From: a virus
Taxonomy: Duplodnaviria; Caudoviricetes
Length of the DNA stretch: 64,000 nt
IMG/VR virus record: IMGVR_UViG_3300021255_000140
Coordinates: 1-64,000 of that record
Reading direction: 5' to 3' (one strand)
The notes under the pieces are model-generated. The model was not told where the DNA came from, did no database searches, and was given only the letters and a program-made list of their open reading frames with translations. This document shows, piece after piece, positions 1-64,000 of this stretch (the stretch's first letter is position 1; each line of letters starts with the position of its first letter). Made by a program: the position numbers and the translations under genes.

Positions 1-618
1 CCCGGCATCAGCCAGTGCTTTCTTTATGATTGCTGGTATCGGCACAATTCTGCGCTCTATGATAGGAGATGTGGCACCGAAAATAGCGTCGCCGTCAAGT
101 GCATAAGCATCTTCGTCCACACAAGTGTCATACGGAGTCAGTGAGTTTGGAATCACCTTTACTTTGTTTTCATTGTTTGCCTCAAGAAGGATGACGCCAG
201 CGGTGACGCCAGTTACGGCGTTTACGGTAAGCACATCCACATCTTCTTTCGTACTGTCAATCGCGGTAACGGTAATAGCCGTTCCAGCGGTAGAAAGGTC
301 TTCTGGAGTCACGATGAGTTTCATTCCGACTTTAGCGCGTGTACCTTCCTCGTTCTTAACGACGCTTATGGTCTTGTTCTCAGTATCGATGCTTTTTACT
401 TCAAAGGCATACATCGGTACAATGGTACGGTTTACCTCATCCGCTAAAACGGGTGTAAACGCAGGCAGTACATTGCCGGATGCAGGGAGTACGTCAAGGG
501 ACGGGAATTTGAAACCGCCGACCAACATCCACGGGGCTTCATGTCCTTCATAAGCCTTGCGCACGCCACCCCATTTTTTGGAGAATTTTACGTAGTTGTT
601 TAATGTTCCTGTTCGCAT
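1..618 (-). CDS. Head decoration/capsid-associated protein (3' end outside window)
   Basis: Hand-translated open frame MRTGTLNNYVKFSKKWGG... of 206 codons running off the left edge (absent from ORF track); beta-rich, directly after the scaffold gene. Confidence 0.55.
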   Translation of the reverse strand, partial: MRTGTLNNYVKFSKKWGGVRKAYEGHEAPWMLVGGFKFPSLDVLPASGNVLPAFTPVLADEVNRTIVPMYAFEVKSIDTENKTISVVKNEEGTRAKVGMKLIVTPEDLSTAGTAITVTAIDSTKEDVDVLTVNAVTGVTAGVILLEANNENKVKVIPNSLTPYDTCVDEDAYALDGDAIFGATSPIIERRIVPIPAIIKKALADAG

Positions 619-639
619 AGCTTTTGTTTTAAGTTGTTG

Positions 640-1431
640 TTATTTTGCAAACACAATGCTATCCGCGTAATTCTGGTTGTCTTTCTGTTTGTCTGTGAGA
701 CGTTGAATGTAGCTGTCGTACAAGTCTTTCTTGTCACCGCCACCTGCACCGTCTCCGCCGAATGGCTTGCCACCATCTGCATAGTACCGCTTGTAACGCT
801 TCTCGTATGCAGAAATGGCAGCCTGTTTCAGGCCATCAAACGTCGGGGCATCTCCGTATTCAATGTCGTCAAGGGCATCGTCTACGCAGGCCTCATTGTT
901 TGCCTTCAATTCAAGAAGGTGTTTCTTCAACTCGTTTCTTACGCTGTTTTTCTTCTCGGTTTTTTCCCGTTCTGTCTGTGACTTGATAAACGCAGAGAGA
1001 GTCTTGTTGAGCTTACCGAAATCGCTTTCTTCTCCGGTCAATTTTCCGAGAGCGTCAGCAACGGCAGCGTTGATTTTTTCTTCAATTCCATCTACCTCTT
1101 CTACTTTCTTTTCAGGATGAGCTTTTTTGTAATCTTCCACAGCTTTCTCCGTGGCCTGGCGAATACGCTCTGCGACATCTTTCTCATGTTGCGTGGTGTA
1201 CTCGTTCTTGAATTTTTCAGCAAAGTTTTTCTCGTCAAAACGCTTTTGACCGGCAAATTCAACAAGAGTTGTCACGGGAAGTTTCCATGTTTCATCGGTA
1301 ATCTTTGAATCATCGGCGAACATCGGAAGATACACATTGGCAATACCTTCAAAGGTTCTGTCACTGATAGACTTGCAGTTGTCTTCTCCAACCTTTGCCT
1401 TCAAATTTTCAATTAAAATGTCTTTCTCCAT
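640..1431 (-). CDS. Probable capsid scaffolding protein
   Basis: 263 aa, charged coiled-coil with Gly-rich linker (GGDGAGGG) before a short C-terminal helix; first gene of leftward head operon. Confidence 0.6.
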   Translation of the reverse strand: MEKDILIENLKAKVGEDNCKSISDRTFEGIANVYLPMFADDSKITDETWKLPVTTLVEFAGQKRFDEKNFAEKFKNEYTTQHEKDVAERIRQATEKAVEDYKKAHPEKKVEEVDGIEEKINAAVADALGKLTGEESDFGKLNKTLSAFIKSQTEREKTEKKNSVRNELKKHLLELKANNEACVDDALDDIEYGDAPTFDGLKQAAISAYEKRYKRYYADGGKPFGGDGAGGGDKKDLYDSYIQRLTDKQKDNQNYADSIVFAK

Positions 1432-1501
1432 TTCTTAGATTTTTAGGATAGCATTTCTTGCTTTTAATTACATTTGGTTAACAATGTTTAACATTTGTTT
1501 G

Positions 1502-1602
1502 CAAAAATAAATTTAGCAGATATTCCAAAGAATATTTTCTGTTGGAAATCTTCTCATTTCCAATATATTTTATTGAACGAAAATCGTATATGTGTACTTT
1601 TG
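1502..1602. promoter_or_regulatory. Divergent Bacteroidota-type -7 promoter elements
   Basis: TATTTTTG on minus strand (1502-1509) and TACTTTTG on plus strand (1595-1602) match TAnnTTTG, each upstream of an operon. Confidence 0.55.
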
Positions 1603-1620
1603 CTATGGAAATTCTTATCT

Positions 1621-4371
1621 ATGAAAGATACGCAAGACTATAGATCTCTGTTCACAAAAGACGGGAAGAAAATCGTTTCACATGAAACAATAGAGAAACT
1701 TAGGAACCAGGAAAATCAAGACGGAGAAGATTATTTCATTGCTCAGGACGGGGCGCAGGAGAACGGGCTTGGAAGTTCAGCCGACATTGTCGTTTTCGGC
1801 GGCAATAGAGGTGGAGGAAAGGCAAACCCGAACACGACACCTGTCGCAACGCCTTCCGGTTACAGAAAGATGGGCGACCTTGAAGTAGGCGACCTGATTT
1901 GTACACCGTATAATGGTGTCCAGAAAGTTAAGGCTATTTTTGAGCAAGGAGAACATACCGTATATCACTTTTATTTTGACGATGGCACTTGCATCACATG
2001 CATGGACAATCACAGGTTTTGGGCACGAATAGATCCTGCTGATGATTTTCATGAAATGGGAGCGAGGGAGATTATGGACAATTATGTTATTGACAAGCCG
2101 TACCCTGTTTCTTTGAGAAAAGGAAAGACTTTCTATGCGGAAATCCCTCTTTGCGGAGAGGTTGAGATGAATGAGAAAATGACGCCGATAGACCTTCCCA
2201 TACACCCTTTCCTTCTCGGGTATATCAGCGGAACGGGGTACTGGCACTTTGAAACATCGGGATTGCGGCTTTCAAAGGATGTCTTTGTTGCGTCACTTTT
2301 CAAAAATATCGGATATAGGATAAAGAAAGACCTCAAAAGCGGATTTTACAGACTACGCGGACTAACTGAAGAAAACAGGAGAAAGATTACATGTAGCAGG
2401 TCGCGACAGCTTGCAAAGATTCCTCATGACTACAAAACTGCGTCTATTGAATCAAGATGGGCGTATCTCCGCGGGATTATGTTTCAGAACGGGAGGTCAA
2501 TGCACAAGCATCCTTATCTTGCCCTCCCGAACAAAAAACTCATAGAGGACGTAGCTGACATGGCGAGGTCGCTCGGAATTTGGGCAAGAGTGTCGCAGGT
2601 GGACGATGACCCAGAGACAATCGGTTTCTGGAAGGTGTCTTTTGTCGCTCCAGATGATGGTCGTCTCTTTCAAAAAGTTTGTTTTGCGAACAGGGCACAT
2701 GTCAATGCAAATACACCGAAAAGTCCAAATACCAAAAATGTACTCACAAAGAGACTCACACATATAGTCAAGAGCAAGAATAAGCAGAACTGCAGGTGTA
2801 TCACAGTCACAGGCAGGGACCATCTGTACATGACGAACAGTTACAATATAAACCACAATACGGTCACAATGCTTATGGAGCCGTTGTACGACATAGGAAA
2901 CAAGTATTTCAACGGTATGATATTCCGAAAGAACAAGGATGATTTTGAGAATATCATTAATGAAAGCATGAGGTGGTTTTATCGTCTCGGCCAATACAAC
3001 AAATCGAAATCTGATATGACCTGGTATTTCAAGTCAGGTGCGAAACTCGGTCTTACAACTTACGACATGCCTATGTCGGACTTTGATGTGAAATACCGCG
3101 GTCAGCAGTTTGCGTATATCGGCATCGACGAGTTGCCGCAGATGCCGTTTGAGATGTTCAAGTTTCTAATGACCTCTAACCGTAATACTGTTGGCGTACA
3201 TTCCCGCATTCTCGGCACTTGCAATCCTGACCCTCTGAGTTGGCTAAGAAAATTCCTTGACTGGTGGATAGGAAAAGAAGATACTATATATTCGGACGGG
3301 AAAAAACACCCTGAGTGGAAGGGCTTTGCCATACCAGAGAGAAACGGCAAGGTAAGATATTGTTACATGCCGGACGATTCGGTTGACAATATTATCTGGG
3401 GTGATACACCGGAAGAGGTATATAGGCAGTGCCGGGAACTTATTGATGACGCATGGGACCCTGAGTGGGAACAGTACGGATATACGAAGACATCGTTTTT
3501 TGTCAAATCTGTGACATTCATAAAGGCATCACTGAGTGACAACAAGGCTCTCCTCAAGAACGATCCGGGATATATCGCAAGTCTTCTCAATCAGCCGCCG
3601 GAGGTAAGGGCGAGGGAGTTTGATGGTAATTGGGATGTTGTCAAGGTGGGTTCTGACATGATTCAGGCTTTCCATCTCGACAAGGTTTTCCAAAATTCCC
3701 ACATGACTGGCGACAAGGTAAGGAGGGCAACGTGCGATGTAGCCGGAGATGGAGGAGATAACTGCGTTACTTGGTTCTGGATTGGATGGCATGTCGCTGA
3801 CGTGTTCGTGTGTAGGAGAGACCCGTATACGACCTCTTCTATGATTAGGGCAAAGTTACAGGAATGGGGCGTTTTGGAGGAGAATTTTACATACGACCTC
3901 AACGGAATAGGGCAAGTCCTGAAAGGAGCGTTCCCAAGAGCTATCCCTTTCAACAATCAGGAGGCGGTTGATGCGAGAGACAAAAACTTGTACGACAACA
4001 AAAAATCTCAGTGTGCCTACAAGTTCGCCGAGAGGACTCAACAGGCAGGATGGAGTATAGAAAGGACACTGCTCGAAAGAAAATATTCTGTAGGGAAGGA
4101 CACGAAAAAGCTGTACGACATCCTGCAGATTGAAAGGAAATGTGTCAAGCAGGACATGTCGAAAGCCGACAGAGGTTGGTGTTTGATACACAAGGAACAA
4201 ATGAAGAACAAGAGCCTTGTCGGGCACTCTCCCGACTTTTTTGAGGCTCTGTTCATGCGAGAAATCTTTGACATCAAAAACACCCAGGCGGTTATACCTG
4301 GTTGGATAAATCGCGAAAAAATAAAGGGTGTAAGGAAATTTACGACAAGAAGACTAACAGTGAGGCCATGA
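1621..4371 (+). CDS. terL: Terminase large subunit with intein
   Basis: Walker A GGNRGGGK/T, Walker B YIGIDE, coupling motif GTCNP, nuclease motifs CDVAGDGGD and HSPDFFEAL; followed by portal; start set at ATG 1621. Confidence 0.93.
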   Translation: MKDTQDYRSLFTKDGKKIVSHETIEKLRNQENQDGEDYFIAQDGAQENGLGSSADIVVFGGNRGGGKANPNTTPVATPSGYRKMGDLEVGDLICTPYNGVQKVKAIFEQGEHTVYHFYFDDGTCITCMDNHRFWARIDPADDFHEMGAREIMDNYVIDKPYPVSLRKGKTFYAEIPLCGEVEMNEKMTPIDLPIHPFLLGYISGTGYWHFETSGLRLSKDVFVASLFKNIGYRIKKDLKSGFYRLRGLTEENRRKITCSRSRQLAKIPHDYKTASIESRWAYLRGIMFQNGRSMHKHPYLALPNKKLIEDVADMARSLGIWARVSQVDDDPETIGFWKVSFVAPDDGRLFQKVCFANRAHVNANTPKSPNTKNVLTKRLTHIVKSKNKQNCRCITVTGRDHLYMTNSYNINHNTVTMLMEPLYDIGNKYFNGMIFRKNKDDFENIINESMRWFYRLGQYNKSKSDMTWYFKSGAKLGLTTYDMPMSDFDVKYRGQQFAYIGIDELPQMPFEMFKFLMTSNRNTVGVHSRILGTCNPDPLSWLRKFLDWWIGKEDTIYSDGKKHPEWKGFAIPERNGKVRYCYMPDDSVDNIIWGDTPEEVYRQCRELIDDAWDPEWEQYGYTKTSFFVKSVTFIKASLSDNKALLKNDPGYIASLLNQPPEVRAREFDGNWDVVKVGSDMIQAFHLDKVFQNSHMTGDKVRRATCDVAGDGGDNCVTWFWIGWHVADVFVCRRDPYTTSSMIRAKLQEWGVLEENFTYDLNGIGQVLKGAFPRAIPFNNQEAVDARDKNLYDNKKSQCAYKFAERTQQAGWSIERTLLERKYSVGKDTKKLYDILQIERKCVKQDMSKADRGWCLIHKEQMKNKSLVGHSPDFFEALFMREIFDIKNTQAVIPGWINREKIKGVRKFTTRRLTVRP
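1822..2859 (+). other. Intein (346 aa, Ala1, probably class 3) with degenerate LAGLIDADG domain
   Basis: Inserted after Walker A GK; starts ANPNTTPVATPSG..MGDLEVGD, block B CMDNHRFW, block F CRCITV, ends INHN/T; LAGLIDADG-like FLLGYISGTG and YLRGIMFQNG. Confidence 0.9.
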
Positions 4372-6146
4372 TAGAAAACATTACTAAATCAAAGAAAGAA
4401 CTACGGGAACTTCTTACGAAGAAACCGTTTACGAGGATTTGTCCAGACGGACATTACGACCACGGATATGTTGTTGGCGAGGTGACTGAAACTGCGCTGC
4501 CACAAGACAGGTTGCGGAGAAAAATTGTCACGCAGGAGGACTTCATGCGGGAATATGACCCTGCCGGGCACATCATCAATGACAAAACTCTGTACCCAGA
4601 TGTGTGGCAGAAAAACGATGAAGACGGAAAGTGGTACATACAGGAGATACCAAGATATGCATTCTCTTTCCAGCAGATAATTCTCATAAAGCATCTGACG
4701 CACCTTTGCGGAAACGATATACAGTTTGAGCTTTCTGACAAGACGGTCAGCGAAGAGAAAAGCAAGATATACAATGCTTTCCGAAACGGATGGGCTAACA
4801 AAAACATGGAGGTAGCATGGTATCATCTCGCCAAATCCGTAAAAGCGACAGGTGATGGTGCCTTTGTCGGATATATGGATGACGGAAAATTCGGATGGAA
4901 AGTGCTGTCGTTCCTTGATGGGGACAAACTTTTTCCGCATTATGATTTCCGTAGCGGACGAATGAATTTGTTCGCAAGGTCATATAAAAACTACGATGCG
5001 GATGGACGTGTAACAAAAAAATATATAGATGTATGGGATGACGAATTTTACTATCGCTTCTGCGAGGAAGGAGACCCGTCGGTATTCGACAAAATAAAAA
5101 ACATCGCGCTTTACGGATTCTCCGCATCAGGGTACAAACTGGAAGTCAAGGAGAAACACCAGTTCGATACTATCCCGGTCGCTTATTTCCGTGATGATTT
5201 CGGTCCTTGCTGGACATTCTCAGAAGAAACGATAGAGAATTACGAGATAGCCTTTTCAAATCTTGCTCACAGCAATCACGATTTTGGTTTGCCAATTATG
5301 TATGTGAAAGGTGAAGGAAGCGAGGAGGTTACTACGCAGGATATGTCATACGCTTCCAAGATTATGATACTGCCTACTGACGGCGAAATAGGTTTCTTGA
5401 ATAGACAGGATGCAAGCAACGCTTACAAAGCTGAACTTGACAAGCTTGAGGAATGCATATACAAGCAGTCTTTTGCCGTGAAGACTCCGGAACTAAAGAG
5501 CGGTGATACACCAGGCGTCGCTTTGAAAATAATGTATTCAGATGCGTTTGAGAAGGCGATGAGCGATGCCCAGGAATATGACGGATGTGTAGATAAAATC
5601 GTTGATATTTTCATCTGGGGATATGGCGTCGAGACAGAACAAAGATTGAATTTCCTCAATACGAGTATAAGGCATTATATTGAGCCGTATATTCATGTCA
5701 ACTATTCCGAATTGATAACAAATCTCAACACTGCCGTAGTCGGTAAGTTCATCTCCCGCCAGACGGCGAGCGAGAAGAACCCTTACGCTACGCCAAACGA
5801 GTGGGAGAGAATTTGTCAGGAGGAACACGACGCACAGATGAATCAATTGCTCCTTGAAGAACAGAAACTTGAGATGCAGTCCGAAATCAATGTGGCAACA
5901 CAGGAACAGCTTTCAGATATTCAGACAGAGCAGACGATTGCTGTCAGCAATGCAGAGAAAGATGAAACATCTGAAACAAAAAGCGCAGGGCGTGCAAAAA
6001 GCAAGCATTCTGTAGCGACTGGGCGCGGTCGCAAAAGAGGAAGACCGGACATGCTTTCAAAAAGATTTGACGCAAACGGAAACGAGATAGATGAGACGAC
6101 TGGAAAAGCCAAGAGCAAGTGGGATGACTATAATAAAACTCATTGA
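4368..6146 (+). CDS. Portal protein (SPP1-like)
   Basis: ATGA-coupled to terL, 592 aa, SGDTPGVALKIMY and ISRQTA motifs typical of SPP1 gp6-like portals. Confidence 0.85.
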   Translation: MIENITKSKKELRELLTKKPFTRICPDGHYDHGYVVGEVTETALPQDRLRRKIVTQEDFMREYDPAGHIINDKTLYPDVWQKNDEDGKWYIQEIPRYAFSFQQIILIKHLTHLCGNDIQFELSDKTVSEEKSKIYNAFRNGWANKNMEVAWYHLAKSVKATGDGAFVGYMDDGKFGWKVLSFLDGDKLFPHYDFRSGRMNLFARSYKNYDADGRVTKKYIDVWDDEFYYRFCEEGDPSVFDKIKNIALYGFSASGYKLEVKEKHQFDTIPVAYFRDDFGPCWTFSEETIENYEIAFSNLAHSNHDFGLPIMYVKGEGSEEVTTQDMSYASKIMILPTDGEIGFLNRQDASNAYKAELDKLEECIYKQSFAVKTPELKSGDTPGVALKIMYSDAFEKAMSDAQEYDGCVDKIVDIFIWGYGVETEQRLNFLNTSIRHYIEPYIHVNYSELITNLNTAVVGKFISRQTASEKNPYATPNEWERICQEEHDAQMNQLLLEEQKLEMQSEINVATQEQLSDIQTEQTIAVSNAEKDETSETKSAGRAKSKHSVATGRGRKRGRPDMLSKRFDANGNEIDETTGKAKSKWDDYNKTH

Positions 6147-6148
6147 AG

Positions 6149-6754
6149 ATGAAAGATTGGACAGGAAACGGTAATTCTATCTGGAAGACTTTAGGCGCAA
6201 GCAATCACACCGATAAAGAACGTGAAACAAATGATTTTTATGCGACAGACCCCGTAGCGATTGACCTTTTGAAAAAGAAGATTGACCTCCCGGAGCAGAT
6301 TCTTGAACCTGCTTGTGGCAACGGATGTCTGTCCGAAAGGCTAAAGAAGTTAGGTCATGATGTTAAGTCTTACGACTTGATAGACAGAGGATATGGCAAG
6401 GTGCAGGATTTCTTTACGATGCATAAGCCACCGTTTGAAGGTGATTTCGCAATAGTTACTAACCCTCCTTATTCTCTGTCACTTCCTTTCGTGCTGCACT
6501 CTCTCGAACTCGTTCCGGAAGACTCATTGGTATGTATGTTCTTGAAAACAACTTTCGCAGAAGGCAAAGGTCGCTTTAATAAGTTGTTCAGCGTATATCC
6601 ACCTATAAAGGTTTTGCAATGCATAGAGCGTGTTCTATGCGCGAAGAATGCGGACTTTGACTACATGCGCAAGCACGGAGGAAGTGCAGTGAGTTACTGC
6701 TGGTGGGTATTCAAGAAAGGGTACAAGGGAAATACCACGTTAGATTGGGTTTAG
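6149..6754 (+). CDS. DNA amino (N6-adenine) methyltransferase
   Basis: NDFYAT, motif I LEPACGNG, motif IV TNPPY. Confidence 0.85.
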   Translation: MKDWTGNGNSIWKTLGASNHTDKERETNDFYATDPVAIDLLKKKIDLPEQILEPACGNGCLSERLKKLGHDVKSYDLIDRGYGKVQDFFTMHKPPFEGDFAIVTNPPYSLSLPFVLHSLELVPEDSLVCMFLKTTFAEGKGRFNKLFSVYPPIKVLQCIERVLCAKNADFDYMRKHGGSAVSYCWWVFKKGYKGNTTLDWV

Positions 6755-6757
6755 GGC

Positions 6758-8143
6758 ATGGCTGGAAGCATAAAGATAAGGCTGGATGAGTCAAGATACA
6801 TACCTCCGACGCAGGATGACATACGTGAAGCAAAGCAGTATGTCCTGCGCCGCGAGGACAATGCAAGGCAATTGAGGGATAGCGTAGACGAGGTCCTGTC
6901 CAATCTTGCTGAGGACATCGTTACTTGCTGTTATAAATACAATGTAGATCCTTACACGTTTACCATATCATCATCCTACAACGAGGATATGATGGCCGAA
7001 ATCTCAGATTTCATGGATGATGCGGAGTTGGAGATACTTGACCTCATATACGACTATTCCACAAAGGCTACGAAGGACAACGACCATATCGCGGCTCTCA
7101 TCGCATGGCTCGCCACGCTCGGACGTGGCAACCGAAATCTTCAGGACACACTTGACGGTTATCTCTACAAGACGATGAAGGACTTTGAGGCCGCTATCGC
7201 CGCCATGCGTTTCATGGGTGTGAAACTATCTGATGCTGTCACAAAGCTGAAGACCTACATGCATTCCGTCTATACAATGCCCGAAGTGCTCACTGCTTTC
7301 CGCAGACGTCAGAATTTCAACGCCGCTTACATCCGGCTCGGCGGCGTGCAGCCCGGCGCAGTCGGTCTTTCCAACAACGGCAGCACAAACGTCACAAACA
7401 TGGCGACAATCACATCGCAGATGGCGTGGATGAGAGAGCAGGGCATCCAGATGAGAGAAAGCGGTGCATCAGGATATTATCAACTCCGCGGGAGCACTTT
7501 CAACTGTGACCTGTGCGATGACGAGGTCGGTTTTCATCCCAATCTTGACGAGATAGAAACTGCACCATATCCGCATCCGCACTGCAAATGCTACAGGGTG
7601 CCGATATATCCTGTTGAGGATAGCAGTATTTCAGAAAACACGGCAAGGAAGAATCGCCGTGAGGAATACGAGAGACTTTTACAAGATCCGAATTATAAAG
7701 ATGTTGAATATAATCCTGAAAACGGAGGATTGAAAGCGACACACATATATCATAATTTTGATAAAATAGGCGGCAAGTATGAAAAGCATGTGCAAAACGC
7801 AGGATTCAAGGCAGGTCATTCTGTGATTTTCGGCGCGGAAGTAGGTGATGTTATTGGACAGAGATTTACCGAGGGCACTTGGGATGGAATGAGATTTGAG
7901 GTGGCAGGACGTGAAACAGCTACATCAATCAATATTCTAAGGGGACTTAAGCATTGCGCGTCAAAAAGAAACACAGAAATTGCGATATTAGATTTCCCCA
8001 AAGGAGGTTTTAACCTTTCAACTCTGGAAAACGGTATAAGTCGTTACCGTGGGCTTGCGCCACTAAATGACGGGCAATATCTCAAATTTAGGAAGATAAT
8101 TTGCGTGCAGGATGAAGTCGTTGTCTACGAGCAAGATTTCTAA
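6758..8143 (+). CDS. MuF/gp7-like head morphogenesis protein with C-terminal nuclease/toxin-like extension
   Basis: CDLC...PHPHCKC metal motif of MuF; about 170 aa tail (GGLKATH...EGTWDGMRFEVAG...IAILDF) resembling CdiA-CT/PD-(D/E)XK-like domains. Confidence 0.75.
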   Translation: MAGSIKIRLDESRYIPPTQDDIREAKQYVLRREDNARQLRDSVDEVLSNLAEDIVTCCYKYNVDPYTFTISSSYNEDMMAEISDFMDDAELEILDLIYDYSTKATKDNDHIAALIAWLATLGRGNRNLQDTLDGYLYKTMKDFEAAIAAMRFMGVKLSDAVTKLKTYMHSVYTMPEVLTAFRRRQNFNAAYIRLGGVQPGAVGLSNNGSTNVTNMATITSQMAWMREQGIQMRESGASGYYQLRGSTFNCDLCDDEVGFHPNLDEIETAPYPHPHCKCYRVPIYPVEDSSISENTARKNRREEYERLLQDPNYKDVEYNPENGGLKATHIYHNFDKIGGKYEKHVQNAGFKAGHSVIFGAEVGDVIGQRFTEGTWDGMRFEVAGRETATSINILRGLKHCASKRNTEIAILDFPKGGFNLSTLENGISRYRGLAPLNDGQYLKFRKIICVQDEVVVYEQDF

Positions 8144-8260
8144 AAATGGAACGGGAGGCTCCACTTTCGTGGTACACCCCCCGCATGTGATTAAAAGTTA
8201 CTTTTACTATTGCAAAAATACAAAGAATATCTGAAAAATCAAAGAAAATCTAAAAAAAAT

Positions 8261-8818
8261 ATGGAATTGTCGAAACAAAGACAAGCGGAAGCGAGAAAGT
8301 CAGGCGTGACCGTGCAGTATCTCGTCATGGCGGACCTGCTGTCAATAGGCTACTCGGAGCTTGATGCCTATACTATAGCCTATCCGGAGAACACCGCTCT
8401 CTCTGCATTGCAGAACAAAAGCATCAGGGAGAAAATATTGTCCTCTGTAAAGTTCAAGCATCTCGTAGAGGAAAAGTCGGCCCAGAGGAACATCGTGTTC
8501 ATGGGAGCGACAAGTGACGAAGAATTGATAGACAAGAAGAAGACCGCAAAGCTGATACTGACTACGGCCTTGAAACTGCCAACGGACAGCAAGGAGCGCA
8601 TAGAGGGACTGATGAAGTACAGCGACCTGATGGGCTACAAGAAGGACGAAGTGGAGAACGACAATACGGACACCATCAATTTCTTCCTGCCGCTCAAGTG
8701 TGACAAATGTCCGCTGCTTGCGGCATACAACGAATACATGAAAGAAACAGGAGGGCAGGAGATAAAGCCCGTCGAGATGGGCAGGCTTCTCTCTGCGGAC
8801 GACATAAAAAAAAGGTGA
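8261..8818 (+). CDS. Hypothetical protein, possible terminase small subunit
   Basis: N-terminal AY..AY HTH-like helices, helical core, C-terminal CxxC; last gene of packaging operon. Confidence 0.4.
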   Translation: MELSKQRQAEARKSGVTVQYLVMADLLSIGYSELDAYTIAYPENTALSALQNKSIREKILSSVKFKHLVEEKSAQRNIVFMGATSDEELIDKKKTAKLILTTALKLPTDSKERIEGLMKYSDLMGYKKDEVENDNTDTINFFLPLKCDKCPLLAAYNEYMKETGGQEIKPVEMGRLLSADDIKKR

Positions 8819-8844
8819 TGTTGTTGCATCACCTTTCTTTTTTT
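8811..8844. terminator. Bidirectional intrinsic terminator
   Basis: AAAGGTGATG-ttgttg-CATCACCTTT flanked by A-run and T-run between convergent genes. Confidence 0.8.
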
Positions 8845-9410
8845 CATTTCTCCAGAATGTCCATCGCCTGTTCCGCGATTTCATCCTTGCGCTCGTCTTC
8901 CGCGGACGGCTCGGCGCGGGAAGTCGCATAGTCCTTGTACCATTCCTTAAATTTTTCGATTGTTTCCGTGACTTTCTCCTTGAAGTCCTCGTTGCTGAGG
9001 ACATCCGGGTTCACATAGACCTGCGTGACGGCCTGCAGCCCCGTGTGGTAGTAGCCGTTGCTGACACATGACACATATAGCATGTTCGACATGACGGTGC
9101 TGAGGTATTCCTGCCCGCGTGCCTTCTTGCTTGCATCGTCGCTCTTGTACCACTGGTATGCCACCGTCAGCATTCCGAACATCTCAAATGTCTGCGGGAT
9201 GCGTATGGAGAAACTGCCGTCGGCGTTGCTAATGTTGATGCATTCAATGTCTACTTTCCGCGCGACAGCCTTCTTCTTGCCGCCACTTTCCTCTGCCACC
9301 TGTCGGCGTTGTTCCTCTGACGGGCTGACAGTCAAGGCCATCTTGCTTCTCCACATTTTGAAGTTGCCTACGCGACACGGCTTGACGAATGGTATTTTTG
9401 CTTCTTCCAT
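8844..9410 (-). CDS. Hypothetical protein
   Basis: 188 aa ORF in leftward operon. Confidence 0.7.
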   Translation of the reverse strand: MEEAKIPFVKPCRVGNFKMWRSKMALTVSPSEEQRRQVAEESGGKKKAVARKVDIECINISNADGSFSIRIPQTFEMFGMLTVAYQWYKSDDASKKARGQEYLSTVMSNMLYVSCVSNGYYHTGLQAVTQVYVNPDVLSNEDFKEKVTETIEKFKEWYKDYATSRAEPSAEDERKDEIAEQAMDILEK

Positions 9411-9411
9411 G

Positions 9412-9585
9412 TTATTTCTTTTGCGCTTTTTTGCCCTTGGATTTCTGCGTTGGTTTCTTCTCTTCGCCCCCTGCGACTTCTTCCGTCTTGGAGGTGTCTT
9501 TTACAATGGCAGTTTCCACTTTTTTCGCGGTTTCAGTCTTCTCCTCTGCCTTTTGCTGGTTTCTCCCGATAATTAATCCTTCCAT
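9412..9585 (-). CDS. Small Lys/Glu-rich hypothetical protein (57 aa)
   Basis: Hand translation MEGLIIGRNQQKAEEK...KKAQKK; fills gap in operon. Confidence 0.6.
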   Translation of the reverse strand: MEGLIIGRNQQKAEEKTETAKKVETAIVKDTSKTEEVAGGEEKKPTQKSKGKKAQKK

Positions 9586-9597
9586 AAGTTAACAATT

Positions 9598-9924
9598 TTA
9601 ATGGTTTGTACATTTGTTCTTTTTGTTCAGTATTCTCTGCCACAGTGTCCTGTTTTTCAGTTCGACGACCTCTGCGGCGAGCCTTTTGATTTGCTCGTCT
9701 TTCCAGTGTTCATCCTTGATGCGCGGCATCGCTTTTCTGATGTCGTTGTAGACCATGCCGATGAGGTCGTCTGTCTGCTCGGACGCCTGCTCCAGAATGG
9801 CTGGTTTGTAAGTGGCATCCCTGAGCATGGCAGAGAAGTTCATCATTGCCTGTCGGCAAACCGTCAGGTCGCGCTCTTTTTCCTCGATGAGCCGCGTAAG
9901 TTCCATAAGTTCGTTCTTTTTCAT
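9598..9924 (-). CDS. Hypothetical coiled-coil protein
   Basis: MKKNELMEL...RTLWQRILNKK, ATGA-coupled to the helicase; real part of the 401 aa track ORF. Confidence 0.65.
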   Translation of the reverse strand: MKKNELMELTRLIEEKERDLTVCRQAMMNFSAMLRDATYKPAILEQASEQTDDLIGMVYNDIRKAMPRIKDEHWKDEQIKRLAAEVVELKNRTLWQRILNKKNKCTNH

Positions 9925-11378
9925 AGTTTTAAGGCGTATCTGATTTTTTCTTCGCTGAATATTCCGTACACATATCCCGTTCCCGTGCGTTTGCGGTTGC
10001 CGTAGCTGTCGTGCCATCCCAGGCGGGACATCTCTCCGCCGAACGCCCGCTGGCTGACTGGTTCCTGGAGCCACTTGTCGCAGAAAGAGACGTAGTCCTC
10101 GTACAGGAGCGATGCAGGCACCCACTGCACAGCATCGTCCCAGTGACCGCTTCTCCTGTTGCAGTTGTATTTCTTCTTGGAGAGGAAGACCTGCACGCTC
10201 TGTCCGTTTTCGAGAAGGTAGTCTGTGAGGTCTTCGCCGTCCGCCTTGGATGTCCCGAAGCTGTAGCCGTCCCTGACGAGCGCCTTGTAGCCCTCGATCA
10301 TCCAGTTGCGGATGCCCGAGAGTTCCTTTTCCAGTTCGCTGGACAGTTCCCTGTTCATGTCGTCCGCACTGACGGTCGTCTTGAACGGGATGAAGAGCAG
10401 TCTCCTGAGCAAAGCCTGGTCCATCCGTCTGTTGGCGGGCTTGTGGTTCATGTTGAAGATGAGGAAAGGTATGTCGAAGGCTGTCTCGGGGTTGTGCCCG
10501 AGCCTGCGTACCGTCTGCGGTTCTCCACTGCACAGGGACTTGAATGTGTCTGCGTAGCGGGAGATGTCGTCCGCCTGTATTTCGCTGCAGTAGTTGAATA
10601 TCTTCCCTGCGATGCCTCCGATGAAACGCGCCCTGACGTCGGGCGATCCGCTGAGAAGAGTGTCCAGGGAAGCGTAGGACATGTTGTCTGCCCCGTAGAC
10701 GGCACGGACGATGTCGAAGATGGTACTCTTGCCGTTGGCACCGCTGCCGACGAGCCACAGGGTTTCCTCCACCTTGTGCGACATCTTCTTGCGGTCTGCA
10801 CATCCCAGTCCAAGATATTTCTGAAGTTTCAGTATCTCACCCTTTGGGAGTATGGACGAAAGAAACGAAAGCCACTTCGGGCATGTGGCCGACGGGTCGT
10901 AGTCGTATGGCAGTATACTGACTACTGGCATACGGTCTGCGAATGAATGGTACACAGGATTGTCGATGTCAGAGAAATCCCAAATGCCGTTGCGAAAACC
11001 TATCACCGAAGGAGATAACTCCAAAGGAGACATAGACGCGCCTCCACGGGCACTGTAGAGTAACTTGCTCCGCGAGTTCACAATGTCTGACTTCGGAACA
11101 CCACAACGCACTAAAGCCTTGTTCAAAGCATTCTCCAAAACAACATCAGACAAAGGACTCCATAACCTACCGTCAAAGTAATACACATCACCCATGTACA
11201 TGCGAAAACACAATGAACAAGCCTGCAAAACAATGTCCTGATAACCATAAACCCTGTCACCAAAACGCGCCTGCTGATAAGCCATACGCAACTCCTTCTT
11301 CGGAATACACGCATACAACGCATCTCCCAATACACCTATCAACTCCATACTCCGAATACTATGTACCTTTGTATTCAT
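9921..11378 (-). CDS. D5/P4-family SF3 helicase (primase-associated, no catalytic primase domain seen)
   Basis: D5_N-like IGFRNGIWD...YDYDPSATCPKW, Walker A GSGANGKST, FKSLCSGEP, RRLLFIPF, C-terminal winged helix. Confidence 0.85.
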   Translation of the reverse strand: MNTKVHSIRSMELIGVLGDALYACIPKKELRMAYQQARFGDRVYGYQDIVLQACSLCFRMYMGDVYYFDGRLWSPLSDVVLENALNKALVRCGVPKSDIVNSRSKLLYSARGGASMSPLELSPSVIGFRNGIWDFSDIDNPVYHSFADRMPVVSILPYDYDPSATCPKWLSFLSSILPKGEILKLQKYLGLGCADRKKMSHKVEETLWLVGSGANGKSTIFDIVRAVYGADNMSYASLDTLLSGSPDVRARFIGGIAGKIFNYCSEIQADDISRYADTFKSLCSGEPQTVRRLGHNPETAFDIPFLIFNMNHKPANRRMDQALLRRLLFIPFKTTVSADDMNRELSSELEKELSGIRNWMIEGYKALVRDGYSFGTSKADGEDLTDYLLENGQSVQVFLSKKKYNCNRRSGHWDDAVQWVPASLLYEDYVSFCDKWLQEPVSQRAFGGEMSRLGWHDSYGNRKRTGTGYVYGIFSEEKIRYALKL

Positions 11379-11399
11379 ATAAAAAACAAAAATAAAAAC

Positions 11400-12229
11400 C
11401 CAACCTACTAAAGTGCTAATTTTTGTTCATTTTGTTCATTTGGTTCATTACACCACAAAAATAAACACTATAAATCAAACAATTACAACAAAACACTGGA
11501 AAACTAAATTTCGTACATTAATCGTTCATTTTTGTTCATTCATGCCCAAAAACAAGGCAAAAACAACGATTTTTATACAAAAACATACACAAAAAACACA
11601 CATTTTTGACCAATCTGCACAATTTCAATGAACCTATTACACAAATACTAAAAATACTGCAAAACAATCACTTATAAGACAATGTACGAAACAACGGAAA
11701 ATCGTAAAAAAATTAAAAAAATAACAAAAAAAATTAAAAAATTTGGATGTTTGGTCATCTGCGCGCCGCTGGTGCCCGTTTGGGGGTGTAATCCCCTAAT
11801 TTAACGTAAATTAACACTTTTTCGGTTACATTATGAATATAATGTAACACCTTGATAACTCGTTAAGTATCAAACAGTTACACCCGTACACCTTCTCGCT
11901 CAAAATCAATTATAACTCGCTAATTATCAGCACTTTGCACTATGTTCCACAATGTTCCACGATTTGTAAAAATATTCACTAAATATGTTAAAACTATGTT
12001 AAAAATGCGTTTTTGTGTTAATGTATGTTAAATTCGGCGAAAATAATTACATAAAATATTATGTATTAATTACATAATTTGTACTTTTGTATTGAGGAAA
12101 AGCGTTTCCCGTATCGTTTGCCAGATGCAGCGCAAACGTTAAAAAGTATTAACAAATTTAACACTTTTTTACATCTTTGAAAATTTGAGAATAACACTAT
12201 ATTTTATTAACACATTAATTTTTTGAATT
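11400..12229. other. Non-coding divergence region, candidate replication origin and/or genome terminus (pac)
   Basis: Plus strand nearly lacks G at 11220-11740; GTTCATT repeats at 11421-11450 and 11521-11540; GC-rich island 11760-11797; TGTTAA/TTAACA repeats; transcription diverges here. Confidence 0.5.
12082..12089 (+). promoter_or_regulatory. -7 promoter element for early rightward region
   Basis: TACTTTTG matches TAnnTTTG, upstream of ORF 12230. Confidence 0.5.
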
Positions 12230-12964
12230 ATGAAAAAAGAAACAAAACAAGTAAAAAGTTTTAATGAATTTGCAAACGATGTAACAACAGCAAAGAAAGA
12301 GAAGAAAAACATTTCAATTTCTCAAGAAGTTTCAAAAATTGAAAGTACCGACAAATTAGAAAAGTCAAAAGTATTTGCAGAAGTGAAAACCTTTTTATTT
12401 CCTTTGTCTTTTGATGATTCCGAAATTCGTAAAACTTACGGAGCTTTGCCAGATGATGTATTAAATATTATCATTGACGCAAAACGCAAAGAATTTGAAA
12501 AAGCACACAAAGACGAAATACAAAAGTTTGAAAATCTGAATTTTGAAACAGTTTCGGCACGTTTGCAAGAAAATGAAAAACTTTTACAAAATTTGTTATC
12601 GGTTTGTGGTGTTTCAGAGTTAAGAAAAGAAAATTATATTAACTCCAAAAATGAAGTTATTATTTATCATTCAATACAAAACGATAAAAACGAGTACACC
12701 AGACAAACACTAAAAGAAGTTTTTAACGGCAAAGAGTTTATAACTGAAGTATTTGTTGAATATTTGCCACAAACGACGACAAACATTTTAAGAAGTATCC
12801 GTTATTTTAATATTCTTCTTGATGCAAAAAAACGATTACTAAACCAGACAAAAGACGTAAAACGTATTTTAACAACACTTGAGGAAGTAACCAGAAAAGC
12901 AAAAGAAAACGGATTCACGCTTGAAACTATTCAGGAACAAATAACAAAAGTATTTGCAGACTGA
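12230..12964 (+). CDS. Hypothetical protein, first early gene
   Basis: 244 aa AT-rich ORF with own promoter and terminator. Confidence 0.75.
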   Translation: MKKETKQVKSFNEFANDVTTAKKEKKNISISQEVSKIESTDKLEKSKVFAEVKTFLFPLSFDDSEIRKTYGALPDDVLNIIIDAKRKEFEKAHKDEIQKFENLNFETVSARLQENEKLLQNLLSVCGVSELRKENYINSKNEVIIYHSIQNDKNEYTRQTLKEVFNGKEFITEVFVEYLPQTTTNILRSIRYFNILLDAKKRLLNQTKDVKRILTTLEEVTRKAKENGFTLETIQEQITKVFAD

Positions 12965-12973
12965 AAAATAACT

Positions 12974-13012
12974 AAAGCGGTGCAAATGTAACAATTTGCA
13001 CCGCTTTTTTTT
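12974..13012 (+). terminator. Intrinsic terminator
   Basis: AAAGCGGTGCAAAT-gtaaca-ATTTGCACCGCTTT followed by T-run. Confidence 0.85.
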
Positions 13013-13463
13013 ATTGTGTTATTCTCAAAAAAATCTGGATATTTGGAACAAAGCGAAAAAGCTTTGAAATGTTCGACTCATTTTATCCAACAAAAACAAA
13101 AAGAAAGCACAGCGGTGCTTATTCTCTTTTGATGTAGAAATACAATTTATTCTTATTGATTGTGCGCTTTTGCGGATGCAGCAGTTTGCAGCGTTCGCAG
13201 ACTTTGAAGAACTGACAGAGATTTTGAAAAATATTTCTCCGTCGGTTTTTCTTTTGCACGATTTTCTTTGACAGATTGAGACAGACCATAATTGAATTTT
13301 ATCATTTGGCGAATCTGAAAGAAACGTAAACCGTACAATTTGTAATTGTCCGTTGTTTCTGGATGGTTCGTCGCTGCCTGATTTTTCAGGCGATCACGGC
13401 ACGCAGGCTTGAAAGACAGTCTGCGTGTCACAAAATATTTTCTAACCACTAAAATTCACAATT

Positions 13464-13574
13464 ATGCTATTTGAAATTTCCGAAAGACTTCTTCAGCAAT
13501 TTGGAGAAGAGAGAATGATTGAGCTCGTTTGCTCGTCAAGTGTCGAACAATTAGAAAATTTTGCCTATGAGTGA
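13464..13574 (+). CDS. Small hypothetical protein (36 aa)
   Basis: MLFEISERLLQQFGEERM..., preceded by hairpin and AATTATG leader like the downstream genes. Confidence 0.45.
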   Translation: MLFEISERLLQQFGEERMIELVCSSSVEQLENFAYE

Positions 13575-14025
13575 AAAAACTATTTCCTCCGCTCTCATGC
13601 AGCAATGGGAGCAGGAGGCCATCGCCCAGAAAATCCCGTACACAGAGTTCGGAGAGTTTTTGAGGATGAAAGAAAGAAACTACCGGCTGAACCTCAGTAC
13701 GAAAAATCGTGTCGAGGTTTTTGCCAGCGGTGCGCAAAACAAGTTTACCGAAATCGGAAACAAAATTGCGTATGAGAAAATCATGCAAATCCCGGCCGCA
13801 GAGAGAGCCGTGAAAATTGCCAAATTCAGTTTTGAGGAACTGAGAAAAAAATCCTCGCGTGGTTTCTGCGACGAACAGCAGAAAGAAAATTTTCTTTCGG
13901 AGAGAGAATACTGGTTCTCACACCTGAAGGAGAGAATGAGAGATTTGAAACTCTCAAAGGAATTTCTTGCAGATTTCGGTCTGGACTGGAAAGAGTGCAA
14001 GAAGTTTGCTTTCAGTGCGGTGTAA
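13567..14025 (+). CDS. Hypothetical protein
   Basis: ORF track, start moved to ATG 13567. Confidence 0.7.
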   Translation: MSEKTISSALMQQWEQEAIAQKIPYTEFGEFLRMKERNYRLNLSTKNRVEVFASGAQNKFTEIGNKIAYEKIMQIPAAERAVKIAKFSFEELRKKSSRGFCDEQQKENFLSEREYWFSHLKERMRDLKLSKEFLADFGLDWKECKKFAFSAV

Positions 14026-14062
14026 AAACCGCCTGAGAGCCTCAACCTAAAAACTTTCAATT

Positions 14063-14281
14063 ATGAGAAAATTATTTGTCTACGCTGCGGGAACTCTGTT
14101 TCTCGCACCGCTTTCCGTGGCTTTGTGCTGCGAAGGTTTTTGCGCTGCCGTTTTCTGCGTGGTGTACGGTGTTTTCCTCTGGTATTCTCCGAAGTTCTCA
14201 CCGAAAGCGAGAAAGTTCTGGCGGGAGTTCTACAAAGTGAACCTTGAGGCGCTGCGTGAATTTGAAACCAGAGTACGATAA
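14063..14281 (+). CDS. Small membrane protein
   Basis: 72 aa, two hydrophobic segments then basic tail. Confidence 0.65.
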   Translation: MRKLFVYAAGTLFLAPLSVALCCEGFCAAVFCVVYGVFLWYSPKFSPKARKFWREFYKVNLEALREFETRVR

Positions 14282-14366
14282 TTCAGCAGTACGAAAATTC
14301 CAGAGTACGATAATTCGGCAGTACGATAATTCAGCAGTACGAAAAATCAAGGCAGTACGAAAATTC
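14268..14366 (+). repeat. Tandem 16-bp repeat, core AGTACGA(T/A)AA
   Basis: AGTACGA at 14272, 14288, 14304, 14320, 14336, 14354 (spacing 16,16,16,16,18). Confidence 0.9.
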
Positions 14367-14423
14367 CCAGTTGGTTTGCACCATCTGGGAGTACGATAAA
14401 TCTAAACAATAAAAAATACAATT

Positions 14424-14651
14424 ATGAGAAAATCAATGAGACTGTTCTGCGGAATTGTTCTGCATCCGGTGAGAGTTGTCGCGATGAAATTTTATCGCAG
14501 AGGCGAAAATCTGGAACTCATGTACAGCGCCAGAGAATTACAGAAAAAGAAGAATCACAGACGGATGCACGAGATGAGCGACGTGACAAATACGGCGTAC
14601 ACGGAATCTTCTTTGTACAACGATTTGCTGCGCGGTGCTCCTCGATGGTGA
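14424..14651 (+). CDS. Hypothetical protein
   Basis: 75 aa, array leader. Confidence 0.65.
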   Translation: MRKSMRLFCGIVLHPVRVVAMKFYRRGENLELMYSARELQKKKNHRRMHEMSDVTNTAYTESSLYNDLLRGAPRW

Positions 14652-14721
14652 CAAAAGACTGTCGGAGAAATAAGATTTCCCGGCAGTACGAAAAATGTCT
14701 AATGGATAAAATTTCAAGATT

Positions 14722-14898
14722 ATGAATTATTACGCAAAAAGGAAAGAAGAAGCACGCAGACAGGCTATAGCGTGGCAGTCGGAACAATCCGAAAAGAGTT
14801 TGTCTTACATGGAAATTGCGGAACAAAGCGAATGTTTTGAAAATTTAGGCCGCAGATACGGACTGCTGACGGAATTTCGTGAGAATGGAATACTCTGA
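14722..14898 (+). CDS. Small phage hypothetical protein (58 aa)
   Basis: Hand translation MNYYAKRKEEARRQAIAWQ...GRRYGLLTEFRENGIL; below ORF-track cutoff. Confidence 0.75.
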   Translation: MNYYAKRKEEARRQAIAWQSEQSEKSLSYMEIAEQSECFENLGRRYGLLTEFRENGIL

Positions 14899-14959
14899 GG
14901 AGACTGCGCACGGATGAGAGTCCGTGGGCAGTACGATAATTTCTAAAAACCATTCAATT

Positions 14960-15436
14960 ATGAACACAAGATTTGAAAACTACATTGAGAAACTTACGCC
15001 TGCAAAGCAAATGCTGGCGAGGGAAGCCGTTCAGGAATTTCTGCACGGAGAGTCAGAAAGCGTAGAACTTCTGACTTCGTCAGAAATGATTTTCAAAAAG
15101 ATGCGTTTTCTCTCCGCTGAGGATGAGGAAAAATCCTATGTTGTTCTGATGAAGAACAACTTCAGATGTATTGATGTCGTGAAAATCGCTGACGGATTTC
15201 TGGATGCGAGTGCTTTTGACGTGCGCAAAATCCTGCGTGAAGCGTTGCTCAAGAATGCAACGTGCCTGGCTATCGTTCACAACCATCCGTCGGGAAACAA
15301 GACTCCGAGCCTTCAGGATAATGAAGTCACGAAGCGTGTGAGAAAAGCCTGCGAGACAATGCGCATCCATTTCATTGACCATGTCATTGTCGCTGGCAAA
15401 GATTACTATTCCTATCGTGAAAACGGAATAGTGTAG
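14960..15436 (+). CDS. radC: RadC-like JAB/MPN domain protein
   Basis: E...HNHPSGNKTPSLQD and DHVIV motifs. Confidence 0.9.
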   Translation: MNTRFENYIEKLTPAKQMLAREAVQEFLHGESESVELLTSSEMIFKKMRFLSAEDEEKSYVVLMKNNFRCIDVVKIADGFLDASAFDVRKILREALLKNATCLAIVHNHPSGNKTPSLQDNEVTKRVRKACETMRIHFIDHVIVAGKDYYSYRENGIV

Positions 15437-15498
15437 AAAAATTTCCCATGATGTGAAAATCGTGGGGAGTACGATAAATCTGATAAATTTTTACGATT

Positions 15499-15711
15499 AT
15501 GACAAGATTTTTGTTTTCGCTATGGCGTGTAGAGAACGGCCACAAGAATGTAGAGAGCCACGAAGAAAGTTTTGAGTCTTGCGCTGATGCGATGATGAGG
15601 GCACGTTCCATTTTGAAAGATGCAAAAAGAGACGGATGCGGTATTCAGATTGACCTCTACGAGAAACTTCCCGCTAACAGCGGATGGCGCCATGCCGTTT
15701 CCTATCAGTAA
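15499..15711 (+). CDS. Hypothetical protein
   Basis: 70 aa, array leader. Confidence 0.7.
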   Translation: MTRFLFSLWRVENGHKNVESHEESFESCADAMMRARSILKDAKRDGCGIQIDLYEKLPANSGWRHAVSYQ

Positions 15712-15775
15712 ACAGACTTCTCACAGATTGGATTCTGTGGGGAGTACGATAATTATTCACTAAACTTTAGAAATT

Positions 15776-16126
15776 ATGGAAATTAGCAAAATTAAATTGT
15801 ACGATGGAGTTTGCCACGTCATCTTCACCGGAAAGAACTATTTCTTTTTCTCACAGTTCTACGGCTACATTGCTATTGCTGAACGCTCAGAGAGAAGTAT
15901 AGAAAACATTGGTAAGAGAGAAGACAACTTGCAAGAGTTTGTTATCTACTCTGGCAACACACAACTTCCTGACGGGATAGAAAAAGACTTTTTTGCGATT
16001 GCAGAAAAGTTTATCAAGAAAAACGAGCAGAGGTATCTTCCGGTCACCTGCAAGTTTGAGGAAAAGACAGTTGATCTCAACAAGTGTTCCGTCACAGTTT
16101 CCTACAATCTCAACCGCTTTGGTTAA
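15776..16126 (+). CDS. Hypothetical protein
   Basis: 116 aa, array leader. Confidence 0.7.
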   Translation: MEISKIKLYDGVCHVIFTGKNYFFFSQFYGYIAIAERSERSIENIGKREDNLQEFVIYSGNTQLPDGIEKDFFAIAEKFIKKNEQRYLPVTCKFEEKTVDLNKCSVTVSYNLNRFG

Positions 16127-16188
16127 ACTCTTGGCAGTACGAAAATAAACTTTCGTGCCGCCGCGATATTATTCAAAATTATGATATT

Positions 16189-16476
16189 ATGTACGAAAAC
16201 ATTATTGTTACTGTTTGGTCAAATTACAACGGATTGGCTGGAAGAAAAATTAAAAATGTCCGTGACGCAATCGTAAGCGATTCTTTCTCGGTTTGGGATG
16301 ATGAAAAAATAAAACGTTGCTTTAATTTAGGTAACGGAACGAGAAAAGATTTTGAGAGATTTATCAAAAGCAACAAAGAGAAGGTTATCCCGACGGAAAA
16401 GTTTTGGAAAATAGTGGATTCTCTGCCAAACTCGCAGTTGTATTATGATTTTGTCCGTGATATTCTTCATTACTGA
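16189..16476 (+). CDS. Hypothetical protein
   Basis: MYENIIVTVW..., start moved to ATG after leader. Confidence 0.7.
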   Translation: MYENIIVTVWSNYNGLAGRKIKNVRDAIVSDSFSVWDDEKIKRCFNLGNGTRKDFERFIKSNKEKVIPTEKFWKIVDSLPNSQLYYDFVRDILHY

Positions 16477-16538
16477 CAAACTTCCTGGCGGTTCAGCGAC
16501 CGCCGGAAGTACGAATTATCAACCAAATAAAATCAATT

Positions 16539-17204
16539 ATGAGAATAAGCAAAGAAACTATTGAAACTCTGAAAGCTCAGGGTATCAATGTACGTTGGTT
16601 TCCAGAGGAAACTTACGAAGAGTTCAAGAAAACTCAGTGGGAAAAAGAGTACAAACGCTGGTTTGACTACAGCAAAGATTCTTGCAAGGAACTTAACCCA
16701 CCTCGCAACGATGGTTCGTATCAGAGTTGGAGCTTCGAGACTCTTGCAGAGTACGAGGAACACATCAGAAAGTTCTGCGACCAGATTATTGACAGACACT
16801 GCGACCCCTACGAGTTCACAACTTTGTACGTCGAACACGATGGCGGTCAGATGCTTGTCAAGAAAGAAAACGTGAAGTCGAAAGAAATCACGGTTGAGTA
16901 TGTTCAGAAACTTGTTGAAAAGGACCGAAAAGTCTATGCGGGTACTTACGGAAAGTTCGCAATGTGTATGCAGAAACTTTGCAAGGAGCGCGGACTGACA
17001 AATAAGTTCTGCGTCTATCCCACTACCTACGGAATCGGTGTCTGGATCTTCTACAACTTCAATGCAGACAAACACATTGCGCAAGTCGAGGAAATAATGA
17101 AAGAACGAGACATTGAGTATTACAACGAATACTCCGACCATCGTTGGGTGTATCGTTTCAAAGTTTCCAAGAAGCGTGAGAACATCGAAAGAATGTGCGC
17201 CTGA
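16539..17204 (+). CDS. Hypothetical protein
   Basis: 221 aa, array leader. Confidence 0.75.
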   Translation: MRISKETIETLKAQGINVRWFPEETYEEFKKTQWEKEYKRWFDYSKDSCKELNPPRNDGSYQSWSFETLAEYEEHIRKFCDQIIDRHCDPYEFTTLYVEHDGGQMLVKKENVKSKEITVEYVQKLVEKDRKVYAGTYGKFAMCMQKLCKERGLTNKFCVYPTTYGIGVWIFYNFNADKHIAQVEEIMKERDIEYYNEYSDHRWVYRFKVSKKRENIERMCA

Positions 17205-17269
17205 AACTCTCCTGACTCTTGCAGACTTCACAATCTGCGAGAGTACGATAAACTTCAAATTCTTACATT

Positions 17270-17434
17270 ATGGCACGTATGAGCTTAAACAAACTTGTGG
17301 CTATAAACGCATTTAACGCGAATAACAACATCATAGCCACGACAACGAACAATGTTTTGAAACTTCGCTTGCAAGCGGAAAACGAGCGTCTTATGAAACG
17401 CTATCCATCCTTGCGCACAACTTTGTACGTATGA
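17270..17434 (+). CDS. Small hypothetical protein (54 aa)
   Basis: Hand translation MARMSLNKLVAINAFNANNN...; flanked by two AGTACGA hairpins. Confidence 0.65.
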   Translation: MARMSLNKLVAINAFNANNNIIATTTNNVLKLRLQAENERLMKRYPSLRTTLYV

Positions 17435-17496
17435 ATGCAAACTTCCTGCGAAATAGACTTTGCAGGAAGTACGATAAACTTCAAAAACGTATAATT

Positions 17497-17901
17497 ATGG
17501 AAGAAAAGATTAAGTCAATGACAAACAATGACGGAATAAACTTTATGTTCCGCTTTGATGATTACGAAGTCTTAGGCATCGAGGATAGAGGCGAAAAGAA
17601 TTGGTTCTACACAGTTGTTCGCTATCACGGCTCACAAAAAGTCTGTGTGTTATCAATGCCAAGAAAAGAGTCTGGCTGCAAGCCGTCACACTTCGGACAT
17701 CTTGAGTATTATGCACTTCTCGCATCAATAGAGTTTGCAGGTATCAAAGTTGTATGGACGAGGCAAGGCTGGCCGATGTGGCCTGTATGGTATTGCGACG
17801 ACAAAGAGAAACTTTCAACATTCCGCAACAAGTACAGAGAAATCATTGGAAAGTACGGTTTTGACGAAAGAACTATTGAGCGCAATCGTTATAGCAATTA
17901 A
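17497..17901 (+). CDS. Hypothetical protein
   Basis: MEEKIKSM..., start moved to ATG after leader. Confidence 0.7.
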   Translation: MEEKIKSMTNNDGINFMFRFDDYEVLGIEDRGEKNWFYTVVRYHGSQKVCVLSMPRKESGCKPSHFGHLEYYALLASIEFAGIKVVWTRQGWPMWPVWYCDDKEKLSTFRNKYREIIGKYGFDERTIERNRYSN

Positions 17902-17984
17902 GTTTTTGTATTGCTTTATTTAGTGTATTCGGGTGGCGCAGAGTTATATCTGTGCTGCCTACAAAAGTTTAATAAAAAAGCATT

Positions 17985-18233
17985 ATGGGTAAATTTTCAT
18001 CAAAAGAGATTCTGCTAACAGCAGAACAGAAGCAAAAACTCATCGACCATTCCAACACATATTGGAAAAAGTACGATGTTAGACTATTACAGGTTTATTG
18101 CATGAACAGTCCAGTAGATTCGTTCATCGTCCAGTACAAAACTTTCATAGATACGAATAAGCCTGAATTTGAAAGATTTTCTTGGAGTTGCCCTCAAAAG
18201 GAAATGGAAATGATAATTGGACCATTTTCATGA
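17985..18233 (+). CDS. Hypothetical protein
   Basis: 82 aa, array gene. Confidence 0.7.
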   Translation: MGKFSSKEILLTAEQKQKLIDHSNTYWKKYDVRLLQVYCMNSPVDSFIVQYKTFIDTNKPEFERFSWSCPQKEMEMIIGPFS

Positions 18234-18323
18234 TTTGCTAATTTAGTGTGTACGGGCGTGGTCAAAGTGATTTGGCTGCGCCTTCTAAGTTTAACCAATA
18301 TAACTTTTAATTAATTCAAAATT

Positions 18324-18605
18324 ATGGAAATAGTGAAGAAAGAGGAAGCCAGAAACTTCCTCAACATCGGAGATTGCCTGTACAAACTTGGGAGTGACGG
18401 AAAGATTAAGGGAAGTCCTATTACGGGAATAGATGTTTCTTTTGACACCTTTGATGAAAACCACGTTCAACGCTCAGTGCGCTACGAATTTGAGCATGAC
18501 AATCTTTTGGATGCCATTTTGCACGAAGATTTGGGAACTGCATGGTTCTCTTCTAAAGAAGAAATCATACAGGCAGTCTTGCGCAAGAACGGGATGAAGA
18601 TTTAA
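18324..18605 (+). CDS. Hypothetical protein
   Basis: 93 aa, array gene. Confidence 0.7.
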   Translation: MEIVKKEEARNFLNIGDCLYKLGSDGKIKGSPITGIDVSFDTFDENHVQRSVRYEFEHDNLLDAILHEDLGTAWFSSKEEIIQAVLRKNGMKI

Positions 18606-18668
18606 TCTTTCTTTTCCGCGGGGAGGAATCCTCACGGAAAAACAAGTATTAACGAAAATTCAATTTAT

Positions 18669-18962
18669 ATGACGAAACGTGAAAAAATTAAGGACATTTA
18701 CCAGACATTGAAATCCGGCTTGAGAATGTGCGAAATGGTTGAGACAAAAAACCTCAGCGGAGAAGTTGTCGGTTTTCATCAGGGACTATCTTTCTCGTGT
18801 GACGATGAGTACATTTATTTTCTCGGTTCTGGAAGTTGGGCAGTAAAAGCGAGCTTGAAAAAATTAGAGTTCGAACTTGACGGCTGCAATCTTGACATGA
18901 TTGTTACTGAAAGTGAATTTGAAAAAAGGTCTGGGCAAAAATTCTTCGGGTGGAGAATCTGA
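18669..18962 (+). CDS. Hypothetical protein
   Basis: 97 aa, array gene. Confidence 0.7.
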   Translation: MTKREKIKDIYQTLKSGLRMCEMVETKNLSGEVVGFHQGLSFSCDDEYIYFLGSGSWAVKASLKKLEFELDGCNLDMIVTESEFEKRSGQKFFGWRI

Positions 18963-19024
18963 CTATCCAAATAGAGAGCCTTAAAACTCTCTGTTTGACT
19001 ATTATTCACTAAAATTCAATGATT

Positions 19025-19468
19025 ATGAAGACTTTAGAATTGACAAGAGTTGGCGAACACAGAATGGACGGAAATCTTTATCAAGATTCCAAAGGATATT
19101 ATTATGTGGATTGCCATGATGAGCCAAAGAACAACGAAACTTCAGTCGTTTATCGTCTTTCCCCTGCAACAGATTCCGAGGGCGAGCCAGACGAAATGAT
19201 TGAGTGTAAAATCGTAATCGCAAATCCACGTTCTGAACGTGAAGAGCGTGAGAGAGCGTTTAGGTTTGATTACATGATGCTTTCACGCATGCAGACGGAC
19301 TGCAAGTATTACGAATCTGCAAGTCATTACAACAATGCGCACTGGCAGACTGCAAAAGAAATGATTGAGAGTATGAAAGAGCATTGGAATAAGATTCCCG
19401 ACGACCTGAAGCCCGAATGGATTTCTTGGGAAGAGATTCTTAAGTACGAGAAGAAGTTCTCTGCCTAA
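19025..19468 (+). CDS. LPD11 (large polyvalent protein-associated domain 11)-like protein
   Basis: C-terminal FDYMMLSRMQTDCKYY...W..IP...KPEWISWEEI..YE pattern. Confidence 0.7.
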   Translation: MKTLELTRVGEHRMDGNLYQDSKGYYYVDCHDEPKNNETSVVYRLSPATDSEGEPDEMIECKIVIANPRSEREERERAFRFDYMMLSRMQTDCKYYESASHYNNAHWQTAKEMIESMKEHWNKIPDDLKPEWISWEEILKYEKKFSA

Positions 19469-19526
19469 AACTTTGGGGAGCGCAACAACTCCCCATAGTT
19501 CCAACAAAACAATAAATTCAATAGTT

Positions 19527-20015
19527 ATGGAAGAAATCAGATTAACAGCAGAACTGAAAAAGAACTGCGAAACGAACCGAGAGAAACTTTCCGAACTGAT
19601 GAAAGTGTATGACCTTTGTGCGCTTGGCTACGATATGCAGGAGCAACGCAGCAAAGACGTTTACAACAAAGTCTTGTCAGAAAACGAGTTCTACGCAAAA
19701 CGTGACTGCGGACGCTGCGAAATTAAAGTTGGTGAGAGGATAACAGACGAAAAGTTTGACTTCCTCCTTTCCGATGAAGACTTTACCCGTCTGCAAACTC
19801 TGGCTCGTCCAATCTTTGTAGCCGAAGGTATAACGGATGAAAACGGCTACTTCATTGAGAATTGGGTGACAAAAAAGGTTTCTGCGCGAAAAGATTTGGT
19901 AGAGTTTATCATCCAGAACATCGTGCCGAGCGAATTGCGCGAAACATTCTGGGAGGCGCGTCAAAACATCGTGCAAACAGATAAACTTATCTCAATCATG
20001 CGCTCAGTCGCTTAA
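19527..20015 (+). CDS. Hypothetical protein
   Basis: MEEIRLTAEL..., array gene. Confidence 0.7.
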   Translation: MEEIRLTAELKKNCETNREKLSELMKVYDLCALGYDMQEQRSKDVYNKVLSENEFYAKRDCGRCEIKVGERITDEKFDFLLSDEDFTRLQTLARPIFVAEGITDENGYFIENWVTKKVSARKDLVEFIIQNIVPSELRETFWEARQNIVQTDKLISIMRSVA

Positions 20016-20085
20016 CTACAAAACTTCTATGGTCCTTGCCGACTATGGAAGTACGATTATTAACCCCGCAAAAAAACAGAAGGCT

Positions 20086-20256
20086 ATGAGTAAAAGGAAA
20101 TATGCTTATTTCATCTTCCACACGGGCGAGGATGAATTTGAACAGACAGAAAGCTGGCAGCGTGTATTTACTCGCTACAATAGAAACGAAAGTGCTGCTA
20201 TCTACGGGATGCCAAACTATGACGGAGCGCAACTTGAAATAATAATGAGCAAGTAA
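20086..20256 (+). CDS. Small hypothetical protein
   Basis: MSKRKYAYF..., follows AGTACGA hairpin. Confidence 0.65.
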   Translation: MSKRKYAYFIFHTGEDEFEQTESWQRVFTRYNRNESAAIYGMPNYDGAQLEIIMSK

Positions 20257-20317
20257 CTATCTGGTGTTTGTGAACCGAACTTCACAGCCACCACCAAAAC
20301 TTTTAATTCTTACAATT

Positions 20318-20539
20318 ATGGTAACAAATAGAGAACTCCTGCAGAACAAGGTTAAGCGTATTAACGAGAAAACAAACATGGATTTAAGCATCGAAGGTTA
20401 TAACGATGAACTTTACTTGGTGAGTGAAAATAATGTTTTGTTTGAAAACATGGAAGTATATCGCACAGAAGACCAAATGTTTGAATACCTTGCAGGTCTG
20501 GAAGATGCGATTGACTACTTTCAAAGGCAGAAGGTGTAA
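20318..20539 (+). CDS. Hypothetical protein
   Basis: MVTNRELLQ..., array gene. Confidence 0.65.
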   Translation: MVTNRELLQNKVKRINEKTNMDLSIEGYNDELYLVSENNVLFENMEVYRTEDQMFEYLAGLEDAIDYFQRQKV

Positions 20540-20578
20540 CAACCTCCTGTCTTTCCATAACTTTTTAATTCACAGATT

Positions 20579-20809
20579 ATGGCATACACTATCAAAGGTT
20601 TGGCGAAAGCCAACGATTGCGAGACACACGATATGTATGGACTCGCAAGTTTATGGAGTTATTGGCTGGCTTGCAATGTTTGCGACCGCCAGAGTATCAA
20701 CGACTTTAAGCGTTTGCGCAAAGCTGACCGTCAGCAAATGTTGAATTTCCTTGCAAGTGACGCTGCATGGGCAGACATTCACACACACATTTGCGCAAAT
20801 CTATTCTAA
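20579..20809 (+). CDS. Hypothetical protein
   Basis: 76 aa, array gene. Confidence 0.65.
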   Translation: MAYTIKGLAKANDCETHDMYGLASLWSYWLACNVCDRQSINDFKRLRKADRQQMLNFLASDAAWADIHTHICANLF

Positions 20810-20865
20810 TCGGAGTGCGGAGGTTTGTCTCTCCGCATTCTACAACAAACCAAAAGATTTCAATT

Positions 20866-21231
20866 ATGACAGATGTAAAAAATGAAAGAGTGTACTTAGC
20901 ACTCAGGACTGTTGCAAAAAACTTGATAGAGCTTGCAAATCTTGGTCTTCCCAAAAATCAAAACATGAAAGTCATGAGTTTCTTTGCAACATCACGTTCT
21001 GGCGAGCATAAAGCGGAAATCATCATACACGGCTTAAAGAAAGAAAATTTAATGAGTCTTGTTTCTGGATGCAATTCGTATGTTTCCCGTCGGCAAACAA
21101 TGTTTGGATTAGGTATCGGCTATCGTGTACCGCTGGACGATATTATGCGACATATCATACTTTGTGATGATGATAGGTACGAAAGCAAAATTTGTCCAAA
21201 AGTAGCAATCTTCAACAAGAGTGAGACGTAA
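20866..21231 (+). CDS. Hypothetical protein
   Basis: MTDVKNERVY..., array gene. Confidence 0.65.
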   Translation: MTDVKNERVYLALRTVAKNLIELANLGLPKNQNMKVMSFFATSRSGEHKAEIIIHGLKKENLMSLVSGCNSYVSRRQTMFGLGIGYRVPLDDIMRHIILCDDDRYESKICPKVAIFNKSET

Positions 21232-21270
21232 AAGTCACACTCTTGTCAAATTAACCATAAGTTTTCAATT

Positions 21271-21486
21271 ATGTGTGATTACAACATTCCTGTATTTGCG
21301 ATTCGTCGCCAAAAGTCAGAAAAAGAAACCGATTGTGAAAGATTTTGGTACTACAAAACCAAAGAAGAAGCAGAAGATGTAGCGAAAAAGTTGAGCGGCT
21401 ACAAAGTTTCCGTTGAAAGATGGTGGTCAAATGTTCCGTTTGATGAGTTAGTCAAGGGTAATAGAACGAGATACCCTAATCTTTAA
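21271..21486 (+). CDS. Hypothetical protein
   Basis: 71 aa, array gene. Confidence 0.65.
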   Translation: MCDYNIPVFAIRRQKSEKETDCERFWYYKTKEEAEDVAKKLSGYKVSVERWWSNVPFDELVKGNRTRYPNL

Positions 21487-21542
21487 GGATTTGGCAGACT
21501 TGACACTGCCAATCCACAAGTGTTCACTTAAAACTTACGATT

Positions 21543-21818
21543 ATGGCAAATTTAGCAGACCAATTAAGAAAAGAGTACATCGAAAAATGCGATTTTCAGA
21601 AGTATCTCGATTACGTTGCAGAGCGAATCCGGGCTGGGAAAAACGAAGTGTGGTTTGGGCTACCTTGGAACGACAACTGCAAGGGCATCCAATACTACAC
21701 CGACATCAATCTTGCTGAATCGCTCGTCCTTAAATTCCGAGACGAAGGATTCCGTGTTGATGAGCTTCGCGCAAATGGATTCAGTGGCAGGTTACTACAA
21801 TTTGAAGTCACACTCTGA
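21543..21818 (+). CDS. Hypothetical protein
   Basis: 91 aa, array gene. Confidence 0.7.
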   Translation: MANLADQLRKEYIEKCDFQKYLDYVAERIRAGKNEVWFGLPWNDNCKGIQYYTDINLAESLVLKFRDEGFRVDELRANGFSGRLLQFEVTL

Positions 21819-21882
21819 GGTCTGTGCTGTCTGCAAGAAATTACAGATGGCACACTAATTGTCTCACTAAAACTTAATCATT

Positions 21883-22086
21883 ATGGGTAAAATTCAAATC
21901 ACAAACGATTCTGGGCAAGTCTATCCAGACGGAACCATTATCAGCGTAGACCAACTTTTCAGAGACTACAAAGACACTCTGACTGAGAAAAATATGAATA
22001 CCTACCACTGGCTTTGCCGTATTCCAATTCCTTCAGCAATAGACTTTATTGCAAAGGCTTGGGGATTCAATTACAAGTTTGTATGA
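21883..22086 (+). CDS. Hypothetical protein
   Basis: 67 aa, array gene. Confidence 0.65.
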   Translation: MGKIQITNDSGQVYPDGTIISVDQLFRDYKDTLTEKNMNTYHWLCRIPIPSAIDFIAKAWGFNYKFV

Positions 22087-22155
22087 AACTCTTTTCAAGA
22101 CCAAAGCCGAGCAACATCGGCTCTGGTTACTATGTCTAACCAAAATGATTGAATT

Positions 22156-22686
22156 ATGGAAAAGTATTTGAAAAGACTATGCAACGCAATTCTCAAAGGC
22201 AGATTCAACGATGAGAATTACAGAAGAAGAAATTCGTGGTATGGTCGCGAAATTGATACACAGCCACTATTCTGCTCCTATGCGCTAATCGGATTTACCG
22301 TTTCTGTCTATAACTTGAACGGAAGTCATTTCTGTGATGTGAAATGGGATGGTGACTTGAAAGAGTTGACCATTGACGATGTTCCGTGGAAAGAATATCT
22401 AAACATTCTCTATCTTGAAGACTTCGGCATCACATCAAATGGCGACGGAGAACTTGAGTGCTATACTGATGCAGGCGAGGACATGATTATCTTGCTTGAC
22501 AAAGTACGGAAAAAGAATCTGCAAGAGTACATTGACAACTTCGACATCAACGAAAGAGTCCTTATGTGGTGGTCATACGGCAGGCAAGAGACCGGAACTC
22601 CATTTGCCAACGTGAAAGAGCATTACGAGGACTACGAAGCCTATTTGAGAAAACTACAGAAAGTATGTAGCAAAATGCCGTACTAA
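22156..22686 (+). CDS. Hypothetical protein
   Basis: 176 aa, array gene. Confidence 0.7.
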   Translation: MEKYLKRLCNAILKGRFNDENYRRRNSWYGREIDTQPLFCSYALIGFTVSVYNLNGSHFCDVKWDGDLKELTIDDVPWKEYLNILYLEDFGITSNGDGELECYTDAGEDMIILLDKVRKKNLQEYIDNFDINERVLMWWSYGRQETGTPFANVKEHYEDYEAYLRKLQKVCSKMPY

Positions 22687-22760
22687 CCTCTTTTACTCCC
22701 TACGCCCTGACCAACGTAGAGGGTACAAATACATTATCAACCAAAAGAAATGAATCAATT

Positions 22761-23012
22761 ATGACAAAAATCAATTCACTCGAACATCTTAAAGAAGTCT
22801 GCAACCCTTACGAGCCAGAGGACTTCTTCATCAGTCTCAACTTCGGCCTGCGCTCATCAAAGTGCATCACCTACGATGAAGACACCGACACGTTCTTTGT
22901 CCTCAACGAAATCGACGACACGGAAGACGAGTTCAACTCAGAGCAAATCATGGACGATAACCTGACAGACATCGGGAAGGCCATCCGTGCCGGACAGTTC
23001 TATCACTACTAA
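22761..23012 (+). CDS. Highly acidic small protein
   Basis: 83 aa, D/E-rich (YDEDTD, EIDDTEDE). Confidence 0.7.
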   Translation: MTKINSLEHLKEVCNPYEPEDFFISLNFGLRSSKCITYDEDTDTFFVLNEIDDTEDEFNSEQIMDDNLTDIGKAIRAGQFYHY

Positions 23013-23077
23013 AACACGGAGCGCAGGACTGAAACCCTGCTCTCCGGCCATTCACTAACCAATTAAGACAAAAGATT

Positions 23078-23494
23078 ATGGGATCAATTAAAATTTCAAA
23101 AGAAAGTTTGGATGCTTTCAAGAATGGCGAGAGAATTATCCCTGCGCCAATAGACAACAAGAATCTGTTGGAAGACCCGTTTGAGAATGAAGTCTTTGGA
23201 AACTTCTACGCTTGCTGCAATCATCGCAAGGATGGGTTAAGACATCTTATAGGAATGAAAGATGAAGCCTTTGTAGAAGTATGTTGGAGGTTCGGCTCAA
23301 ACCAGATAGAAATACTTGTTGTTGCCGTCAATCCCTGCGAAGACTTTGAAGAAACAAGCAAAGAAATCTATGAGGAATACAAGAAAGAGTTTTCTTCATG
23401 GCAATGCGAGGATAACCCGGGGCTTGTAGTGAAGTTCAGTGGTGAAAAGGAACGTCGCTTATTTGTCAGCTTCTTCTTCAAAGACGAAGACTAA
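23078..23494 (+). CDS. Hypothetical protein
   Basis: 138 aa, array gene. Confidence 0.7.
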   Translation: MGSIKISKESLDAFKNGERIIPAPIDNKNLLEDPFENEVFGNFYACCNHRKDGLRHLIGMKDEAFVEVCWRFGSNQIEILVVAVNPCEDFEETSKEIYEEYKKEFSSWQCEDNPGLVVKFSGEKERRLFVSFFFKDED

Positions 23495-23560
23495 TCTCTC
23501 TTTACCTGCAAAGTCTCTACAAACATTGCAGGTACGATATTCACAAATAATGATACAATT

Positions 23561-23851
23561 ATGACAAAGATTCAGTTAGCAACAAAGATTTGGGTGATGT
23601 GGTGCTACAACTTCGACCGCCCAGAAACTTTCATCGGTTACATCTGTGAAAAGACTGGTAAACAATACCTCAAAGACCATCTGCTTTCAAAGTGGAACCA
23701 TTTGTATGAAACTTTCGGCTACCGCTCTGTGATGAATGACTTTTACTCAGGCATCGATACAGACTTACAGAACGCGCTCCTTGACTACGCTTTCAACATC
23801 TATGCACCAAGAGGAATGAAGAGCATTTACGTAAAGTTCTGCAATGCTTAA
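23561..23851 (+). CDS. Hypothetical protein
   Basis: 96 aa, array gene. Confidence 0.7.
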   Translation: MTKIQLATKIWVMWCYNFDRPETFIGYICEKTGKQYLKDHLLSKWNHLYETFGYRSVMNDFYSGIDTDLQNALLDYAFNIYAPRGMKSIYVKFCNA

Positions 23852-23921
23852 ACCTTTCAAACTCTCACTTAAGTAACATTCGGTGAGAGTCCTATTGTAT
23901 AACCATTAAAATTCAATTAAC

Positions 23922-24323
23922 ATGGAAATCAAAGTAAACATCCCAAAGAACGATTACGTTCAGCCAAAGGAAGTCAGACAATGGGTCGTACAAGGTATTT
24001 GCGAGGCTTTCTTATCGCATTGCTGTTGGAGCATCTTCCATCCGCACAACGATGGCTTTTATCGTCAGGCAACAACTTCTATCGTTCGCCATCGAAACTC
24101 CAAAGAGTTTTACGGATTCCATCATGGGGCACTGCTCGATTCTGACGAAAGTGTAAGATTCAACGGAGAGGAAATGAAAACCGCATTCATCGCATTGATA
24201 GACGCTGGCTACCACATCTTCAAAGTTTATCAGTACGGAAGTTGGCTCGGATTCAAATGCTCTAAAAAACCACACATTGACAATGGGTGCGAAGTCTTCT
24301 CGTTCAATGATTTCATAGATTAA
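23922..24323 (+). CDS. Hypothetical protein
   Basis: 133 aa, array gene. Confidence 0.7.
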   Translation: MEIKVNIPKNDYVQPKEVRQWVVQGICEAFLSHCCWSIFHPHNDGFYRQATTSIVRHRNSKEFYGFHHGALLDSDESVRFNGEEMKTAFIALIDAGYHIFKVYQYGSWLGFKCSKKPHIDNGCEVFSFNDFID

Positions 24324-24401
24324 GCCTATTGCCAACAAACTGCCAGAACATAAAACTCTGGCGGTTTTCTTTTTATGTCTAACCAATAAAATTCAGAAAT
24401 T

Positions 24402-24749
24402 ATGGAAAGAACCAATTCAATCACACTAACATTTGACTTCGACCGAATACTGAAAGGATATGTTACGGATGAAGAAGGTCTCATTGCCGAAACTGTAAGG
24501 GAAACGATGAGCAAAGAGAAAAAAGTCCTTGAATGGTACACCGAAAAGTACCCTACGGACGAGTTTGGAAAGAAAATCAACGAAACACTCACATGGTTGG
24601 GACTTCTCAACTCAATGCGTGACCATAAAGAAGTATATGAAACCATCGGTGTCAGTGACAGTATTGTCAGGGAAAGGTGCTTTGCAAAGTTGGCAAGCCT
24701 TATGTTTGTTCCGTATGACGTAATCTACAATCTCTGGCTATCGTACTAA
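24402..24749 (+). CDS. Hypothetical protein
   Basis: 115 aa, array gene. Confidence 0.7.
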   Translation: MERTNSITLTFDFDRILKGYVTDEEGLIAETVRETMSKEKKVLEWYTEKYPTDEFGKKINETLTWLGLLNSMRDHKEVYETIGVSDSIVRERCFAKLASLMFVPYDVIYNLWLSY

Positions 24750-24817
24750 ACTCTCGCAGACCATTTCGTTTTAATCAACGGAATGGACACAATTTATTAA
24801 CTCTAAAATTCAATGAT

Positions 24818-25078
24818 ATGAAAGTTTATTTAATGCAACAAGAGAGCAAAGTGGACGGAGATATGCTATTCAACGTAGTGCCATGTTCCAATGAAGAAAC
24901 TGCAAAAAGAGAGATGCAGAAAGAAATTAGAACTCTTCTTAACGAAAGTCATTTCATCGCCTATAATGACAGACCAGATGATTTTATTTTGGAGCAGACG
25001 GAAACATCTTACTACATTGAAGATACTTGCGACGACTACTACGAACACATTTGGATTGAGGAGAAAGAGATTCTTTGA
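24818..25078 (+). CDS. Acidic hypothetical protein
   Basis: 86 aa, array gene. Confidence 0.7.
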   Translation: MKVYLMQQESKVDGDMLFNVVPCSNEETAKREMQKEIRTLLNESHFIAYNDRPDDFILEQTETSYYIEDTCDDYYEHIWIEEKEIL

Positions 25079-25141
25079 CTACTGCCTTGCATGACAGAAA
25101 TGTCATACAAAGCGCAATTTTAACCGATAAAGAATACAATT

Positions 25142-25720
25142 ATGAGAAAAGAAAAAGCACCTATTATGAGAAAAGGTTTTGACCTGTACGCACTGAATAT
25201 TGAGTTTGCCGACCTGCTCCGTAAGCACGATGACGATATGGATGTGAACGGAGAGAGCCGCCCGAAGTTCTTAGAAATACTCAAAGACGCAGAATCTGGT
25301 AATGCCGATGTCGCATCAATCTGTAATTTTTGGGCAACAGCATTCAACGCTTACGATGAACTATGCTCCTTGCACCAAAATCTGCGTGAAACATTTGATT
25401 GGTATTGTGGTGCATTTACGACCCCATATCCTAACAACGAGTATGACTTATATATTGGCGAATCTGAAGACGCAACCTTTGTTCCAGTTAGAGATAAAGA
25501 GCCTGACGAAGAAAGAAGTATTTGGCTGCGTTCAGGCATAAGGCTTACTGCTTCAAAGGATGATATTGAAAAAGTTATTCAGGGAGATAGTGGAACATTC
25601 TACAAACTCATACAAAAAGGGCAGTACAGATTATGCGGAACTCATATTCCTTCTTGCGAAATAGACGAATACAACGAGGAATATGGTACTAATTTCAAGA
25701 GTGATGATGTCACACTCTGA
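25142..25720 (+). CDS. Hypothetical protein
   Basis: 192 aa, array gene. Confidence 0.7.
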   Translation: MRKEKAPIMRKGFDLYALNIEFADLLRKHDDDMDVNGESRPKFLEILKDAESGNADVASICNFWATAFNAYDELCSLHQNLRETFDWYCGAFTTPYPNNEYDLYIGESEDATFVPVRDKEPDEERSIWLRSGIRLTASKDDIEKVIQGDSGTFYKLIQKGQYRLCGTHIPSCEIDEYNEEYGTNFKSDDVTL

Positions 25721-25785
25721 TGTTTCAGTGTGCGCAATTAATCTTGCGCCACTGACTATTGTCAAATCATTAAAATTCAATTAAT

Positions 25786-26262
25786 ATGGAAATCAAAGAT
25801 TTAATTATGGTTGCCCGCAACTGCCAGGAACAACTTATCAATGCGCTCACAGAGTATGTCCGCGAACATGGTGAGGAAATGAGCGATTATTTCTACAATG
25901 AGTTTGGGATGTACGAAGAGGACGAGGAAGGTGTGAAGATTACCCATGTACTCGACACATCCGACATAGGTTGCTCCTTTGCCCGCCAATTCAATGTCAA
26001 CGATGATAACTTGAAAGACATCGACCGGCATGACGAAGGCTTTGAGATTTTTGACAAACTGGAAGAGTCTTTCCACTATGCTACATATTTGGCCTTCTAT
26101 ATTGTCAGGGATGCCGACGGTAACGAGGATTTGAAGTATTATTGCTTCTACAACGACGGAGTATGTTATCAAGAAGATTCAGAACCTGACCATGACAGTG
26201 TTGAAAGTCTTTCGCTTGACGAATTACGTTACATCTACGAAGCAATCATTAAAAGTGAGTAA
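25786..26262 (+). CDS. Highly acidic hypothetical protein
   Basis: 158 aa, very D/E-rich. Confidence 0.7.
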   Translation: MEIKDLIMVARNCQEQLINALTEYVREHGEEMSDYFYNEFGMYEEDEEGVKITHVLDTSDIGCSFARQFNVNDDNLKDIDRHDEGFEIFDKLEESFHYATYLAFYIVRDADGNEDLKYYCFYNDGVCYQEDSEPDHDSVESLSLDELRYIYEAIIKSE

Positions 26263-26325
26263 ACTTTATCTGTAAGCAGTTTTGCGACTGCTTGCGGAGC
26301 GTTTAATTTATAAAATCAAAAAATT

Positions 26326-26787
26326 ATGGCAACATTACAGAAGATTTGGTCCGAACCGAATCCGGACAAAGAGCAGATGATTACTGAACTGCATGAGTTT
26401 GTAACAGACTCCAAGAATGACTATGCTCTTACCACACCGGTCATAGTCAATACAGAGGACGGCAAAACTTTGGAGGTAAAGTATTTTGCCCGTGACATAG
26501 ACCGTAATGACATTTTTTGTATGGACAAGGAGTGGGGTGACCCTTACGAGGGCAGTATCTACGTCATGCGGGAACTTACGGTTGAGTCTGTGCGGAAAAT
26601 TTACAAGTCCATAAAGTCCCAAGAAATTGATAATGGATGGGACTGGCGCGAACACGCAATCGATTTGTTAAATGAGCTCCACCCTGAAATTGAGAACGAA
26701 GAGTTCATTTTTGACTTTGTGGGCGAATACTGGATGAATCTCGCCACGGATTCTGAAAACATTGCAAAGTTTGAACTGACACTTTGA
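26326..26787 (+). CDS. Acidic hypothetical protein
   Basis: 153 aa, array gene. Confidence 0.7.
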   Translation: MATLQKIWSEPNPDKEQMITELHEFVTDSKNDYALTTPVIVNTEDGKTLEVKYFARDIDRNDIFCMDKEWGDPYEGSIYVMRELTVESVRKIYKSIKSQEIDNGWDWREHAIDLLNELHPEIENEEFIFDFVGEYWMNLATDSENIAKFELTL

Positions 26788-26854
26788 CATGCATACCATT
26801 TTCGTACAGCCACGAAAATGGTAACTGTTTTTAACCAATAAATATTTTTCAATT

Positions 26855-27328
26855 ATGATTATCGCATTTTACAAAGTTAACAATTCGCTCAACTACGAGC
26901 GACATGAGTTTGACACCGACAGACCTGAGACCATCATTGAGAAATTGCAAAGACTTCCAGAAGACGAAGTGAAGCTCTATGATGGTGACAACTATAGTTG
27001 GCAGGGGAAAGAGCCTACGCTTGCAGACTTCGAGTACGACTACAACAACGAGGAACTTGATGGAGACTGGTGGTGCATCATTATCAACTACACAAAGCAG
27101 AAAGAAAAGAAGCAGACTCTCGAAGGAATGGTGAAAAAACACGATGTTCCAGATGCTATTTTTACGAAAGAACAGACAGAACTTTTGAATGAGGCCATTC
27201 TTTCCCTCATGGAGAAAAATAATTTTATGTGGAAGATGTCTGCCAATGGCAAAGTTAAGGCTATGCTACTGGAAGAAAACGGGAAATTGAGACGACTTCA
27301 GGAAACGCTCATCGACTATTTCTGTTAA
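26855..27328 (+). CDS. Hypothetical protein
   Basis: 157 aa, array gene. Confidence 0.7.
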   Translation: MIIAFYKVNNSLNYERHEFDTDRPETIIEKLQRLPEDEVKLYDGDNYSWQGKEPTLADFEYDYNNEELDGDWWCIIINYTKQKEKKQTLEGMVKKHDVPDAIFTKEQTELLNEAILSLMEKNNFMWKMSANGKVKAMLLEENGKLRRLQETLIDYFC

Positions 27329-27394
27329 AACATTGGGAGAATATGGTTGGTTCCATATCTCCTACAAATTATCAACAACTTAATATTTTTGATT

Positions 27395-27724
27395 ATGGAA
27401 AATTTAACGCCTATGATGAATCAGTATTACGATTTGAAAAGCAAGCACCCTGATGCTCTGCTCTTATTTCGCTGTGGTAATTTTTATGAGACTTGGGAAA
27501 ATGATGCCGTTGAAATTTCGAAGGTTCTCGGCATAACGCTGACAAAAAGCAACAAGCAAAAGAACATTGACGGAATGCCGTTAAGAATGGCAGGATTCCC
27601 TTATCATGCCCTTGACACTTATCTGCCAAAACTCATAAGAGCAGGAAAGAGAGTATGCATCTGCGACCAGCTTGAAGCCCCGAGGACTGCCGTCAAACGA
27701 AGTGTGACGGACATGATCAAGTGA
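27395..27724 (+). CDS. Stand-alone MutS domain I (mismatch-binding) protein
   Basis: [28 protein letters not shown]...[30 protein letters not shown], only 109 aa. Confidence 0.9.
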
Positions 27725-27795
27725 ATTTGAACAAAACTACGTACTTTTGCCGTCAGATTAGCAGTCTGCACGGCAAGCAATAACTTAAACCAAGC

Positions 27796-27960
27796 ATGAT
27801 GAAAAAAGCAACCGTTAAAATTGAAATTAAAGTTGACTGCGAATATGATAATACCGTCTGGTCAGAGAACGACGCAAGGGATGCCATAAGATTTCTCGCA
27901 GACGCCAATTTGCAGATTCAACACCAATATGTAAAGATTATTGGCTATACGATGAAATAA
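27796..27960 (+). CDS. Small hypothetical protein (54 aa)
   Basis: Hand translation MMKKATVKIEIKVDCEYD...; TACTTTTG at 27742 upstream. Confidence 0.55.
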   Translation: MMKKATVKIEIKVDCEYDNTVWSENDARDAIRFLADANLQIQHQYVKIIGYTMK

Positions 27961-28063
27961 AATGTCATTATTTGCGTGTTTATTGATAATAATTCGTATC
28001 TTTGCATTGTTTTGTTTACTAACCCGTTTAGGGTTCTTTTTTCATAAAATTAAAATTTAGAGT

Positions 28064-28097
28064 GTGCCGGGCGATTAACTTCGTCCGGCATTTCTTT
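28064..28097 (+). terminator. Probable intrinsic terminator
   Basis: TGCCGGGCGA-ttaact-TCGTCCGGCA followed by TTTCTTT. Confidence 0.6.
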
Positions 28098-28218
28098 GGC
28101 ACATTGCACATATTTTCGTATATTTGCAAACAAATTGAACAATCGTCTGTACCTTGCATACTGGTTGCGACAGACTTTATGCGAGCCAAGTTTGTTTAAC
28201 ATTTTAAAAATTTCAATT

Positions 28219-28899
28219 ATGAAGAAAAGAAAACTATTTGTATTGGTCAACAATGTTTGGCGTGCGGATGATTATCTGAATGGAAGAAATTGCGACTCTG
28301 CATTTACAGACTTGTACTTGTTCTCTACGAAAGAAGATGCAGAAAAGCAAGCAAAGAATCTTGATGTCGACAGCGACTTGTACAACGATTGTTCTATATG
28401 CGTAGGAACGCTTTCCGAAAAGGAAATACTTGACATATCTGGATTTGAGAGTATTGCTGATTTTGATGAAGCCCTACGCGAGCCTTATGCTACTGGACGG
28501 GAAAAATCAAAAGGAAACAAAAACTACGGCGAGTCCGAAAAGACAAAAGTTGCCATTGAAATTTTTGAATCCCCAGACGAAACCTACGATAGCGTTGATT
28601 GTGCCAATTACGACTTTGACAAGTCGCTTGACGGTGCGATACTCGTATTCTGGAAATGGGAGCGTTACATAGGTTACGCCCGCAAATGTCTTGAAGTGCG
28701 CAAAGCACACAGCGATGACACGGAGGCGCTATTGGTGAAACGGGACAACACAACATCACCGCAGGTCGATGTTCTTCTTACCGCAGAAGAGGTTGGCAAA
28801 GCCAGGGATTTGCATGAGGCCGTAAGCCTTGCTCTCGGTGAGGAACATTGGAAATGGACGAATCCGGGATTTGTCAAAAGTAAAATCAATGAGTTATAA
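28219..28899 (+). CDS. Hypothetical protein
   Basis: MKKRKLFVLV..., TATATTTG -7 element at 28119. Confidence 0.7.
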   Translation: MKKRKLFVLVNNVWRADDYLNGRNCDSAFTDLYLFSTKEDAEKQAKNLDVDSDLYNDCSICVGTLSEKEILDISGFESIADFDEALREPYATGREKSKGNKNYGESEKTKVAIEIFESPDETYDSVDCANYDFDKSLDGAILVFWKWERYIGYARKCLEVRKAHSDDTEALLVKRDNTTSPQVDVLLTAEEVGKARDLHEAVSLALGEEHWKWTNPGFVKSKINEL

Positions 28900-28913
28900 T
28901 AAAAGCGCAGGAC

Positions 28914-29210
28914 ATGAAATACAACAAGAAACAATTGCTTGAAGAAGCACAGAATGCAAGATTTGTTGAAGTGTACAAGTACACTGATACTAATCGCCGT
29001 ATTCATACTGACCATGTAGAATACATCGGTAACGGGAATCTCGACATCTCGGAGATAGACACTCTCCCTTATAACGAGAAAGGCGAGGTTAATGCTGATG
29101 TTCAACTGATGAATCGCGACGATTACGAGTCAACCATTCTCGCCAATAGCGGACAGAGATGGGAAGACGGACTTGAAGAAAACGATAAAATACTGGTGAT
29201 TGTCATTTGA
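28914..29210 (+). CDS. Hypothetical protein
   Basis: 98 aa. Confidence 0.7.
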   Translation: MKYNKKQLLEEAQNARFVEVYKYTDTNRRIHTDHVEYIGNGNLDISEIDTLPYNEKGEVNADVQLMNRDDYESTILANSGQRWEDGLEENDKILVIVI

Positions 29211-29230
29211 GATATTTCTTTTGTAGTCAG

Positions 29231-29458
29231 ATGAAAGAAAGGTACATTATGCAGCCTTCCAAAGAACATCACGATTCTTGGGTTTGCACTGATAGGAGGA
29301 ACGGAATAGTCTGCCGTTTCTCCGCACATAAATTCAATAGTTCTCAGGAGTTCACATTCCTTGAGGACATTGAAAAGCCAGATGCGCTATCAATCGCACG
29401 AATAATGCGCGAGATGGGTGACTGGCTAAAAGAAAACCATTATGATAAAATTTTTTGA
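29231..29458 (+). CDS. Hypothetical protein
   Basis: MKERYIMQPS...WVCTD..NGIVCRF...ARIMREMGDWL. Confidence 0.7.
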   Translation: MKERYIMQPSKEHHDSWVCTDRRNGIVCRFSAHKFNSSQEFTFLEDIEKPDALSIARIMREMGDWLKENHYDKIF

Positions 29459-29461
29459 ATT

Positions 29462-30043
29462 ATGACACAAGAAGAAGCAAAAAGACTGCCTTTCATGAAT
29501 TTCACACCAGACAAAACCCTGGAAGACTGCTTTTACTACAGGATGTATCTGGAGGGACGTCTTGGTGAGGAACAAGGGAAGAAAGCGCATGAGCGTCTGC
29601 GCGACATTGAGAATTTGCCTGTGTTCAACGGGTACATGGACGTCGCGGGTATTATGATTGAGAATCTTGACAGGTACGGATTTGCCTGTGCCGCATGGTG
29701 TGACGGAACGCCAACTCCGAGAAAGAAACTGCGTGAGATGTATGTGAAAAACGTTGACCGCACAGAGCTTTCAAGAGCGCAAGCCGTGTACATTCTCAGC
29801 GAGGAAGCCGTCAAGAAAGTGAACTCTCTTGAAAAATCAATCTCCTCCAGACCTTTCTGGTGCTATATGCCTGACGTGCGCCATGAGGATGTTGAAGAGT
29901 TTGTGTCCATTCTGGAAACACCCGAATGGAAACTCACGGCATACTACTACCAGACGTGTGATGACTACGAGAAAGGAAAGCTGCTGCCAAAGAGGGCACA
30001 CCATTACTCGATAACCTATCACGGCGAGGAGGAAAGCGATTAA
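29462..30043 (+). CDS. Hypothetical protein
   Basis: 193 aa. Confidence 0.7.
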   Translation: MTQEEAKRLPFMNFTPDKTLEDCFYYRMYLEGRLGEEQGKKAHERLRDIENLPVFNGYMDVAGIMIENLDRYGFACAAWCDGTPTPRKKLREMYVKNVDRTELSRAQAVYILSEEAVKKVNSLEKSISSRPFWCYMPDVRHEDVEEFVSILETPEWKLTAYYYQTCDDYEKGKLLPKRAHHYSITYHGEEESD

Positions 30044-30107
30044 GCGCAGGAGCGCGGAGCACGACAACTCCCGCTCCCTCTATTCTTAACAAATTTAATT
30101 ATGAATT

Positions 30108-31445
30108 ATGAACACTGATTTTAACAAAAACAAAGAGCGCATAGGACAAGTGCTCAGATGCTTCAGGATTGAGTGGTCGGATATGAATGTTACTGACGGG
30201 ACCTCTGTCACGCTTTATGAGTTCAAGCCCGCTATAGGTACGAGACTATCCAAAATACGTAATCTAAAAGATGAGCTTGCCATTGCCCTTGAAGCAAAGA
30301 GTGTCCGTGTTATTGCTCCCATACCAGGGAGAGGAACAGTCGGAATAGAGGTGCCGCATAGTGAGAAATCATTACTCCATGTGTCTGAAATCTTCAACTC
30401 CGAAGAGTTCCTGACATCTGGCATGGAACTTCCTCTTGCCATCGGCAAGACAATGACGAACAAAATCTTCATGGCAGACCTCGCCAACATGCCGCATCTG
30501 CTTGTTGCCGGTGCGACAGGGCAAGGTAAATCCGTAGGTCTCAACGTAATGCTCATGTCGCTATTGCAAAAGAAGACGCCGGAAGAGTTGAAACTGGTTC
30601 TGATAGATCCGAAGAAAGTGGAACTGTCGGCGTATGAAACAATCGCAAAACCATACCTTACGAAAATGTTGGGTGCGGATTCTATCATTACGGATGCTCC
30701 GCAAGCACAAGATATGCTTGACTTGTTGTGCCGCCTGATGGAGAAACGTTACACCATGCTCAACGAGGTAGGCGCAAGAAACATCCGTGAGTACAACTCC
30801 AAAAGCGAGAAGAAGATGGAATATTATGTGATTGTCATAGACGAGTACGGAGACCTTATTATGGACCGCCAGTATGGACGAACCCTTGAATATTACATTT
30901 GCCGTCTTGCGCAGAAAGCCCGCGCCGTAGGTATGCACATGATTATTTCAACACAACGGCCATCGGCAACTATCGTGACGGGAAACATCAAGGCGAATTT
31001 TCCTACCCGTATTGCTTTCCGCACTACGACGGGAACAGACAGCCGTGTCATCCTCGACCAAGTTGGAGCGGAGAAATTGACAGGCAACGGAGATATGTTG
31101 TATTTCGCAGGTGCAGAGGTAACACGTGTACAATGCGCATATATCGGCACACATGAGGTAATGAATACTTGCAGACAGATTGCGGATGCTTATGATGACT
31201 GCAGGCAGAAGATAATCTGTACAGAAAAACCTGAAAAGAACCCAGACACCACCCTTGAAACATTAAAAGAGTACTGGATTGGCAGGTGCTTGAGAACATA
31301 CGAGAATCATAAGCATGATTTGTCTTACACTAATCCGTTTAGTTCCACGAATCCGTTAAATACAATGAATTATTTCAAGAGCCTTGCAAACGTGCATGAT
31401 GTGGAAATGGCTGGAATGTTACATGATTGCCTACTGGACAAATAA
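30108..31445 (+). CDS. ftsK: FtsK/SpoIIIE-family DNA translocase, motor only
   Basis: alpha domain (VTLYEF..APIPG..VGIEVP), PHLLVAGATGQGKS, LIDPK, VIDEYGDL, RLAQKARAVG..STQRPS, GAEKLTGNGDML; no TM N-terminus. Confidence 0.92.
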   Translation: MNTDFNKNKERIGQVLRCFRIEWSDMNVTDGTSVTLYEFKPAIGTRLSKIRNLKDELAIALEAKSVRVIAPIPGRGTVGIEVPHSEKSLLHVSEIFNSEEFLTSGMELPLAIGKTMTNKIFMADLANMPHLLVAGATGQGKSVGLNVMLMSLLQKKTPEELKLVLIDPKKVELSAYETIAKPYLTKMLGADSIITDAPQAQDMLDLLCRLMEKRYTMLNEVGARNIREYNSKSEKKMEYYVIVIDEYGDLIMDRQYGRTLEYYICRLAQKARAVGMHMIISTQRPSATIVTGNIKANFPTRIAFRTTTGTDSRVILDQVGAEKLTGNGDMLYFAGAEVTRVQCAYIGTHEVMNTCRQIADAYDDCRQKIICTEKPEKNPDTTLETLKEYWIGRCLRTYENHKHDLSYTNPFSSTNPLNTMNYFKSLANVHDVEMAGMLHDCLLDK

Positions 31446-31657
31446 TTCTTTCCACCCAAGGAGCTCCGGCAAGTAGCATTGTCGGGCTTCGCAAAGTTTT
31501 CATAATTGAATTTTTAGTGGTTAGAAAGAGAGTCGCCCATTTGTTTGGACGGCTCTCGCTTGTATGGCGTGTCTGTATTAATCAGAACGCATAGCCTATA
31601 GGAGGCTCAATTTCACAAAAACATAAAACAAAGTATTGAAAATATAAAAATAATTTG

Positions 31658-31846
31658 TAATTTTGGAGTGTCAAATTCTACTTGCGGCACGAAGAAGCCG
31701 CCAATATAGGTGGCTATTTTTCTGCCTCCAACTTTACGGAACAAAACCATAACTGCACCGCGTGGGGTAGCGGAAACGCCCCCAAGGTATTCGCAAGTAG
31801 AAACCTGACAGCGCGTAGTGCAGTTTCTTTTTGTCAAATTCTACTT
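31658..31846 (+). ncRNA. C4/CI-like antisense RNA leader of the antirepressor
   Basis: TAATTTTG promoter at 31658; direct repeat TGTCAAATTCTACTT at 31669-31683 and 31832-31846; near-complement AAGTAGAA-ACC-TGACA at 31795-31810 inside a stem (31752-31763/31811-31824). Confidence 0.6.
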
Positions 31847-32767
31847 ATGGTACAAAACAATCAAGACAGCATCGTTCTGTCGAAGTCTTCAAGCAATGAA
31901 GACCTCAAGCGGTATTTCACCGCAGTATTAGAGTTGTCAAAGACTGACAACAAGTTTCCAATCAATCTTGATGAAGTATGGCCACTTGTGTATTCGGAAA
32001 GAGGAAAGGCTATCCGAGCGTTACGTGGTAATTTTATTGAAGAAGATGATTATGTTGCTAAAAATCAAGTTTTAGCCAAAAATGGCAAAAACTCAGAAGG
32101 ACGTCCAAAAACAGATTATTTCCTCTCTCTTTCTTGCCTTGAATACTTCATCGCCCGCAAGGTTCGCCCCGTCTTTGAGGTTTACAGAAAAGTATTCCAC
32201 AAAGCCACCGAAACGCCAATCCTCGCCTCCTATCAGATTGAAGACCCGATAGAGCGGGCAAAGAGGTGGATTGCCGAGCAGGAAGAGAAGAAATTGTTGG
32301 AGTGCAAGACGCGCGAACAAAAACTGCTAATCGAACAACAAGAAACACGCATTGAACTTCAAGACAGAGAGTTGAAGGATGCCGCTCCAAAGGTTTCTTT
32401 CTACGACGAAGTGATGCAGAGCGCCGACACGATGACTACCACGCAGGTAGCAAAGAGCATCGGCATGGAGGCGAATGCACTCAACATGAAACTCCGCGAC
32501 ATAGGCATTCTCTACCACCAGTCGGGAATGTGGATGCTCTGCGCTCCGTATTCAAGGTGGAATCTTCATTCCATGCGTACACAGGCGTTCACTCGCTATA
32601 ACGGATCTATCGGAACAAGCCGGTATACCGTATGGAACAACAGAGGATTCCGTTTTATCCATGCTCTCTATGAGAACGAATGGAACATCCGAAAAGCCAT
32701 CAAGTCAATCAACCCCGGATGGAACGAAAGCCAGAAAGCCGAAAGGAAGGAGGCGGTAGCGTTATGA
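31847..32767 (+). CDS. ant: Phage antirepressor (AntA-like N-terminus, KilAC/ANT C-terminus)
   Basis: PINLDEVW.LVY, GRPKTDYFLS, APKVSFYD...TTTQVAK..GM...LN, TVWNNRG. Confidence 0.85.
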   Translation: MVQNNQDSIVLSKSSSNEDLKRYFTAVLELSKTDNKFPINLDEVWPLVYSERGKAIRALRGNFIEEDDYVAKNQVLAKNGKNSEGRPKTDYFLSLSCLEYFIARKVRPVFEVYRKVFHKATETPILASYQIEDPIERAKRWIAEQEEKKLLECKTREQKLLIEQQETRIELQDRELKDAAPKVSFYDEVMQSADTMTTTQVAKSIGMEANALNMKLRDIGILYHQSGMWMLCAPYSRWNLHSMRTQAFTRYNGSIGTSRYTVWNNRGFRFIHALYENEWNIRKAIKSINPGWNESQKAERKEAVAL

Positions 32768-32958
32768 ATGAGCTTCAAAAAATGTTTGATGCGATGCATG
32801 AATTGGGTATTGAAGTTGATAATGACGGTCTTGATGTCTTTCTTACGCTCAAAGATGTTTTTGTCATAGAACCTCAGTATCGGAATGCAAATGGAATGAA
32901 AGCAATCTTCAAGTCCGGAGATTATGCAGTGGCAATTTCTATACAGAAGAAGAGTTGA
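32764..32958 (+). CDS. Small hypothetical protein
   Basis: MNELQKMFD..., ATGA-coupled to ant. Confidence 0.6.
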   Translation: MNELQKMFDAMHELGIEVDNDGLDVFLTLKDVFVIEPQYRNANGMKAIFKSGDYAVAISIQKKS

Positions 32959-33035
32959 AAACCGACAACTGGGCGCATGGTCTTGATTGACTATGTGCCC
33001 GCAAAAGGACAATTAGATTAAAAATAAGACATATT

Positions 33036-33866
33036 ATGAAACTTAAATCATTTGAAGAGGAATTTGCCTCGCGCAATCCTGACCGCACACAGATTCTCCG
33101 CTATATGCGCGAAGCTCTGGGAACAGATGAAGTAAAATGGAAAGACCTCAACACACGTAATATTACAGAAATACGTGACCACATCTGTGACACCGTCGCA
33201 GGAAACTCCGCCTGCACTTATCTCGCCATTCTAAAGGCATTTCTTGACATCTACAAGGACGATGGCGTTATCCCATGCAAAGATTTTATACGATACCTGA
33301 AAAGCAGGAGGGTGCCTTCTGAACAGGTTGTCCTCAGCGCAGAGGAAATTGACTGCATAGAAAAGTACGTCCCGAAATCTGAACATGAGCAGTGGGTAAA
33401 GGCGCAGTTCCTCTGCGAATACTACTGCATGGCTCGCACATCCGACATCCAGGACATCAGCGAAGAAAACATCGAGGATGGCTTTATAAATTACGTGTCG
33501 AAGAAAACAAAAACGCAGACTTCTGTACCACTGCACCGCAACTTTCTCAAATACCTCTCGCAGAGAGGTGAGACGCTGAAACGCGCATCATATAATCGCA
33601 TAATCAAGCGTATCTGCAAGAATGTCGGCATTACACAAGATGTAAAATTATTCTATCACGGGAAATACATCAAGAAACCGAAATACGAGTTTGTAGGCTC
33701 GCATACAGCACGCAGAAGTGCAGCAAGCGAACTCGCACGGCGTAATGTTCCTATAGCAACTATCAGTCAGTTGATGAACCACAACGGGCACATTACTACG
33801 ACACAACGCTATATCTTCGCAGACACCAGAAATCTTAATGAAAATGCGATGTCTTTCTTCAATTGA
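33036..33866 (+). CDS. Tyrosine recombinase (no arm-binding domain)
   Basis: Catalytic set intact: ARTSD (R), KKTK (K), SHTARRS (HxxR), MNH (H), TTQRY (Y); 276 aa. Confidence 0.9.
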   Translation: MKLKSFEEEFASRNPDRTQILRYMREALGTDEVKWKDLNTRNITEIRDHICDTVAGNSACTYLAILKAFLDIYKDDGVIPCKDFIRYLKSRRVPSEQVVLSAEEIDCIEKYVPKSEHEQWVKAQFLCEYYCMARTSDIQDISEENIEDGFINYVSKKTKTQTSVPLHRNFLKYLSQRGETLKRASYNRIIKRICKNVGITQDVKLFYHGKYIKKPKYEFVGSHTARRSAASELARRNVPIATISQLMNHNGHITTTQRYIFADTRNLNENAMSFFN

Positions 33867-34174
33867 GAAAAAAGCATTACTTTTGCTAATGTTTGTGAGT
33901 TTATTGCTGAAAATATGACACGTGACGGATATACATTGCAGACAAAAGAAACGTTTATTAAAGAATTTAGAAAATATATGGAGGACAAAATATGAGGATT
34001 CGTAAAATAAGGTATGTGGCAGATAGTTGCCCATTAAAAAGAAAGAATTGTGACACTTGCCAATATTGTAATGGCATAGAGAGTAGTGGTAAAGTTTATT
34101 GTTATTACGGACATAAAGAAGAATAATTAACTATTGTATAAATATTTATTTTAACTCAAAAAAAACAAAACCTT

Positions 34175-34552
34175 ATGAAGAAATTTTTATTAACAGCATT
34201 GTTATGCACCGTTCTTACTGGGGCTTATGCACAAAATTACAAAAACGACGGGAAACCTTATGCTTTCTTTTGCCAGATTGTCGGAGAAGAAAACCTGGTA
34301 GGGCAATTAAGGATAAAAGTCCTATGGGATAACAAAAAGACCGAGCAGAACATGCGCGACGAAAAAGGTCAGAAGATTGAGTTCGGGTCTATGACAGATG
34401 CCCTTAATTTCTTTTCAAAGAGAGGGTGGGAGTATGTCGACTGCGCATTCTTTGGAAGTAAAGGCAATTATGCCATTCATTATCTGATGAAGAAAATGGT
34501 TACATCTGACGAAGAAGCCAAGGAGGGCCTTTATTTCAAAGGAGAGAAATAA
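34175..34552 (+). CDS. Secreted/periplasmic protein (moron-like)
   Basis: Signal peptide MKKFLLTALLCTVLTGAYA/Q; DALNFFSKRGWEYV motif. Confidence 0.7.
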   Translation: MKKFLLTALLCTVLTGAYAQNYKNDGKPYAFFCQIVGEENLVGQLRIKVLWDNKKTEQNMRDEKGQKIEFGSMTDALNFFSKRGWEYVDCAFFGSKGNYAIHYLMKKMVTSDEEAKEGLYFKGEK

Positions 34553-34564
34553 ATTCAGGCAAAC

Positions 34565-34604
34565 AAAAAAAATAGGGAGGACAGCTTTGCAACTGCCCTC
34601 CCTT
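34565..34604 (-). terminator. Intrinsic terminator of the leftward operon
   Basis: Minus strand AGGGAGGGCAG-ttgcaaag-CTGTCCTCCCT followed by A and T8. Confidence 0.75.
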
Positions 34605-34645
34605 CAACAAACACCTAAATTTGTTCTTTAACACACAAAAACACG

Positions 34646-35557
34646 TCAAAACGGTATATCTACAAGTATATCTCTCCATTTATATGGTCTGACGTGCAGA
34701 CTTTTGTCAAACCATTTATGATACATTGACATCATACGAGAACACCCGATCGGATTTCTTCTCCAAAGTTCTAAATAGCCAAGATAGGCATAAAGAAAAT
34801 CATAGTCGTGTTCAAAACCGAGCCATCCTATTATTTTGTCAGCGTCTGCAGCAATGAAGTTCACCGGCACAAATGCCTTTAACAATTGTATCATTTCCTT
34901 TGAGAGCGGACATCTCAGGGCGGATGGAGGAATATCCCACAATCCGAGCCCAATGCCGTCTGCGGCGCCGAGAATAAGTCTGAGCATCCTTACACGAAAA
35001 GGGTCATTAGTATGTGCCAGTTCTCCGATTGTTACCATAACATCGTAGCCGTCGCCCAGAAAGAAACACCCAAGGCTTTCCGGATGATAAGATGTTTTTT
35101 CGCCGAACCAGTTGCATAACGCCAGCTTTTCCCATAGAGCGTTCATATATTGAGATATTTTCCAATTCTCTACACCCCCGGTCATTTTGGTCTGGGATTC
35201 TCCGAGAGAGAGTGCTACAAACTCTCTCCTGTAGAACCATTCCCAAGGATGTTGACCCAATAGTTCCTGATATTCGCTAATAGCACTAAATTCTGAGTCT
35301 GTCTTAATCTGCAATGCTGCGAATGCGGCGATTTCCTTATCCCTTTGCTCCGAGTAATAGGACGGGAGGATAAACATTGGGTACGCAGGGAAAACATGCC
35401 GTTTCTTATACCTTGCGACAAGGTTGTATAGCCACTCTCGGAAATAAAATGAAAACTCTACGAAGAATGCCTGTGTGATACGCTCTCTATGTTTCGCTTT
35501 TTCCTGGAGCCGCAGCGCATGTTCTATTTTTTTCTTTTCGAGTTTAGATCCTTTCAT
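34646..35557 (-). CDS. Hypothetical protein
   Basis: 303 aa; RDKEIAAFAA weakly recalls the DUF2400 family, not secure. Confidence 0.65.
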   Translation of the reverse strand: MKGSKLEKKKIEHALRLQEKAKHRERITQAFFVEFSFYFREWLYNLVARYKKRHVFPAYPMFILPSYYSEQRDKEIAAFAALQIKTDSEFSAISEYQELLGQHPWEWFYRREFVALSLGESQTKMTGGVENWKISQYMNALWEKLALCNWFGEKTSYHPESLGCFFLGDGYDVMVTIGELAHTNDPFRVRMLRLILGAADGIGLGLWDIPPSALRCPLSKEMIQLLKAFVPVNFIAADADKIIGWLGFEHDYDFLYAYLGYLELWRRNPIGCSRMMSMYHKWFDKSLHVRPYKWRDILVDIPF

Positions 35558-35603
35558 ACAACAATGTATATTTTCCTTGCTCTATAATATATTTCTTTAT
35601 TGA

Positions 35604-38600
35604 TCATTTATTCTTCCTAAAATTCCAATTAGCGTTTATTGGTGGCAACGTTTTTTCTTCTTGCTTTCGCCCTTGATATATGTTTCCGCATTTCCTTTGA
35701 TATTCACACATTCTTAAATAATCAACTATATTTGCCATCTGGTCAAAAGAGATAGGAATATCAGTTTGTATGCTATCTTTCGGCTCAAATTTTGCAAGGA
35801 AAGCAGAAGGTTCTTGTGAAAAAACTTCATGTGCATCCATCCCTAAGATTTCTGCAATTTTATATAATTGTTCTCTCGTTTTTGCTTCTAACATAATGAT
35901 TCGTTGTTTTTTTCTTATCAAGTGCTAAATTTCCCAATTCTTCAATTTCTTTAAGTGCCTTTTCTACATGAGGTGGGTGTTTTTGTTTTATATCCACAAG
36001 ATTTCCTTGTTTATCTTGTGTGACAATAATATTAGGGATTGCGTTATCAATTACTTGACAACGTAGTTTTGCAAAGTAATCGGCAATTTCACGATGTTTC
36101 TCTATTCGCTTTATAATGTCCCATCTTTCTTCTATCTTGTATTCATTCATCTTGCAGTATCATAATCTTTCAATTTTTCGTCTATTGCTTTTAATGTGCT
36201 TTCTATCTTTACTTTTGTGCCTTCAAGCCATCCTTTGACTTCGCACAATGCAAGGTCCTGTGCCTTATAAGGGTCACTTTCGTAATAATCTTCACCCACA
36301 TTGACAGAAGCCTTATATCTTCCAGCTTCATCTTGCCAATAATCCAAATCGCAATCAACGGAAAAGCCTTTTCCTAAATGGTGAGCATATTCTTGTGTCT
36401 TATTTTTCATAATCAAATATTTTTAGTAATCTCATCTAAACCTTGTATGAATTTCTTTATTTTTCTTCTCCAATACCACCTTGTCAAAAATGTCGCATTG
36501 GCAAAATGTATAGCAAGTTCAACAAACTTTTCTGAAAGTGTCCATCTTACTTCTTGTTTGAGATTTCCTAATATGCGTTCATAAATTTCTGCATTATCCT
36601 CCATGCTTTTGCTAACAGCCTCAAAGGCAGATGCAAGTTCTTCGGCAGTTTGTTCGCTAAATTCTTTGAAAGATTCTTTATCATTAATAGTTTTGTTTAA
36701 TTCATCCATAATCAAAATTTTTCTTTGTAATATTTTACCGCATCGTCCAAGTCCTGCTTTAATTTTTTCAAGTTGGCTATTTCTTTTTCACTTAGTCTTG
36801 GGCATCCCATGAGCCAAGATTTCAAGTTGATGGTGTTTTGGTTAAATTCATAGGCGAAGGTATTGTATTCCGACCATTTGAAATATTCACCAATACTTAC
36901 GTTTTCTTCCACACAAGTGATGATTTCATCCATTCTCAATGTTTCCGTGTCAAGGAAGCAATAAACCTCACCTACCGCATTTCCAGCCCACCAACCACTA
37001 TCTTCTCCCAATTCCCACATCTTTTCCAATTCTTTGACATAGGCATTGCAAGCCTTTTCGTAGTTATTTCTGAGTTCTTGTTTATTCATTTTTGCAGATC
37101 TATTTTATTATATATTTATCCGGATTATCTTTTATCTTCCTGAGAACAGCATTTGCATCCTCAAGACGATCAAAATAAGCTACGTCCAATTTATGTTTTC
37201 TTAATGATACAGAACGTATGGATTGATTTTCTAAAAAATCGGAAATTACACAATATGACCAGTATGAAGTGATTCCCCGGAAATCAAGGTATCTTTTTCT
37301 AAAGCCGAATAAAGATGTTCTTACCAGGTAGTAAGCTTTTCTTTCTACAATTTCTTTGCCGAATATGTTTTTATGCTTTAATTCGACTGTTTCAATTTTG
37401 AGTTTCATCGGGTTTTACTATTTTGTAGGTTATATCTAATTCAATCTGTGAAGTACATTCCTGGTCCATGATATTATTAATATCTTCCCAAATCATTTTG
37501 CCAAGAGTCTGTATTTCCTCTTCCTTTTTGGCAACCAAAAATTCAGTTTCACCTAAGTCACCGGAATACCATTTGAAGGCACTTCCATTGTCAACTTGTT
37601 CAATTTCAATTTTTACTTTTTGTTCCATAATCAGAATTTCAAGTTTAGAAAGTTTATTTGTTCTTTGGTGAGCCATGTTTCATAGTTCAATGGTTTCCAG
37701 AATGTAAAGAGCATTTTGTTATAAGATAAGGAATTGTGTATATCTTCCCATGTCTGTTGTAATTGCTCATAATACTTTTGATTTTCTAAAGTAAAGTTTT
37801 CACCTGGGATTGCATCTAAGAAACCCATGCAAACATTATAGCTTTTGTGATTGATACCTGTTACAAAGTTATATACCAAACAATTCCTTATGCCGATAAT
37901 TGTTGCTCCGATAATTAGCAATAAGCCAAGTACAATAAAAAACATCATACCAATTGTTTTATTTGAAGTGTTATTTGCGCTGACCTTTCTTTTATTGGAA
38001 CAAAGTAAATATGCTTTACAGTCCAATCAGCATATTTTATACTACGTGGTGCGCCTAATCTGAAATCACTAAGCCAAATGGATTCATACTGATAATCATT
38101 ATCTGTACTATCGTCTATTTCCAATTCAATTCTTGCATCTTCATCTGATATAAATCTAAGAAAATTTCTAAGTGTCATAATTATTCATCTTTTGTTGTTC
38201 TTTTAATGCCATGCCATACTTAATAGCATCATTGTAGGTAGGTAGTCTGTGTTCTTTTTCAATGATACTTGTTGCAAAGTTTATTTCTATTTCAGCTTCT
38301 TCTTTTGTCTGTTTGTCACAAGCGGCAAGTCGATTCTTTTCAAATTGTTCAAATTGCCATTTTGCACCAGCCTTGAAAGCCTGTCTTTTACCATATACCG
38401 ATGAACACTCGTCAACCTCTGGGGCAAAACCTATGTAAGTGTTAACAGCTTCTTCCAACTTCTCGTTTACATGCTCTTCTTGCACCTCTTTCACTTCAAG
38501 TGTGTCAATGAAGTCTCTTACTATCCCTAATATTTCGTACTCAAATGTAGCATCGGCTCTTTGACGGCCACTTAAAGGGATGGCGCATACACCCTTCTTA

Positions 38601-38662
38601 ATCTCATCTCGCCAATTATTTATCTTTGACACTACATCGGTTTTTTTGATATACTGTTCCAT
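35604..38662 (-). other. Block of 10 small AT-rich hypothetical genes
   Basis: Tightly packed ORFs ending at 35604, 35860, 36147, 36413, 36712, 37100, 37392, 37631, 37945, 38168. Confidence 0.7.
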
Positions 38663-38673
38663 AACTATAAATC

Positions 38674-39672
38674 TTAACCGATTGCAACTAATATACAACT
38701 AAGATAATTAGCAATAGATACAAGTTCAGGAATGTCTTTATACTGTTTCTTATCACCTCTGCAAAGTGCTTGAGTTATATTGAAAGTGTTGTATTTCCAA
38801 TTATCGGGATTGTTAAAGAACTCACATTTAATGCTCAGTTCAAAGAAATCTTTATCTTTCAACCACTGCTCCCTTTCATTGTATGCTTTTTCTCTGCGCT
38901 CTCTTTCTTCTTCAGATGAAGAATTACTAATAAGAGTCCACAAAAGATTGGCCGCAATTTGTTTATTCAGCTTATCTACTCTCTTAGAAAGCAGAATATC
39001 ATACTCTTCTTTGGTTATTACTTTCCACTTACCATCATTTCCTTGTGTTCTAAAAAGGTTAATATCAACTTTTTTACCCTCTGGAGTTATAACATAGAAT
39101 ATACCTTCTGTGTCAAAGTCACCATGTTTTTTATCTGCCAAAAAAGTCTGCGCATATATTTTATACTTACCGTTCTTTGGCATATAAGGCATTGTAATTG
39201 GAAACATTTCATCTATAAAACCGGTCCATGAGCAATAAGTATCTGAGGGTTCTTCAATATTGATGTAGTATGCCCTGTCTATATCGTGGTAAGACACTTT
39301 TCCATCAAGTGTTTCTTCACGGAAAAGACTACTCATTCTCGGACATTGAATATCAGACTTTAATCCTCTTTCTTTTAGATACTCTGTTGGCTCTAAACTT
39401 TGCACCTCTGTACCATTTGCCCTGACAAAGAAATCTTCATCAGTAATAGGGGTAAGAGGTTGCCCTTCCATAAGTCTTATAAGAATATTCTTTGTAAAAT
39501 TAAAACTACTACCACTATGGTCGTCATCGCATAAACTTTGGTACGCTTTAAGCGCAGATTTGTAACAACTACAACCATAATCCCAATCCTTTTCGTTGTC
39601 AAAATCGAACTTGGGATTTTCTCTCTTGCAGGCTATTCGGCATTCCTGCTCTGCCCAATCTAACATACTCAT
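38674..39672 (-). CDS. Conserved-looking phage hypothetical protein
   Basis: 332 aa, HSGSSF...PLTPITD...QCPRMSSLF. Confidence 0.7.
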   Translation of the reverse strand: MSMLDWAEQECRIACKRENPKFDFDNEKDWDYGCSCYKSALKAYQSLCDDDHSGSSFNFTKNILIRLMEGQPLTPITDEDFFVRANGTEVQSLEPTEYLKERGLKSDIQCPRMSSLFREETLDGKVSYHDIDRAYYINIEEPSDTYCSWTGFIDEMFPITMPYMPKNGKYKIYAQTFLADKKHGDFDTEGIFYVITPEGKKVDINLFRTQGNDGKWKVITKEEYDILLSKRVDKLNKQIAANLLWTLISNSSSEEERERREKAYNEREQWLKDKDFFELSIKCEFFNNPDNWKYNTFNITQALCRGDKKQYKDIPELVSIANYLSCILVAIG

Positions 39673-40124
39673 ACCTTATCTCCTTTCTGTGCTTTGAATT
39701 TATCCAATAATTTATCCAATGCCATATAGTATGATTCCTTAATACTTTTTGCTTCCTTTGAATCTGGATCAACTCCCATTTCTTTAAGAGTATCGTCAAT
39801 GCTTGGTATGCTGACATAAGAAGATTTGTATCTAAGACCAAGTTCAAAGAAATATTTAGCACATTTTTCTATATCTTCATACAAAACATTTTCAAATTCC
39901 TTAGATGCTTCGTTATTATACCATTTATCAATTTCTTTATCCAAATCATATTCTTTCACTTCAAGGGTGTCGAGGGAATCTTTTATAAGATTAACGACTT
40001 CAATATGAGCAGCAGCCAGACATTCGTGCATATTACCCATTGGGTTTAGATTGCAGTTCTTTTGCAAGCCCCTTACTATTTCATCTATCACCGCCACTAC
40101 AGCGTCTTTGTCTATTAGTTCCAT
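39669..40124 (-). CDS. Hypothetical protein, N-terminus paralogous to 38168-38662
   Basis: LIDKDAVVAVI...LDTLEVKE versus YIKKTDVVSKI...IDTLEVKE. Confidence 0.7.
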   Translation of the reverse strand: MELIDKDAVVAVIDEIVRGLQKNCNLNPMGNMHECLAAAHIEVVNLIKDSLDTLEVKEYDLDKEIDKWYNNEASKEFENVLYEDIEKCAKYFFELGLRYKSSYVSIPSIDDTLKEMGVDPDSKEAKSIKESYYMALDKLLDKFKAQKGDKV

Positions 40125-40128
40125 AATT

Positions 40129-40834
40129 CTATTCCATTAACTCATGAATATAACTATAGCATTTGTCCCACATCTCTTTTTCAAATTGCGCTCTGTCGTT
40201 TTTACTCCATTCAGCAACTTCGTTTCTTGAAACCTCACTCCAACGTCCATTCAATACATTGTTGATATAGAAGTTTGTCATTGCTTTCATGGCATCGACA
40301 TTATGTCGATACCTTTTGCTCGTATATTCCTTCCACAACTGCTTAATGTCTTTCTTGCTTTGTGGTAATCTAAATTTAATTGTCTTCATAATCATTCCTC
40401 CATATACTTTTTGAAATCATCAATAACCAATTTTTCACTTAAATTTGTATGTTCGTTAATCCATTTTGCAGCTTTTTCAATAAAAACATCTTTGCGACTA
40501 TACTCAATGTCATCGTCTTTACACTTCTCTGTAAAACCATAAAGTACTGAATCACTAAAGTCATCATTAGTATCTACATATAATTTCTCTGGCGCTTTCA
40601 TAACTATCCCTCATCTATTATTGTTAATTCATACGTTTTGATTTTTACACCACCGATGTCTGTGAGTACAGGAGTAAATGTACAATACATAGGTTCTATC
40701 CATTTATCTGTTGTCAATCGTTCATCTTGAAACTTTACTGGGGTTCTGACTTTCCCTATGGGTGCATCCCCATGTTCGTTTAGCATTTGTCCCAATCTAC
40801 CATAAAGGTCACTTAGCATCATATAATGTTTCAT
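40129..40834 (-). other. Three small hypothetical genes
   Basis: ORFs 40129-40389, 40392-40601, 40604-40834. Confidence 0.65.
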
Positions 40835-40838
40835 AACT

Positions 40839-41885
40839 TTATCCTCCTATTCTATCTTTGAGGGATTTTAGATGACTTATAATATCATTGACATTAGATG
40901 GAATTTTTGCCAAAGTCAATGTTGACAAATGGTTCAACTCATCAAGAAGCATACATGCCCTATCAATCCATATTTCAACCTCCTTACTCCACTCTTTTTT
41001 GGTTGTGCATTTTGCTTCACAAGCAACTCTTTTTTTGATGGCTTTAAGCCAGTTTATTTGTAGCATATCAATCTCCGCACCTCTAATAACATCTGATATT
41101 ATTGTCCTAAGTATGTTTTCATCCTCTTCGCTCCACTCTTGTTTTGGTTTCACTCGGTCTTTGAGGAATTTAAGAAAATTCATTTGATTATCAGTTAACG
41201 CTGCATCCTCTTGTGTAACTTCAAGTTTTGCAATTATAGCATCATAATAATCTTCGTCCTCTTTACTCCAAGCAGGCTTCTGCATATCTTTTATTCTTTC
41301 TTTTAATGAAAGCATATAATCTACATTTGGATCTTCATTATGAACATTTATAAGTCTGTCATATATCCACTGAAAAAATTGTTGATTAGGAGTAATATAA
41401 TTATGTGCTATAGACTCTATCTTATCAGTAGATTTCTGCTCATCTTCGCAAGTTTTTGTAGAATTAGCAAGAATTTGCGAGTTTTGCTTTTCTAAATGTT
41501 TGAAAAGTTGCTTATCCAACAAAATATCAACCCCATTATCCCTTGCACACATACCCCAAGTATGATCATTATATTTAAAAAATACACCACTATAAGGATT
41601 GGGTTCACCTTGTTCTTCAAGCCAAGTACGATATTTATCTATTCTTTTTTGGTAGGTAGGCAAAGTATTGCCTTCATTATCTACTTCATCGTCATTTGGT
41701 ATAATATATGCAATTTGTTCGAGGAGCTCTTTCCTTATTTTCTCGTCTTTTGATTCACATAGTTCAGGGAAGTAGTGTTCTGCATCTTCTTTCATTGCAC
41801 CTTCCATTGTAGGATATAAATTTTGCATCCATACCAAAGCCTTTTCATATCTTTCTGCTTTTTCTTCAATAGTAAGTTCTTTCAT
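40839..41885 (-). CDS. Hypothetical protein with three WS(K/E)E(D/V)E repeats
   Basis: WSKEDE, WSEEDE, WSKEVE, each followed by a helix ending LK.(L/I)K.R. Confidence 0.75.
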   Translation of the reverse strand: MKELTIEEKAERYEKALVWMQNLYPTMEGAMKEDAEHYFPELCESKDEKIRKELLEQIAYIIPNDDEVDNEGNTLPTYQKRIDKYRTWLEEQGEPNPYSGVFFKYNDHTWGMCARDNGVDILLDKQLFKHLEKQNSQILANSTKTCEDEQKSTDKIESIAHNYITPNQQFFQWIYDRLINVHNEDPNVDYMLSLKERIKDMQKPAWSKEDEDYYDAIIAKLEVTQEDAALTDNQMNFLKFLKDRVKPKQEWSEEDENILRTIISDVIRGAEIDMLQINWLKAIKKRVACEAKCTTKKEWSKEVEIWIDRACMLLDELNHLSTLTLAKIPSNVNDIISHLKSLKDRIGG

Positions 41886-41931
41886 AATTGTTTATTTTTT
41901 ATATTATTTTTAGCAACAAACATATTATATC

Positions 41932-42183
41932 TTATTTGTTTTTTATTATATGTTCACAAAATAACATTGCTAAATAGCATCCAAGAAAGTTTGTAGATGC
42001 CTGTACTGAAATGGCTATCCATAAATCTACCTCTGATATGAACTTAATTACCACAGCAGAAAATGTATAGCAAATACAGTTGGAAAGAGAAGCAATAAAT
42101 TTTCCGGACTTAATAACCAATATACTTCGTACTATATGAAGAAATACATTGATTAGAGAAATTAAGATATATGTTATAATCAC
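41932..42183 (-). CDS. Small multi-pass membrane protein
   Basis: 83 aa, three hydrophobic segments. Confidence 0.65.
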   Translation of the reverse strand: MIITYILISLINVFLHIVRSILVIKSGKFIASLSNCICYTFSAVVIKFISEVDLWIAISVQASTNFLGCYLAMLFCEHIIKNK

Positions 42184-44807
42184 AGCAAATTAAGTTCATT
42201 CAACTTTAATATGAGTTCTACACAAGCATCAACAAAATGCTCATATCTATCAGTTTCTATACTTTCAAAATCCCCATATAAAGAATGGTCTTTATATTCA
42301 AGTTGATACAAGTCGTCATCTTTGTAAATTTGTAAATAATATGAATTACCATCATCATCGCACAACTCATAGGGGATTTGTTCAAGTAATGCTGATAAAC
42401 TCCAAGATGGGATGTCATCTTCTTGTAGATGGAAGAAATCTGTTTCATAATTGGGAATAACTAATACGTGTTTAGTACCATTCATATAGTACATGTCAGC
42501 ACTTTCAAGTGGCAATATTTCAGCCAACCTCTTTGACTGATTTATGTCTGTATAACTCTTAATTGTTGTCATAATTTTTTGTTATATTTTTATTTTTTAT
42601 ATTCAAAATGGTCTATAGTGCTGTTACAAGCAGAACCAATTATATTTGGGCAAAACTTTTCCAACGAACAATCTTTGCATCCACCTCCATGGTTTACTGG
42701 TACATGGCTTGCCCCATTAATTAATATTTCTATTTCCATAGTTTTTATTCATTTTTATATATTATAAAACAATCACTTTTTCTGTAAGGTCTTGCGGCTA
42801 CCAAAACTTCTCCTTCGTTAGTATCGAATAATGTAGTTGCATAGCAATAAGATTTACCATTGGCAGATATTTTGCCTCTTCCTATTGCTTGCTTGACACA
42901 TTCCAATGCCAATGTAGGAGAAATATTGTCCCTAATATCCAGATGTATTTTCATTTCACTTTACTTTGTGGCAATTATTCCATGTATCTTCAATTGCTTG
43001 ATGATAACCAGCAAGATAATGTTGTTCTATTTCTGAAATTGCCCTATTTGTAGGTTCATATTTATTTCCTGTTGTTTCTTCCAATTCTTTTACGATGCCC
43101 TCTATTGCTTTGGAAGCATATTCTTTTGCTCTTTCCTCTGGTGTCATAATTTCTCTTTTTAATCATACATTCCTTTAGGTGCTTCTAATGCAAGACCTTT
43201 CTCAATCATGTGATAAATATCAAACATACGTTTATTTAATTCTTCGATATACTTTTTACAAACTTTTAAATTGATTATATTACATTCAACACCTAATAAA
43301 AGATTACCTTCATTATCAATATCTCCATGAATATTAAGTAATTGAAGTATATCCCTTTTTTCTTCTTCAGTCATACTTGACATTGAACGGAGGTAAGGCT
43401 TAAATTTTTCGTCATTTGAATATTCTAAAAAATGACTAAAATCATCAATAGTATTAATCTTAATATCTACATTATCACTATATCTATGGACAATAAATCC
43501 ATAAGACAATCTTATATAAAGATTTTTAAGTAGCAATTGTTTTTGTTCTTCTTCCATTTTATTTTTCTTCAATTAATTCTTTATTCTTAGAATCCCATTT
43601 ATATCCTTTTTCTTTTAATTTAGAAAAGAAAATATTTTTCTCATTTTTAGTAGCTAAACGAGAATTATTATTAATAAGCCAACATTTATCAGTTATTTGT
43701 AAATTTCCACTTATATCTATTCCTGCAAATGCAATAAGAAAATTATAAGATGTATCTACCCACTCTTTAAATAAAATTGTTATTTGTCCGGATACTATAA
43801 TATCACCTATTTTCGCATCTTTTAAATCCCAATTTTTAATCCAACCCTTTTTCCTATCAAATTTTATATTTTCTTTATAAAAATCTTCTACTCCTTTTCT
43901 ATGTATAAATGAAGGCTGTAAATAGTCATTATCTTTCCAATGTTTATTTGGATAATGAACACATTCAGCTATTTTGTCCCATATAGCAATAGTCCAAACA
44001 TTATACTGAAGTATTAATTGAGCCATACATTCATCACATTCTTTATCTGAAAAGAAATTCTTCGCTTCTTCCTTATTGTATGTGAATTCTACTTTATTAT
44101 TTATAAAAGATTTTACAAATAATCTATTTTTATTTTCCCAGGCTCCCATATAAGTATGAGCTAAATTACCCTCATACCCATCTTCCTGCTTTAGACATAC
44201 TACTATTTTAGCCATAAATTCTTTATTTATCTAAATTTTATTTTTCGTTTACAACAAGGACATATTATAATTATATTTCTTTTAAAACCTGCAGTATCTC
44301 CTTGCTTAGAAGTTGAAAGATAAGCTTGTGCTCTATCTTCCATCTATCCCAATCCGCAGTTTTAAGAAGTTCGGGATTAGCCAACATTCCTTGCATGGCT
44401 GCTATTGCTGCCTGTATTCTTACTCCTTGCCATTCATCTGGAAGTTGTATTATGTGGTTTTGAAACTCACATTCTTTTTCTCCGTCAGATGTCCTGTAGT
44501 GGCAATCCATTGTGCAATCCTTGCATTTCATAACCTATTGTTCTTTTCGTTCAAATAATTCACAAGCCTTTGTCGATGGCTGTACACTATAATTGTAATT
44601 TTTCTTGCCATAAGTCCTGACGGCACAATGATAAAAATTAAATCCTTTTGGATGTAGAGTACAATGCTTGCAATTCCTGCACCTTAAAGCAGTTTTCATT
44701 TCTTCTTCCTTTTGCGCTTTTACAAGTTCTGCTCTTCTTTTCAATTCTTCTTTAAGTTCTTTTGTCGTAAAAGCATTAAGTACAAGTTTTCTAATTGATT
44801 TCAACAT
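42180..44807 (-). other. Block of 8 small hypothetical genes (very AT-rich)
   Basis: 42180-42572, 42590-42739 (hand-found, CxxC), 42745-42954, 42956-43147, 43159-43557, 43559-44215, 44271-44531, 44535-44807. Confidence 0.7.
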
Positions 44808-44838
44808 AATCTGTTTATTTTATTCTAATTACAATTTG

Positions 44839-44929
44839 TAGGAAGTGGAGGATTCGGACCTCTCCTTTGCTTGTAATTGATATTCATCTCTTACATTAGC
44901 ATTGTGCTACCCATTACACCGCATTTCCC
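44839..44929 (-). ncRNA. tRNA-like element with extended anticodon arm
   Basis: GGAAATG/CACTTCC acceptor, D arm GTGT-AATGGGTA-GCAC, T arm GAGG-TCCGAAT-CCTC, anticodon arm replaced by a long hairpin. Confidence 0.55.
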
Positions 44930-44995
44930 TTTTAGAAAGTGGCACAAATATATAGGCAAAAGTTTCCAAAGTTTCAAAGTTCCTGACCAAAAAGT

Positions 44996-45041
44996 TGGCG
45001 GTACTTGCAGGTGTCGAACCTACTCCATTGCCTACTATACC
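44996..45041 (-). ncRNA. tRNA minihelix-like element (acceptor + T arm + CCA)
   Basis: GGTAT...GTAGG-TTCGACA-CCTGC-AA-GTACC-G-CCA. Confidence 0.5.
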
Positions 45042-45048
45042 ATGCCAC

Positions 45049-45723
45049 TTATACCTTTCTACCTCTGAAGGAACGTGTTTCAAAGACAATCTTTGTCATC
45101 ATTTCATTAAATCTGTCTGCAATACGGTCTTTGTATTTTTCACGGATCTCCTGCGGACGGAGATTGGTTGATACTATTGTTAATAGTTGTTCGTCATACC
45201 TATACGATAGTAATTCAATTACAGGGTTAATAACATTGCCATAACTCAATACCTCCATAGGCTCAACTCCCAAATCGTCTATAGCAAGCATCGGCTTGGT
45301 CATATAGTTCTTAAACGTTTCGTATTTTTCTTTGCTTAGCCTTGCCAGCTCTCTTGCGTTAAGCAATGAAATGCCGCAAATACGACCATAATCATCCTTG
45401 ATGTTTAGAGAGTTTATCAAGGTTTGAATAGCTTTGACAAGTGTAGTCTTCCCATTCCCAGGCATACCGCATAAAATAAGTCCAGGCGTTTTAGGCGAAT
45501 GTAACCACTTTGATGCAATGTCTATATATTTTACGGTCCCGTCGTCATTGATATAAGTAAGGTGTCTATAAGCGACTTCGGCCATGTATGAAGCCGTAAG
45601 CAAGTCTCTCACTTGCTCTTCCGTATAAGGGATCTTAAAAAACTCCTTCGTAGTCCTCTGATGTAGTAGCCGTGACATCAGTTCCTCTACGTTTATCTTT
45701 TTGTCTTTGTCTATCTGTAACAT
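45049..45723 (-). CDS. DnaC/IstB-like AAA+ helicase loader
   Basis: GMPGNGKTT, LAIDDLG, STNL, DRIADRF. Confidence 0.9.
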   Translation of the reverse strand: MLQIDKDKKINVEELMSRLLHQRTTKEFFKIPYTEEQVRDLLTASYMAEVAYRHLTYINDDGTVKYIDIASKWLHSPKTPGLILCGMPGNGKTTLVKAIQTLINSLNIKDDYGRICGISLLNARELARLSKEKYETFKNYMTKPMLAIDDLGVEPMEVLSYGNVINPVIELLSYRYDEQLLTIVSTNLRPQEIREKYKDRIADRFNEMMTKIVFETRSFRGRKV

Positions 45724-46360
45724 CTTTTTCTATGTTTAGTTGTATTCTCAGCCAATTGCAGAAATGTCTCTTTATCTCTCTTAAATACTTATGTTCTGTA
45801 CCCTCGCAATCAAGGTCAAGTGCGAATGCATCGATTTTTTTGATGATATATTCAGATGATACTGAAAATTTCATTGCCATCTGTTCAATCCATATTTGCG
45901 AATGTTTCATTTCGTCAATAAAATCTATATCGTCAGGCTCATCCATGATAGGTCTCGCTAATGTAACTTTTTCCCCGCGAATTAAATCCGCACTCGTATT
46001 GTCGTTATATGCTGGTTTGGCTACATTGTTTTCAACATTGTCATCGCAGACATATTTCCCGTAATTGCAAATAGTCAGGATAGAACTATGCCTGTATACA
46101 ACATGTCTTGTAATCATGCCTTCGCTTTCAAGCCATTTCAGGAATTTTATTGTGGTTGGACGGCTTATTTTCCATCTTGCAGATAAGAAGGAAGCTGATG
46201 CAATCATCTGCCCACGTCGCACTGCTATCAGATGCGTGTCTTGTATAACATGCTTATATTCGGTGGCTGCAAGAAACAGCAAGTCGGACCATCGTTTAAG
46301 ATACTCCGGATTACTCCATATTAGACCTCCTGCGATTTCATCACTAAGTTTAATAAACAT
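45635..46360 (-). CDS. Phage replication initiator
   Basis: FIKL...RGQMIAS..LSARW..SRPT..KFL..LE..GMI HTH, ICNY..Y, C-terminal RHFCNWL; directly upstream of loader. Confidence 0.75.
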   Translation of the reverse strand: MFIKLSDEIAGGLIWSNPEYLKRWSDLLFLAATEYKHVIQDTHLIAVRRGQMIASASFLSARWKISRPTTIKFLKWLESEGMITRHVVYRHSSILTICNYGKYVCDDNVENNVAKPAYNDNTSADLIRGEKVTLARPIMDEPDDIDFIDEMKHSQIWIEQMAMKFSVSSEYIIKKIDAFALDLDCEGTEHKYLREIKRHFCNWLRIQLNIEKDVTDRQRQKDKRRGTDVTATTSEDYEGVF

Positions 46361-46378
46361 GCTTGTAAAATAATTCCT

Positions 46379-46651
46379 TTATCTTTTGTTTCTGTCGATA
46401 TAAGATTTTCTTACTTCGTACAAAGAAGAAATAGGGTCATCTTTGAACAGATTGAACGGGCAAATCGGTATGCTCATAAATGTAAGCCATAACTCTTTAT
46501 TAAGTTCCTTTATCTGAAACTTTTCGTTGGCATCCCCTGTAATTCTCCTGTACTCTTTCTCTATTCTCTTCTTTCTCTGATGCTCTCTCCATACTTTCAT
46601 ACGGAGAAATAGATTTGCATTGCTCATATTGTTAAATATTTTTATTAACAT
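46379..46651 (-). CDS. Hypothetical protein
   Basis: ORF track; start uncertain. Confidence 0.6.
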   Translation of the reverse strand: MLIKIFNNMSNANLFLRMKVWREHQRKKRIEKEYRRITGDANEKFQIKELNKELWLTFMSIPICPFNLFKDDPISSLYEVRKSYIDRNKR

Positions 46652-47393
46652 CTCTCATTCTGAACGCTACGGAAATAACACGCGATACCTTCTCCCGTTT
46701 CACGTATTCTTCTATTTCTGTGTATTTTATATTATGCCTAAATTTTGGCAATATGGAATACTTGTATTCTTTGTGTTTTTGCCGCAATGTGTCGAAACAT
46801 GCGTTAGCCTCGTCATAAGACATCAATATGGCTTCATCTGAATAATTTTTAAGGCTTATTTCCCCATTTTCTGTGTTAAAAAATTTCGTTTCCCCAGTGC
46901 TACATGATGTGCATAAAATCATGAACATCTGCGACAAGAGTAAATTCTTCCATGTAATGTATATGGTTTCAATGTACGCTTTCACATTTTTTGTTGCCCG
47001 AATTGTTTTTAACGTATCTTCAGCGACGGACTTGACGGCCATAATCAAAGCTTCATCTATATCTATGGAGAACTCTGCCGTTCCTTTTCCTCGCCTTGAT
47101 GTGTAGAATCTCCCTTTGTTATCTACAATTACAAAGAATTGGTTGAAGCTTTTCTCTTCATAAAATTGGCGCAAGTCGCAAAAAAGTGTAGTAACCTTTT
47201 TATTACGTACAGTTTGCATTATGCATTCTGGAATTTCTTTAGATAGATACAAGGCATCAAAAACATTGAACGTTAATTTTGTCCTATTCCTCAATATTCC
47301 TTTTCCAACATCTTTTACGAATCGGATAGCATCAACCTTTTTTCCGTTCGTTATTTGGCATATAATCTTTCCCATTTGTTTCGTCTTTGACAA
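46632..47393 (-). CDS. Hypothetical protein
   Basis: 253 aa ORF. Confidence 0.7.
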   Translation of the reverse strand: MSKTKQMGKIICQITNGKKVDAIRFVKDVGKGILRNRTKLTFNVFDALYLSKEIPECIMQTVRNKKVTTLFCDLRQFYEEKSFNQFFVIVDNKGRFYTSRRGKGTAEFSIDIDEALIMAVKSVAEDTLKTIRATKNVKAYIETIYITWKNLLLSQMFMILCTSCSTGETKFFNTENGEISLKNYSDEAILMSYDEANACFDTLRQKHKEYKYSILPKFRHNIKYTEIEEYVKREKVSRVISVAFRMRDVNKNI

Positions 47394-48069
47394 TTATCGT
47401 ATTTTCCATGAAGTCTGGGTTGTTCCGTCGCGCCTCATCCATACACGATTGTATGTAAGACCCGTCTGCGAATTTCTTCTGCATATTCAGGAACGCTTCA
47501 TCTGTTTCTTCGGTATTAGTCTTTATATTGATGCCTTCATAGAGCACATCGCACATTCTATTCCATTTCAAGAATATATCACCTACGCGATACTCTTTGA
47601 AATCAGAGGAAAAGTCTCGTCCAAATTTCTTTTTACACTCTTCCATTACTCCGTCATATTGTTTCACACTCATTTCAAGAAGGACTCTGGCACATTCTAC
47701 GTATGAGTACAATTCTGACGAACACAATGCGGTTTTGTCTAATTCATTCTTTATCGCAGATCTAAACTTTGCAATGTCTGGGGCGGCTTCATCTATAATA
47801 TGGTCAGAATAGTCAAGCCAGAATGACTTGTTAATCATATTGCTTTTTAGCTCTTGCTCCCGTATTAGCGCAGCTTCTATAGCCTGATTACAGTGTTTCT
47901 TGACGGTAAAGCGGAAAATCTTCTTATTTGTCCTCAAGTGGTATAATGCAGAGTACATCTCATTGAAGGCTGAAATGACTGCAAGGCTTACCCCGAAATC
48001 AACTACGCGCGACACCCATTTGAGACATTCAAGTTCTTTCTCGCTATAATAGAATACTTTTTTTGCCAT
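47332..48069 (-). CDS. Hypothetical protein
   Basis: 245 aa ORF. Confidence 0.7.
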   Translation of the reverse strand: MAKKVFYYSEKELECLKWVSRVVDFGVSLAVISAFNEMYSALYHLRTNKKIFRFTVKKHCNQAIEAALIREQELKSNMINKSFWLDYSDHIIDEAAPDIAKFRSAIKNELDKTALCSSELYSYVECARVLLEMSVKQYDGVMEECKKKFGRDFSSDFKEYRVGDIFLKWNRMCDVLYEGINIKTNTEETDEAFLNMQKKFADGSYIQSCMDEARRNNPDFMENTIIVKDETNGKDYMPNNERKKG

Positions 48070-48073
48070 TTTT

Positions 48074-48874
48074 TCAGAATAATGTAGGTTGCTGTTTCTC
48101 GTTTTCTAATCTTTTCTTGCCAAGGTTGAAATAATTCTCGTCTTTTTCAATGAGGATGTATCTTCTTTTCTCCCGTATGCAAGCCACTCCTGTTGACATA
48201 CTTCCGGCACAGTTGTCAAGTACGACATCGCCATCGTTTGAATATGTCCGTATCAGCCAATGCAGGAGTTCCACAGGTTTCTGTGTCGGATGGATGCAGC
48301 ATTTTTCCTTTGGGAAGTGCAGAACACTCATCGGGAAACCTTTTCCTGTAGGTCTTACGACCTTGATGTGGGCATAGTCATAAGTCGCTCCGACTTTTTG
48401 TTTTATTTCTTTATATTCTCCGTAGAGTCTGTTTGTTACCTTGTGTTCTCCATTTCCGCGAGGATGAGTGTCAACATTTCTCCACTGCGGATTATATACG
48501 CATTGCTTGCGATAGAATACACATATATCTTCATGACTTCGCATAGGCATACGATTGGCATTGAGGAAACCTGTTGCACGACCTTTCTCCCAAACAAGAT
48601 TGTACTTCCACAACTTAGGATTTGACATCATAAGTTGTGCTGTAAACATTCCTTGTGCGAAAAGTACAATCGCTCCATTGTCCTTGATAATGCGCTCGTA
48701 TTGCGCCCACAATGGCTCAAACGGAATTATTCTGTCCCATTGGACGTGAGGATTGTTTTTGTGGAGAACTTCGTATGGCAAATCGCACAATATCATGTCA
48801 ACGCTCTTGCTCTTAATCGTTGGCATAATATCAAGACAATCACCGCAAATAATCAGATTATCCGGCTCTTTCAT
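48074..48874 (-). CDS. DNA N6-adenine/N4-cytosine methyltransferase (beta class)
   Basis: GDCL, ILCDLPY (motif IV), HPTQKP, VLDNCAGSMSTG (motif I). Confidence 0.92.
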   Translation of the reverse strand: MKEPDNLIICGDCLDIMPTIKSKSVDMILCDLPYEVLHKNNPHVQWDRIIPFEPLWAQYERIIKDNGAIVLFAQGMFTAQLMMSNPKLWKYNLVWEKGRATGFLNANRMPMRSHEDICVFYRKQCVYNPQWRNVDTHPRGNGEHKVTNRLYGEYKEIKQKVGATYDYAHIKVVRPTGKGFPMSVLHFPKEKCCIHPTQKPVELLHWLIRTYSNDGDVVLDNCAGSMSTGVACIREKRRYILIEKDENYFNLGKKRLENEKQQPTLF

Positions 48875-49271
48875 CGTTAACTCTATCTCCTATGCCTATG
48901 ATGAATACCGGTCTGTCTTCAGGAGCTCCCCAGCAAGGCTTGCCGAAGCCTATTCTCATGCCTGTTATCTTGTATTTCATTCTCCGCGTAGTATATCCAT
49001 AACCAAAATCGACAAAATCATAATCTTTGTATTTGAACAAAGACGATTGGATCATGTGTACAAGTTTGTTGTAATTTTCTTTTCTGCAATAGAAACTCGC
49101 GACATTTTCATCAATTTTTTTTAAGTACTCTCCTTCATCGTTCAATTCAATGAGTCTCTTGAACCAATACGGAGTCAAATCCCGATACTCTTCCGGCTTG
49201 ACACCTTCTTCTATCATTATGTAGTATTTCGCAAAAAGCGGTAAGTGTAGTGTTTTATTGTTCTTTTTCAT
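48858..49271 (-). CDS. ASCH-domain protein
   Basis: LHLPL...YYIMI..G.K.EEYR...YW..RL, GYGY. Confidence 0.75.
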   Translation of the reverse strand: MKKNNKTLHLPLFAKYYIMIEEGVKPEEYRDLTPYWFKRLIELNDEGEYLKKIDENVASFYCRKENYNKLVHMIQSSLFKYKDYDFVDFGYGYTTRRMKYKITGMRIGFGKPCWGAPEDRPVFIIGIGDRVNDERAG

Positions 49272-49309
49272 TTTGTCTTTTTTTTATTTGATGATGCGTG
49301 TGTCATCCT

Positions 49310-49507
49310 TCAGAACTCTATATGCCATTTTCTCCGGTTGAGCGACGGCCGTTTCTCCAGGACATACCGCCTGACTGCCGCCATGCTTATCACCGGCTTG
49401 TCGTCCTCATAATCAATGATGCTCCCAAGTCCCAACGGCATACGCATTGTGCAGATAAACATTCCGTCGTCACTCATTACATCGAATGTGAATTTCTGTA
49501 TCATCAC
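49310..49507 (-). CDS. Hypothetical protein
   Basis: FTFDVM..FICTM...VLEKRPSL. Confidence 0.65.
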   Translation of the reverse strand: MMIQKFTFDVMSDDGMFICTMRMPLGLGSIIDYEDDKPVISMAAVRRYVLEKRPSLNRRKWHIEF

Positions 49508-49749
49508 CTCAACCCGTTTATTATCTCTTCGTCAAAACCAGGCAGGAAAGGATTGCTCTCTTTTTCCTGTCTGAGTGCCAGCCAGCCGTCAATAGACTTG
49601 ATGGCCTTGTCAAGTTCTTTCTCCAGCGCGAGAGATTTTTCCAGCGCGTCACGCTTGGCAAACACGTTTTCACGCGGTATGCCGTAATATGTCTTCTGTG
49701 CATTGCGCACACTGACCACGAGGTCATAAAATTCCTTTACTGTTACCAT
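49504..49749 (-). CDS. Hypothetical protein
   Basis: EFYDLV..VRNAQKTYY...SLALEKELDK. Confidence 0.65.
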   Translation of the reverse strand: MVTVKEFYDLVVSVRNAQKTYYGIPRENVFAKRDALEKSLALEKELDKAIKSIDGWLALRQEKESNPFLPGFDEEIINGLR

Positions 49750-49756
49750 AAACCAT

Positions 49757-50206
49757 TTATTGATTTGTTTCTCCTTTAACATTTATGAAATGGTACCCGT
49801 CACGCGCATTGCCGCTGTTTATGGCATTCCATAGTGACTTATACGGAATCTTGAAATGCTTACTGCATTCCCTTACCGATGAAAAGATTTCTCCTGTTTC
49901 TACGCATTTTATTGGCTGTTCCCAATACTTCTTAATTTTACTTTGTTTTTCAGGTATAAATTCCATTTTAATCGGCTTTGATGAAATTCCTGCCTTTAAT
50001 TTTTCCAAACTGGTTGCCATTATTTTCATATTCATCTCTGATTTCGTCAAAAATTTCAATTCTTGCAAATCAAGCACTTTTATTTCGCAATCCCTGAAAG
50101 CTCTGCTATAACTGACAACATCTTCAATCTCGTCGGTGTAGAATGAATGGATGTATTTTTTTTTACAAAAGATGTATATGAGGTAGTTTTTCTCTATTTC
50201 AAACAT
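49757..50206 (-). CDS. Protein with C-terminal NUMOD1-like DNA-binding motif
   Basis: IKCVETGEIFSSVRECSKHF. Confidence 0.6.
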   Translation of the reverse strand: MFEIEKNYLIYIFCKKKYIHSFYTDEIEDVVSYSRAFRDCEIKVLDLQELKFLTKSEMNMKIMATSLEKLKAGISSKPIKMEFIPEKQSKIKKYWEQPIKCVETGEIFSSVRECSKHFKIPYKSLWNAINSGNARDGYHFINVKGETNQ

Positions 50207-50535
50207 GTTTTTGTGTTTTTTGTTTTCTCCAACTTTTCCAACACTGCGTCAGCGATTTGTACAGACATCAGTGCTACTTGCTCGGCCATCGTCGGCTCCG
50301 TAATAGAGCCGCCACGCAATAAGGTTTCTCTTATAGCCTCTATGCATTGCGGCATCGCCATTCCTGCAAGGAATGTACGCTTTTCCTCTCGCTTATATTT
50401 TTCGTGAGGAGGTGCGTCGCATCCTCCATAGATGTATACTCCATTGAAATTTACAAATTCAGGTTCGCATGTAAACAACATTTCTTGATATGCAGAAAAA
50501 ACATCACTGCCTATTGGAATTTTTTTCTCTTTCAT
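50194..50535 (-). CDS. Hypothetical protein
   Basis: LAGMAM...SVQIADAVLEKL. Confidence 0.65.
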   Translation of the reverse strand: MKEKKIPIGSDVFSAYQEMLFTCEPEFVNFNGVYIYGGCDAPPHEKYKREEKRTFLAGMAMPQCIEAIRETLLRGGSITEPTMAEQVALMSVQIADAVLEKLEKTKNTKTCLK

Positions 50536-50639
50536 AGTATCGGTTAATAAAATATATACACGCTAACAACATACACGGCTATAATCCACAGAACTAAAAG
50601 GATCTCCTTGGCAGTCTGCCTTACGTTCTCTTTCATGAT

Positions 50640-51197
50640 TTAGAATAAATTAAGTTGTTCAGGTTTTCGCTGTTTGTTTCCAGCGTTGAGTGTTTGTTCA
50701 ATAAACAGATTCTTGAAAATATGGAACATGCAACTGACTACAATCGAGTTGCCCGCAAGTTTATAACAACTGCTGTTTGATACACCACTGTTCATAATCT
50801 TGTCGATGTCTTTGTCCTCCACATCCATCAGGCGAAATGCCTCGCGTGGTGTAAGTTTACGTATTCGCATCACAACAGGAAGTATGTCTTCACATAGCTG
50901 TATAGCCTCATTTCTCTCCAAAAACTGATAATTGCATATTTTGTAAATGGAGTAGTCGACTATTTCTTTAAGATAGTCAGTATGGCACCATTCGGCAGCT
51001 AAAATTTTCAGTCTTCTCTTTGTTTCATCCGTAAATGATACCGCTTTTTCTTCGCTGTGCTTAAATGCGTAAAGTTCCGGGAAAATTACCTTAAATACTT
51101 TTAGGCATTCATCTTGTGTATTCTCTATCCCGTACAACCTGCGGCAAGCACGATATACGATTCTTACTAACCTGTGAAAATTCTTATTTTGTTTCAT
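50640..51197 (-). CDS. C5-cytosine DNA methyltransferase, C-terminal part (motifs IX-X)
   Basis: RIRKLTPREAFRLM (IX), YKLAGNSIVV (X). Confidence 0.88.
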   Translation of the reverse strand: MKQNKNFHRLVRIVYRACRRLYGIENTQDECLKVFKVIFPELYAFKHSEEKAVSFTDETKRRLKILAAEWCHTDYLKEIVDYSIYKICNYQFLERNEAIQLCEDILPVVMRIRKLTPREAFRLMDVEDKDIDKIMNSGVSNSSCYKLAGNSIVVSCMFHIFKNLFIEQTLNAGNKQRKPEQLNLF

Positions 51198-51375
51198 ATA
51201 TAATTGATGTTACGTTAAAGTTTGTTAGTGTTCGCAATGTCGGAAAGACATCGTTGGAAAATGGTTCCATTGCCATTATCTCACCAAAGCCTTGACTTCC
51301 GCCCCGTATACTTGCACTGAATACCTGATTCAGATTTACCTCTGGGTTACTTCTCCTAAGTTCAATCTGTTTCAT
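51184..51375 (-). CDS. TRD-like module 16
   Basis: MKQIELRR...FPTLRT...SIIYETK. Confidence 0.7.
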   Translation of the reverse strand: MKQIELRRSNPEVNLNQVFSASIRGGSQGFGEIMAMEPFSNDVFPTLRTLTNFNVTSIIYETK

Positions 51376-51498
51376 TTGCTATAATCAAAAAGAAATTATG
51401 TTGCCAACTTGATGTGGTCACTGCAGGACTTATGCCCTTTCGGTATTCAAATCCGTAGTTGAACCCTCTTGGATAAGCCTTGATGTAGATTAAGTCTC
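51362..51498 (-). CDS. TRD-like module 15 (no ATG at junction; start uncertain)
   Basis: IKAYPRGFNYG...GISPAVTTSSWQHNFFLIIANETD. Confidence 0.55.
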
Positions 51499-51660
51499 GG
51501 CTATTACCATAACTCCCATTTCGCGAAAGCCCTGCCTTGGTGCGATGATGTTGCCCGCATAGTGGTGGGCGGTTGTTAGTGTCACTGCACACCCGTCGAC
51601 ATCGGTGTTTATAAAGACAAACTGTTTCGTTCCTATCCATTTTTTCGTACTATTTTTCAT
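51490..51660 (-). CDS. TRD-like module 14
   Basis: MKNSTKKW...INTDVDGCAVTLTT...GVMVIAET. Confidence 0.7.
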   Translation of the reverse strand: MKNSTKKWIGTKQFVFINTDVDGCAVTLTTAHHYAGNIIAPRQGFREMGVMVIAET

Positions 51661-51838
51661 ATATTTCCGCGACCAAATTATCCTTATTTGTGAATGTCGT
51701 TATCGTTCCCATTATACGATCCCCAACTGTCATATATCTGCCTTGAAATGTTGCACCATCATCACCGTAAAGATGGCGGCGCAACCGCTCTTCGGAAGTC
51801 CTTATCCTGATTATACTTTTAGCATCAGTACACTTCAT
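51650..51838 (-). CDS. TRD-like module 13
   Basis: MKCTDAK...MGTITTFTNKDNLVAEIYEK. Confidence 0.7.
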   Translation of the reverse strand: MKCTDAKSIIRIRTSEERLRRHLYGDDGATFQGRYMTVGDRIMGTITTFTNKDNLVAEIYEK

Positions 51839-51983
51839 ATAATAAAGCAACTAAATAGTCCTTTTGTACGCTTGATATGGCATTACTGAATCTGTCTGAG
51901 TTCATTTCAAGCATCTGCCGATGCTCGGAGGTATACCATTCCCCCTTGCTTCTGCCTCGTGACGCACAACTAATCGCTCTCAT
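51825..51983 (-). CDS. TRD-like module 12
   Basis: MRAISCASRGR...SNAISSVQKDYLVALLYEVY. Confidence 0.7.
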   Translation of the reverse strand: MRAISCASRGRSKGEWYTSEHRQMLEMNSDRFSNAISSVQKDYLVALLYEVY

Positions 51984-52194
51984 CCGCATACACTATCCAG
52001 TATCTTCCCAACGTTTCACTTGCAGACAGTGTCGGTTGTACTCCCATAGCAGAATATATCCTATTCGGCTGGCTATGTGTTCTGCTGAGAAATAAACTGC
52101 AATTATCAAATCTCAGTTTACCATCAAAATAACCGACAAAGACCTCTCTCTCTGATCGCGTCAGAAAATCACCGAATATACTAATCGCTTTCAT
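51970..52194 (-). CDS. TRD-like module 11
   Basis: MKAISIF...SQPNRIYSAMGVQPTLSASE...IVYADESD. Confidence 0.7.
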   Translation of the reverse strand: MKAISIFGDFLTRSEREVFVGYFDGKLRFDNCSLFLSRTHSQPNRIYSAMGVQPTLSASETLGRYWIVYADESD

Positions 52195-52342
52195 ACACCA
52201 TCAAAATTTTCGTTTCAACACCGCTATGACAGCCAACGCACAAACATGGAGATATGCCTTTTTTATCATACACCAATCCATTCTGTTGGGAGTTATACAC
52301 AAAGCCCGCAACTATTGGGTGGATAGCATCAAACCGTTTCAT
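52181..52342 (-). CDS. TRD-like module 10
   Basis: MKRFDAI...QNGLVYDKKGISPCLCVG...KILMVYESD. Confidence 0.7.
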   Translation of the reverse strand: MKRFDAIHPIVAGFVYNSQQNGLVYDKKGISPCLCVGCHSGVETKILMVYESD

Positions 52343-52496
52343 AAGCTACTGTTATTTTGGGCTGCCTATGACCGCCGCCGCTACTACAGTCAAGGGTAGG
52401 AGAGATACCGTATTTATCGTATACCCTTCCAGCTTGTGAATTGCTCGGGCTGAAGTACAGATAACCTATCTGCCGAACTCTATCAAAACGTTTCAT
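52329..52496 (-). CDS. TRD-like module 9
   Basis: MKRFDRVRQIG...SQAGRVYDKYGISPTLDCSSGGGHRQPKITVAYETV. Confidence 0.7.
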   Translation of the reverse strand: MKRFDRVRQIGYLYFSPSNSQAGRVYDKYGISPTLDCSSGGGHRQPKITVAYETV

Positions 52497-52650
52497 ATAT
52501 CACGGCTATTTTGGGAGATGTATTCCATCCTCCGCCACTGAACGTAGTGATTGTATTTGAAATAGTTTTTTTGTGCCAGTTGTCAATCTCACCTTCGGCA
52601 TTTCTCGACCACCCGTAGTAATCTATTTTGCACAGTTTAATTCGTTTCAT
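52483..52650 (-). CDS. TRD-like module 8
   Basis: MKRIKL...GWSRN...ISNTITTFSGGGWNTSPKIAVIYETF. Confidence 0.7.
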   Translation of the reverse strand: MKRIKLCKIDYYGWSRNAEGEIDNWHKKTISNTITTFSGGGWNTSPKIAVIYETF

Positions 52651-52807
52651 GACAGCACGGAATTATAGGTTGAAGATTGCCACCTGCACTATAGTCTTTA
52701 ATAGTAGGGGCTATGCCACTGGTGTCATAAACTCTCCTTCTATTCGGATTAATTCTTTTTGCAGAGTCAGTAAGATTGCAGATTTGCTTGATGTTACTCT
52801 GTTTCAT
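52637..52807 (-). CDS. TRD-like module 7
   Basis: MKQSNIKQICNL...NPNRRRVYDTSGIAPTIKD..AGGNLQPIIPCCHETN. Confidence 0.7.
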   Translation of the reverse strand: MKQSNIKQICNLTDSAKRINPNRRRVYDTSGIAPTIKDYSAGGNLQPIIPCCHETN

Positions 52808-52951
52808 ATACTACAATCACACCAGTTGCTCCAAAACCATTTTTTTCTGGAAATTAATACGCCCCGTCTTGAAATAACTTGCCTTCAAAGTCCTGCATAT
52901 ACCATCAGACGCATCATTCAATGGTACAATACGTACTCTACTTAGTTTCAA
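52794..52951 (-). pseudogene. TRD-like module 6, frameshifted at A7 tract
   Basis: (TTG)KLSRVRIVPLNDASDGICRTLKASYFK...NFQKK / NGFGATGVIVVYETE; 158 nt = 3n-1; T7 at 52840-52846. Confidence 0.65.
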
Positions 52952-53109
52952 CTGCTTGCGTAATGAGTTTATTCCCATCATCGTATCTTGCTGTAATAGT
53001 TATATGAATACCTATATGGTATGCTTGGTTGTAACTATCCAGACATACCCCCACCCATAAATGGAACATTGCCGCTCTCAATAAGTCTTAATGCTCTTTC
53101 GCTTTTCAT
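52938..53109 (-). pseudogene. TRD-like module 5, frameshifted at G5 tract
   Basis: MKSERALRLIESGNVPFMGG / VCLDSYNQ...ITITARYD...TQAVETK; 172 nt = 3n+1; C5 at 53048-53052. Confidence 0.65.
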
Positions 53110-53113
53110 CTTA

Positions 53114-53299
53114 TTAAGTCTCGATAACTTGCGTTACGTAATAATGGTTATAATGGTCAATTCTCGTCGTTACTGTAACGAACACATCATCGCGAACTTG
53201 TTGATTATATAAGTCAATGCATTGTCCCCCATGTAGCGCAATCTTGCCACTTTCAATCAGTTGCGACATTCTTATTCCGCCACTCTTACCTTTTTTCAT
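53114..53299 (-). CDS. TRD-like module 4
   Basis: MKKGKSGG...LIESGK..HGGQCIDLYNQ...VTVTTRID...TQVIET. Confidence 0.7.
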   Translation of the reverse strand: MKKGKSGGIRMSQLIESGKIALHGGQCIDLYNQQVRDDVFVTVTTRIDHYNHYYVTQVIET

Positions 53300-53426
53300 A
53301 GATTTCAATCACTTTCTGCACTCTATCAGACATGGGGTTAGAAGGAATGGTAAACGCAACGTCCTTAATGCTGATGGAAGGTTTGTTTCTGTCGCCAACC
53401 AGTTCAAAAATCTTAAAACGTTTCAT
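53286..53426 (-). CDS. TRD-like module 3
   Basis: MKRFKIFELVGDR...VAFTIPSNPMSDRVQKVIEIYEKR. Confidence 0.7.
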   Translation of the reverse strand: MKRFKIFELVGDRNKPSISIKDVAFTIPSNPMSDRVQKVIEIYEKR

Positions 53427-53581
53427 ATACTACTCCAATAGACATTTTAGGGAAATGTGCGGTGCTTATCCAGTTCGCCGGCCATTGTGTTTCATACACT
53501 GCCGTAATCGTCGGAGATAAACCATCTGAGGTCGTCGGTAGTCCGATACGTCGGATGGGGGGTAAATCTATTCTGCCTCAT
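53413..53581 (-). pseudogene. TRD-like module 2, frameshifted at C6 tract
   Basis: MRQNRFTP / IRRIGLPTTSDGLSPTITAVYE...HFPKMSIGVVYETF; 169 nt = 3n+1; G6 at 53557-53562. Confidence 0.65.
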
Positions 53582-53732
53582 ATATATACATCCAACAGCC
53601 TTTCGGATAGTGCTTAAGAGTTATATAATCCTTTATTGCTGCGAACTCATACCTTGTATTCAATGTTGGAAAAACAGTGTCCTTGCAGACATTCTGAGGC
53701 TTAATTCTACTGAGCAATAAAGAAGTTTTCAA
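53568..53732 (-). CDS. TRD-like module 1
   Basis: (TTG)KTSLLL...QNVCKDTVFPTLNTRYE...HYPKGCWMYIYEAE. Confidence 0.7.
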   Translation of the reverse strand: MKTSLLLSRIKPQNVCKDTVFPTLNTRYEFAAIKDYITLKHYPKGCWMYIYEAE

Positions 53733-54498
53733 AATCCTCGTTTTTTTCTTCCGGAAGTTTATTCTTTTTGTCATCCTCTTCGAGACTTTTCCTGCAAAAT
53801 CTTGCAAGCATTTCGTCAGAAAGAAAATACCTCTCGTCAACGTCTTCTTCTAAACAATCGGCAAGGCAAAGTTCAAGTGGAAAAGGCTTTGGAAAATCAT
53901 AAGATGGATCTGGTTCGTCCAGTGTCCTCAATACAGACACGCAAAATACTCTTTCTCTGTTTTGCGGAACACCATAGTGTTTTGCATTGAGTATCTGCCA
54001 GAAATTTGCATATCCATACTTTTCAAGCAATTTCAGCCACTCGTTGAAATACGGCATGAATTTCTTTTGTGTCAGAGCCTTTACATTCTCCATGAGCAGA
54101 TATTTCGGGCGCTTGATGTCGATGGCTTTTTCACACTCCCAGAGTAGGCTCGACCTTGTCCCGCTACCTTTTGCCAGTCCTGCCTGACGTCCAGCATTGG
54201 AAACGCTTTGGCAGGGGAAAGAAAAAGTAAACAAATCGAAATCAGGCACATCCTGCCACATTATCTTAGTAATGTCTCCGTAATTCTTACTCCCGTCAGG
54301 GAACAATGCTCTATTTGCGATGACGGCAGGCTGATTGTCTATCTGCTGTTTGCTTTCAGGGTCAAATTCAGCCCATCCTACTCTCACAAAGTCAAAATTG
54401 GGATATGTTTCTTTGAGCCTTTTTAACGCTAATGCCTGGCTTGAATAGCCCGCAAAAGCTTCAAATACCCGTAATGGGTTCTTTTTATTGTATACCAT
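53707..54498 (-). CDS. C5-cytosine DNA methyltransferase, N-terminal catalytic part (motifs I-VIII)
   Basis: FEAFAGYSS (I), GDIT (III), SFPCQ (IV, catalytic Cys), MENV (VI), YGVPQNRERVF (VIII); stops before TRD and motifs IX-X. Confidence 0.92.
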   Translation of the reverse strand: MVYNKKNPLRVFEAFAGYSSQALALKRLKETYPNFDFVRVGWAEFDPESKQQIDNQPAVIANRALFPDGSKNYGDITKIMWQDVPDFDLFTFSFPCQSVSNAGRQAGLAKGSGTRSSLLWECEKAIDIKRPKYLLMENVKALTQKKFMPYFNEWLKLLEKYGYANFWQILNAKHYGVPQNRERVFCVSVLRTLDEPDPSYDFPKPFPLELCLADCLEEDVDERYFLSDEMLARFCRKSLEEDDKKNKLPEEKNEDFENFFIAQ

Positions 54499-54539
54499 TG
54501 TTTTATGTGTTACATTACTAAGATAATGATTCATTCTTG

Positions 54540-54707
54540 TGGTCCGGGGAAGCATCGAACTTCCCAATACCCTTTGACGGCGTAATCTTAAAGCTTGGAT
54601 GTGAGGGTACTATTTACGGGAGTCGAACCTAACGACCTCACTTGCTACCGAGACTATATCCGCACTTCAAGTTAATAGTACGATGCGCAATCCGTCCGTT
54701 TCGGACC
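54540..54707 (-). ncRNA. Nested tRNA-like structured RNA
   Basis: Outer GGTCCG/CGGACC-A acceptor with T arm GGAAG-TTCGATG-CTTCC; inner 75 nt unit 54607-54681 closed by GTACTATT/AATAGTAC containing AGGTCGTTAGGTTCGACTCC. Confidence 0.55.
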
Positions 54708-54850
54708 ATAAGAGCCGCACGCTGACTATGTCCTGCTTTCACTCCTCCCGTACATCAATTCCGGGACTTGGCTATGCGGCTCTCGCCGTCTTTCCGGCTG
54801 TCATGTTATGATGATAGAAAAAACGAAGGTTTTTTGCGATGTGCAAAGTG

Positions 54851-55198
54851 TTAAAATGGGGCATCTTCAGATTCTTCTCCTTTTGCACCAATAGGAGCCG
54901 CCGTTCTTTCGGGAATGTCCTGCTTGCTTTCTGCATGGATTACTCTATAGCAGGAAATTCTCGGGTACCATCTGTTATTGTATTCGTTTCCGTCAATATC
55001 AATGAATACTGTGAGTTTATCTCCAACACTGATGTTAAAGTTTTTAATTCTTTCCTCACCGAATACCTCAAACGGGACTTTCTTTGGATATTGTCCCTCC
55101 GTTTCCAAAACGAAAGTTTGTTTCACCCATGAGCTTCCTCTTTGTGACACACCGCTTTCAGCAGGCATCACGGAAATAATCTTACCTTTAATTTCCAT
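54851..55198 (-). CDS. DUF3127 OB-fold protein (putative SSB)
   Basis: MEIKGKII...G.S..G.W.KQ..VLET..QYPKKV.FEVFGE..I, acidic tail ending APF. Confidence 0.85.
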   Translation of the reverse strand: MEIKGKIISVMPAESGVSQRGSSWVKQTFVLETEGQYPKKVPFEVFGEERIKNFNISVGDKLTVFIDIDGNEYNNRWYPRISCYRVIHAESKQDIPERTAAPIGAKGEESEDAPF

Positions 55199-55219
55199 AT
55201 TTGTTATACTTTTTGTTTA

Positions 55220-56602
55220 TTATTTTCTATCCGACAGAATCGCGTCTACGAGTTCGTCAAAATATTTATCATCGCGGATTGCCTCATCGCGTTCTCCTGT
55301 AATACGCGATGCTACAGATTTCTTGTCCATAATCAATTTGAACAAGTATTCGTCGATTGTGTTGTTTCCAATCAATATCCATGAGTTAACGGCGTTTTTC
55401 TGGCCGTTCCTCCAACATCTCGCCTCGCACTGCGTTAGGTCGCTGTATGTCCAAGGCTGCTCTACGAACAATTCGTTTGATGATGCCGTAAGGGTTATTC
55501 CTACCCCCGCAGACCTTATGGAGCAGATTATAATTCTCCGTTTCCCGCTCTGGAAAGAGTCTATCGCCGCTTGCTTGGCCTGTGCGTTTTGACGTCCTGT
55601 TACGCAAACGGCATCCGGGAAAGCTTCTTTTATGGCGTCAACGATTTCGTGGTGTTCGCAGAACACCACAATAGGGTCTGGATTGTCATTCAGAAATTGT
55701 ATAGTTGCCTGTAGTTTTCCCTTTCCGGCAAGCGTTCTGAGATTCATGAATTTTACCAAAGCCTGAACACGCATTTTCTTCCTGACTTCTGGTTCAGAAA
55801 GTTTTTTGTATTCGGAAAGCCATGAACGCAGGTCATTCATGCATAAATCGTACTCACTTTGCACATCATCTGACAAATCCGTCACAATCTTTGAGCGTGT
55901 GAGGTCTGGCAAATCCTTTAAGACATCGCTTTTCTCACGTCTGAAATAACATGACTTGTGTATTGCCTCGTTTAACTCCTGAAGATTGCTCCCATCACCG
56001 TATGTGTTTATAAACTCAGAATATCCGCCGAACTCATGCATCCTTCCCAAAATTGCTATCTGTGCCGCAATATCTTTAGGGTCATTGACTATCGGAGTTC
56101 CCGTCAGTTCAAATATGTGTTCTTTTCCCTGACAGATACCCATAACATATCTCGCAGTAGCCGTAGATGGATTTTTACATCTGTGTGCCTCGTCAAGTAT
56201 AACGGACTTGAATTGCTTTATGACATCCTGAAAAACTATATCCCTTAGTTTCGCGCCTCTTTCAGCCTTGACAACGAAATATTTTTTTAACGATTCGTAA
56301 TTTGTGATGATTACATCGTACAAATTCATCTGTCCTATAAAATAAGGGAATGTTGACTTAACCGATTCAGTGAGTACAAGTGGGCGAAGATCCGTCCACA
56401 TTCTTGTTTCACGCTCCCAGTTTATTTTCAGCGCCGATGGGCATACTATCAGACAAGGTGTAGCCTTTGCTCTTTCAACGGCAATGATTGACTGCATAGT
56501 CTTTCCGAGACCGCATGCATCCCCGTTGATTACCCTCTTCATTGATAGCATCTGCTTTATGCCATCTTCTTGAAAACTATACGGTTTTTTATTCGTTGTC
56601 AT
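55220..56602 (-). CDS. SNF2-family (HARP-like) helicase
   Basis: DACGLGKT, ILDEAH, LTGTP, GVGITL, QCEARCWRNGQ. Confidence 0.9.
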   Translation of the reverse strand: MTTNKKPYSFQEDGIKQMLSMKRVINGDACGLGKTMQSIIAVERAKATPCLIVCPSALKINWERETRMWTDLRPLVLTESVKSTFPYFIGQMNLYDVIITNYESLKKYFVVKAERGAKLRDIVFQDVIKQFKSVILDEAHRCKNPSTATARYVMGICQGKEHIFELTGTPIVNDPKDIAAQIAILGRMHEFGGYSEFINTYGDGSNLQELNEAIHKSCYFRREKSDVLKDLPDLTRSKIVTDLSDDVQSEYDLCMNDLRSWLSEYKKLSEPEVRKKMRVQALVKFMNLRTLAGKGKLQATIQFLNDNPDPIVVFCEHHEIVDAIKEAFPDAVCVTGRQNAQAKQAAIDSFQSGKRRIIICSIRSAGVGITLTASSNELFVEQPWTYSDLTQCEARCWRNGQKNAVNSWILIGNNTIDEYLFKLIMDKKSVASRITGERDEAIRDDKYFDELVDAILSDRK

Positions 56603-57246
56603 ATAAACAAATACATCTTGAATGCAAGTTCTTCGTACTTTTCGCGCCCTCTGGTGTAAATATCGTCCCCGCGGATTATCTTTTTGAAAAAGACGTTTTT
56701 CGTCGTCTTAGATACTGCATATATGAAATCTTGATCCGCGCCTGTTATGTCCATATACCATGCTCTTGAGCGGTCCCAATCGACCCAATCTATTTGAGCG
56801 ACAAACTGCTCGTATGTCGTAGCCGATGTGGTTTTCAAGTCTCCGCCGAAAGTACCAAGCCACCAGTCATACCGGCAACGCACAGGCAAGTTGAAATCAT
56901 AGCAACCAACATTAAAGTGTTGAGATGCTTTGATAAACGACTTTTGCGTTTCCGCATTTTTGAGTACATAATCAAGAAAAGGGTCACGTTCGGCAGCTTT
57001 TCTCAGTTTACCGAGCTGTTTCTTTCCCCAGTCCCATTCTTCTCGCGTGTATTTTTCCTCGTCGACGATGCGCCTGAAATGATTGCATTTCTTCGGTTCA
57101 GTGACAAGAGCATCAACGAGCGTCCCAAGATGGAACGCCCGTTTCAGATCTTTTTCGCAGACAAGATTCAACTGTGGATGTAATTTGTACTTAAGAGCCG
57201 TCAAATCAGAGTTAGACACCTCTTTCCTGGAATAATAATCATCCAT
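56599..57246 (-). CDS. PD-(D/E)XK exonuclease (RecE/DUF3799-like)
   Basis: YY....VSNSDL, GTLVDAL, RCRYDW...DLKTT; near RecT. Confidence 0.8.
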   Translation of the reverse strand: MDDYYSRKEVSNSDLTALKYKLHPQLNLVCEKDLKRAFHLGTLVDALVTEPKKCNHFRRIVDEEKYTREEWDWGKKQLGKLRKAAERDPFLDYVLKNAETQKSFIKASQHFNVGCYDFNLPVRCRYDWWLGTFGGDLKTTSATTYEQFVAQIDWVDWDRSRAWYMDITGADQDFIYAVSKTTKNVFFKKIIRGDDIYTRGREKYEELAFKMYLFI

Positions 57247-58616
57247 TATTTTGCAACAACATCTTCGACATACCGTATATTTTCATCGATTATCGAAATA
57301 TCTTCCTTGTTCTTTAGTTTCTCGCAAGTTTTCACCATGAACCCCAACTTCTTTTCAAGACTTTCCAGTGTCATTGTGGCTCCTTCATGCGTCCACCACA
57401 TCTGTATAATAGCGAGATAACCATTCGGGCTGTCTATCTCAATATGTTGCGTTACTTTTACCTTGTTGGGAGTTGAATTTGCAGGTGTTACGTCAAACAA
57501 AGTTCTTGCTTCTCTTTGAGCTTTCCTTATACGCTCTTCATCGGCACGGCGCTGCTGTTCGTCTAACGCTTTTCTTTCGCGCTCTCTTTGAGCTTCTTCC
57601 TCGGCGGCCTTCAGTTCAGCTTCACGCAGAAGACGCTCCTCTTCTGCTTTCTTCATTTCAATCTCTTTGCGTTTCCGTTCTTCCTCGGCGGCCTTCAGTT
57701 CAGCTTCACGCAGAAGACGCTCCTCTTCGTCCTTTGCCTTTCGCAGTTCTTCTTCTTTGCGTTTCCGTTCTTCCTCGGCACGTTTGGCTTCTTCCTCTTT
57801 TCTCTTTCTTTCCTCTTCAAGTTTTTTCTGCTCTTCAAGTTCTGATATTTTTGAGTCAAAGAGGTCCATTATGTCCCGCTTCACGTTAGAAACACAATTC
57901 GAATAGGATTCCAGAAGTTCCGCAGATACTTCCTTATATGCATCATTCATTATCTTGCGGGCTTCGCTTTCTTCTATCTCATGTGAGAATGACGGTTTCC
58001 TATCTGCAAGATAGTCTGAAAGTTTTATTTTGTCCGGATATTCCGAGATGGCAGTCTTGACTTTTTGTACGTTGTCAAGAGTCAGAAGGCTAAATGTTCT
58101 GTTCAGTTCACTAACAGCTCCATTTATTTTTTCTGTAACGATTTGATTGCAGATTGATATAACTTCATCGTGCAATTGGTTTTTTGCTGCTTCTATTCTC
58201 GCTATCCTAATTCGCTCTTCTTCGGCTTTCCTCTGCTGTTCAAGTTTATACGCTGCGTATTCATCGCGCCTTTTCTGAAGTTTGTACACAATGCTCTCCT
58301 CTGACTTCGGGTCTATAAGAGTCTCCATTGTGGTAAAACCTTTTTTTACCAAGTCAAACACCTGTGTTACAGCACTGCGCCTTTCCTTCATAGCCTTCTG
58401 CGTTGCTTTTGCTTTTATGATGAAACTGGCTATTTGTGCATCCAGTTCGTCATTCATGTCATCAGCAAGCGACAAAAGGGTTTCTCCCGCGTTAATGCAA
58501 TTCTGCAGGGACTTATTGTTTTCGGATATGGCGTTAGTAATGTCCGTCTTGATAGAAGCGACGTTCTTAGTCACCTCTGCGGACTGTTTCATGATAATCT
58601 GTATTTTGTCTTCCAT
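57246..58616 (-). CDS. Long coiled-coil protein with internal repeat expansion
   Basis: MEDKIQII...; EEERKRKE / EEERLLREAELKAAEEE repeats. Confidence 0.75.
   Translation of the reverse strand: MEDKIQIIMKQSAEVTKNVASIKTDITNAISENNKSLQNCINAGETLLSLADDMNDELDAQIASFIIKAKATQKAMKERRSAVTQVFDLVKKGFTTMETLIDPKSEESIVYKLQKRRDEYAAYKLEQQRKAEEERIRIARIEAAKNQLHDEVISICNQIVTEKINGAVSELNRTFSLLTLDNVQKVKTAISEYPDKIKLSDYLADRKPSFSHEIEESEARKIMNDAYKEVSAELLESYSNCVSNVKRDIMDLFDSKISELEEQKKLEEERKRKEEEAKRAEEERKRKEEELRKAKDEEERLLREAELKAAEEERKRKEIEMKKAEEERLLREAELKAAEEEAQRERERKALDEQQRRADEERIRKAQREARTLFDVTPANSTPNKVKVTQHIEIDSPNGYLAIIQMWWTHEGATMTLESLEKKLGFMVKTCEKLKNKEDISIIDENIRYVEDVVAK
57594..57728. repeat. Exact 51-bp direct repeat, 84-bp period
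   Basis: TTCTTCCTCGGCGGCCTTCAG...GCTCCTCTTC at 57594-57644 and 57678-57728. Confidence 0.85.
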
Positions 58617-58620
58617 AAAT

Positions 58621-59502
58621 TCACGAATTAAAAGGGTCATCTTCCGTATCAACATGCTCTTGATCCGTTGTCTGACTGATTACTTCTTGTTCAAAGTTCT
58701 GCTCTGTATCTTTCTCTGATTCAAATGCACCTCCTGCTCCTATGCGTAGTTTCGGATAGCCCTTGAACGCATGTTTCACGGTTTTTGATTTCAGAAATCC
58801 TGTATCGATGTCAGAGCCATCTTCTAATTTTCCATACAAAGCGTTGGATTTTCCGTAATTAAATTTCTCTGAATACTGCTTTAGGCGGAGTATTTCGTCT
58901 GTGTCAAGTACAAAATAATCTACAGAGCCATCATTTTTTATAATTCTTACATAGCACGCTATGACCTTTGAACCATTAGGACGTGGCAAACATTTTTCCC
59001 ACACGAGAGTAGGGCGACCGCCGCTTTCTCCGTATCTAAACGTGTCACAATCATATACAATCTTTGGGGAGTCAACGGACTTGATTTGTCCCGCACGTTG
59101 ACGGAGAATTATTTCTCCGTACCCGGTGATTGTTATTACTGCGCTATTCTGGTATATCGCCTCATTATATCCTCTGGCATTTTTCCTGTTTGGATCTTCA
59201 CCAATCTTGACACGCCGACATTCAAGGTAGCATGTAGTCGTGCTTCCTTTCTCAAGGGAAAGCCCGTTAATCGCCAGGAACATGAATGCAAAATACAAAG
59301 ACATACTGTCGGCTTTTTCAAGAAGAGCCTTGTATGAGCCATACATCAGTTCATTTATAAATAGATTCTTCTGCTCCTCAAAAAACGTTTCAGCTTCCTC
59401 GCCTCCAAACTTTTGCGAATAAATCTCTATAAATTTGTCATGCGCGATATTAGGTATCTCCTCATGACTTGAATTTTTAATTTTTTCGAATAAATCAGAC
59501 AT
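58621..59502 (-). CDS. recT: RecT-like single-strand annealing protein
   Basis: A.NGLSL...CYL, ITGYGEI.L..RAG.I, VYD.D.F, KSKTVKHAFK..PK. Confidence 0.85.
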   Translation of the reverse strand: MSDLFEKIKNSSHEEIPNIAHDKFIEIYSQKFGGEEAETFFEEQKNLFINELMYGSYKALLEKADSMSLYFAFMFLAINGLSLEKGSTTTCYLECRRVKIGEDPNRKNARGYNEAIYQNSAVITITGYGEIILRQRAGQIKSVDSPKIVYDCDTFRYGESGGRPTLVWEKCLPRPNGSKVIACYVRIIKNDGSVDYFVLDTDEILRLKQYSEKFNYGKSNALYGKLEDGSDIDTGFLKSKTVKHAFKGYPKLRIGAGGAFESEKDTEQNFEQEVISQTTDQEHVDTEDDPFNS

Positions 59503-59605
59503 ATATTAGTTGTTTATTTTTTTCATTAAAAAGTGTATGCGTGTTTCACAACAGGCATACACGCATAAATCAATGCATTACCAAACTGATGATGAAAAAT
59601 ATTGA

Positions 59606-59785
59606 TTAAAAAATGTTTCTCCGAGTTTCAATCACATAGCCTTGTTTGTGACACTGAGGACATTCAAGGTCTTTTACTTTGCATGAACAAGGTCTTACCG
59701 CTATCCATTTATTGAAACACCATGAACAAAAAACCTCAGATACTTTGTGTGGCCGATTTTCTTCAATGTGTATTGTTCTGCCCAT
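59606..59785 (-). CDS. Small Zn-ribbon protein
   Basis: CSWC...W.AVRP...CPQC. Confidence 0.6.
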   Translation of the reverse strand: MGRTIHIEENRPHKVSEVFCSWCFNKWIAVRPCSCKVKDLECPQCHKQGYVIETRRNIF

Positions 59786-60023
59786 TTGTCTTGAATAAAT
59801 CTTCCTTGTCAACTGTGAGTAGTGTAGGCTGCAACGGGTTGTTGAAAGTAAGCATAGAGTGCCATATTTTTCTTGTGAATAACACTTTTAGCACTTCTTT
59901 CCAAGAAAGTTCCCAACATGTTACTACTGTGCCATCTTCAAAACTTAACGCTGGTAATGGCTTATATTGTGGTTGGTTTTCTCCATAGACCACGTTTTGT
60001 TCCTTAAACTCTATCGGTTTCAT
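59763..60023 (-). CDS. Hypothetical protein
   Basis: MKPIEFKEQNVVYGENQPQYKPLPA. Confidence 0.7.
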   Translation of the reverse strand: MKPIEFKEQNVVYGENQPQYKPLPALSFEDGTVVTCWELSWKEVLKVLFTRKIWHSMLTFNNPLQPTLLTVDKEDLFKTNGQNNTH

Positions 60024-60026
60024 ATC

Positions 60027-60518
60027 TTACAGATTTTTACGTCGTGCATACTCTGCGATGAGGAGCCCGTCAAAATCGGGATGCTTGAAGTCGGATAGTG
60101 CAGGGAATAGTCGCTTTCCAATATCCTTGCTTGCTTTCTTTTGCTCATCTGCCCCTTTGATGCCTTTTGGTAGCAACATCTTCTGCCAGTCTTTGCTGTC
60201 AACATAGCAGTATGAACATCCAAAATGTTCTATCAATGTCAATTCGGCCTCAAAACATCGGAGAGCAGACGTTGTTGCTTTGAATCTTGTAGGATTAACC
60301 ATCGGGCGCTCCATAACAACCATGACATCTGCGGGATGAAATCGATTTAATATACTTGCGAATGCTTTAGCGTCAACGCGAGTGATATTGTCTTTTTTCT
60401 TTGTATAGTTTTGCTCTTTCTTGACGGGCGTATGATGTATTTCAGGAAAGACATCATCGCCAACAATGCCTACCGTTCCAGTAACGCCATTGTCAATACC
60501 TATGTATATTTTTGACAT
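60027..60518 (-). CDS. RuvC-like Holliday junction resolvase
   Basis: YIGIDNG, VMERP, WQK, DGLLIAEY. Confidence 0.8.
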   Translation of the reverse strand: MSKIYIGIDNGVTGTVGIVGDDVFPEIHHTPVKKEQNYTKKKDNITRVDAKAFASILNRFHPADVMVVMERPMVNPTRFKATTSALRCFEAELTLIEHFGCSYCYVDSKDWQKMLLPKGIKGADEQKKASKDIGKRLFPALSDFKHPDFDGLLIAEYARRKNL

Positions 60519-60525
60519 TATGATC

Positions 60526-60945
60526 CTATTTTATAACATCGATAAAATCTGTTTCCTTGATTTGTTTTAGCTCCATATCTTCAAGCCCTTGCGCTATATA
60601 TTGCTCGGCAAACTTGTGCGCCGTTTGAATATCTTTTGCAAAGCACGCAACATGATATTTCTTTTCTTTTTTCTTCCCGTCTTCAGTTAGGAAAGTTGAA
60701 ACGATTGTAATAACAAATACTTTCGCATCATCTGTGCCGGAAGGTTTGCTGTTCGCGATTTCCATCAATCCGCTTCTCTTTATCTTTGTGACTTCAATGT
60801 CTTCAAGATGTTTGAAGGTGTCGTAAAGTTTTTCTTCTACCTCGCGGAACATAAGCAAATCATCAACAAGATAATTTTCTTTCAATTCTTTCCTCTCACC
60901 TTTGGCGTTAATGCCAGTATAAGCTATTTGTGTTTCAAAAATCAT
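60526..60945 (-). CDS. DUF4494-like protein
   Basis: FE....Y......G..K...E.YLVD...F.E.E, IKET.FIDV. Confidence 0.75.
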   Translation of the reverse strand: MIFETQIAYTGINAKGERKELKENYLVDDLLMFREVEEKLYDTFKHLEDIEVTKIKRSGLMEIANSKPSGTDDAKVFVITIVSTFLTEDGKKKEKKYHVACFAKDIQTAHKFAEQYIAQGLEDMELKQIKETDFIDVIK

Positions 60946-60956
60946 AGTATTTTAGA

Positions 60957-61121
60957 TTATTTTCTTTGCAGTATAAAATTCTCACATTCATATTCCATGC
61001 CCATGATTGCCGCTTTTTCCAAAGCTTTTCTGATGGTAGGCATGTCTGTCGCATCTAAAGAAATTTTTAACTCTTTGATGATGCTATTTGCAATTTCCGA
61101 AGATTTGTCAGACCAGTTCAT
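60957..61121 (-). CDS. Small hypothetical protein (54 aa)
   Basis: Hand translation MNWSDKSSEIANSII...ILQRK. Confidence 0.55.
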   Translation of the reverse strand: MNWSDKSSEIANSIIKELKISLDATDMPTIRKALEKAAIMGMEYECENFILQRK

Positions 61122-61178
61122 TTTGTTGTAAATAAAAAACCGCGCAATTTCACAACTGGGCGGTTTCTAATCCGTATT

Positions 61179-62003
61179 CTAATCTTTCCTTATTGTTTCA
61201 TTAATATTTTTCAGACGTGTCAAAAATATATTGATAAAATATTTCTGTCCTTTTCCTGTAACCTTTGGAGTTATCGTAGTACGCATTACGCCATTTTCGG
61301 AATGTGTGCTTTTCTTGAGTTCGAACAATCCTTGCTCAATATATCTTTGATTTGGTATATTGTAGAACTCGCCGCTTAAACCGAGATAATGTTTACTGCG
61401 CATCCACTCGAACAATCTGTTTTGTCCTATCTTATAACCATTTTGAGTAATTATCTTTGCCAGTTCACCAATAAGGCAACTTGACTGACTGCCAATTACC
61501 GCATCTGCGAATATGACTTTTGGTCTTTGTTCTTCAAGTTCATCAGATTTTCTTTTATTCTCCAGCATCAGGCGTTCGTTCTCCTCAACTTTGCTCGCCA
61601 GTTCCCTTAATGCCGATGCATAATCTTTTGGCAGCACGGCGATGTCACCAGAGGCGACTTTCTTGAACACGGCACGATAAACGTTGAACACTTCCCTTAC
61701 CTTTCTGGCAATAAAATACTCCAGGCATTCAATAGTAAGAAAGTATTCGTTGGTCGGACGTCCACCATAGGGGTTTTGCGGATTTTGCCGTAAAACTTGA
61801 TAGTCAATATCTTGTATAAAATTCTTCTGTAACGCTTCAACAGCATCAGACTTTTTCCCGTAGACAAGCATCCAAACTTCATCTAAGTTGATAGGATATT
61901 TCTCGTTTACGCGATAAAGCTCAAGAATGTGCTCAAAATAATGTCTTATCTGCTCTTTTGAACTTTCTTTTGTGATGTGATATGTTTTCTCCATATTACT
62001 CAT
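61179..62003 (-). CDS. ant: Phage antirepressor (KilAC/ANT C-terminus)
   Basis: PINLDEVW.LVY, PKVIFADAV, IGELAK, IGQNRLFEWMR, TPKVTGKGQKYFIN. Confidence 0.9.
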   Translation of the reverse strand: MSNMEKTYHITKESSKEQIRHYFEHILELYRVNEKYPINLDEVWMLVYGKKSDAVEALQKNFIQDIDYQVLRQNPQNPYGGRPTNEYFLTIECLEYFIARKVREVFNVYRAVFKKVASGDIAVLPKDYASALRELASKVEENERLMLENKRKSDELEEQRPKVIFADAVIGSQSSCLIGELAKIITQNGYKIGQNRLFEWMRSKHYLGLSGEFYNIPNQRYIEQGLFELKKSTHSENGVMRTTITPKVTGKGQKYFINIFLTRLKNINETIRKD

Positions 62004-62362
62004 ATTTGTGTCCTGGCAATATCCAACTATTATTACGTGGAATTGTACCACCCAGGACTATATTAATGTAGCGGACAGCGCGACCTGTCTCTTTTATAGA
62101 TGACATACATCACTACTAAGTCTCATTATAGATCCTTCAACTTTTCTTCACGGGGATTTCTCCCTTTCAGTATAGGTGGCTTTCTCCCACCAACCATTTT
62201 TTCCTACTCTTCACCGTATCAGGTTTTCGGCTGACGCAATGGCTACGTCCAGGCTTACGGGTAATACAAACAAGTCCTTCTTGTCAGTTCCCATATCTCG
62301 TATGGGAGATAGTATAAACCAGAATAATGTCCGGTTTCCCTGCTCTATGTCAAAGAACGAAA

Positions 62363-62536
62363 TTAGTGTCTGTTATTATTCAGAAAATCATCAAGGTCGC
62401 GCTTTTTGAAAATCCAGCGCCCTGCGGGTTTTGTGCATGGTATTATACCATCCGCAATATACGCCTGGAGTGTTCTGAAACATACTCCGATGTATGCCGC
62501 CGCCTCTCTGCTTCTCATATAAATATCTCTATTCAT
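62363..62536 (-). CDS. Excisionase/Cro-like HTH_17 protein
   Basis: EAAAYIGV..RTL......G.IP..K..GRW.F...DLD.FL; divergent from repressor. Confidence 0.85.
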   Translation of the reverse strand: MNRDIYMRSREAAAYIGVCFRTLQAYIADGIIPCTKPAGRWIFKKRDLDDFLNNNRH

Positions 62537-62673
62537 GTTAATGATTTTTGAACAATCTGCGCTTTTTTGCGTATTTATTGTTGTCAATTCTCAAATAATT
62601 AGTAATTTTGTTTCGATATTTCTGTTACACTTCAACTATTTATTCGGATATTAATTGTTTCAATCCGTCAATG

Positions 62674-62755
62674 CAAAATTATGAATGTTTTTCAAAATAG
62701 CAAACAAAAACCAAAGAAAAAATCTAAAAAGATGATATTTTTAACAAATGTTAAC
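62674..62755. promoter_or_regulatory. Lysis/lysogeny switch: leftward -7 element and palindromic operator candidate
   Basis: TAATTTTG on minus strand (62674-62681); TTAACA-AA-TGTTAA at 62741-62754. Confidence 0.5.
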
Positions 62756-62816
62756 TATTTTAGTGTAGCTGTATATTATTGATGATTATGTATAAATTAT
62801 TTAAGATTAATTGATT

Positions 62817-63500
62817 ATGGTAAAAAATGAAACACCTGTGGACAGGATGATGATTTTGAGAAAATGGATGATGAAAAATGTAAAAGGATGCAAGAATAAC
62901 GATTCGGCCATACAACGGATGCTTGGATTGGGAGGAGGATTCTTCGCCACATTAAAAAGACAAAGCAGCACAGACCTACGTGACAGCACTTATGAGAAAA
63001 TCAAAGAAGCTTATCCTGCAGTGAACACGGAATGGATTCGCACCGGAGATGGCAATATGCTCAAAGAACCGATTGTCAGCACGACAAACATAACAGGTGC
63101 GCTCCCTTATTTTGATGTAGACTTCCTCGGCGGCTTTGATGTAATGGCCAATGACCAGACAATGTTCCCTGACTTCTACATTGATTATCCACCGTGCAAC
63201 AAGAAAGGCGGAGTATGGTGTAATATTGTCGGAGACAGTATGTCGCCGCGCATTAATAGCGGAGATAAAATCTGTCTGAAAAAACTTGACAGTATTGATG
63301 AAATCATATTTGGAGAAATATATGCCATTATAACCAAAAACGATTTAAGAACAATCAAATGGATCGTGAGGTCCCCGGATGAGAAAAAGATAAGACTCGT
63401 CCCAGAAAATAAAGACCCTCGATATGGAGACTTTCAGGACATCAGGAAAAACGAAATCATTCACGTCTTCAAAGTTGTCGGTTCAATCAGGGCTTTTTGA
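62817..63500 (+). CDS. CI-like repressor with S24 peptidase domain
   Basis: N-terminal HTH ending WIRTGDGNM, GDSMSPRINSGD (Ser), RTIK (Lys). Confidence 0.88.
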   Translation: MVKNETPVDRMMILRKWMMKNVKGCKNNDSAIQRMLGLGGGFFATLKRQSSTDLRDSTYEKIKEAYPAVNTEWIRTGDGNMLKEPIVSTTNITGALPYFDVDFLGGFDVMANDQTMFPDFYIDYPPCNKKGGVWCNIVGDSMSPRINSGDKICLKKLDSIDEIIFGEIYAIITKNDLRTIKWIVRSPDEKKIRLVPENKDPRYGDFQDIRKNEIIHVFKVVGSIRAF

Positions 63501-63517
63501 TAAAAAGTGTAGTATAT

Positions 63518-63761
63518 TGTACCAACAGATATGATAACTATTTGAAAACTAATTCCTTTTTTATCCCAACCGGATCACGTTTTTAGGAGTTTTACTATGA
63601 ATCCGTAAAAAACTAAGGCGTTAGTTTTCATTAAGTTACTATATCTTTCCTATTGATTCAGAGTGTTAATTTTGTGTACCACTTTTATACGCAGATGTAC
63701 GCATTTCTATGCAATGTAGCGCAAATTTGTTGTACCAAATGTGTACCAAAGGTGTGTACCA
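63518..63761. other. Candidate attP: tRNA 3'-like core and arm-type repeats
   Basis: ATCCCAACCGGATCAC at 63563-63578 resembles a tRNA 3' end; TGTACCA at 63518, 63675, 63731, 63742, 63755. Confidence 0.55.
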
Positions 63762-63787
63762 TTTTAGGAATTTAATAGTTTAGCGAA

Positions 63788-64000
63788 ATGAAAATAGCAA
63801 AAACAAGAATTGTCTTTGATAGACACAAGAAGGCGACAAAGAAAACGGCGTCTTTAATTTACATTGAGGTTTCGTATAACCGAATGCGAAATTTTTATAA
63901 TACAGGTATAAAGGTCTGCTCAAATCAGTTCAAGGATGGGCATGTTGTAAATCACGGTCAGATGGCCGAATACCAGGAACGTATCAATGGCATAAGAAGC
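63788..64000 (+). CDS. int: Integrase, N-terminal arm-binding domain (truncated by window end)
   Basis: MKIAKTRIVFDRHKKAT....IYIEVSYNR.R.FYNTGIKV...QF, typical Bacteroidota integrase N-terminus. Confidence 0.75.
   Translation, partial: MKIAKTRIVFDRHKKATKKTASLIYIEVSYNRMRNFYNTGIKVCSNQFKDGHVVNHGQMAEYQERINGIRS

Follow-up and report, generated by a model that had tools for sequence, protein, structure and literature searches.

What separates, and what holds together, the small genes of a long phage array is the question raised by this locus. The window analyzed here is a stretch of 64,000 nt from a phage genome of 103.5 kb, in which about 36 small genes, mostly without assigned function, form an array separated by hairpins. 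The host of the phage belongs to the rumen Bacteroidales, and the region at approximately 13.0-28.0 kb is a hyperplastic region of a Bacteroidales siphophage. Bacteroidota phages dominate gut and rumen viromes, and their gene expression signals are almost unmapped. The original prediction had offered three readings of the hairpins: (a) RNA processing or stabilizing sites, (b) ssDNA hairpin promoters of the N4 or Frpo kind, and (c) attC-like recombination sites of an integron-like array.

The uniform spacers with one hairpin each were confirmed, and the regularity is stronger than first claimed. The array (13.4-27.8 kb) has one hairpin each in 32 of approximately 36 spacers, whose length is mostly 56-90 nt. 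These 32 hairpins of 10-14 pairs lie between 13398 and 27777, with one outlier at 30049; all of them measure 26-32 nt (exactly 30 nt in 19 cases), and they lie 18-40 nt ahead of ATTATG and, for the most part, 0-12 nt past the stop codon. When five genomes were pooled, 75 of 88 hairpins had a size of 28-32 nt, the commonest loops being of 4, 6 or 8 nt. The array starts not at 14008, as had been proposed, but at its first hairpin (13398..13429, plus strand), which is of the generic class and has a TGAAAGAC-like loop that is kept in relatives. Further generic hairpins on the plus strand include five of 30-32 nt (17931-17960, 18254-18283, 18612-18641, 18968-18997 and 19469-19500), six at 20262-20293, 21487-21515, 21823-21854, 22099-22128, 22694-22725 and 23017-23046, and those within 23861..27777 (23861-23890, 24338-24366, 24761-24786, 25083-25114, 25725-25755, 26269-26298, 26794-26823, 27334-27364 and 27746-27777). 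Gene starts were corrected to 17497, to 20087 (from the hairpin element in a model match) and to ~20318 (from the spacer sequence).

The hairpin is a selected structure. In the alignment, pairing holds in 98.1% of the cells (68% in shuffles) and bulges are absent; there are 99 double changes, and the covariation score is 0.93 versus 0.29 for shuffled data (none of 500 shuffles reaches 0.93) and 0.21 or less for slid-alignment controls. The stems are not copies of each other, the arms of the generic class being unrelated in sequence. The fold is that of the sense strand: 47 alignment cells are G.U against 6 unpaired, the plus strand is the more stable fold in 65 of 88 hairpins, and a strict search (perfect stem of at least 10 pairs with at most 3 G.T) found 16 array hairpins on the plus strand versus 3 on the minus strand. 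The claim that G-T wobbles pair on the plus strand only holds as a strong bias, with 135 G.T versus 14 A.C upon plus-strand folding and 30 versus 11 in a strand-symmetric search (p=0.004), but "only" was wrong. GNRA accounts for 7 of the 14 tetraloops (p=8e-8), and loops are lineage-specific, such as UUAAUU in one lineage. Among curated Rfam models applied to 11-35 kb, only the c4-2 RNA (31751-31827) reached its threshold, and no array hairpin was matched.

The hairpins are followed by G-poor leaders of 18-40 nt that extend to the ATG (13430..27795, plus strand) and carry a TTAACCAAT / TTCACTAAA-like box. They have A at -3, TT at -2/-1 and A at -14 to -11; these signals keep their distance to the ATG (76/88 leaders have A-3 and 78/88 have A-13), and the A/G features match those cited in PMC7366714. 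G makes up 8.6% of the single-stranded parts versus 30% of the stems, and a conserved G sought across the leader was not found.

Canonical terminators around the array occur only at 12974 and 28021-28091. A bidirectional intrinsic terminator with a 14-bp stem and T run (12974..13007) closes the upstream unit and forms the left edge of the array unit, which is closed by two terminators with T runs (28021-28035 and 28064-28091, plus strand) accompanied by host-type promoter boxes at 27997 and 28119. The predicted lack of a U-tract was borne out by a mean of 2.3 T in the 8 nt past the stem, with 5 or more T in just 5 of 88 hairpins. Ordinary termination, which the original prediction had set against itself, probably does not describe the array hairpins, only 3 of which pass a lenient terminator scan; they differ from canonical intrinsic terminators, in which a GC-rich hairpin runs directly into a U-tract, and true examples of these flank the array. 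The Bacteroidetes promoter box TAnnTTTG (consensus as in PMC7366714) occurs 4 times on the plus strand of the 14.4-kb array versus 4.7 expected, and none was found in the spacers between 12082 and 27384. Sigma-70-like matches are not enriched (52 vs 42.7+/-6.5 in shuffles). A host-type -7 box (TACTTTTG; 12082..12089, plus strand), with TTTG directly ahead of it and not at the -33 position, precedes the stand-alone gene 12230-12964, a conserved gene that has a host promoter and a terminator to itself and whose product matches no known fold. Just past the upstream terminator, a TAnnTTTG box is present in three of six relatives examined and absent from this phage. Domain scans of the genome revealed no RNA polymerase, sigma, NusG or RNase domain, and a search for the polymerase DxDGD motif gave none. 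The one true RNA run contained just short low-depth contigs inside ORFs.

The conserved AGTACGA foot, which had been described for the whole array, holds for about one third of it: AGT-ACGA terminates 9-11 array hairpins, as foreseen for the early stems, but two thirds are without the motif. Within the entire genome, 20 of 25 plus-strand copies of AGTACGA fall within 13.7-20 kb. The stems covary strongly, and a covariance model, as had been suggested for a check, gave 9 matches at E<0.01, every one on the plus strand and within 14359-20062; a match at 23857-23900, on a generic hairpin, was weak. The plus-strand members are located at 14363..14392, 14658..14687, 14903..14932 (GAGA loop, preceding a RadC-like gene), 15441..15470 (same stem in relatives, with lineage-specific loops), 15716..15745, 16480..16510 (preceding a conserved 221-aa gene), 17215..17244, 17441..17470 and 20023..20052, the last of which shifts the next gene start to 20087. 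The two examples originally given, 15716-15752 and 17441-17477, are exact. In addition, a variant hairpin has AGTACGA within its 5' arm (16132..16163, plus strand) and another has a degenerate foot, GGT-ACGATA (23503..23534, plus strand). The motif lies 25-34 nt ahead of the ATG, its position being tied to the hairpin rather than to the ATG, and the genes without it have the same leader. The array head also carries the motif in bare form: AGTACGA(A/T)AA is repeated six times in tandem on the plus strand, with a period of 16-18 nt, at 14272..14360 (seven bare copies within 14272-14396). The first copy overlaps the stop of gene 14063-14281, and clusters of 3-7 copies occupy the corresponding position in 11 relatives.

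Layout, foot motif and tandem cluster recur in at least 18 related contigs, from phages or MAGs, whose primases are 43-79% identical. The covariance model matches relatives only, with every match on the array strand, and gave no match in 41 unrelated viral loci. Gene content turns over rapidly: each relative has homologues of only 3-10 of the 35 array genes counted from 13567, in scrambled order, and one cassette is 95% identical to that of a phage whose primase is 46% identical. The proposed comparison of gene-content breakpoints did reveal such turnover, with breaks in the leader or at the ATG; the joints and homology ends are scattered from -34 to +8 around the ATG and use no fixed hairpin point.

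Reading (a) is the best fit to the evidence because of the sense-strand G.U bias, the GNRA loops, the lack of promoter and U-tract in the spacers, and the presence of canonical terminators only at the array ends, although stems of 12 perfect pairs are unlike T7 RNase III sites. We infer a single transcript and an RNA-level role of the hairpin, and give roughly an even chance to the overall reading of one host-transcribed operon, with hairpins acting in mRNA and leaders as recombination points. The region of ~13.0-28.0 kb would be one long unit made by host RNA polymerase, comprising ~36 accessory genes, in which each spacer may be a two-part connector working in mRNA. The first part would be the 30-nt, non-terminating hairpin right past the stop codon, which most likely either shields the 3' end of the upstream cistron once an endonuclease has cut or is itself the mark for cutting, and may isolate the next cistron from structure upstream, keeping its leader unstructured. 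The second would be the G-poor, unstructured leader, whose Kozak-like signals of the Bacteroidetes type (A at -3 and at -11 to -14) could let a ribosome start afresh at each gene without Shine-Dalgarno pairing. Because this leader is common to all cassettes, leader-leader recombination would delete, swap and import single genes, possibly performed by the phage RecT-type recombinase.

Known systems resemble this arrangement in part. RNase III sites R0.3-R1.3 of T7/T3 early mRNA are between-gene hairpins of a long host-polymerase transcript, without U-tract; once cut, they leave the hairpin on the 3' end, where it stabilizes the message. The array hairpins likewise sit between genes of a probable long transcript and have no U-tract. 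The T7 sites are five per genome, with related sequences and irregular stems of ~20 bp (two helical turns) with an internal loop, whereas the array has ~32 perfect stems of 10-14 bp with unrelated sequences. REP/BIME elements share with it extragenic palindromes of ~30-35 nt just past stop codons, able to protect upstream mRNA, and a short conserved head adjoining the stem. Those are near-identical copies spread by the RAYT transposase (HUH, Y1), whereas the array stems are not copies, and no HUH (Y1) transposase domain was found in Pfam scans. Several points argue against the favored reading: 12-pair stems are short for RNase III; simple 3' protection needs no fixed 30-nt size, lineage-specific loops or 7-nt foot; the array's own promoter was not found in this genome; and a search for a candidate factor gave none.

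Two of the alternatives assign the hairpins to transcription. In T4-type phages, PeSL cassettes combine a strong sigma-70-type early promoter with an effective terminator stem-loop (Arbiol et al. 2010, PMC2839356; Comeau et al. 2014, PMC4122927). Like them, the array consists of short composite cassettes with a stem-loop between small ORFans in a hyperplastic region, and single genes are lost, exchanged or brought in when cassettes recombine with each other, the breakpoints here lying in leaders. In a true analogue, AGTACGA and/or the leader box would be a host RNA polymerase promoter element redirected by a phage factor, as by T4 MotA/AsiA, and each hairpin would terminate the preceding monocistronic transcript. 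The motif does precede genes, at 25-34 nt from the ATG and in a single orientation, its tandem copies at the array head resemble stacked early promoters, and the product of the stand-alone gene could be the redirecting factor. We consider such an analogue unlikely: unlike PeSL cassettes, the spacers carry no host-type promoter and no U-tract, though the phage has canonical terminators elsewhere, and the stems share no sequence and have a fixed 30-nt size, with a sub-class bearing a 7-nt foot; moreover, there is no -7 box or conserved G in the leader, the motif is fixed to the hairpin rather than the ATG, two thirds of the genes have the same leader without it, and neither a sigma factor nor a polymerase turned up in the genome. 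Attenuation or antitermination seems quite unlikely as well. Here the hairpins would be pause sites or weak terminators, and AGUACGA, as RNA or non-template DNA, would be where a processivity factor loads, comparable to lambda nut, RfaH ops or Bacteroides UpxY opsX; the factor taken up at the head-of-operon cluster would carry the polymerase through 30 hairpins. A hairpin followed by an adjoining short conserved sequence in a leader region is indeed the layout of opsX, which joins a pause hairpin to a 12-nt ops (PMC11685472), the AGTACGA cluster is close to the 5' end of the unit in every relative, a T/G-rich tract follows the last cluster hairpin in several of them, and the non-template strand is the best-folding one. 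Nevertheless, opsX occurs once per operon, with another sequence, smaller hairpins and a dedicated NusG paralogue (PMC11685472); domain scans found no NusG-like protein in the phage, AGTACGA is unlike the opsX hairpin YGCGNAGCR, 30-nt hairpins exceed the transcription bubble, there is no pause consensus at a fixed distance, and the motif is missing from two thirds of the hairpins.

The other alternatives place the function in DNA. G.T pairs and GNA-type loops are tolerated in ssDNA as well, so a top-strand DNA role keeps some probability; we consider it very unlikely that the hairpins are ssDNA sites, whether attC-like and used by the Xer-like recombinase at 33036, or lagging-strand priming or structure signals with an origin near 11.4-12.2 kb. 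As in integrons, each promoterless cassette has one folded site whose structure is conserved and sequence poorly so, and gene turnover is cassette-like. The 12+6+12 shape is reminiscent of a core site for tyrosine recombinases, genes for a small Xer-like recombinase and an FtsK-like protein lie past the array here and in relatives, and, for a fork moving rightward, the lagging strand would be copied from the plus strand. Unlike attC sites, the hairpins fold on the sense strand as perfect stems without bulged or extrahelical bases, R/L boxes or AAC/GTT cores; the generic class has unrelated arms, and the ACT...AGT foot, present in one class and absent from the other, differs from R''/R' cores (RYYYAAC / GTTRRRY). 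In integrons, cassettes are bounded at one fixed point of the site, and the variable end adjoins the integrase and attI. There is no IntI: the recombinase that was supposed to serve the array scores 19.3 bits on TIGR02249 against a cut-off of 265, and it does not adjoin the array but lies 5 kb beyond the variable genes, on the other side of conserved genes at 28.2-32.8 kb. There is also no fixed crossover point, the joints not falling on one phosphodiester, and no HUH enzyme in the Pfam scans; reading (c) was therefore not upheld. Neither was reading (b). N4-type promoters depend on a dedicated virion RNA polymerase, Frpo rebuilds -35/-10 boxes within its stem, and such hairpins form on the template or transferred strand; here the searches gave no RNA polymerase of the virion or any other phage type, the fold favors the non-template strand, and the stems are too long for N4-type promoters, unrelated in sequence and without promoter boxes. 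An expression role is favored because there is one hairpin per gene, adjoining stop and start.

Within the favored reading, the AGUACGA foot, comprising the ACU...AGU closing pairs and ACGA, is a sub-class of connectors and probably marks a regulon. We infer a single sequence-specific factor, either a nuclease or a regulator that binds RNA, as the most likely reader of both the foot and the head-of-array cluster. A bolder and rather less likely reading is that the foot hairpins and bare cluster form a post-transcriptional regulon in which an unrecognized phage or host protein of no known fold, an endoribonuclease or RNA-binding regulator, reads the stem-foot junction of fixed geometry. Such a factor might set the timing of some accessory genes or switch them off, with the tandem cluster as loading site or sponge and a loop of its own co-evolved in each phage lineage (UUAAUU, GUUGCA, NNNNACAA). 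If true, it would represent a new system of RNA-protein recognition that suits hosts without Shine-Dalgarno pairing; the conserved 7-nt foot and the tandem cluster point to a sequence-specific factor that should be retrievable with a simple RNA bait.

The array offers a clean, repeated natural connector, a fixed-size hairpin plus a Shine-Dalgarno-free leader, which indicates what such a host needs for expressing many unrelated genes from one transcript and could serve directly as a part for polycistronic expression in Bacteroides. Cassette shuffling at a shared regulatory sequence, known from T4-type coliphages, appears to work here without a cassette promoter in an unrelated phage group. Beyond the array, the outlying generic hairpin (30049..30077, plus strand) precedes the FtsK-like gene, and its orthologous site is of the AGTACGA type in two relatives.

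Between 13.4 and 28.0 kb, the plus strand carries about 36 co-oriented genes, which showed no paralogues when compared among themselves. Family assignment is almost absent among them, the exceptions being a RadC-like JAB protein and an LPD11 domain. Each of 32 array spacers holds one hairpin of 10-14 pairs followed by a leader, a unit referred to here as a connector. The hairpin is exactly 30 nt long in 19 of the 32 spacers and within 26-32 nt in all of them; of the 88 hairpins counted in five genomes, 75 measure 28-32 nt. Loops are mostly of 4, 6 or 8 nt and, as the hairpin length is uniform, stem and loop trade off against each other at a constant total. The hairpin is separated from the stop codon by 0-12 nt in most spacers, and the distance from its end to the ATG is 18-40 nt, except in one spacer with a mis-called start. 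Thus, the uniform hairpin-bearing spacers described in the original prediction were borne out, with a hairpin size that is nearly constant over 32 spacers.

Relatives were retrieved via the primase (17 viral contigs and two contigs from metagenome-assembled genomes, MAGs; 43-79% identity). RadC-based relatives proved to be unrelated phages without the array architecture, and an FtsK-based scan for relatives found nothing. In all relatives reaching the region, a spaced array lies on the same side of the primase, and elements in which the stem is followed by an AGTACGA foot are retained. A covariance model, which had been suggested as a check on the array, was built from 27 AGTACGA-foot elements. 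In this genome it matches only the plus strand, from 14359 to 20062; in two MAGs it matches phage contigs only, and it gave zero matches in 41 unrelated viral loci (0.75 Mb). The alignment of the 27 sequences revealed strong covariation: 98.1% of the stem cells are paired, compared with 68% after shuffling, double-sided changes occur at 9 of 12 stem pairs, and the covariation score is 0.93 against 0.29 in shuffles (0 of 500 shuffles reach 0.93; partner-sliding control, ≤0.21). Because the instances are mostly not orthologues, this covariation reflects a single structural requirement that was solved independently many times. The loop sequence is characteristic of the lineage, being UUAAUU nearly throughout one lineage and GUUGCA-like or NNNNACAA in others, and at orthologous sites that retain the same stem the loop has switched to the type of its own lineage. 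The hairpin elements have no match in Rfam. The connectors form a real, clade-wide and uncatalogued family of structured intercistronic elements, which punctuate the hyperplastic accessory-gene operon of these Bacteroidales phages.

Several features bear on the strand and molecule that fold. In the alignment, 15% of cells are G.U pairs and 2% are non-pairs. Among hairpins selected on the plus strand, the ratio of G.T to A.C is 135:14, and a strand-symmetric hairpin search gave 30:11 (p=0.004). A strict search (perfect stems of ≥10 pairs with ≤3 G.T) recovered 16 array hairpins on the plus strand versus 3 on the minus strand. Half of the 14 tetraloops are GNRA loops (7/14, p=8e-8), and the G content is 8.6% in unpaired parts versus 30% in stems. 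The claim that wobbles pair on the plus strand only thus stands as a strong bias; the word "only" does not, since A.C also occurs. Together these features fit sense-strand RNA structures, with top-strand ssDNA as a less likely alternative.

The stems are followed by a mean of 2.3 T in 8 nt, and the only canonical terminators with a hairpin and T-run found in the phage, at 12974-13007 and 28021-28091, bracket the array. For the primary sigma factor of Bacteroidetes, the -7 box consensus is TAnnTTTG, as cited in PMC7366714; the plus strand of the array contains four such boxes versus 4.7 expected, with none in the array spacers before 27384. A good host-type promoter into the array, just after the upstream terminator, is present in three of six relatives examined; the corresponding promoter is not recognisable in this genome. 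Hence the hairpins are probably neither terminators nor promoters, and the simplest reading is that the array is one operon of about 15 kb, with transcription reading through all hairpins. Logan contigs of the one true RNA run are short, low-depth pieces inside ORFs. When 88 leaders were aligned on the ATG, A was found at -3 in 76 of them; positions -2 and -1 favour T, positions -14 to -11 favour A, and no G is conserved. These features are the Kozak-like signals of Bacteroidetes, according to Baez et al. as cited in PMC7366714, and this identity of an ATG-anchored pattern marks the leader as a translation-initiation region. A further reading of the leader box, as a degenerate -7 box from which leaderless mRNAs would start, was dropped, as a conserved G is lacking and the pattern fits ATG-anchored translation signals.

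Gene content of the array turns over rapidly between conserved flanks (primase, a 193-aa gene and an FtsK-like gene). Of the 35 array genes listed from 13567, each of four complete relatives has homologues of only 3-10, and their order is scrambled. The gene at 19019-19468 shares 95% DNA identity with a phage whose primase is only 46% identical, and the matching block begins 13 nt upstream of the ATG and reaches into the hairpin that follows. In two genomes that are 97-98% identical, five array homology blocks stop within the leader, right at the ATG or no more than about 10 nt past it. Contigs from bovine-gut runs include variants that lack entire genes, each gap being bounded by leaders on either side (18290>18649, 21879>22153, 25775>26320 and 15761>21528), and also vary in tandem-repeat copy number. 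These gene-skipping joints are unlikely to be assembly artefacts, because the assembler's word is much longer than the sequence shared at them. Breaks in gene content had been expected at the hairpin foot; they fall instead in the leader or around the ATG, with crossovers scattered from about -34 to +8. This spread is that of homologous or microhomology exchange between shared leaders, not of site-specific recombination.

Three functions had been put forward for the hairpins. That they are attC-like sites, served by the tyrosine recombinase at 33036, would fit the cassette-like gene turnover, and a recombinase does lie downstream. However, the array sites have no attC-type cores, bulges or fixed junction, and the enzyme is a small Xer-like protein, not of the IntI type, scoring 19 bits against an integron-integrase cut-off of 265. 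It is separated from the array by 5 kb of conserved genes and adjoins the FtsK-like gene and a c4/antirepressor module, a setting taken to suggest dimer resolution or integration. The reading as ssDNA promoters is not supported: strand and size are wrong, and boxes are lacking. It also lacks a polymerase: Pfam searches of nearly all proteins turned up neither an RNA polymerase nor a sigma factor, NusG or RNase, and the DxDGD motif was not found. A role as RNA processing or stabilising sites would, judged from sequence, best fit the data; the likeness to T7 RNase III sites drawn with it does not hold, as the array stems are dissimilar to these. The array shares its theme with the stem-loop cassettes of T4-type phages and differs from them in having no promoter and an added conserved foot motif; the connectors are a promoter-less variant of that theme.

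Next to that recombinase (33036-33866, plus strand) lies an FtsK/SpoIIIE-type translocase (30108-31445, plus strand). To judge from the size and placement of the genes, relatives have this pair downstream of their arrays as well, and it may form a module for dimer resolution or integration that the phage carries. A match to the Rfam c4-2 antisense RNA of the P1/P7 immI type (31751-31827, plus strand; 53.9 bits, E 1.8e-9) precedes a KilAC/ANT gene at 31847-32767, and a second ANT paralogue is located at 61179-62003 on the minus strand.

The foot class has ACU...AGU closing pairs followed by ACGA(A/U)AA and comprises 9 hairpins, or 11 counting two degenerate ones. Upstream of the first foot hairpin are six bare motif copies with a period of 16-18 nt; relatives have a tandem cluster at the same position (3-7 copies, 10-41 nt spacing). 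AGTACGA-class hairpins are not bound to position: one relative has them across the whole array, and ahead of the FtsK-like gene two relatives have an AGTACGA-type hairpin where this phage has a generic one. Scanning viral contigs for three AGTACGA copies was unspecific, yielding mainly unrelated tandem repeats, and a literature search on the motif returned nothing relevant. The fixed 30-nt size, the lineage-specific loops, and the AGUACGA foot with its hairpin-free tandem cluster point to a reader that recognises both sequence and shape. When nearly all proteins were scanned against Pfam, PHROG and NCBIfam, no nuclease, RNA-binding, sigma or NusG candidates emerged. Two conserved proteins near the start of the region, both with confident predicted folds, are candidates by position only: the stand-alone protein at 12230-12964 (pLDDT 80; no match in Foldseek PDB, VIA-wide (best Z 3.7) or ESM Atlas searches) and the 152-aa first array protein at 13567-14025 (pLDDT 79; no Foldseek match). 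Inside the latter gene, an in-frame AGTACGA (Ser-Thr-Lys/Arg) at 13696, with a corresponding coding site in at least two relatives, may be an internal motif copy; its residues are not conserved in all relatives. A 26-nt block at 13287-13312 (CCATAATTGAATTTTATCATTTGG-like) is near-invariant in six relatives within a divergent, non-coding lead-in to the array of 400-700 nt. It looks like a minus-strand leader with ATG, a reading rejected because the ORF behind it is not conserved.

The 103,512-bp IMG/VR virus record, of which the window covers the first 64 kb, has terminal repeats and encodes a T4-type large terminase, an SPP1-type portal, a D5-type primase, RecT, methylases and two tyrosine recombinases; a 2,537-aa protein without family match is taken to be the tape measure. 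The nearest portals (~41%) belong to the Bacteroides LoVEphage and related Bacteroides/Phocaeicola phages, MAGs containing primase relatives are labelled Bacteroidales and Bacteroidaceae, the runs holding phage sequence are bovine gut metagenomes, and Bacteroidetes-type promoter boxes (TAnnTTTG) precede several genes, several with TTTG 20-26 nt upstream. On these grounds the presumed host is a member of the rumen Bacteroidales. When the array was compared with isolated phages by megablast, no match emerged, and in LoVEphage, the nearest cultured relative by portal, early genes are tightly packed and connectors are absent. The 181.7-kb contig CAJODY010000001.1, from a red deer Bacteroidaceae MAG, contains a relative with a 47% identical primase. 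As the contig is much longer than the phage, this relative may be an integrated prophage, in which case it would supply a host and an inducible system.

Other features of the genome were also observed. The large terminase (1495-4371, plus strand) has weak Hint and homing-endonuclease matches at residues 115-368, before the Terminase_6N domain, and this part is probably an intein. At genome positions 78118-81367 (minus strand; 14118-17367 of the stretch starting at 64 kb), a reverse transcriptase gene adjoins a 445-aa gene that shares, over its C-terminal 56 aa, 57% identity with a small ORF at 79584-79907, an arrangement that looks like a diversity-generating retroelement of the tail region. 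Repeated TTTGTTCATT-like units at 11420-11545, where an AT-rich gap separates the primase from the rightward genes, are possible origin iterons. Finally, the N-terminal 137 aa of the product of 38674-39672 (minus strand) match the Thoeris inhibitor Tad3 (E 2e-20), and thus anti-defence genes are present in the accessory regions.

Follow-up and report, generated by a model that had tools for sequence, protein, structure and literature searches.

Sixteen target-recognition cassettes encoded apart from a split C5 methyltransferase core in a rumen phage

Introduction

How might a C5 cytosine DNA methyltransferase work when its target-recognition domain (TRD) is missing from its reading frames and a long series of TRD-like cassettes lies between them? 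This question is raised by a locus in a complete 103-kb rumen phage, of which a 64,000-nucleotide stretch (IMGVR_UViG_3300021255_000140:1-64000, hereafter the window) was analysed. Here 16 TRD cassettes lie on the minus strand between the genes for an N-terminal part (N-part, 54498-53707) and a C-terminal part (C-part, 51197-50640) of the enzyme. A preliminary description, made from the sequence alone, had proposed a two-part core that binds interchangeable free TRD subunits, and its author knew of no described system with this layout. In agreement with this, our search of the literature for a split core with a free TRD array found no paper describing such a layout.

Results

The core is divided into two reading frames

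The assignment of motifs I-VIII to the first gene and IX-X to the last, made in the preliminary description, was borne out by matches to the Pfam profile PF00145. The N-part (53707-54498, minus strand) matched profile positions 2-225 of 324 (E 2.8e-45), and the C-part (50640-51197, minus strand) matched positions 269-322 (E 2.1e-6, 27.9 bits against a cut-off of 22). Since profile positions 225-269 are absent from N-part and C-part alike, the TRD positions are missing from both halves; instead of lying between motifs VIII and IX on the same chain, the TRDs sit in separate ORFs. The catalytic Pro-Cys, ENV and QxRxR motifs can be read in the N-part translation (F-P-C-Q, E-N-V and Q-N-R-E-R), which ends in an acidic linker and a D-F-E-N-F-F-x-A-Q tail; this tail is kept in relatives, where changes are synonymous in the N-part frame. 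In the C-part, R-K-L-T-P-R-E and G-N-S are readable, and motifs IX and X are preceded by a family-specific N-terminal extension of about 100 aa, for which helices are predicted. The extension was found at all 15 loci of this array family, and at 0 of 70 single-chain and 0 of 35 other split loci. Among 1.84 billion representatives it is restricted to proteins of 89-261 aa and never occurs in a single-chain methylase. Stand-alone C-parts of about 181 aa form at least 120 clusters at 90% identity, and in some relatives the last TRD is fused in frame to the C-part with the junction Met retained.

Sixteen cassettes fill the interval

All 16 cores named in the preliminary description were located on the minus strand, from 53774 to 51184, but they do not all correspond to intact mini-ORFs: an ATG of their own opens 12 intact cassettes, homopolymer runs interrupt three (m02, m05 and m06) in this assembly, and one (m15) lacks a nearby start. 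The first, m01 (53568-53774; core FPTLNT), overlaps the 3' end of the N-part gene in the +1 frame, its ATG lying 67 nt in from the end of that gene; in most relatives the in-frame first-cassette ATG lies 37-67 nt upstream of the N-part stop. In m02 (53413-53581; SPTITA) a C6 run at 53557-53562 puts the TRD out of frame with the ATG, and the cassette is off in this assembly. The intact cassettes m03 (53286-53426; AFTIPS) and m04 (53114-53299; FVTVTT; family present in at least 10 arrays) are followed by m05 (52938-53109; HITITA), broken at a G3TG5 run (53048-53056), and by m06 (52794-52981; CRTLKA), broken at an A7 run near 52840-52846, whose family was found in nearly all arrays. Next come eight intact cassettes: m07 (52637-52807; APTIKD), m08 (52483-52650; SNTITT), m09 (52329-52496; SPTLDC), m10 (52181-52342; SPCLCV), m11 (51970-52194; QPTLSA), m12 (51825-51983; SNAISS), m13 (51650-51838; MGTITT), which closes or nearly closes the series in most relatives, and m14 (51490-51660; AVTLTT). 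The sole in-frame ATG for m15 (51362-51496; SPAVTT) is at 51640 and opens a 92-aa ORF overlying m14. The series ends with the intact m16 (51184-51375; FPTLRT).

Stops produced by assembly errors had been named as one finding that would undo the earlier proposal. The stops are present in independent assemblies and are conserved in diverged relatives. In sequencing run X7, a single 36x contig spans 50640-54498 with 81 substitutions, only 3 indels and the same frames; contigs of run X4 agree with X7 on the locus, and both stops and frames are reproduced in contigs from independent studies. The anatomy of the locus is real, neither chance nor an assembly error.

Cassette junctions are stereotyped overlaps

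At the junctions, (T)ATGAAAC reads Y-E-T in the ending frame and M-K in the next, the overlap being 11 or 14 nt; TATGAAAC occurs in 16 copies in the window versus 3.5 expected. Across 13 non-redundant arrays, the following ATG is in the +1 frame, and the overlap measures 11 or 14 nt, at 72 of 94 candidate junctions. The junction Tyr codon is TAT in 73 cases and TAC in 2, against a background of 51.6% TAT (P=7e-19), and non-Tyr residues at this position are in most cases encoded by xAT codons. This codon usage shows that the embedded cassette start codons are under selection. All three types of stop codon are used in the array and the frame changes at every junction; thus, no alternative genetic code joins the pieces.

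The regular move to the +1 frame might also mean that cassettes are joined during translation, +1 shifts at the junctions or at runs within cassettes yielding a single-chain multispecific methylase, or the N-part with the first TRD. A few junctions do end in shift-prone sequence (e.g. TTT-TGA, GTT-TGA), a +1 slip on CCC-C would rescue most out-of-frame versions of m02 (C6, C8, C9), and single-chain relatives with the same TRD types exist. At most junctions, however, the stretch from ATG to stop is neither conserved nor slippery, the N-part stop context (CAG-TAG) is not shift-prone, and the m02 of relative L073 would require the opposite shift. Moreover, 16 serial shifts would leave almost no full-length product, the C-part would still start at its own ATG, and the preference for TAT over TAC selects an ATG for which frameshifting has no need. 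We consider joining by frameshift unlikely.

Cassettes vary between near-identical strains

Single cassettes toggle on and off by changes of tract length between near-identical strains. Across relatives the m02 run is C6, C7 (in frame), C8 or C9 (run X4), and the cassette is out of frame with its start in six of the eight versions seen, yet it carries the mark of purifying selection. One-base deletions restore the frame of m05 in X4 and X7, and a minor X7 contig has a 2-base deletion, so that two tract lengths coexist in one sample. One extra base in X4, X7 and X19 restores the usual V-V-Y-E-T-E type ending of m06, and m10 is broken in X7 by a change from A6 to A5 at 52259. Thus, as at contingency loci, the frame of m02, m05, m06 and m10 is toggled by run lengths that vary among close strains or inside a single sample. 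Instead of programmed switching, the homopolymer differences could represent ordinary mutations between strains that dispensable cassettes tolerate, and the two indels in the window's 2013 assembly could also be assembly errors. Since m02 is mostly out of frame and m15 is startless, some cassettes need frequent tract switching, frameshifting or another route to be expressed.

Whole cassettes also differ between strains. Run X19 wholly lacks m05 (skip 52933-53092), and in X6 930 nt are skipped between two identical 15-nt junctions. L153 and X6 lack m15 and carry a hybrid of m14 and m16, and three arrays that are 98-99% identical (L078, L079, L080) differ by whole cassettes. Cassette loss is precise at repeated junctions. 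Neither this loss nor the inversion switch in the N-part gene (see below) had appeared in the preliminary description.

The precise loss of cassettes and the hybrid cassette, both seen on comparing near-identical strains and located at repeated junctions or shared segments, are also what a silent reservoir would produce, in which only the cassette adjoining a core half is used and recombination at junction repeats moves or deletes the others, as in antigenic-variation cassette systems. The startless m15 and the fusion of the last TRD to the C-part in some relatives fit this explanation as well. We nevertheless find it quite improbable: silent cassettes would have no need of the selected start codons, nor of the stops; all junction repeats are direct, so recombination only deletes; and cassette order is largely kept across diverged phages.

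The layout is conserved and the cassettes are constrained

The same layout recurs in at least 13 non-redundant, diverged phage arrays, whose N- and C-parts are 40-63% identical to those of the window; m09 shares 67-83% identity with its orthologues in L068, L070, L072 and L073. dN/dS was 0.03-0.28 per cassette family (0.03-0.12 for m01, 0.09-0.28 for m02, 0.03-0.05 for m13) and 0.09-0.19 when pooled, as against at least 0.6 in overlapping spurious frames. These ratios indicate that the cassettes evolve under purifying selection, whereas neutral evolution would have told against the earlier proposal. The three frame-broken cassettes and the startless one in this assembly could suggest a pseudogene, a multispecific methylase gene decaying under accumulated stops and frameshifts, but this is very hard to credit, being contradicted already by the conservation and selection data, by the stereotyped stop/start junction shared by at least 13 diverged arrays, by the existence of the stand-alone C-part with its own extension as a family of at least 120 clusters, and by sister strains in which the broken cassettes are intact.

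The suspected kinship of the modules to tandem TRDs also held: they are homologous to those inside single-chain multispecific relatives of 422-537 aa (L011, L012, L016, L024). Related two-part forms exist too, in which the N-part is paired with a C chain of about 400 aa that bears several TRDs (e.g. L119, L127).

An invertible segment covers the start of the N-part gene

A 17-nt inverted repeat, 100% complementary in the window, has its upstream arm (54512-54528) in the 5' leader of the N-part gene and its inner arm (54259-54275) within the codons for D-I-T-K-I-M. The segment between the arms (54276-54511, minus strand) contains the N-part start codon and roughly codons 1-74, with motif I. Arms of 19-26 nt are conserved in five relatives (L068, L072, L006, L073, L081), each pair co-varying, and in the last three of these the segment is inverted. 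In run X6, one contig is inverted, its match ending at 54275 and continuing with the minus-strand letters of 54511-54499, and another contig has the window orientation. The segment thus has the conserved flanking repeats, and occurs in nature in both of the orientations, that characterize an inverton. No serine recombinase was found in the phage genome; two tyrosine recombinase genes, neither linked to the switch, are candidates for the invertase.

A module is modelled between the two halves

A three-chain model of N-part, m09 and C-part scored 0.87, the best control 0.01. In calibration, 58 of 80 solved complexes and 2 of 110 mismatched pairs attained the passing mark, counts that hold only roughly here because our own alignments were used for the complex. 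At least 87% of contacts agreed among three model runs, with a partner pLDDT of 76-78. Module residues 25-37 are predicted to contact N-part residues 178-182 (motif VIII), and residues 45-55 to contact C-part residues 106-115; the modelled interface also includes module residues 1-7 and C-part residues 8-32, the C-part extension touching the module. Docking through a conserved C-terminal strand had been anticipated, and in the model this strand lies on the one before motif IX, with the T-L loop against motif VIII. The passing mark may reflect the joint likeness of the three chains to solved single-chain C5 methylases, that is, likeness and not binding.

Discussion

The anatomy of the locus, its conservation, the selection on cassettes and start codons and the variation between strains are what we observed; separate translation, docking, activity and an anti-restriction role we infer from them. 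Each computational check suggested with the preliminary description, or a counterpart of it, favoured its interpretation. On this basis the locus probably, with some room for doubt, encodes a multispecific C5 cytosine DNA methyltransferase that is split into separately translated pieces. The N-part supplies motifs I-VIII including the catalytic Cys, the C-part supplies motifs IX-X and the family-specific helical extension, and each of the 16 cassettes codes for one TRD of about 45-75 aa. With an ATG 11 or 14 nt before the previous stop, a terminating ribosome probably restarts on the next cassette. One free module at a time would then dock between the halves, with its T-L loop facing N-part motif VIII, its final strand and acidic tail against the strand that precedes motif IX of the C-part, and its N-terminus on the helical extension. 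Docking would rebuild an ordinary C5 methylase whose specificity is set by the bound module. With two catalytic halves and 16 recognition modules, one core probably marks many sequences and evades many host restriction enzymes, mixed holoenzymes shielding the phage DNA. Where a relative has its last TRD fused to the C-part, the free modules would face competition from this tethered one.

Variation may be superimposed on this split enzyme in three layers: homopolymer runs would turn single cassettes on or off, recombination at repeated junctions would remove or hybridise cassettes, and the 17-nt inverted-repeat switch would flip the 5' end of the N-part gene and so turn the whole enzyme off. 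We offer only tentatively, as somewhat doubtful, the fuller proposal of a programmable anti-restriction methylome, in which alternating free TRD micro-proteins serve a split core through a dedicated docking domain, with a hypermutable run per module and an inversion switch over the enzyme. If it is correct, run gating of each module together with the whole-enzyme switch implies that the phage population always holds members with differing m5C patterns, a hedge both against restriction enzymes that methylation blocks and against those that cut methylated DNA.

Among the closest known systems are the multispecific C5 methylases of Bacillus temperate phages, M.SPRI, M.Phi3TI, M.Rho11sI and M.H2I (Trautner et al. 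1996 EMBO J 15:1434, as cited in PMC12707154). They too are phage-encoded, with one core serving several short TRDs of about 40-60 aa that have a T-L/I/V core and lie between motifs VIII and IX, and their presumed role is likewise protection from many restriction systems. The rumen phage locus shares with the SPR and phi3T enzymes a tandem of different TRDs, here 16, for one core. In M.SPRI-type enzymes, according to the 2025 review, all TRDs are in one polypeptide, whereas a stop and a frame change separate them at every junction here. The rumen phage locus gives every TRD a start and a stop codon, divides the core between two chains, adds a helical domain to the C-part, and comprises up to 16 or more modules.

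The two-chain C5 methylases M.AquI and M.EcoHK31I, together with fragment complementation of M.BspRI, M.BsuRI, M.HhaI and M.SssI, show that an enzyme of this class can be put together from separate chains when the cut falls within or close to the variable region (PMC3404938). The halves of M.AquI bear motifs I-VIII and IX-X, as do the N- and C-parts. In M.AquI, however, the two chains jointly hold the variable region, and the large chain of M.EcoHK31I retains the TRD; neither enzyme has a free TRD chain or alternative TRDs. The rumen phage core is split at the same site with a TRD on neither half, its TRD cassettes being separate.

Type I HsdS subunits (PMC7672463, PMC7641763) likewise carry DNA recognition on a polypeptide distinct from the methylase core into which it plugs, and phase-variable HsdS varies specificity within populations. 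HsdS is unrelated in sequence to the modules, serves N6-adenine methylases and carries two TRDs per chain; a Pfam scan of eight modules gave no Methylase_S match at E<=1. HsdS is varied by inversion between inverted repeats, whereas the rumen phage array would consist of co-expressed alternatives.

Both switches have counterparts elsewhere. Simple-repeat contingency loci underlie phase-variable methyltransferases (PMC4889913), and poly-G tracts occur in Campylobacter phage genes (Sorensen et al. 2021 Cell Rep 35:109214, as cited in PMC12823448). As there, short homopolymer runs in coding sequence change length and toggle the frame, but the rumen phage runs are of 5-9 nt and mixed base, and gate single modules rather than a whole gene. 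In Bacteroidales intragenic invertons (PMC10028968), short inverted repeats flank a partly coding segment that is found in both orientations in populations. The rumen phage switch has the same short flanking repeats, coding segment and two orientations; unlike them, it lies in a phage, and its segment includes a methylase's start codon and motif I.

A methyltransferase core in two parts

Profile matching bears out the two-part core, with motifs I-VIII and IX-X and no target-recognition domain (TRD), that was proposed in the preliminary description. The N-part (54498-53707, minus strand) aligns to positions 2-225 of the 324 in the Pfam C5 methylase profile (E 2.8e-45) and the C-part (51197-50640, minus strand) to positions 269-322, and neither half covers the TRD positions of that profile. 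The 16 TRD-like mini-ORFs reported between the halves (cassettes m01 to m16, in transcription order) were all located, of which just 12 are intact with an ATG start. In the window assembly, the ATG and TRD frames of m02 disagree at a C6 run, and m05 and m06 are disrupted at a G3TG5 and an A7 run, respectively. There is no nearby start for m15, the sole route being an ATG at 51640 (51362-51640, minus strand); the ORF from this ATG is 92 aa long and its first 48 residues overlap m14 in a different frame. The first cassette begins within the 3' end of the N-part gene, which closes, after an acidic linker, with a conserved D-F-E-N-F-F-x-A-Q tail (53707-53740, minus strand). Across relatives, substitutions in this tail are synonymous in the N-part frame and non-synonymous in the overlapping cassette frame; the N-part tail is therefore the constrained reading. 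A Pfam search with eight modules returned nothing meaningful, and the one match of a module profile among sequences of solved structures fell short of significance (E 0.64) and lay at the TRD end of a CG-specific methylase (4dkj / 8c56).

Selection on junctions and cassettes

The junctions between cassettes are stereotyped. The motif (T)ATGAAAC encodes Y-E-T in the frame that ends and M-K in the +1 frame; a stop comes one or two codons past it, so that consecutive ORFs overlap by 11 or 14 nt. The C-part opens at a junction of the same type. At 72 of 94 candidate junctions, drawn from 13 arrays, the next ATG is in the +1 frame, and the overlap is 14 nt in 56 cases and 11 nt in 16. The junction Tyr codon is TAT in 73 cases and TAC in 2, as compared with 51.6% TAT in the long ORFs of those genomes (P=7e-19), and even other residues at this position mostly have xAT codons. 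This preference indicates that the ATG itself is under selection, which is predicted neither by a model in which frameshifting leads from one cassette to the next nor by one in which the cassettes are silent. For m02, which is under purifying selection yet out of frame in most versions, expression may require either tract switching or slippage by +1 at CCC-C. The cassettes do not evolve neutrally: dN/dS of orthologous cassettes was 0.03-0.28, with values of at least 0.6 in overlapping spurious frames. These ratios come from closer pairs among four related loci (L068, L070, L072 and L074), since dS between the window and the deposited relatives closest to it is saturated. Cassette families recur across arrays in a similar order.

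Assembly error as the source of the stops was ruled out by independent contigs and by relatives, the stops being present in contigs from two sequencing runs (X4 and X7) and in related arrays. A single 36x contig of X7, from a different study, covers 50640-54498 with 81 substitutions and three one-base indels, all three in runs within cassettes, and X4 agrees with X7. A programmed +1 frameshift at the N-part stop was rejected on account of the non-slippery context, and an alternative genetic code or readthrough on account of junctions that use TAA, TAG and TGA and change frame every time.

Outside the array, TATGAAAC occurs at ten sites in the window (17392, 22082, 23705, 24636, 30633 and 33035 on the plus strand; 37677, 40828, 42442 and 60017 on the minus strand). 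All ten are on the local coding strand, as indicated by composition skew, and TATGAAAC may be a general overlap-start context of this phage.

Predicted docking of a cassette on the core

We modeled the N-part, the C-part and m09 as three chains, with an alignment of relatives for each, alongside three controls and in three runs. The model scored 0.87 versus 0.01 for the best control; the mark applied to this score is attained by 58 of 80 solved complexes and by 2 of 110 mismatched pairs. Contact agreement across the three runs was at least 87%, and partner pLDDT was 76-78. As had been envisaged, the last strand and tail of the cassette (module residues 45-55) are predicted to contact the core, at residues 106-115 of the C-part, in the strand that precedes motif IX. 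The T-L loop (module residues 25-37) is predicted to contact N-part residues 178-182, in motif VIII, and 208-216. The predicted interface also includes module residues 1-7 and residues 8-32 of the C-part, within its helical extension. Because the three chains jointly resemble solved single-chain methylases, passing the mark speaks to the likeness of the whole to a C5 methylase and not to binding.

Variation between near-identical strains

Runs in several cassettes differ between near-identical contigs. One added base at the A7 run restores m06 in X4, X7 and a third run, X19; one-base deletions restore m05 in X4 and X7, and a minor X7 contig carries a two-base deletion; m10 is broken in X7 by a change from A6 to A5. 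The m02 run is C6 in the window and C9 in X4; four relatives have C8, and L072 has C7, which is in frame. Whole cassettes vary as well. In run X6, 930 nt are missing between two identical 15-nt junctions, so that exactly m03-m08 are lost, and X19 is without m05. No RNA data set was listed among the carriers of near-identical sequence; X19 has a metatranscriptomic label but probably represents DNA, and its contigs do not bear on expression. In both X6 and the related locus L153, an m14/m16 hybrid without m15 is joined at a shared 20-nt segment coding Q-G-F-x-E (window 51278-51519; L153:553-572; strain 97-99% identical). Three further loci (L078, L079 and L080), 98-99% identical, show whole-cassette differences.

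The N-part gene carries a different kind of variation. Its start codon and roughly codons 1-74 lie between the arms of a perfect 17-nt inverted repeat (54259-54275 and 54512-54528); the arms are kept, and co-vary, in five relatives, and the flanked segment is inverted in L006, L073 and L081. One X6 contig follows the window as far as 54275 and then switches to the minus-strand letters of 54511-54499, an inverted junction, while a second spans 54246-54498 in the window orientation. Two genes matching the tyrosine recombinase profile PF00589, at 33036-33866 in the window (E 5e-14) and at G000:C1:64694-64879 on a contig of the phage's genome (E 7e-14), both on the plus strand, are candidate invertases or integrases by sequence; no serine recombinase was found in the genome. 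ARAGORN detected zero tRNA genes in the whole window, including 54540-54707, just upstream of the outer repeat arm.

Genome setting and relatives

The virus record is 103,512 bp long with direct terminal repeats and was judged 100% complete; gut and bovine gut metagenomes from 12 studies contain near-identical sequence. Upstream of the minus-strand locus, at higher coordinates, lie DUF3127 and SNF2-type helicase genes, and the gene order in relatives is DnaB helicase, N6/N4 methylase, C5 N-part, array and C-part. At least 13 non-redundant arrays in IMG/VR, ENA and NCBI share this layout, their N- and C-parts being 40-63% identical to those of the window. A blastn search of the locus against annotated phage records gave a short motif-level match only and no related locus.

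The 120 related loci comprise 70 single-chain loci, 15 arrays of the window's family and 35 loci split in other ways; the last include an N-part with a multi-TRD C chain, and further array lineages such as L099. L099 (1800-4500) represents a separate lineage whose array spans about 2.9 kb; its 142-aa C-part is without the helical extension, and frame changes fall at G runs in nearly every cassette. In four single-chain loci (422-537 aa), TRDs of the types present in the window lie in tandem within a single polypeptide. In the window's family, the last TRD is fused in frame to some C-parts, with the junction Met retained. The N-part of L077 (1637-3439) is a single 601-aa ORF with a Hint/intein domain at about residues 87-443, adjoining the catalytic Pro-Cys motif. 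Six loci (L003, L004, L005, L008, L009 and L010; ~5842-6800) have a motif X-like match just upstream of the N-part and no C-part within 6 kb after it, a sequence arrangement that suggests a permuted core.

At 90% identity, C-parts that stand alone (about 181 aa) fall into at least 120 clusters. In the window's C-part, the first 100 residues are predicted to be a helical domain, which among 1.84 billion representatives occurs in only 20 clusters at 50% identity, all of 89-261 aa, and never in a single-chain methylase; the domain thus goes with the split form. When its model was compared with PDB folds, the C-part had no match at E<=0.001, and the extension resembles generic helical bundles only.

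Comparison with known systems

The array family is widespread in gut and rumen metagenomes, its mini-genes lying below the usual gene-calling and annotation thresholds. If the plug-and-play reading is true, the ability of large gut and rumen phages to live with restriction-rich hosts would be accounted for, and engineers of programmable m5C writers would have a ready-made set of small recognition modules together with the core they fit. Viral phase variation would gain a new case in the per-module switches together with the inversion switch.

C5 methyltransferases are textbook single-chain enzymes; the sole natural exceptions that we know of are two-chain, and in all multispecific enzymes known to us the TRDs lie within one polypeptide. 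The Bacillus phage multispecific enzymes have tandem TRDs in one chain, as do the single-chain relatives L011, L012, L016 and L024. Our literature search, with most subscription journals outside its reach, found no paper describing separately encoded C5 TRDs, in agreement with the preliminary description, which knew of no such layout; a 2025 review gives TRDs in one polypeptide as the only arrangement of phage TRD arrays (PMC12707154). Two-chain M.AquI and M.EcoHK31I, together with fragment complementation, show that C5 methylases can assemble from pieces (PMC3404938). Free, exchangeable TRD subunits would mean that C5 enzymes, like Type I systems, can receive their recognition function in trans.

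Follow-up and report, generated by a model that had tools for sequence, protein, structure and literature searches.

In the temperate Bacillus phages SPR, phi3T, rho11s and H2, multiple target-recognition domains (TRDs) are arrayed in a single polypeptide (reviewed in PMC12707154). These enzymes are phage orphan C5-MTases whose tandem TRDs lie between motifs VIII and IX, each TRD being an independent module of ~40-60 aa, and their presumed role is protection from many restriction systems; the locus described here resembles them in each of these respects. Bacillus phage multispecific enzymes carry 3-5 TRDs.

C5-MTases can also function when put together non-covalently from parts. M.AquI is naturally divided within its variable region, so that one subunit has motifs I-VIII and the other IX-X, M.EcoHK31I requires a small second polypeptide with motif IX, and detached fragments of M.BspRI, M.BsuRI, M.HhaI and M.SssI complement each other (PMC3404938). 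Gene overlap is exemplified by EcoKI, whose hsdM and hsdS genes share 1 nt and are translationally coupled (PMC3510504). Type I HsdS is a separate, exchangeable specificity subunit for a common methyltransferase core, and undergoes cassette exchange. HsdS proteins are ~400 aa long with two TRDs each, and are diversified by invertases or by recombination between hsdS copies. Phase-variable methyltransferases with simple-sequence repeats are encoded by Type III mod or Type I genes of bacteria, and there switching affects the enzyme as a whole.

The divided methyltransferase locus

The stretch of DNA analysed here (64,000 nucleotides, the window) belongs to a 103-kb gut phage in which the TRD part of a C5 cytosine DNA methyltransferase is split into 16 micro-genes, each beginning within the final codons of the preceding one. 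The array lies on the minus strand and reads, from the catalytic to the C-terminal end:

53707..54498, minus strand: N-terminal catalytic subunit ORF, 263 aa (MVYNKK...FFIAQ); PF00145 positions 2-225, E 3.6e-45
53568..53774, minus strand: M1, first TRD micro-ORF (..FPTLNTRYE..MYIYEAE, stop); candidate starts ATG 53774 and TTG 53732
53413..53581, minus strand: M2, interrupted, ends ..GVVYETF, stop; ATG 53581, 14-nt overlap
53286..53426, minus strand: M4, micro-ORF, 46 aa; ATG 53426, 14-nt overlap
53114..53299, minus strand: M5, micro-ORF, 61 aa, ends ..VIET, stop (TAA), then a 4-nt gap; ATG 53299, 14-nt overlap
52938..53109, minus strand: M6, interrupted; ATG 53109, +1 frame relative to M5
52794..52951, minus strand: M7, interrupted; TTG 52951, 14-nt overlap
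52637..52807, minus strand: M8, micro-ORF, 56 aa; start 52807, 14-nt overlap
52483..52650, minus strand: M9, micro-ORF, 55 aa; start 52650, junction CAT GAA (H-E), 14-nt overlap
52329..52496, minus strand: M10, micro-ORF, 55 aa, canonical TRD (..RVYDKYGISPTLDCSSGGG..PKITVAYETV, stop), partner in the complex model; start 52496, 14-nt overlap
52181..52342, minus strand: M11, micro-ORF, 53 aa, with an A6 run at ~52259; start 52342, 14-nt overlap
51970..52194, minus strand: M12, micro-ORF, 74 aa; start 52194, 14-nt overlap
51825..51983, minus strand: M13, micro-ORF, 52 aa; start 51983, junction GAT GAG (D-E), 14-nt overlap
51650..51838, minus strand: M14, micro-ORF, 62 aa; start 51838, 14-nt overlap
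51490..51660, minus strand: M15, micro-ORF, 56 aa, ends ..VIAET, stop; start 51660, 11-nt overlap
51362..51499, minus strand: M16, TRD-like reading frame (..GFEYRKGISPAVTTSSWQHNFF..ANETD, stop) without a canonical start at the junction
51184..51375, minus strand: M17, micro-ORF, 63 aa; start 51375, junction AAT GAA (N-E), 14-nt overlap
50640..51197, minus strand: C-terminal subunit ORF, 185 aa; ATG 51197, 14-nt overlap; PF00145 positions 269-322

The N-terminal ORF reads motifs I-VIII of a C5-MTase, including FSFPCQ (the Pro-Cys of motif IV), ENV (VI) and QNRER (VIII); an alternative TTG start lies at 54567, and in the near-identical phages L097 and L098 gene-calling programs likewise predict 263 aa. 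The C-terminal ORF scores 27.9 bits against PF00145 (cut-off 22) and consists of a helical domain of ~100 aa, specific to this type of array, followed by motifs IX (RKLTPRE) and X (GNSIVV). Among 1.84 billion representatives, the helical domain occurs in only 26 clusters, all of 89-261 aa, and was never found in a full-length MTase. L001, a relative that carries one TRD, likewise comes in three parts, with the overlap ATGATTGA.

Between motifs VIII and IX, the 16 TRD-like modules stand in tandem, with ORFs of 46-74 codons that bear xPT(L/I) and GG motifs and are only ~23% identical to one another. The first-pass annotation had separated two modules, its second and third, which are here merged as M2, intact orthologues of 56-58 aa being present in L097, L004 and L006; because these form a single module, the array counts 16 modules and 17 junctions. 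For seven module types, matches lie among the internal TRDs of single-chain relatives (E 1e-4 to 4e-12), such as those of M5 in L019 (BLASTP, E 4e-12) and M16, which matches the last TRD of L034 (BLASTP, E 8e-7); single-chain relatives with the same TRD types as the array are L018, L019, L024, L027, L030 and L082. The N part, every TRD and the C part of the array lie in different frames with stops between them, unlike the one polypeptide of the usual PF00145 protein, and each module has its own start and stop, unlike the SPR/phi3T type. The enzyme is divided at both edges of the variable region into separate adjacent ORFs, as in M.AquI. Twelve of the 16 modules and both core ORFs are intact in the window, the other four (M2, M6, M7 and M16) being interrupted or startless, and the split architecture was seen in phages from at least 13 sequencing studies.

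Junction anatomy and selection

Almost all shifts between neighbouring ORFs are +1, and the start codon is formed from xAT GAR, the codons of the preceding module's terminal (Y)E. All starts for which exact 14-nt, +1-frame overlaps had been claimed, at 13 of the 17 junctions, were re-derived (M2, M4, M5, M7 to M14, M17 and the C-terminal ORF), as was the single 11-nt overlap of M15. Likewise, M5 to M6 (modules 4 and 5 of the first-pass annotation) holds the +1 relation across its 4-nt gap, and the one deviating junction (14 to 15 in that annotation) is M15 to M16, which reads GCC GAG ACT TAA, is shifted by +2 and has no start codon; M16 is accessible only from ATG 51640, as a 92-aa ORF overlapping M15. 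At the catalytic ORF, TTG 53732 does overlap by the 26 nt described, but its use as the M1 start is not established, because an in-frame ATG exists at 53774 (68-nt overlap) and in relatives M1 starts from an ATG whose overlap is 38-41 nt; M1 orthologues come first in all eight homologous arrays compared.

These arrays, on other phage contigs of ~100 kb, have diverged so far that orthologous modules are saturated at synonymous sites, and they nonetheless keep overlap length and motif in 66 ATG junctions with an 11- or 14-nt overlap. The regularity is thus beyond chance, as had been argued from the window, and given the ~23% identity between modules and its recurrence in eight diverged arrays, it is not a product of recent copying either. 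The codon before the terminal Glu is TAT in 50 cases and TAC in 1, against 126 TAT and 98 TAC for internal Tyr in the same ORFs; the internal, non-junction AVYE of M2 uses TAC in L099. Among the exceptions, AAT, CAT and GAT keep the ATG, and TTT and GTT give TTG. In single-chain relatives, the residue that precedes the boundary Glu is A, L, V or S. The junction ATG itself is under selection, because TAT is kept at a synonymous site and because Y, N, H and D, non-conservative choices, all preserve xAT. Part of the junction's conservation is due to protein constraint and not to translation, since both the conserved Glu and the Lys/Arg that lies downstream are dual-coded. A conserved downstream start thus lies within the end of the upstream ORF, as in translationally coupled genes.

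Selection on each module in its own frame is purifying as well (pN 0.16-0.37 versus pS ~0.79), with a dN/dS of 0.09-0.33 where measurable (M9, 0.17-0.21 against L006 and L088; M14, ~0.1 against L088 and L089), and orthologous modules keep their protein sequence despite the synonymous saturation. Stand-alone homologues of 52-57 aa ending in ..YETx are common in other metagenomes; M13 has many stand-alone homologues of that length there.

Module polymorphism and possible explanations of the array

Among six phages that are 97-98% identical, M2, M6, M7, M11 and M17 carry frameshifts, truncations or deletions in one phage or another, and the remaining modules and both core ORFs are intact. Three modules are off in the window at homopolymer tracts (C6, G5 and A7) whose length differs between near-identical phages. 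M2 breaks at the poly-C tract 53557-53562 (C6; C8, C8AC4 and C9 elsewhere); it is intact with C8 in L097 (56 aa) and also in L004 and L006, frameshifted in L098, L099 and L101, and exactly removed from L100, where the 14-nt junction is retained. M6 breaks at a G-run (plus-strand C5 at 53048; G8, G9 or interrupted elsewhere); it is intact in L101 (G8), L100 and L004 and off with G9 in L098 and L099, while L097 and one contig of run X19 are short of exactly one period (158 nt), the crossover lying in AGAG microhomology 12-17 nt past the start codons. M7 breaks at the A7 run 52840-52846 and is intact with A8 in L098, L099, L101 and runs X4, X7 and X19; L097 and L100 carry an allele that is divergent over 52912-52808, only 49% identical between flanks of 98-99%, and has the ATG of M8 as its right edge. 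The A-run of M11 is one base shorter in X7, and M11 is truncated in L099; M17 has a nonsense codon in L097 and has lost its interior in L098 and L099. Order and content also vary between arrays, as with M10/M11 in the window and M11/M10 in L004. Four of the ten G/C runs of at least 5 in the window fall within the 2.55-kb array, and run X7 yielded two contigs with different G-tract lengths (as judged from assembled contigs). Intragenic homopolymers that shift the frame and vary in length between near-identical genomes are those by which phase-variable loci are recognized.

We consider it likely that the micro-genes of the array are translationally coupled and form an operon, each of them encoding one stand-alone TRD subunit for a shared core. 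The upstream ORF stops one or two codons past those that build the ATG, giving the 11- or 14-nt overlap, always in +1, and a ribosome terminating on one module would meet the next ATG 8-11 nt behind it and could re-initiate there, in a host type that makes no use of Shine-Dalgarno (SD) sites; SD motifs are scarce in the phage's genes (7 of 69). The N-terminal catalytic subunit (motifs I-VIII) and the C-terminal subunit would then take up each TRD micro-protein between them by non-covalent docking, and the outcome would be a set of heterotrimeric C5-methyltransferases of differing specificities with common N and C subunits, which could shield phage DNA from many host restriction systems. Of the three alternatives put forward in the first-pass annotation, the one with the best support is that subunits are made separately under translational coupling: the anatomy and conservation of the junctions, selection on the ATG and on each frame, polymorphism at the level of single modules, the stand-alone homologues, a three-chain model, the restriction of the helical domain to short proteins, the three-part split of L001 and the scarcity of SD motifs all point to it, and from these we infer re-initiation, separate polypeptides, three-part assembly and an anti-restriction function. 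With a separate gene for every TRD, a frameshift, deletion or exchange can hit one of them and the enzyme is kept, whereas a frameshift in a single-chain multispecific enzyme entails loss of motifs IX-X. This layout probably allows individual DNA specificities of the phage to be made, lost, swapped or silenced while the enzyme is spared.

Modelled together, the N subunit, the C subunit and M10 reached an ipSAE of 0.86, against 0.41 for the best control, passing a mark that 58 of 80 solved complexes attained, as did 2 of 110 mismatched pairs, in a calibration that differed in using other alignments and not three chains. The runs share at least 93% of contacts, with a partner pLDDT of at least 77, and place M10 in contact with motif VIII (178-182), with the strand that precedes motif IX (106-115) and with residues 12, 15, 28 and 32 of the helical domain. 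The model supports docking, though the pass may reflect only likeness to solved monomeric C5-MTases; in the literature, no experimental precedent was found for a functional three-piece C5-MTase with a free 50-aa TRD.

Some features sit awkwardly with coupled subunits. All 16 TRDs have to share a single N and a single C subunit, the C ORF stands at the far end of a long coupling chain, M16 lacks a junction start and the M1 start is ambiguous.

A less likely proposal is that the junction is kept mainly as a recombination anchor for the gain, loss, reordering and exchange of TRD cassettes between phages, which would leave translation of the micro-ORFs as in the coupled-gene reading; the two are not exclusive. 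Of the crossover point suggested earlier, the whole-module losses among phages 97-98% identical (M2 in L100; M6 in L097 and the X19 contig), the M7 swap ending exactly at the junction ATG and the differences in module order and content bear out a part, but the deletion breakpoints lie outside TATGAAAC, 12-20 nt downstream of start codons or within a module, as in the internal M17 deletion of L098 and L099, and the L100 joint holds 9 unrelated bases. Ordinary homologous recombination moreover needs more than the 8-14 conserved bases, no recombinase gene adjoins the array, and survival of junction-preserving variants only would yield the same picture.

It is very improbable that the array is a decaying, nonfunctional remnant of a single-chain multispecific methyltransferase, its junctions inherited from tandem duplication of a 3n+1-nt unit: the four defective modules of the window and the further nonsense, frameshift and deletion alleles of close relatives would fit decay, but not the twelve intact modules and core ORFs, protein conservation at saturated synonymous sites, the junction ATG maintained in eight arrays or the spread of the architecture across studies.

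Least credible of all is programmed +1 frameshifting at each junction into one long multispecific polypeptide or chains of variable length, also one of the earlier alternatives, for although the +1 relation is nearly universal, the stop follows 1-3 codons on, much like the arrangement of the prfB shift site, TTT TGA, on which tRNA-Phe could slip, stands at a few junctions, and the same TRD types also occur in single-chain multispecific relatives, the slippery P-site codon beside a stop or hungry codon and the upstream SD-like stimulator of prfB-type sites are absent: the codon before the stop varies (TTT, GAG, AAT, GAT, TAC, AAA, GTT, AGG), all three stops are used, the region upstream of the junctions shows coding periodicity (T at -12, -6 and -3) and no G-rich motif in a phage that does not use SD, frameshifting would not need an ATG selected at a synonymous site, seventeen serial shifts would leave a negligible yield, and broken modules, which would abolish motifs IX-X, have been retained in several lineages whose arrays are otherwise intact.

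Comparison with known systems

The array shares with phasevarions a coding homopolymer whose length shifts the frame (M2 poly-C, M6 poly-G, M7 poly-A and the A-run of M11). In contrast to the switching of whole bacterial enzymes, the individual specificity modules of a phage enzyme would each switch on their own, as judged from differing assembled genomes. The proposed TRD subunits also recall Type I HsdS in being separate and exchangeable parts around a common core, but Type I enzymes are an unrelated class with a different fold that acts on N6-adenine, and HsdS is diversified without an array of overlapping micro-ORFs such as that of the window phage.

M.AquI and M.EcoHK31I, like the enzyme proposed here, are C5-MTases assembled non-covalently. 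They comprise two pieces with one specificity, whereas the array enzyme would comprise three, with free TRDs of ~55 aa around one core. Relative to the SPR type, the array has separate +1-frame TRD ORFs, 16 modules instead of 3-5 and an extra helical domain of ~100 aa in the C-terminal part, and the boundary residue before the conserved Glu, which is Ala, Leu or Val in single-chain enzymes, is Tyr in the array, where it supplies the ATG.

Anatomy of the split locus and its viral setting

A C5-cytosine methyltransferase is encoded in pieces on the minus strand, as recognized from Pfam matches and direct reading of the ORFs.

Features of the methyltransferase locus
54498-50640, minus strand: C5-cytosine methyltransferase in pieces (Pfam and direct reading of the ORFs)
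N-terminal ORF, minus strand: motifs I-VIII, PF00145 positions 2-225 (Pfam, E 3.6e-45)
C-terminal ORF, minus strand: motifs IX-X, PF00145 positions 269-322 (Pfam)

The two core ORFs are separated by 2.5 kb of short ORFs, the products of which bear the target recognition (TRD) signature xPT(L/I)...GG. These modules (M1 to M17, the numbering skipping M3) are mutually only ~23% identical and, compared individually with Pfam, match no family. M2, M6 and M7 are broken internally, at C6, G5 and A7 runs respectively. M16 (window 51362-51640) carries no junction start codon, and its sole in-frame ATG lies at 51640; the 92-aa ORF beginning there runs over M15 in a different frame for a length of 47 codons. 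The TRD of M16 is of the type found as the final TRD ahead of motif IX in single-chain relatives.

Re-derivation of every junction agrees with the first-pass annotation: the overlap is exactly 14 nt at 13 of them and 11 nt at one more. At these 14 junctions the xAT GAR of the upstream terminal (Y)E supplies the downstream start, which is ATG and once TTG, the upstream stop comes one or two codons past the terminal Glu, and the frame always shifts by +1. The +1 relation is also kept over a 4-nt gap from M5 to M6 (originally modules 4 and 5), and the step from M15 to M16 (originally 14 to 15) is indeed the one genuine exception: a start codon is missing and the relation is +2. Three details need revision, one being the internal breaks of M2, M6 and M7 given above. 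Modules 2 and 3 had been counted separately, but L097, a contig 97-98% identical to the window, and the more diverged loci L004 and L006 hold the orthologous sequence as a single unbroken ORF of 56-58 aa, so that the array has 16 modules, the two being M2 here. Similarly, the TTG start with a 26-nt overlap after the catalytic ORF is only one candidate for M1, since M1 also has an ATG at 53774 and its relatives start at an ATG with an overlap of 38-41 nt.

The complete virus record, which includes the window and has direct terminal repeats, is 103,512 bp long. Thirteen studies have yielded gut and bovine-gut metagenomes with DNA near-identical to the window; two of the runs concerned are labelled metatranscriptomic, and what they hold is probably DNA. 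As a rule the genes of the phage are devoid of Shine-Dalgarno motifs, which precede 7 of the 69, and the leaders are A/T-rich, in the style of Bacteroidota. The sole match in species genomes is a contig of 97 kb in the bin of an uncultured Bacteroidales MAG, a weak hint at a Bacteroidales host. A search of a phage collection for similar DNA returned nothing beyond an 81-nt match in the catalytic core. Elsewhere in the window (31751-31827, plus strand), Rfam reports a match to c4-2 RNA (RF02944; 53.9 bits, E 4.8e-9), the family of antisense regulators in P1/P7-type phages. For a tRNA-like element upstream of the operon (54540-54707, minus strand), ARAGORN found no tRNA in the whole window and Rfam nothing there at gathering thresholds.

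Conservation of the junction and selection on the modules

A profile of the modules matched 55 proteins in other metagenomes, most of them 50-66 residues long, and nearly all of those read finish with ..YE and at most two further residues. The contigs of these matches, together with loci found via the C-terminal subunit, yielded seven more arrays of 1.0-2.3 kb on phage-size contigs (L004, L005, L006, L009, L088, L089 and L091). Conserved overlap and motif are present in these homologues: the eight arrays, including that of the window, hold 66 ATG junctions with an overlap of 11 or 14 nt, all of them +1, and those of L091 are mainly of the 11-nt form (YET, then stop). The regularity had been held to exceed what random decay would give, and its recurrence between such dissimilar modules and in diverged arrays argues that it is neither chance nor recent copying.

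The codon preceding the terminal Glu is TAT in 50 cases and TAC in one (a count not conditioned on ATG); internal Tyr codons of the same ORFs comprise 126 TAT and 98 TAC, and the TAT share in the long ORFs of the window is 58%. Where the residue is not Tyr, the codons are AAT, CAT and GAT, which keep the ATG, or TTT and GTT, which give TTG. A non-junction AVYE inside M2 has TAC in L099, another close relative. The same kinds of TRD occur in the single-chain multispecific relatives L018, L019, L024, L027, L030 and L082, where the module ends read ..VAEP, ..LVEP or ..ISEP. This makes the Glu a family-wide boundary residue; the Tyr, specific to split junctions, is best explained as a by-product of the start codon. 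In a logo of the region upstream of the junctions, the pattern has the periodicity of codons for a hydrophobic strand, and a Shine-Dalgarno-like motif is lacking. Between orthologous modules of the window and of diverged arrays, pN is 0.16-0.37 and pS about 0.79 (saturated), and dN/dS is 0.09-0.33 where dS is estimable; the micro-ORFs are coding. The junction is a conserved, selected feature of a small gut-phage methyltransferase family.

Other relatives vary the arrangement. L001, with one TRD, also has three ORFs, with ATGATTGA overlap. Among more distant phage methyltransferases, L020 (4873-6207) and L071 (5569-5893) combine, within one array, in-frame fused boundaries (..VVIVEP..) and split junctions, the latter reading either ..IEIYE.. 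before the stop, with a +1 ATG, or ..GYETEKKDE before the stop, with a 26-nt overlap. Split and fused boundary forms appear to interconvert. P0002, an NCBI protein of 103 aa from a 985-bp contig, resembles two fused modules, and its linker IGNPKLSLP apparently comes from reading the usual end of a module (..RQPK..YET) in the +1 frame; from the protein alone, we infer that a Gly-run frameshift in an M10-like module would enter the frame of the next module, as in P0002. In several relatives an intein-like insertion of ~370-390 aa sits in the N-terminal catalytic ORF (L001 5690-7696, L009 3047-4942, L082 310-2718), directly after the Pro-Cys of motif IV (FPC/F...HNC/Q). Additionally, HNH/NUMOD homing-endonuclease genes flank the array in some relatives (L004 2259-2867 and 6494-7297; L006 8573-9112), and PF01555 N6/N4 methyltransferase genes follow the array at a distance of a few kb in L004, L097, L098 and L099 and closely precede it in L006.

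Variation of the array among close relatives

The five contigs 97-98% identical to the window (L097-L101) differ from it mainly in the array. L100 is without exactly M2, the 14-nt junction being kept. One period at M6 (158 nt) is missing in L097 and in a contig of sequencing run X19, where a joint at an AGAG microhomology puts the M6 ATG in front of the body of M7. M17 lacks its interior in L098 and L099 and has a nonsense codon in L097, and M11 is truncated in L099. Furthermore, L097 and L100 carry an M7 allele whose identity falls to 49% over 52912-52808, against 98-99% in the flanks on both sides, and the right edge of this divergent stretch is the ATG of M8. Diverged arrays differ in module order and content. 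The junction had been proposed as a crossover point. In spirit, these indels and replacements support the proposal, since conserved sequence near the junctions would bound gain, loss and exchange of cassettes, and loss of M2 leaves a junction intact; the breakpoints themselves, however, are not inside TATGAAAC. Mere survivorship of variants that preserve junctions would look the same.

Some close relatives have intact versions of M2, M6 and M7, the three modules interrupted in the window, and the tracts differ in length.

Homopolymer tracts of the minus-strand array (X4, X7 and X19 are sequencing runs holding near-identical contigs)
53557-53562: M2 poly-C; C6 in window (off), C8 in L097 (on), other lengths in L098, L099, L101, X4 (off)
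53048-53052: M6 poly-G; interrupted in window, G9 in L098, L099 (off); G8 in L101, 8-nt version in L100 (on)
52840-52846: M7 poly-A; A7 in window (off), A8 in L098, L099, L101, X4, X7, X19 (on)
~52259: M11 A-run; one base shorter in X7

Tract differences among these phages and between runs give different on/off combinations of single TRD ORFs. Among Logan contigs, two from X7 differ in G-tract length, and the independent Logan assembly of the probable source run reproduces the window exactly. The 64-kb window has ten G/C runs of at least 5, and four of them fall in the 2.55-kb array, a density about 16-fold above the rest of the window. The tract variation fits a contingency-type switch acting on single specificities; the variants may also stem from decay at mutational hot spots.

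Proposed separate micro-proteins and relation to known enzymes

Junction geometry, selection of the ATG and coding micro-ORFs favour independent initiation at each junction, in keeping with the coupled separate subunits that were one of the original proposals. Termination followed by re-initiation 8-11 nt upstream of the stop would be the simplest route, and the products would be separate TRD micro-proteins. Programmed +1 frameshifting into a fused chain, also proposed, is not supported: the stop and the codon before it both vary, no stimulator is conserved, a selected ATG would not be needed, and any naturally persisting broken module, as found here, would cost the chain motifs IX-X. Recoded stop codons were rejected as a way of joining the modules, since the junctions make use of all three stops and the frame changes anyway.

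A three-chain model, for which the N and C subunits and M10 were each aligned, scored 0.86, versus 0.41 for the best of three controls. Among solved complexes 58 of 80 attain the mark of the model, and among mismatched pairs 2 of 110; runs agreed on at least 93% of contacts, with partner pLDDT of at least 77. The modelled TRD contacts motif VIII of the N subunit, the strand before motif IX of the C subunit and conserved residues of the helical domain; the interface takes in the C-terminal strand of the TRD (..ITVAYE) and residues 106-115 and 12-32 of the C subunit. Because it occupies the position of the TRD in monomeric enzymes, the pass may reflect that likeness, and the model is best read as showing compatibility of parts, not binding. 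In a set of 1.84 billion representatives, 26 clusters carry the helical domain of the C subunit; all have lengths of 89-261 residues, and none is a full-length methyltransferase. Folded alone, the C-terminal subunit has a mean pLDDT of 62.5 and no Foldseek match in the PDB at E <= 0.001.

We offer one broader picture tentatively, thinking it somewhat likelier wrong than right: free micro-proteins of ~55 aa from a hypermutable cassette array would compete for one split core, tracts and junction-anchored exchange would switch, delete or swap specificities, and the population would carry a combinatorial, phase-variable methylome hedging methylation-sensitive versus methylation-dependent host restriction.

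Multispecific phage methyltransferases are textbook examples of modular DNA recognition and are described as single polypeptides. Multispecific phage C5-methyltransferases are a known kind, and the present variant is new as far as found. New in it would be TRDs carried by micro-genes that overlap in a stereotyped way and are translated separately, an enzyme of three parts to which a helical domain is dedicated, and switching and exchange of single modules; what in these exceeds sequence anatomy, conservation and polymorphism, we infer. The literature searched describes no C5-methyltransferase with TRDs as separate ORFs and reports no three-piece enzyme with a free TRD; two-piece natural C5-methyltransferases and fragment complementation are documented (PMC3404938). 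At such loci, gene callers give just scattered 50-aa hypothetical proteins and two truncated methylases. If the reading is true, phages could evolve, and possibly phase-vary, individual anti-restriction specificities without risk to the enzyme, and the 50-aa modules, given their defined docking interface, would offer a ready set of parts for designing targeted cytosine methylation. Type I enzymes work in a specificity-subunit mode, and C5-methyltransferases would share such a mode if free TRDs programme a split core.
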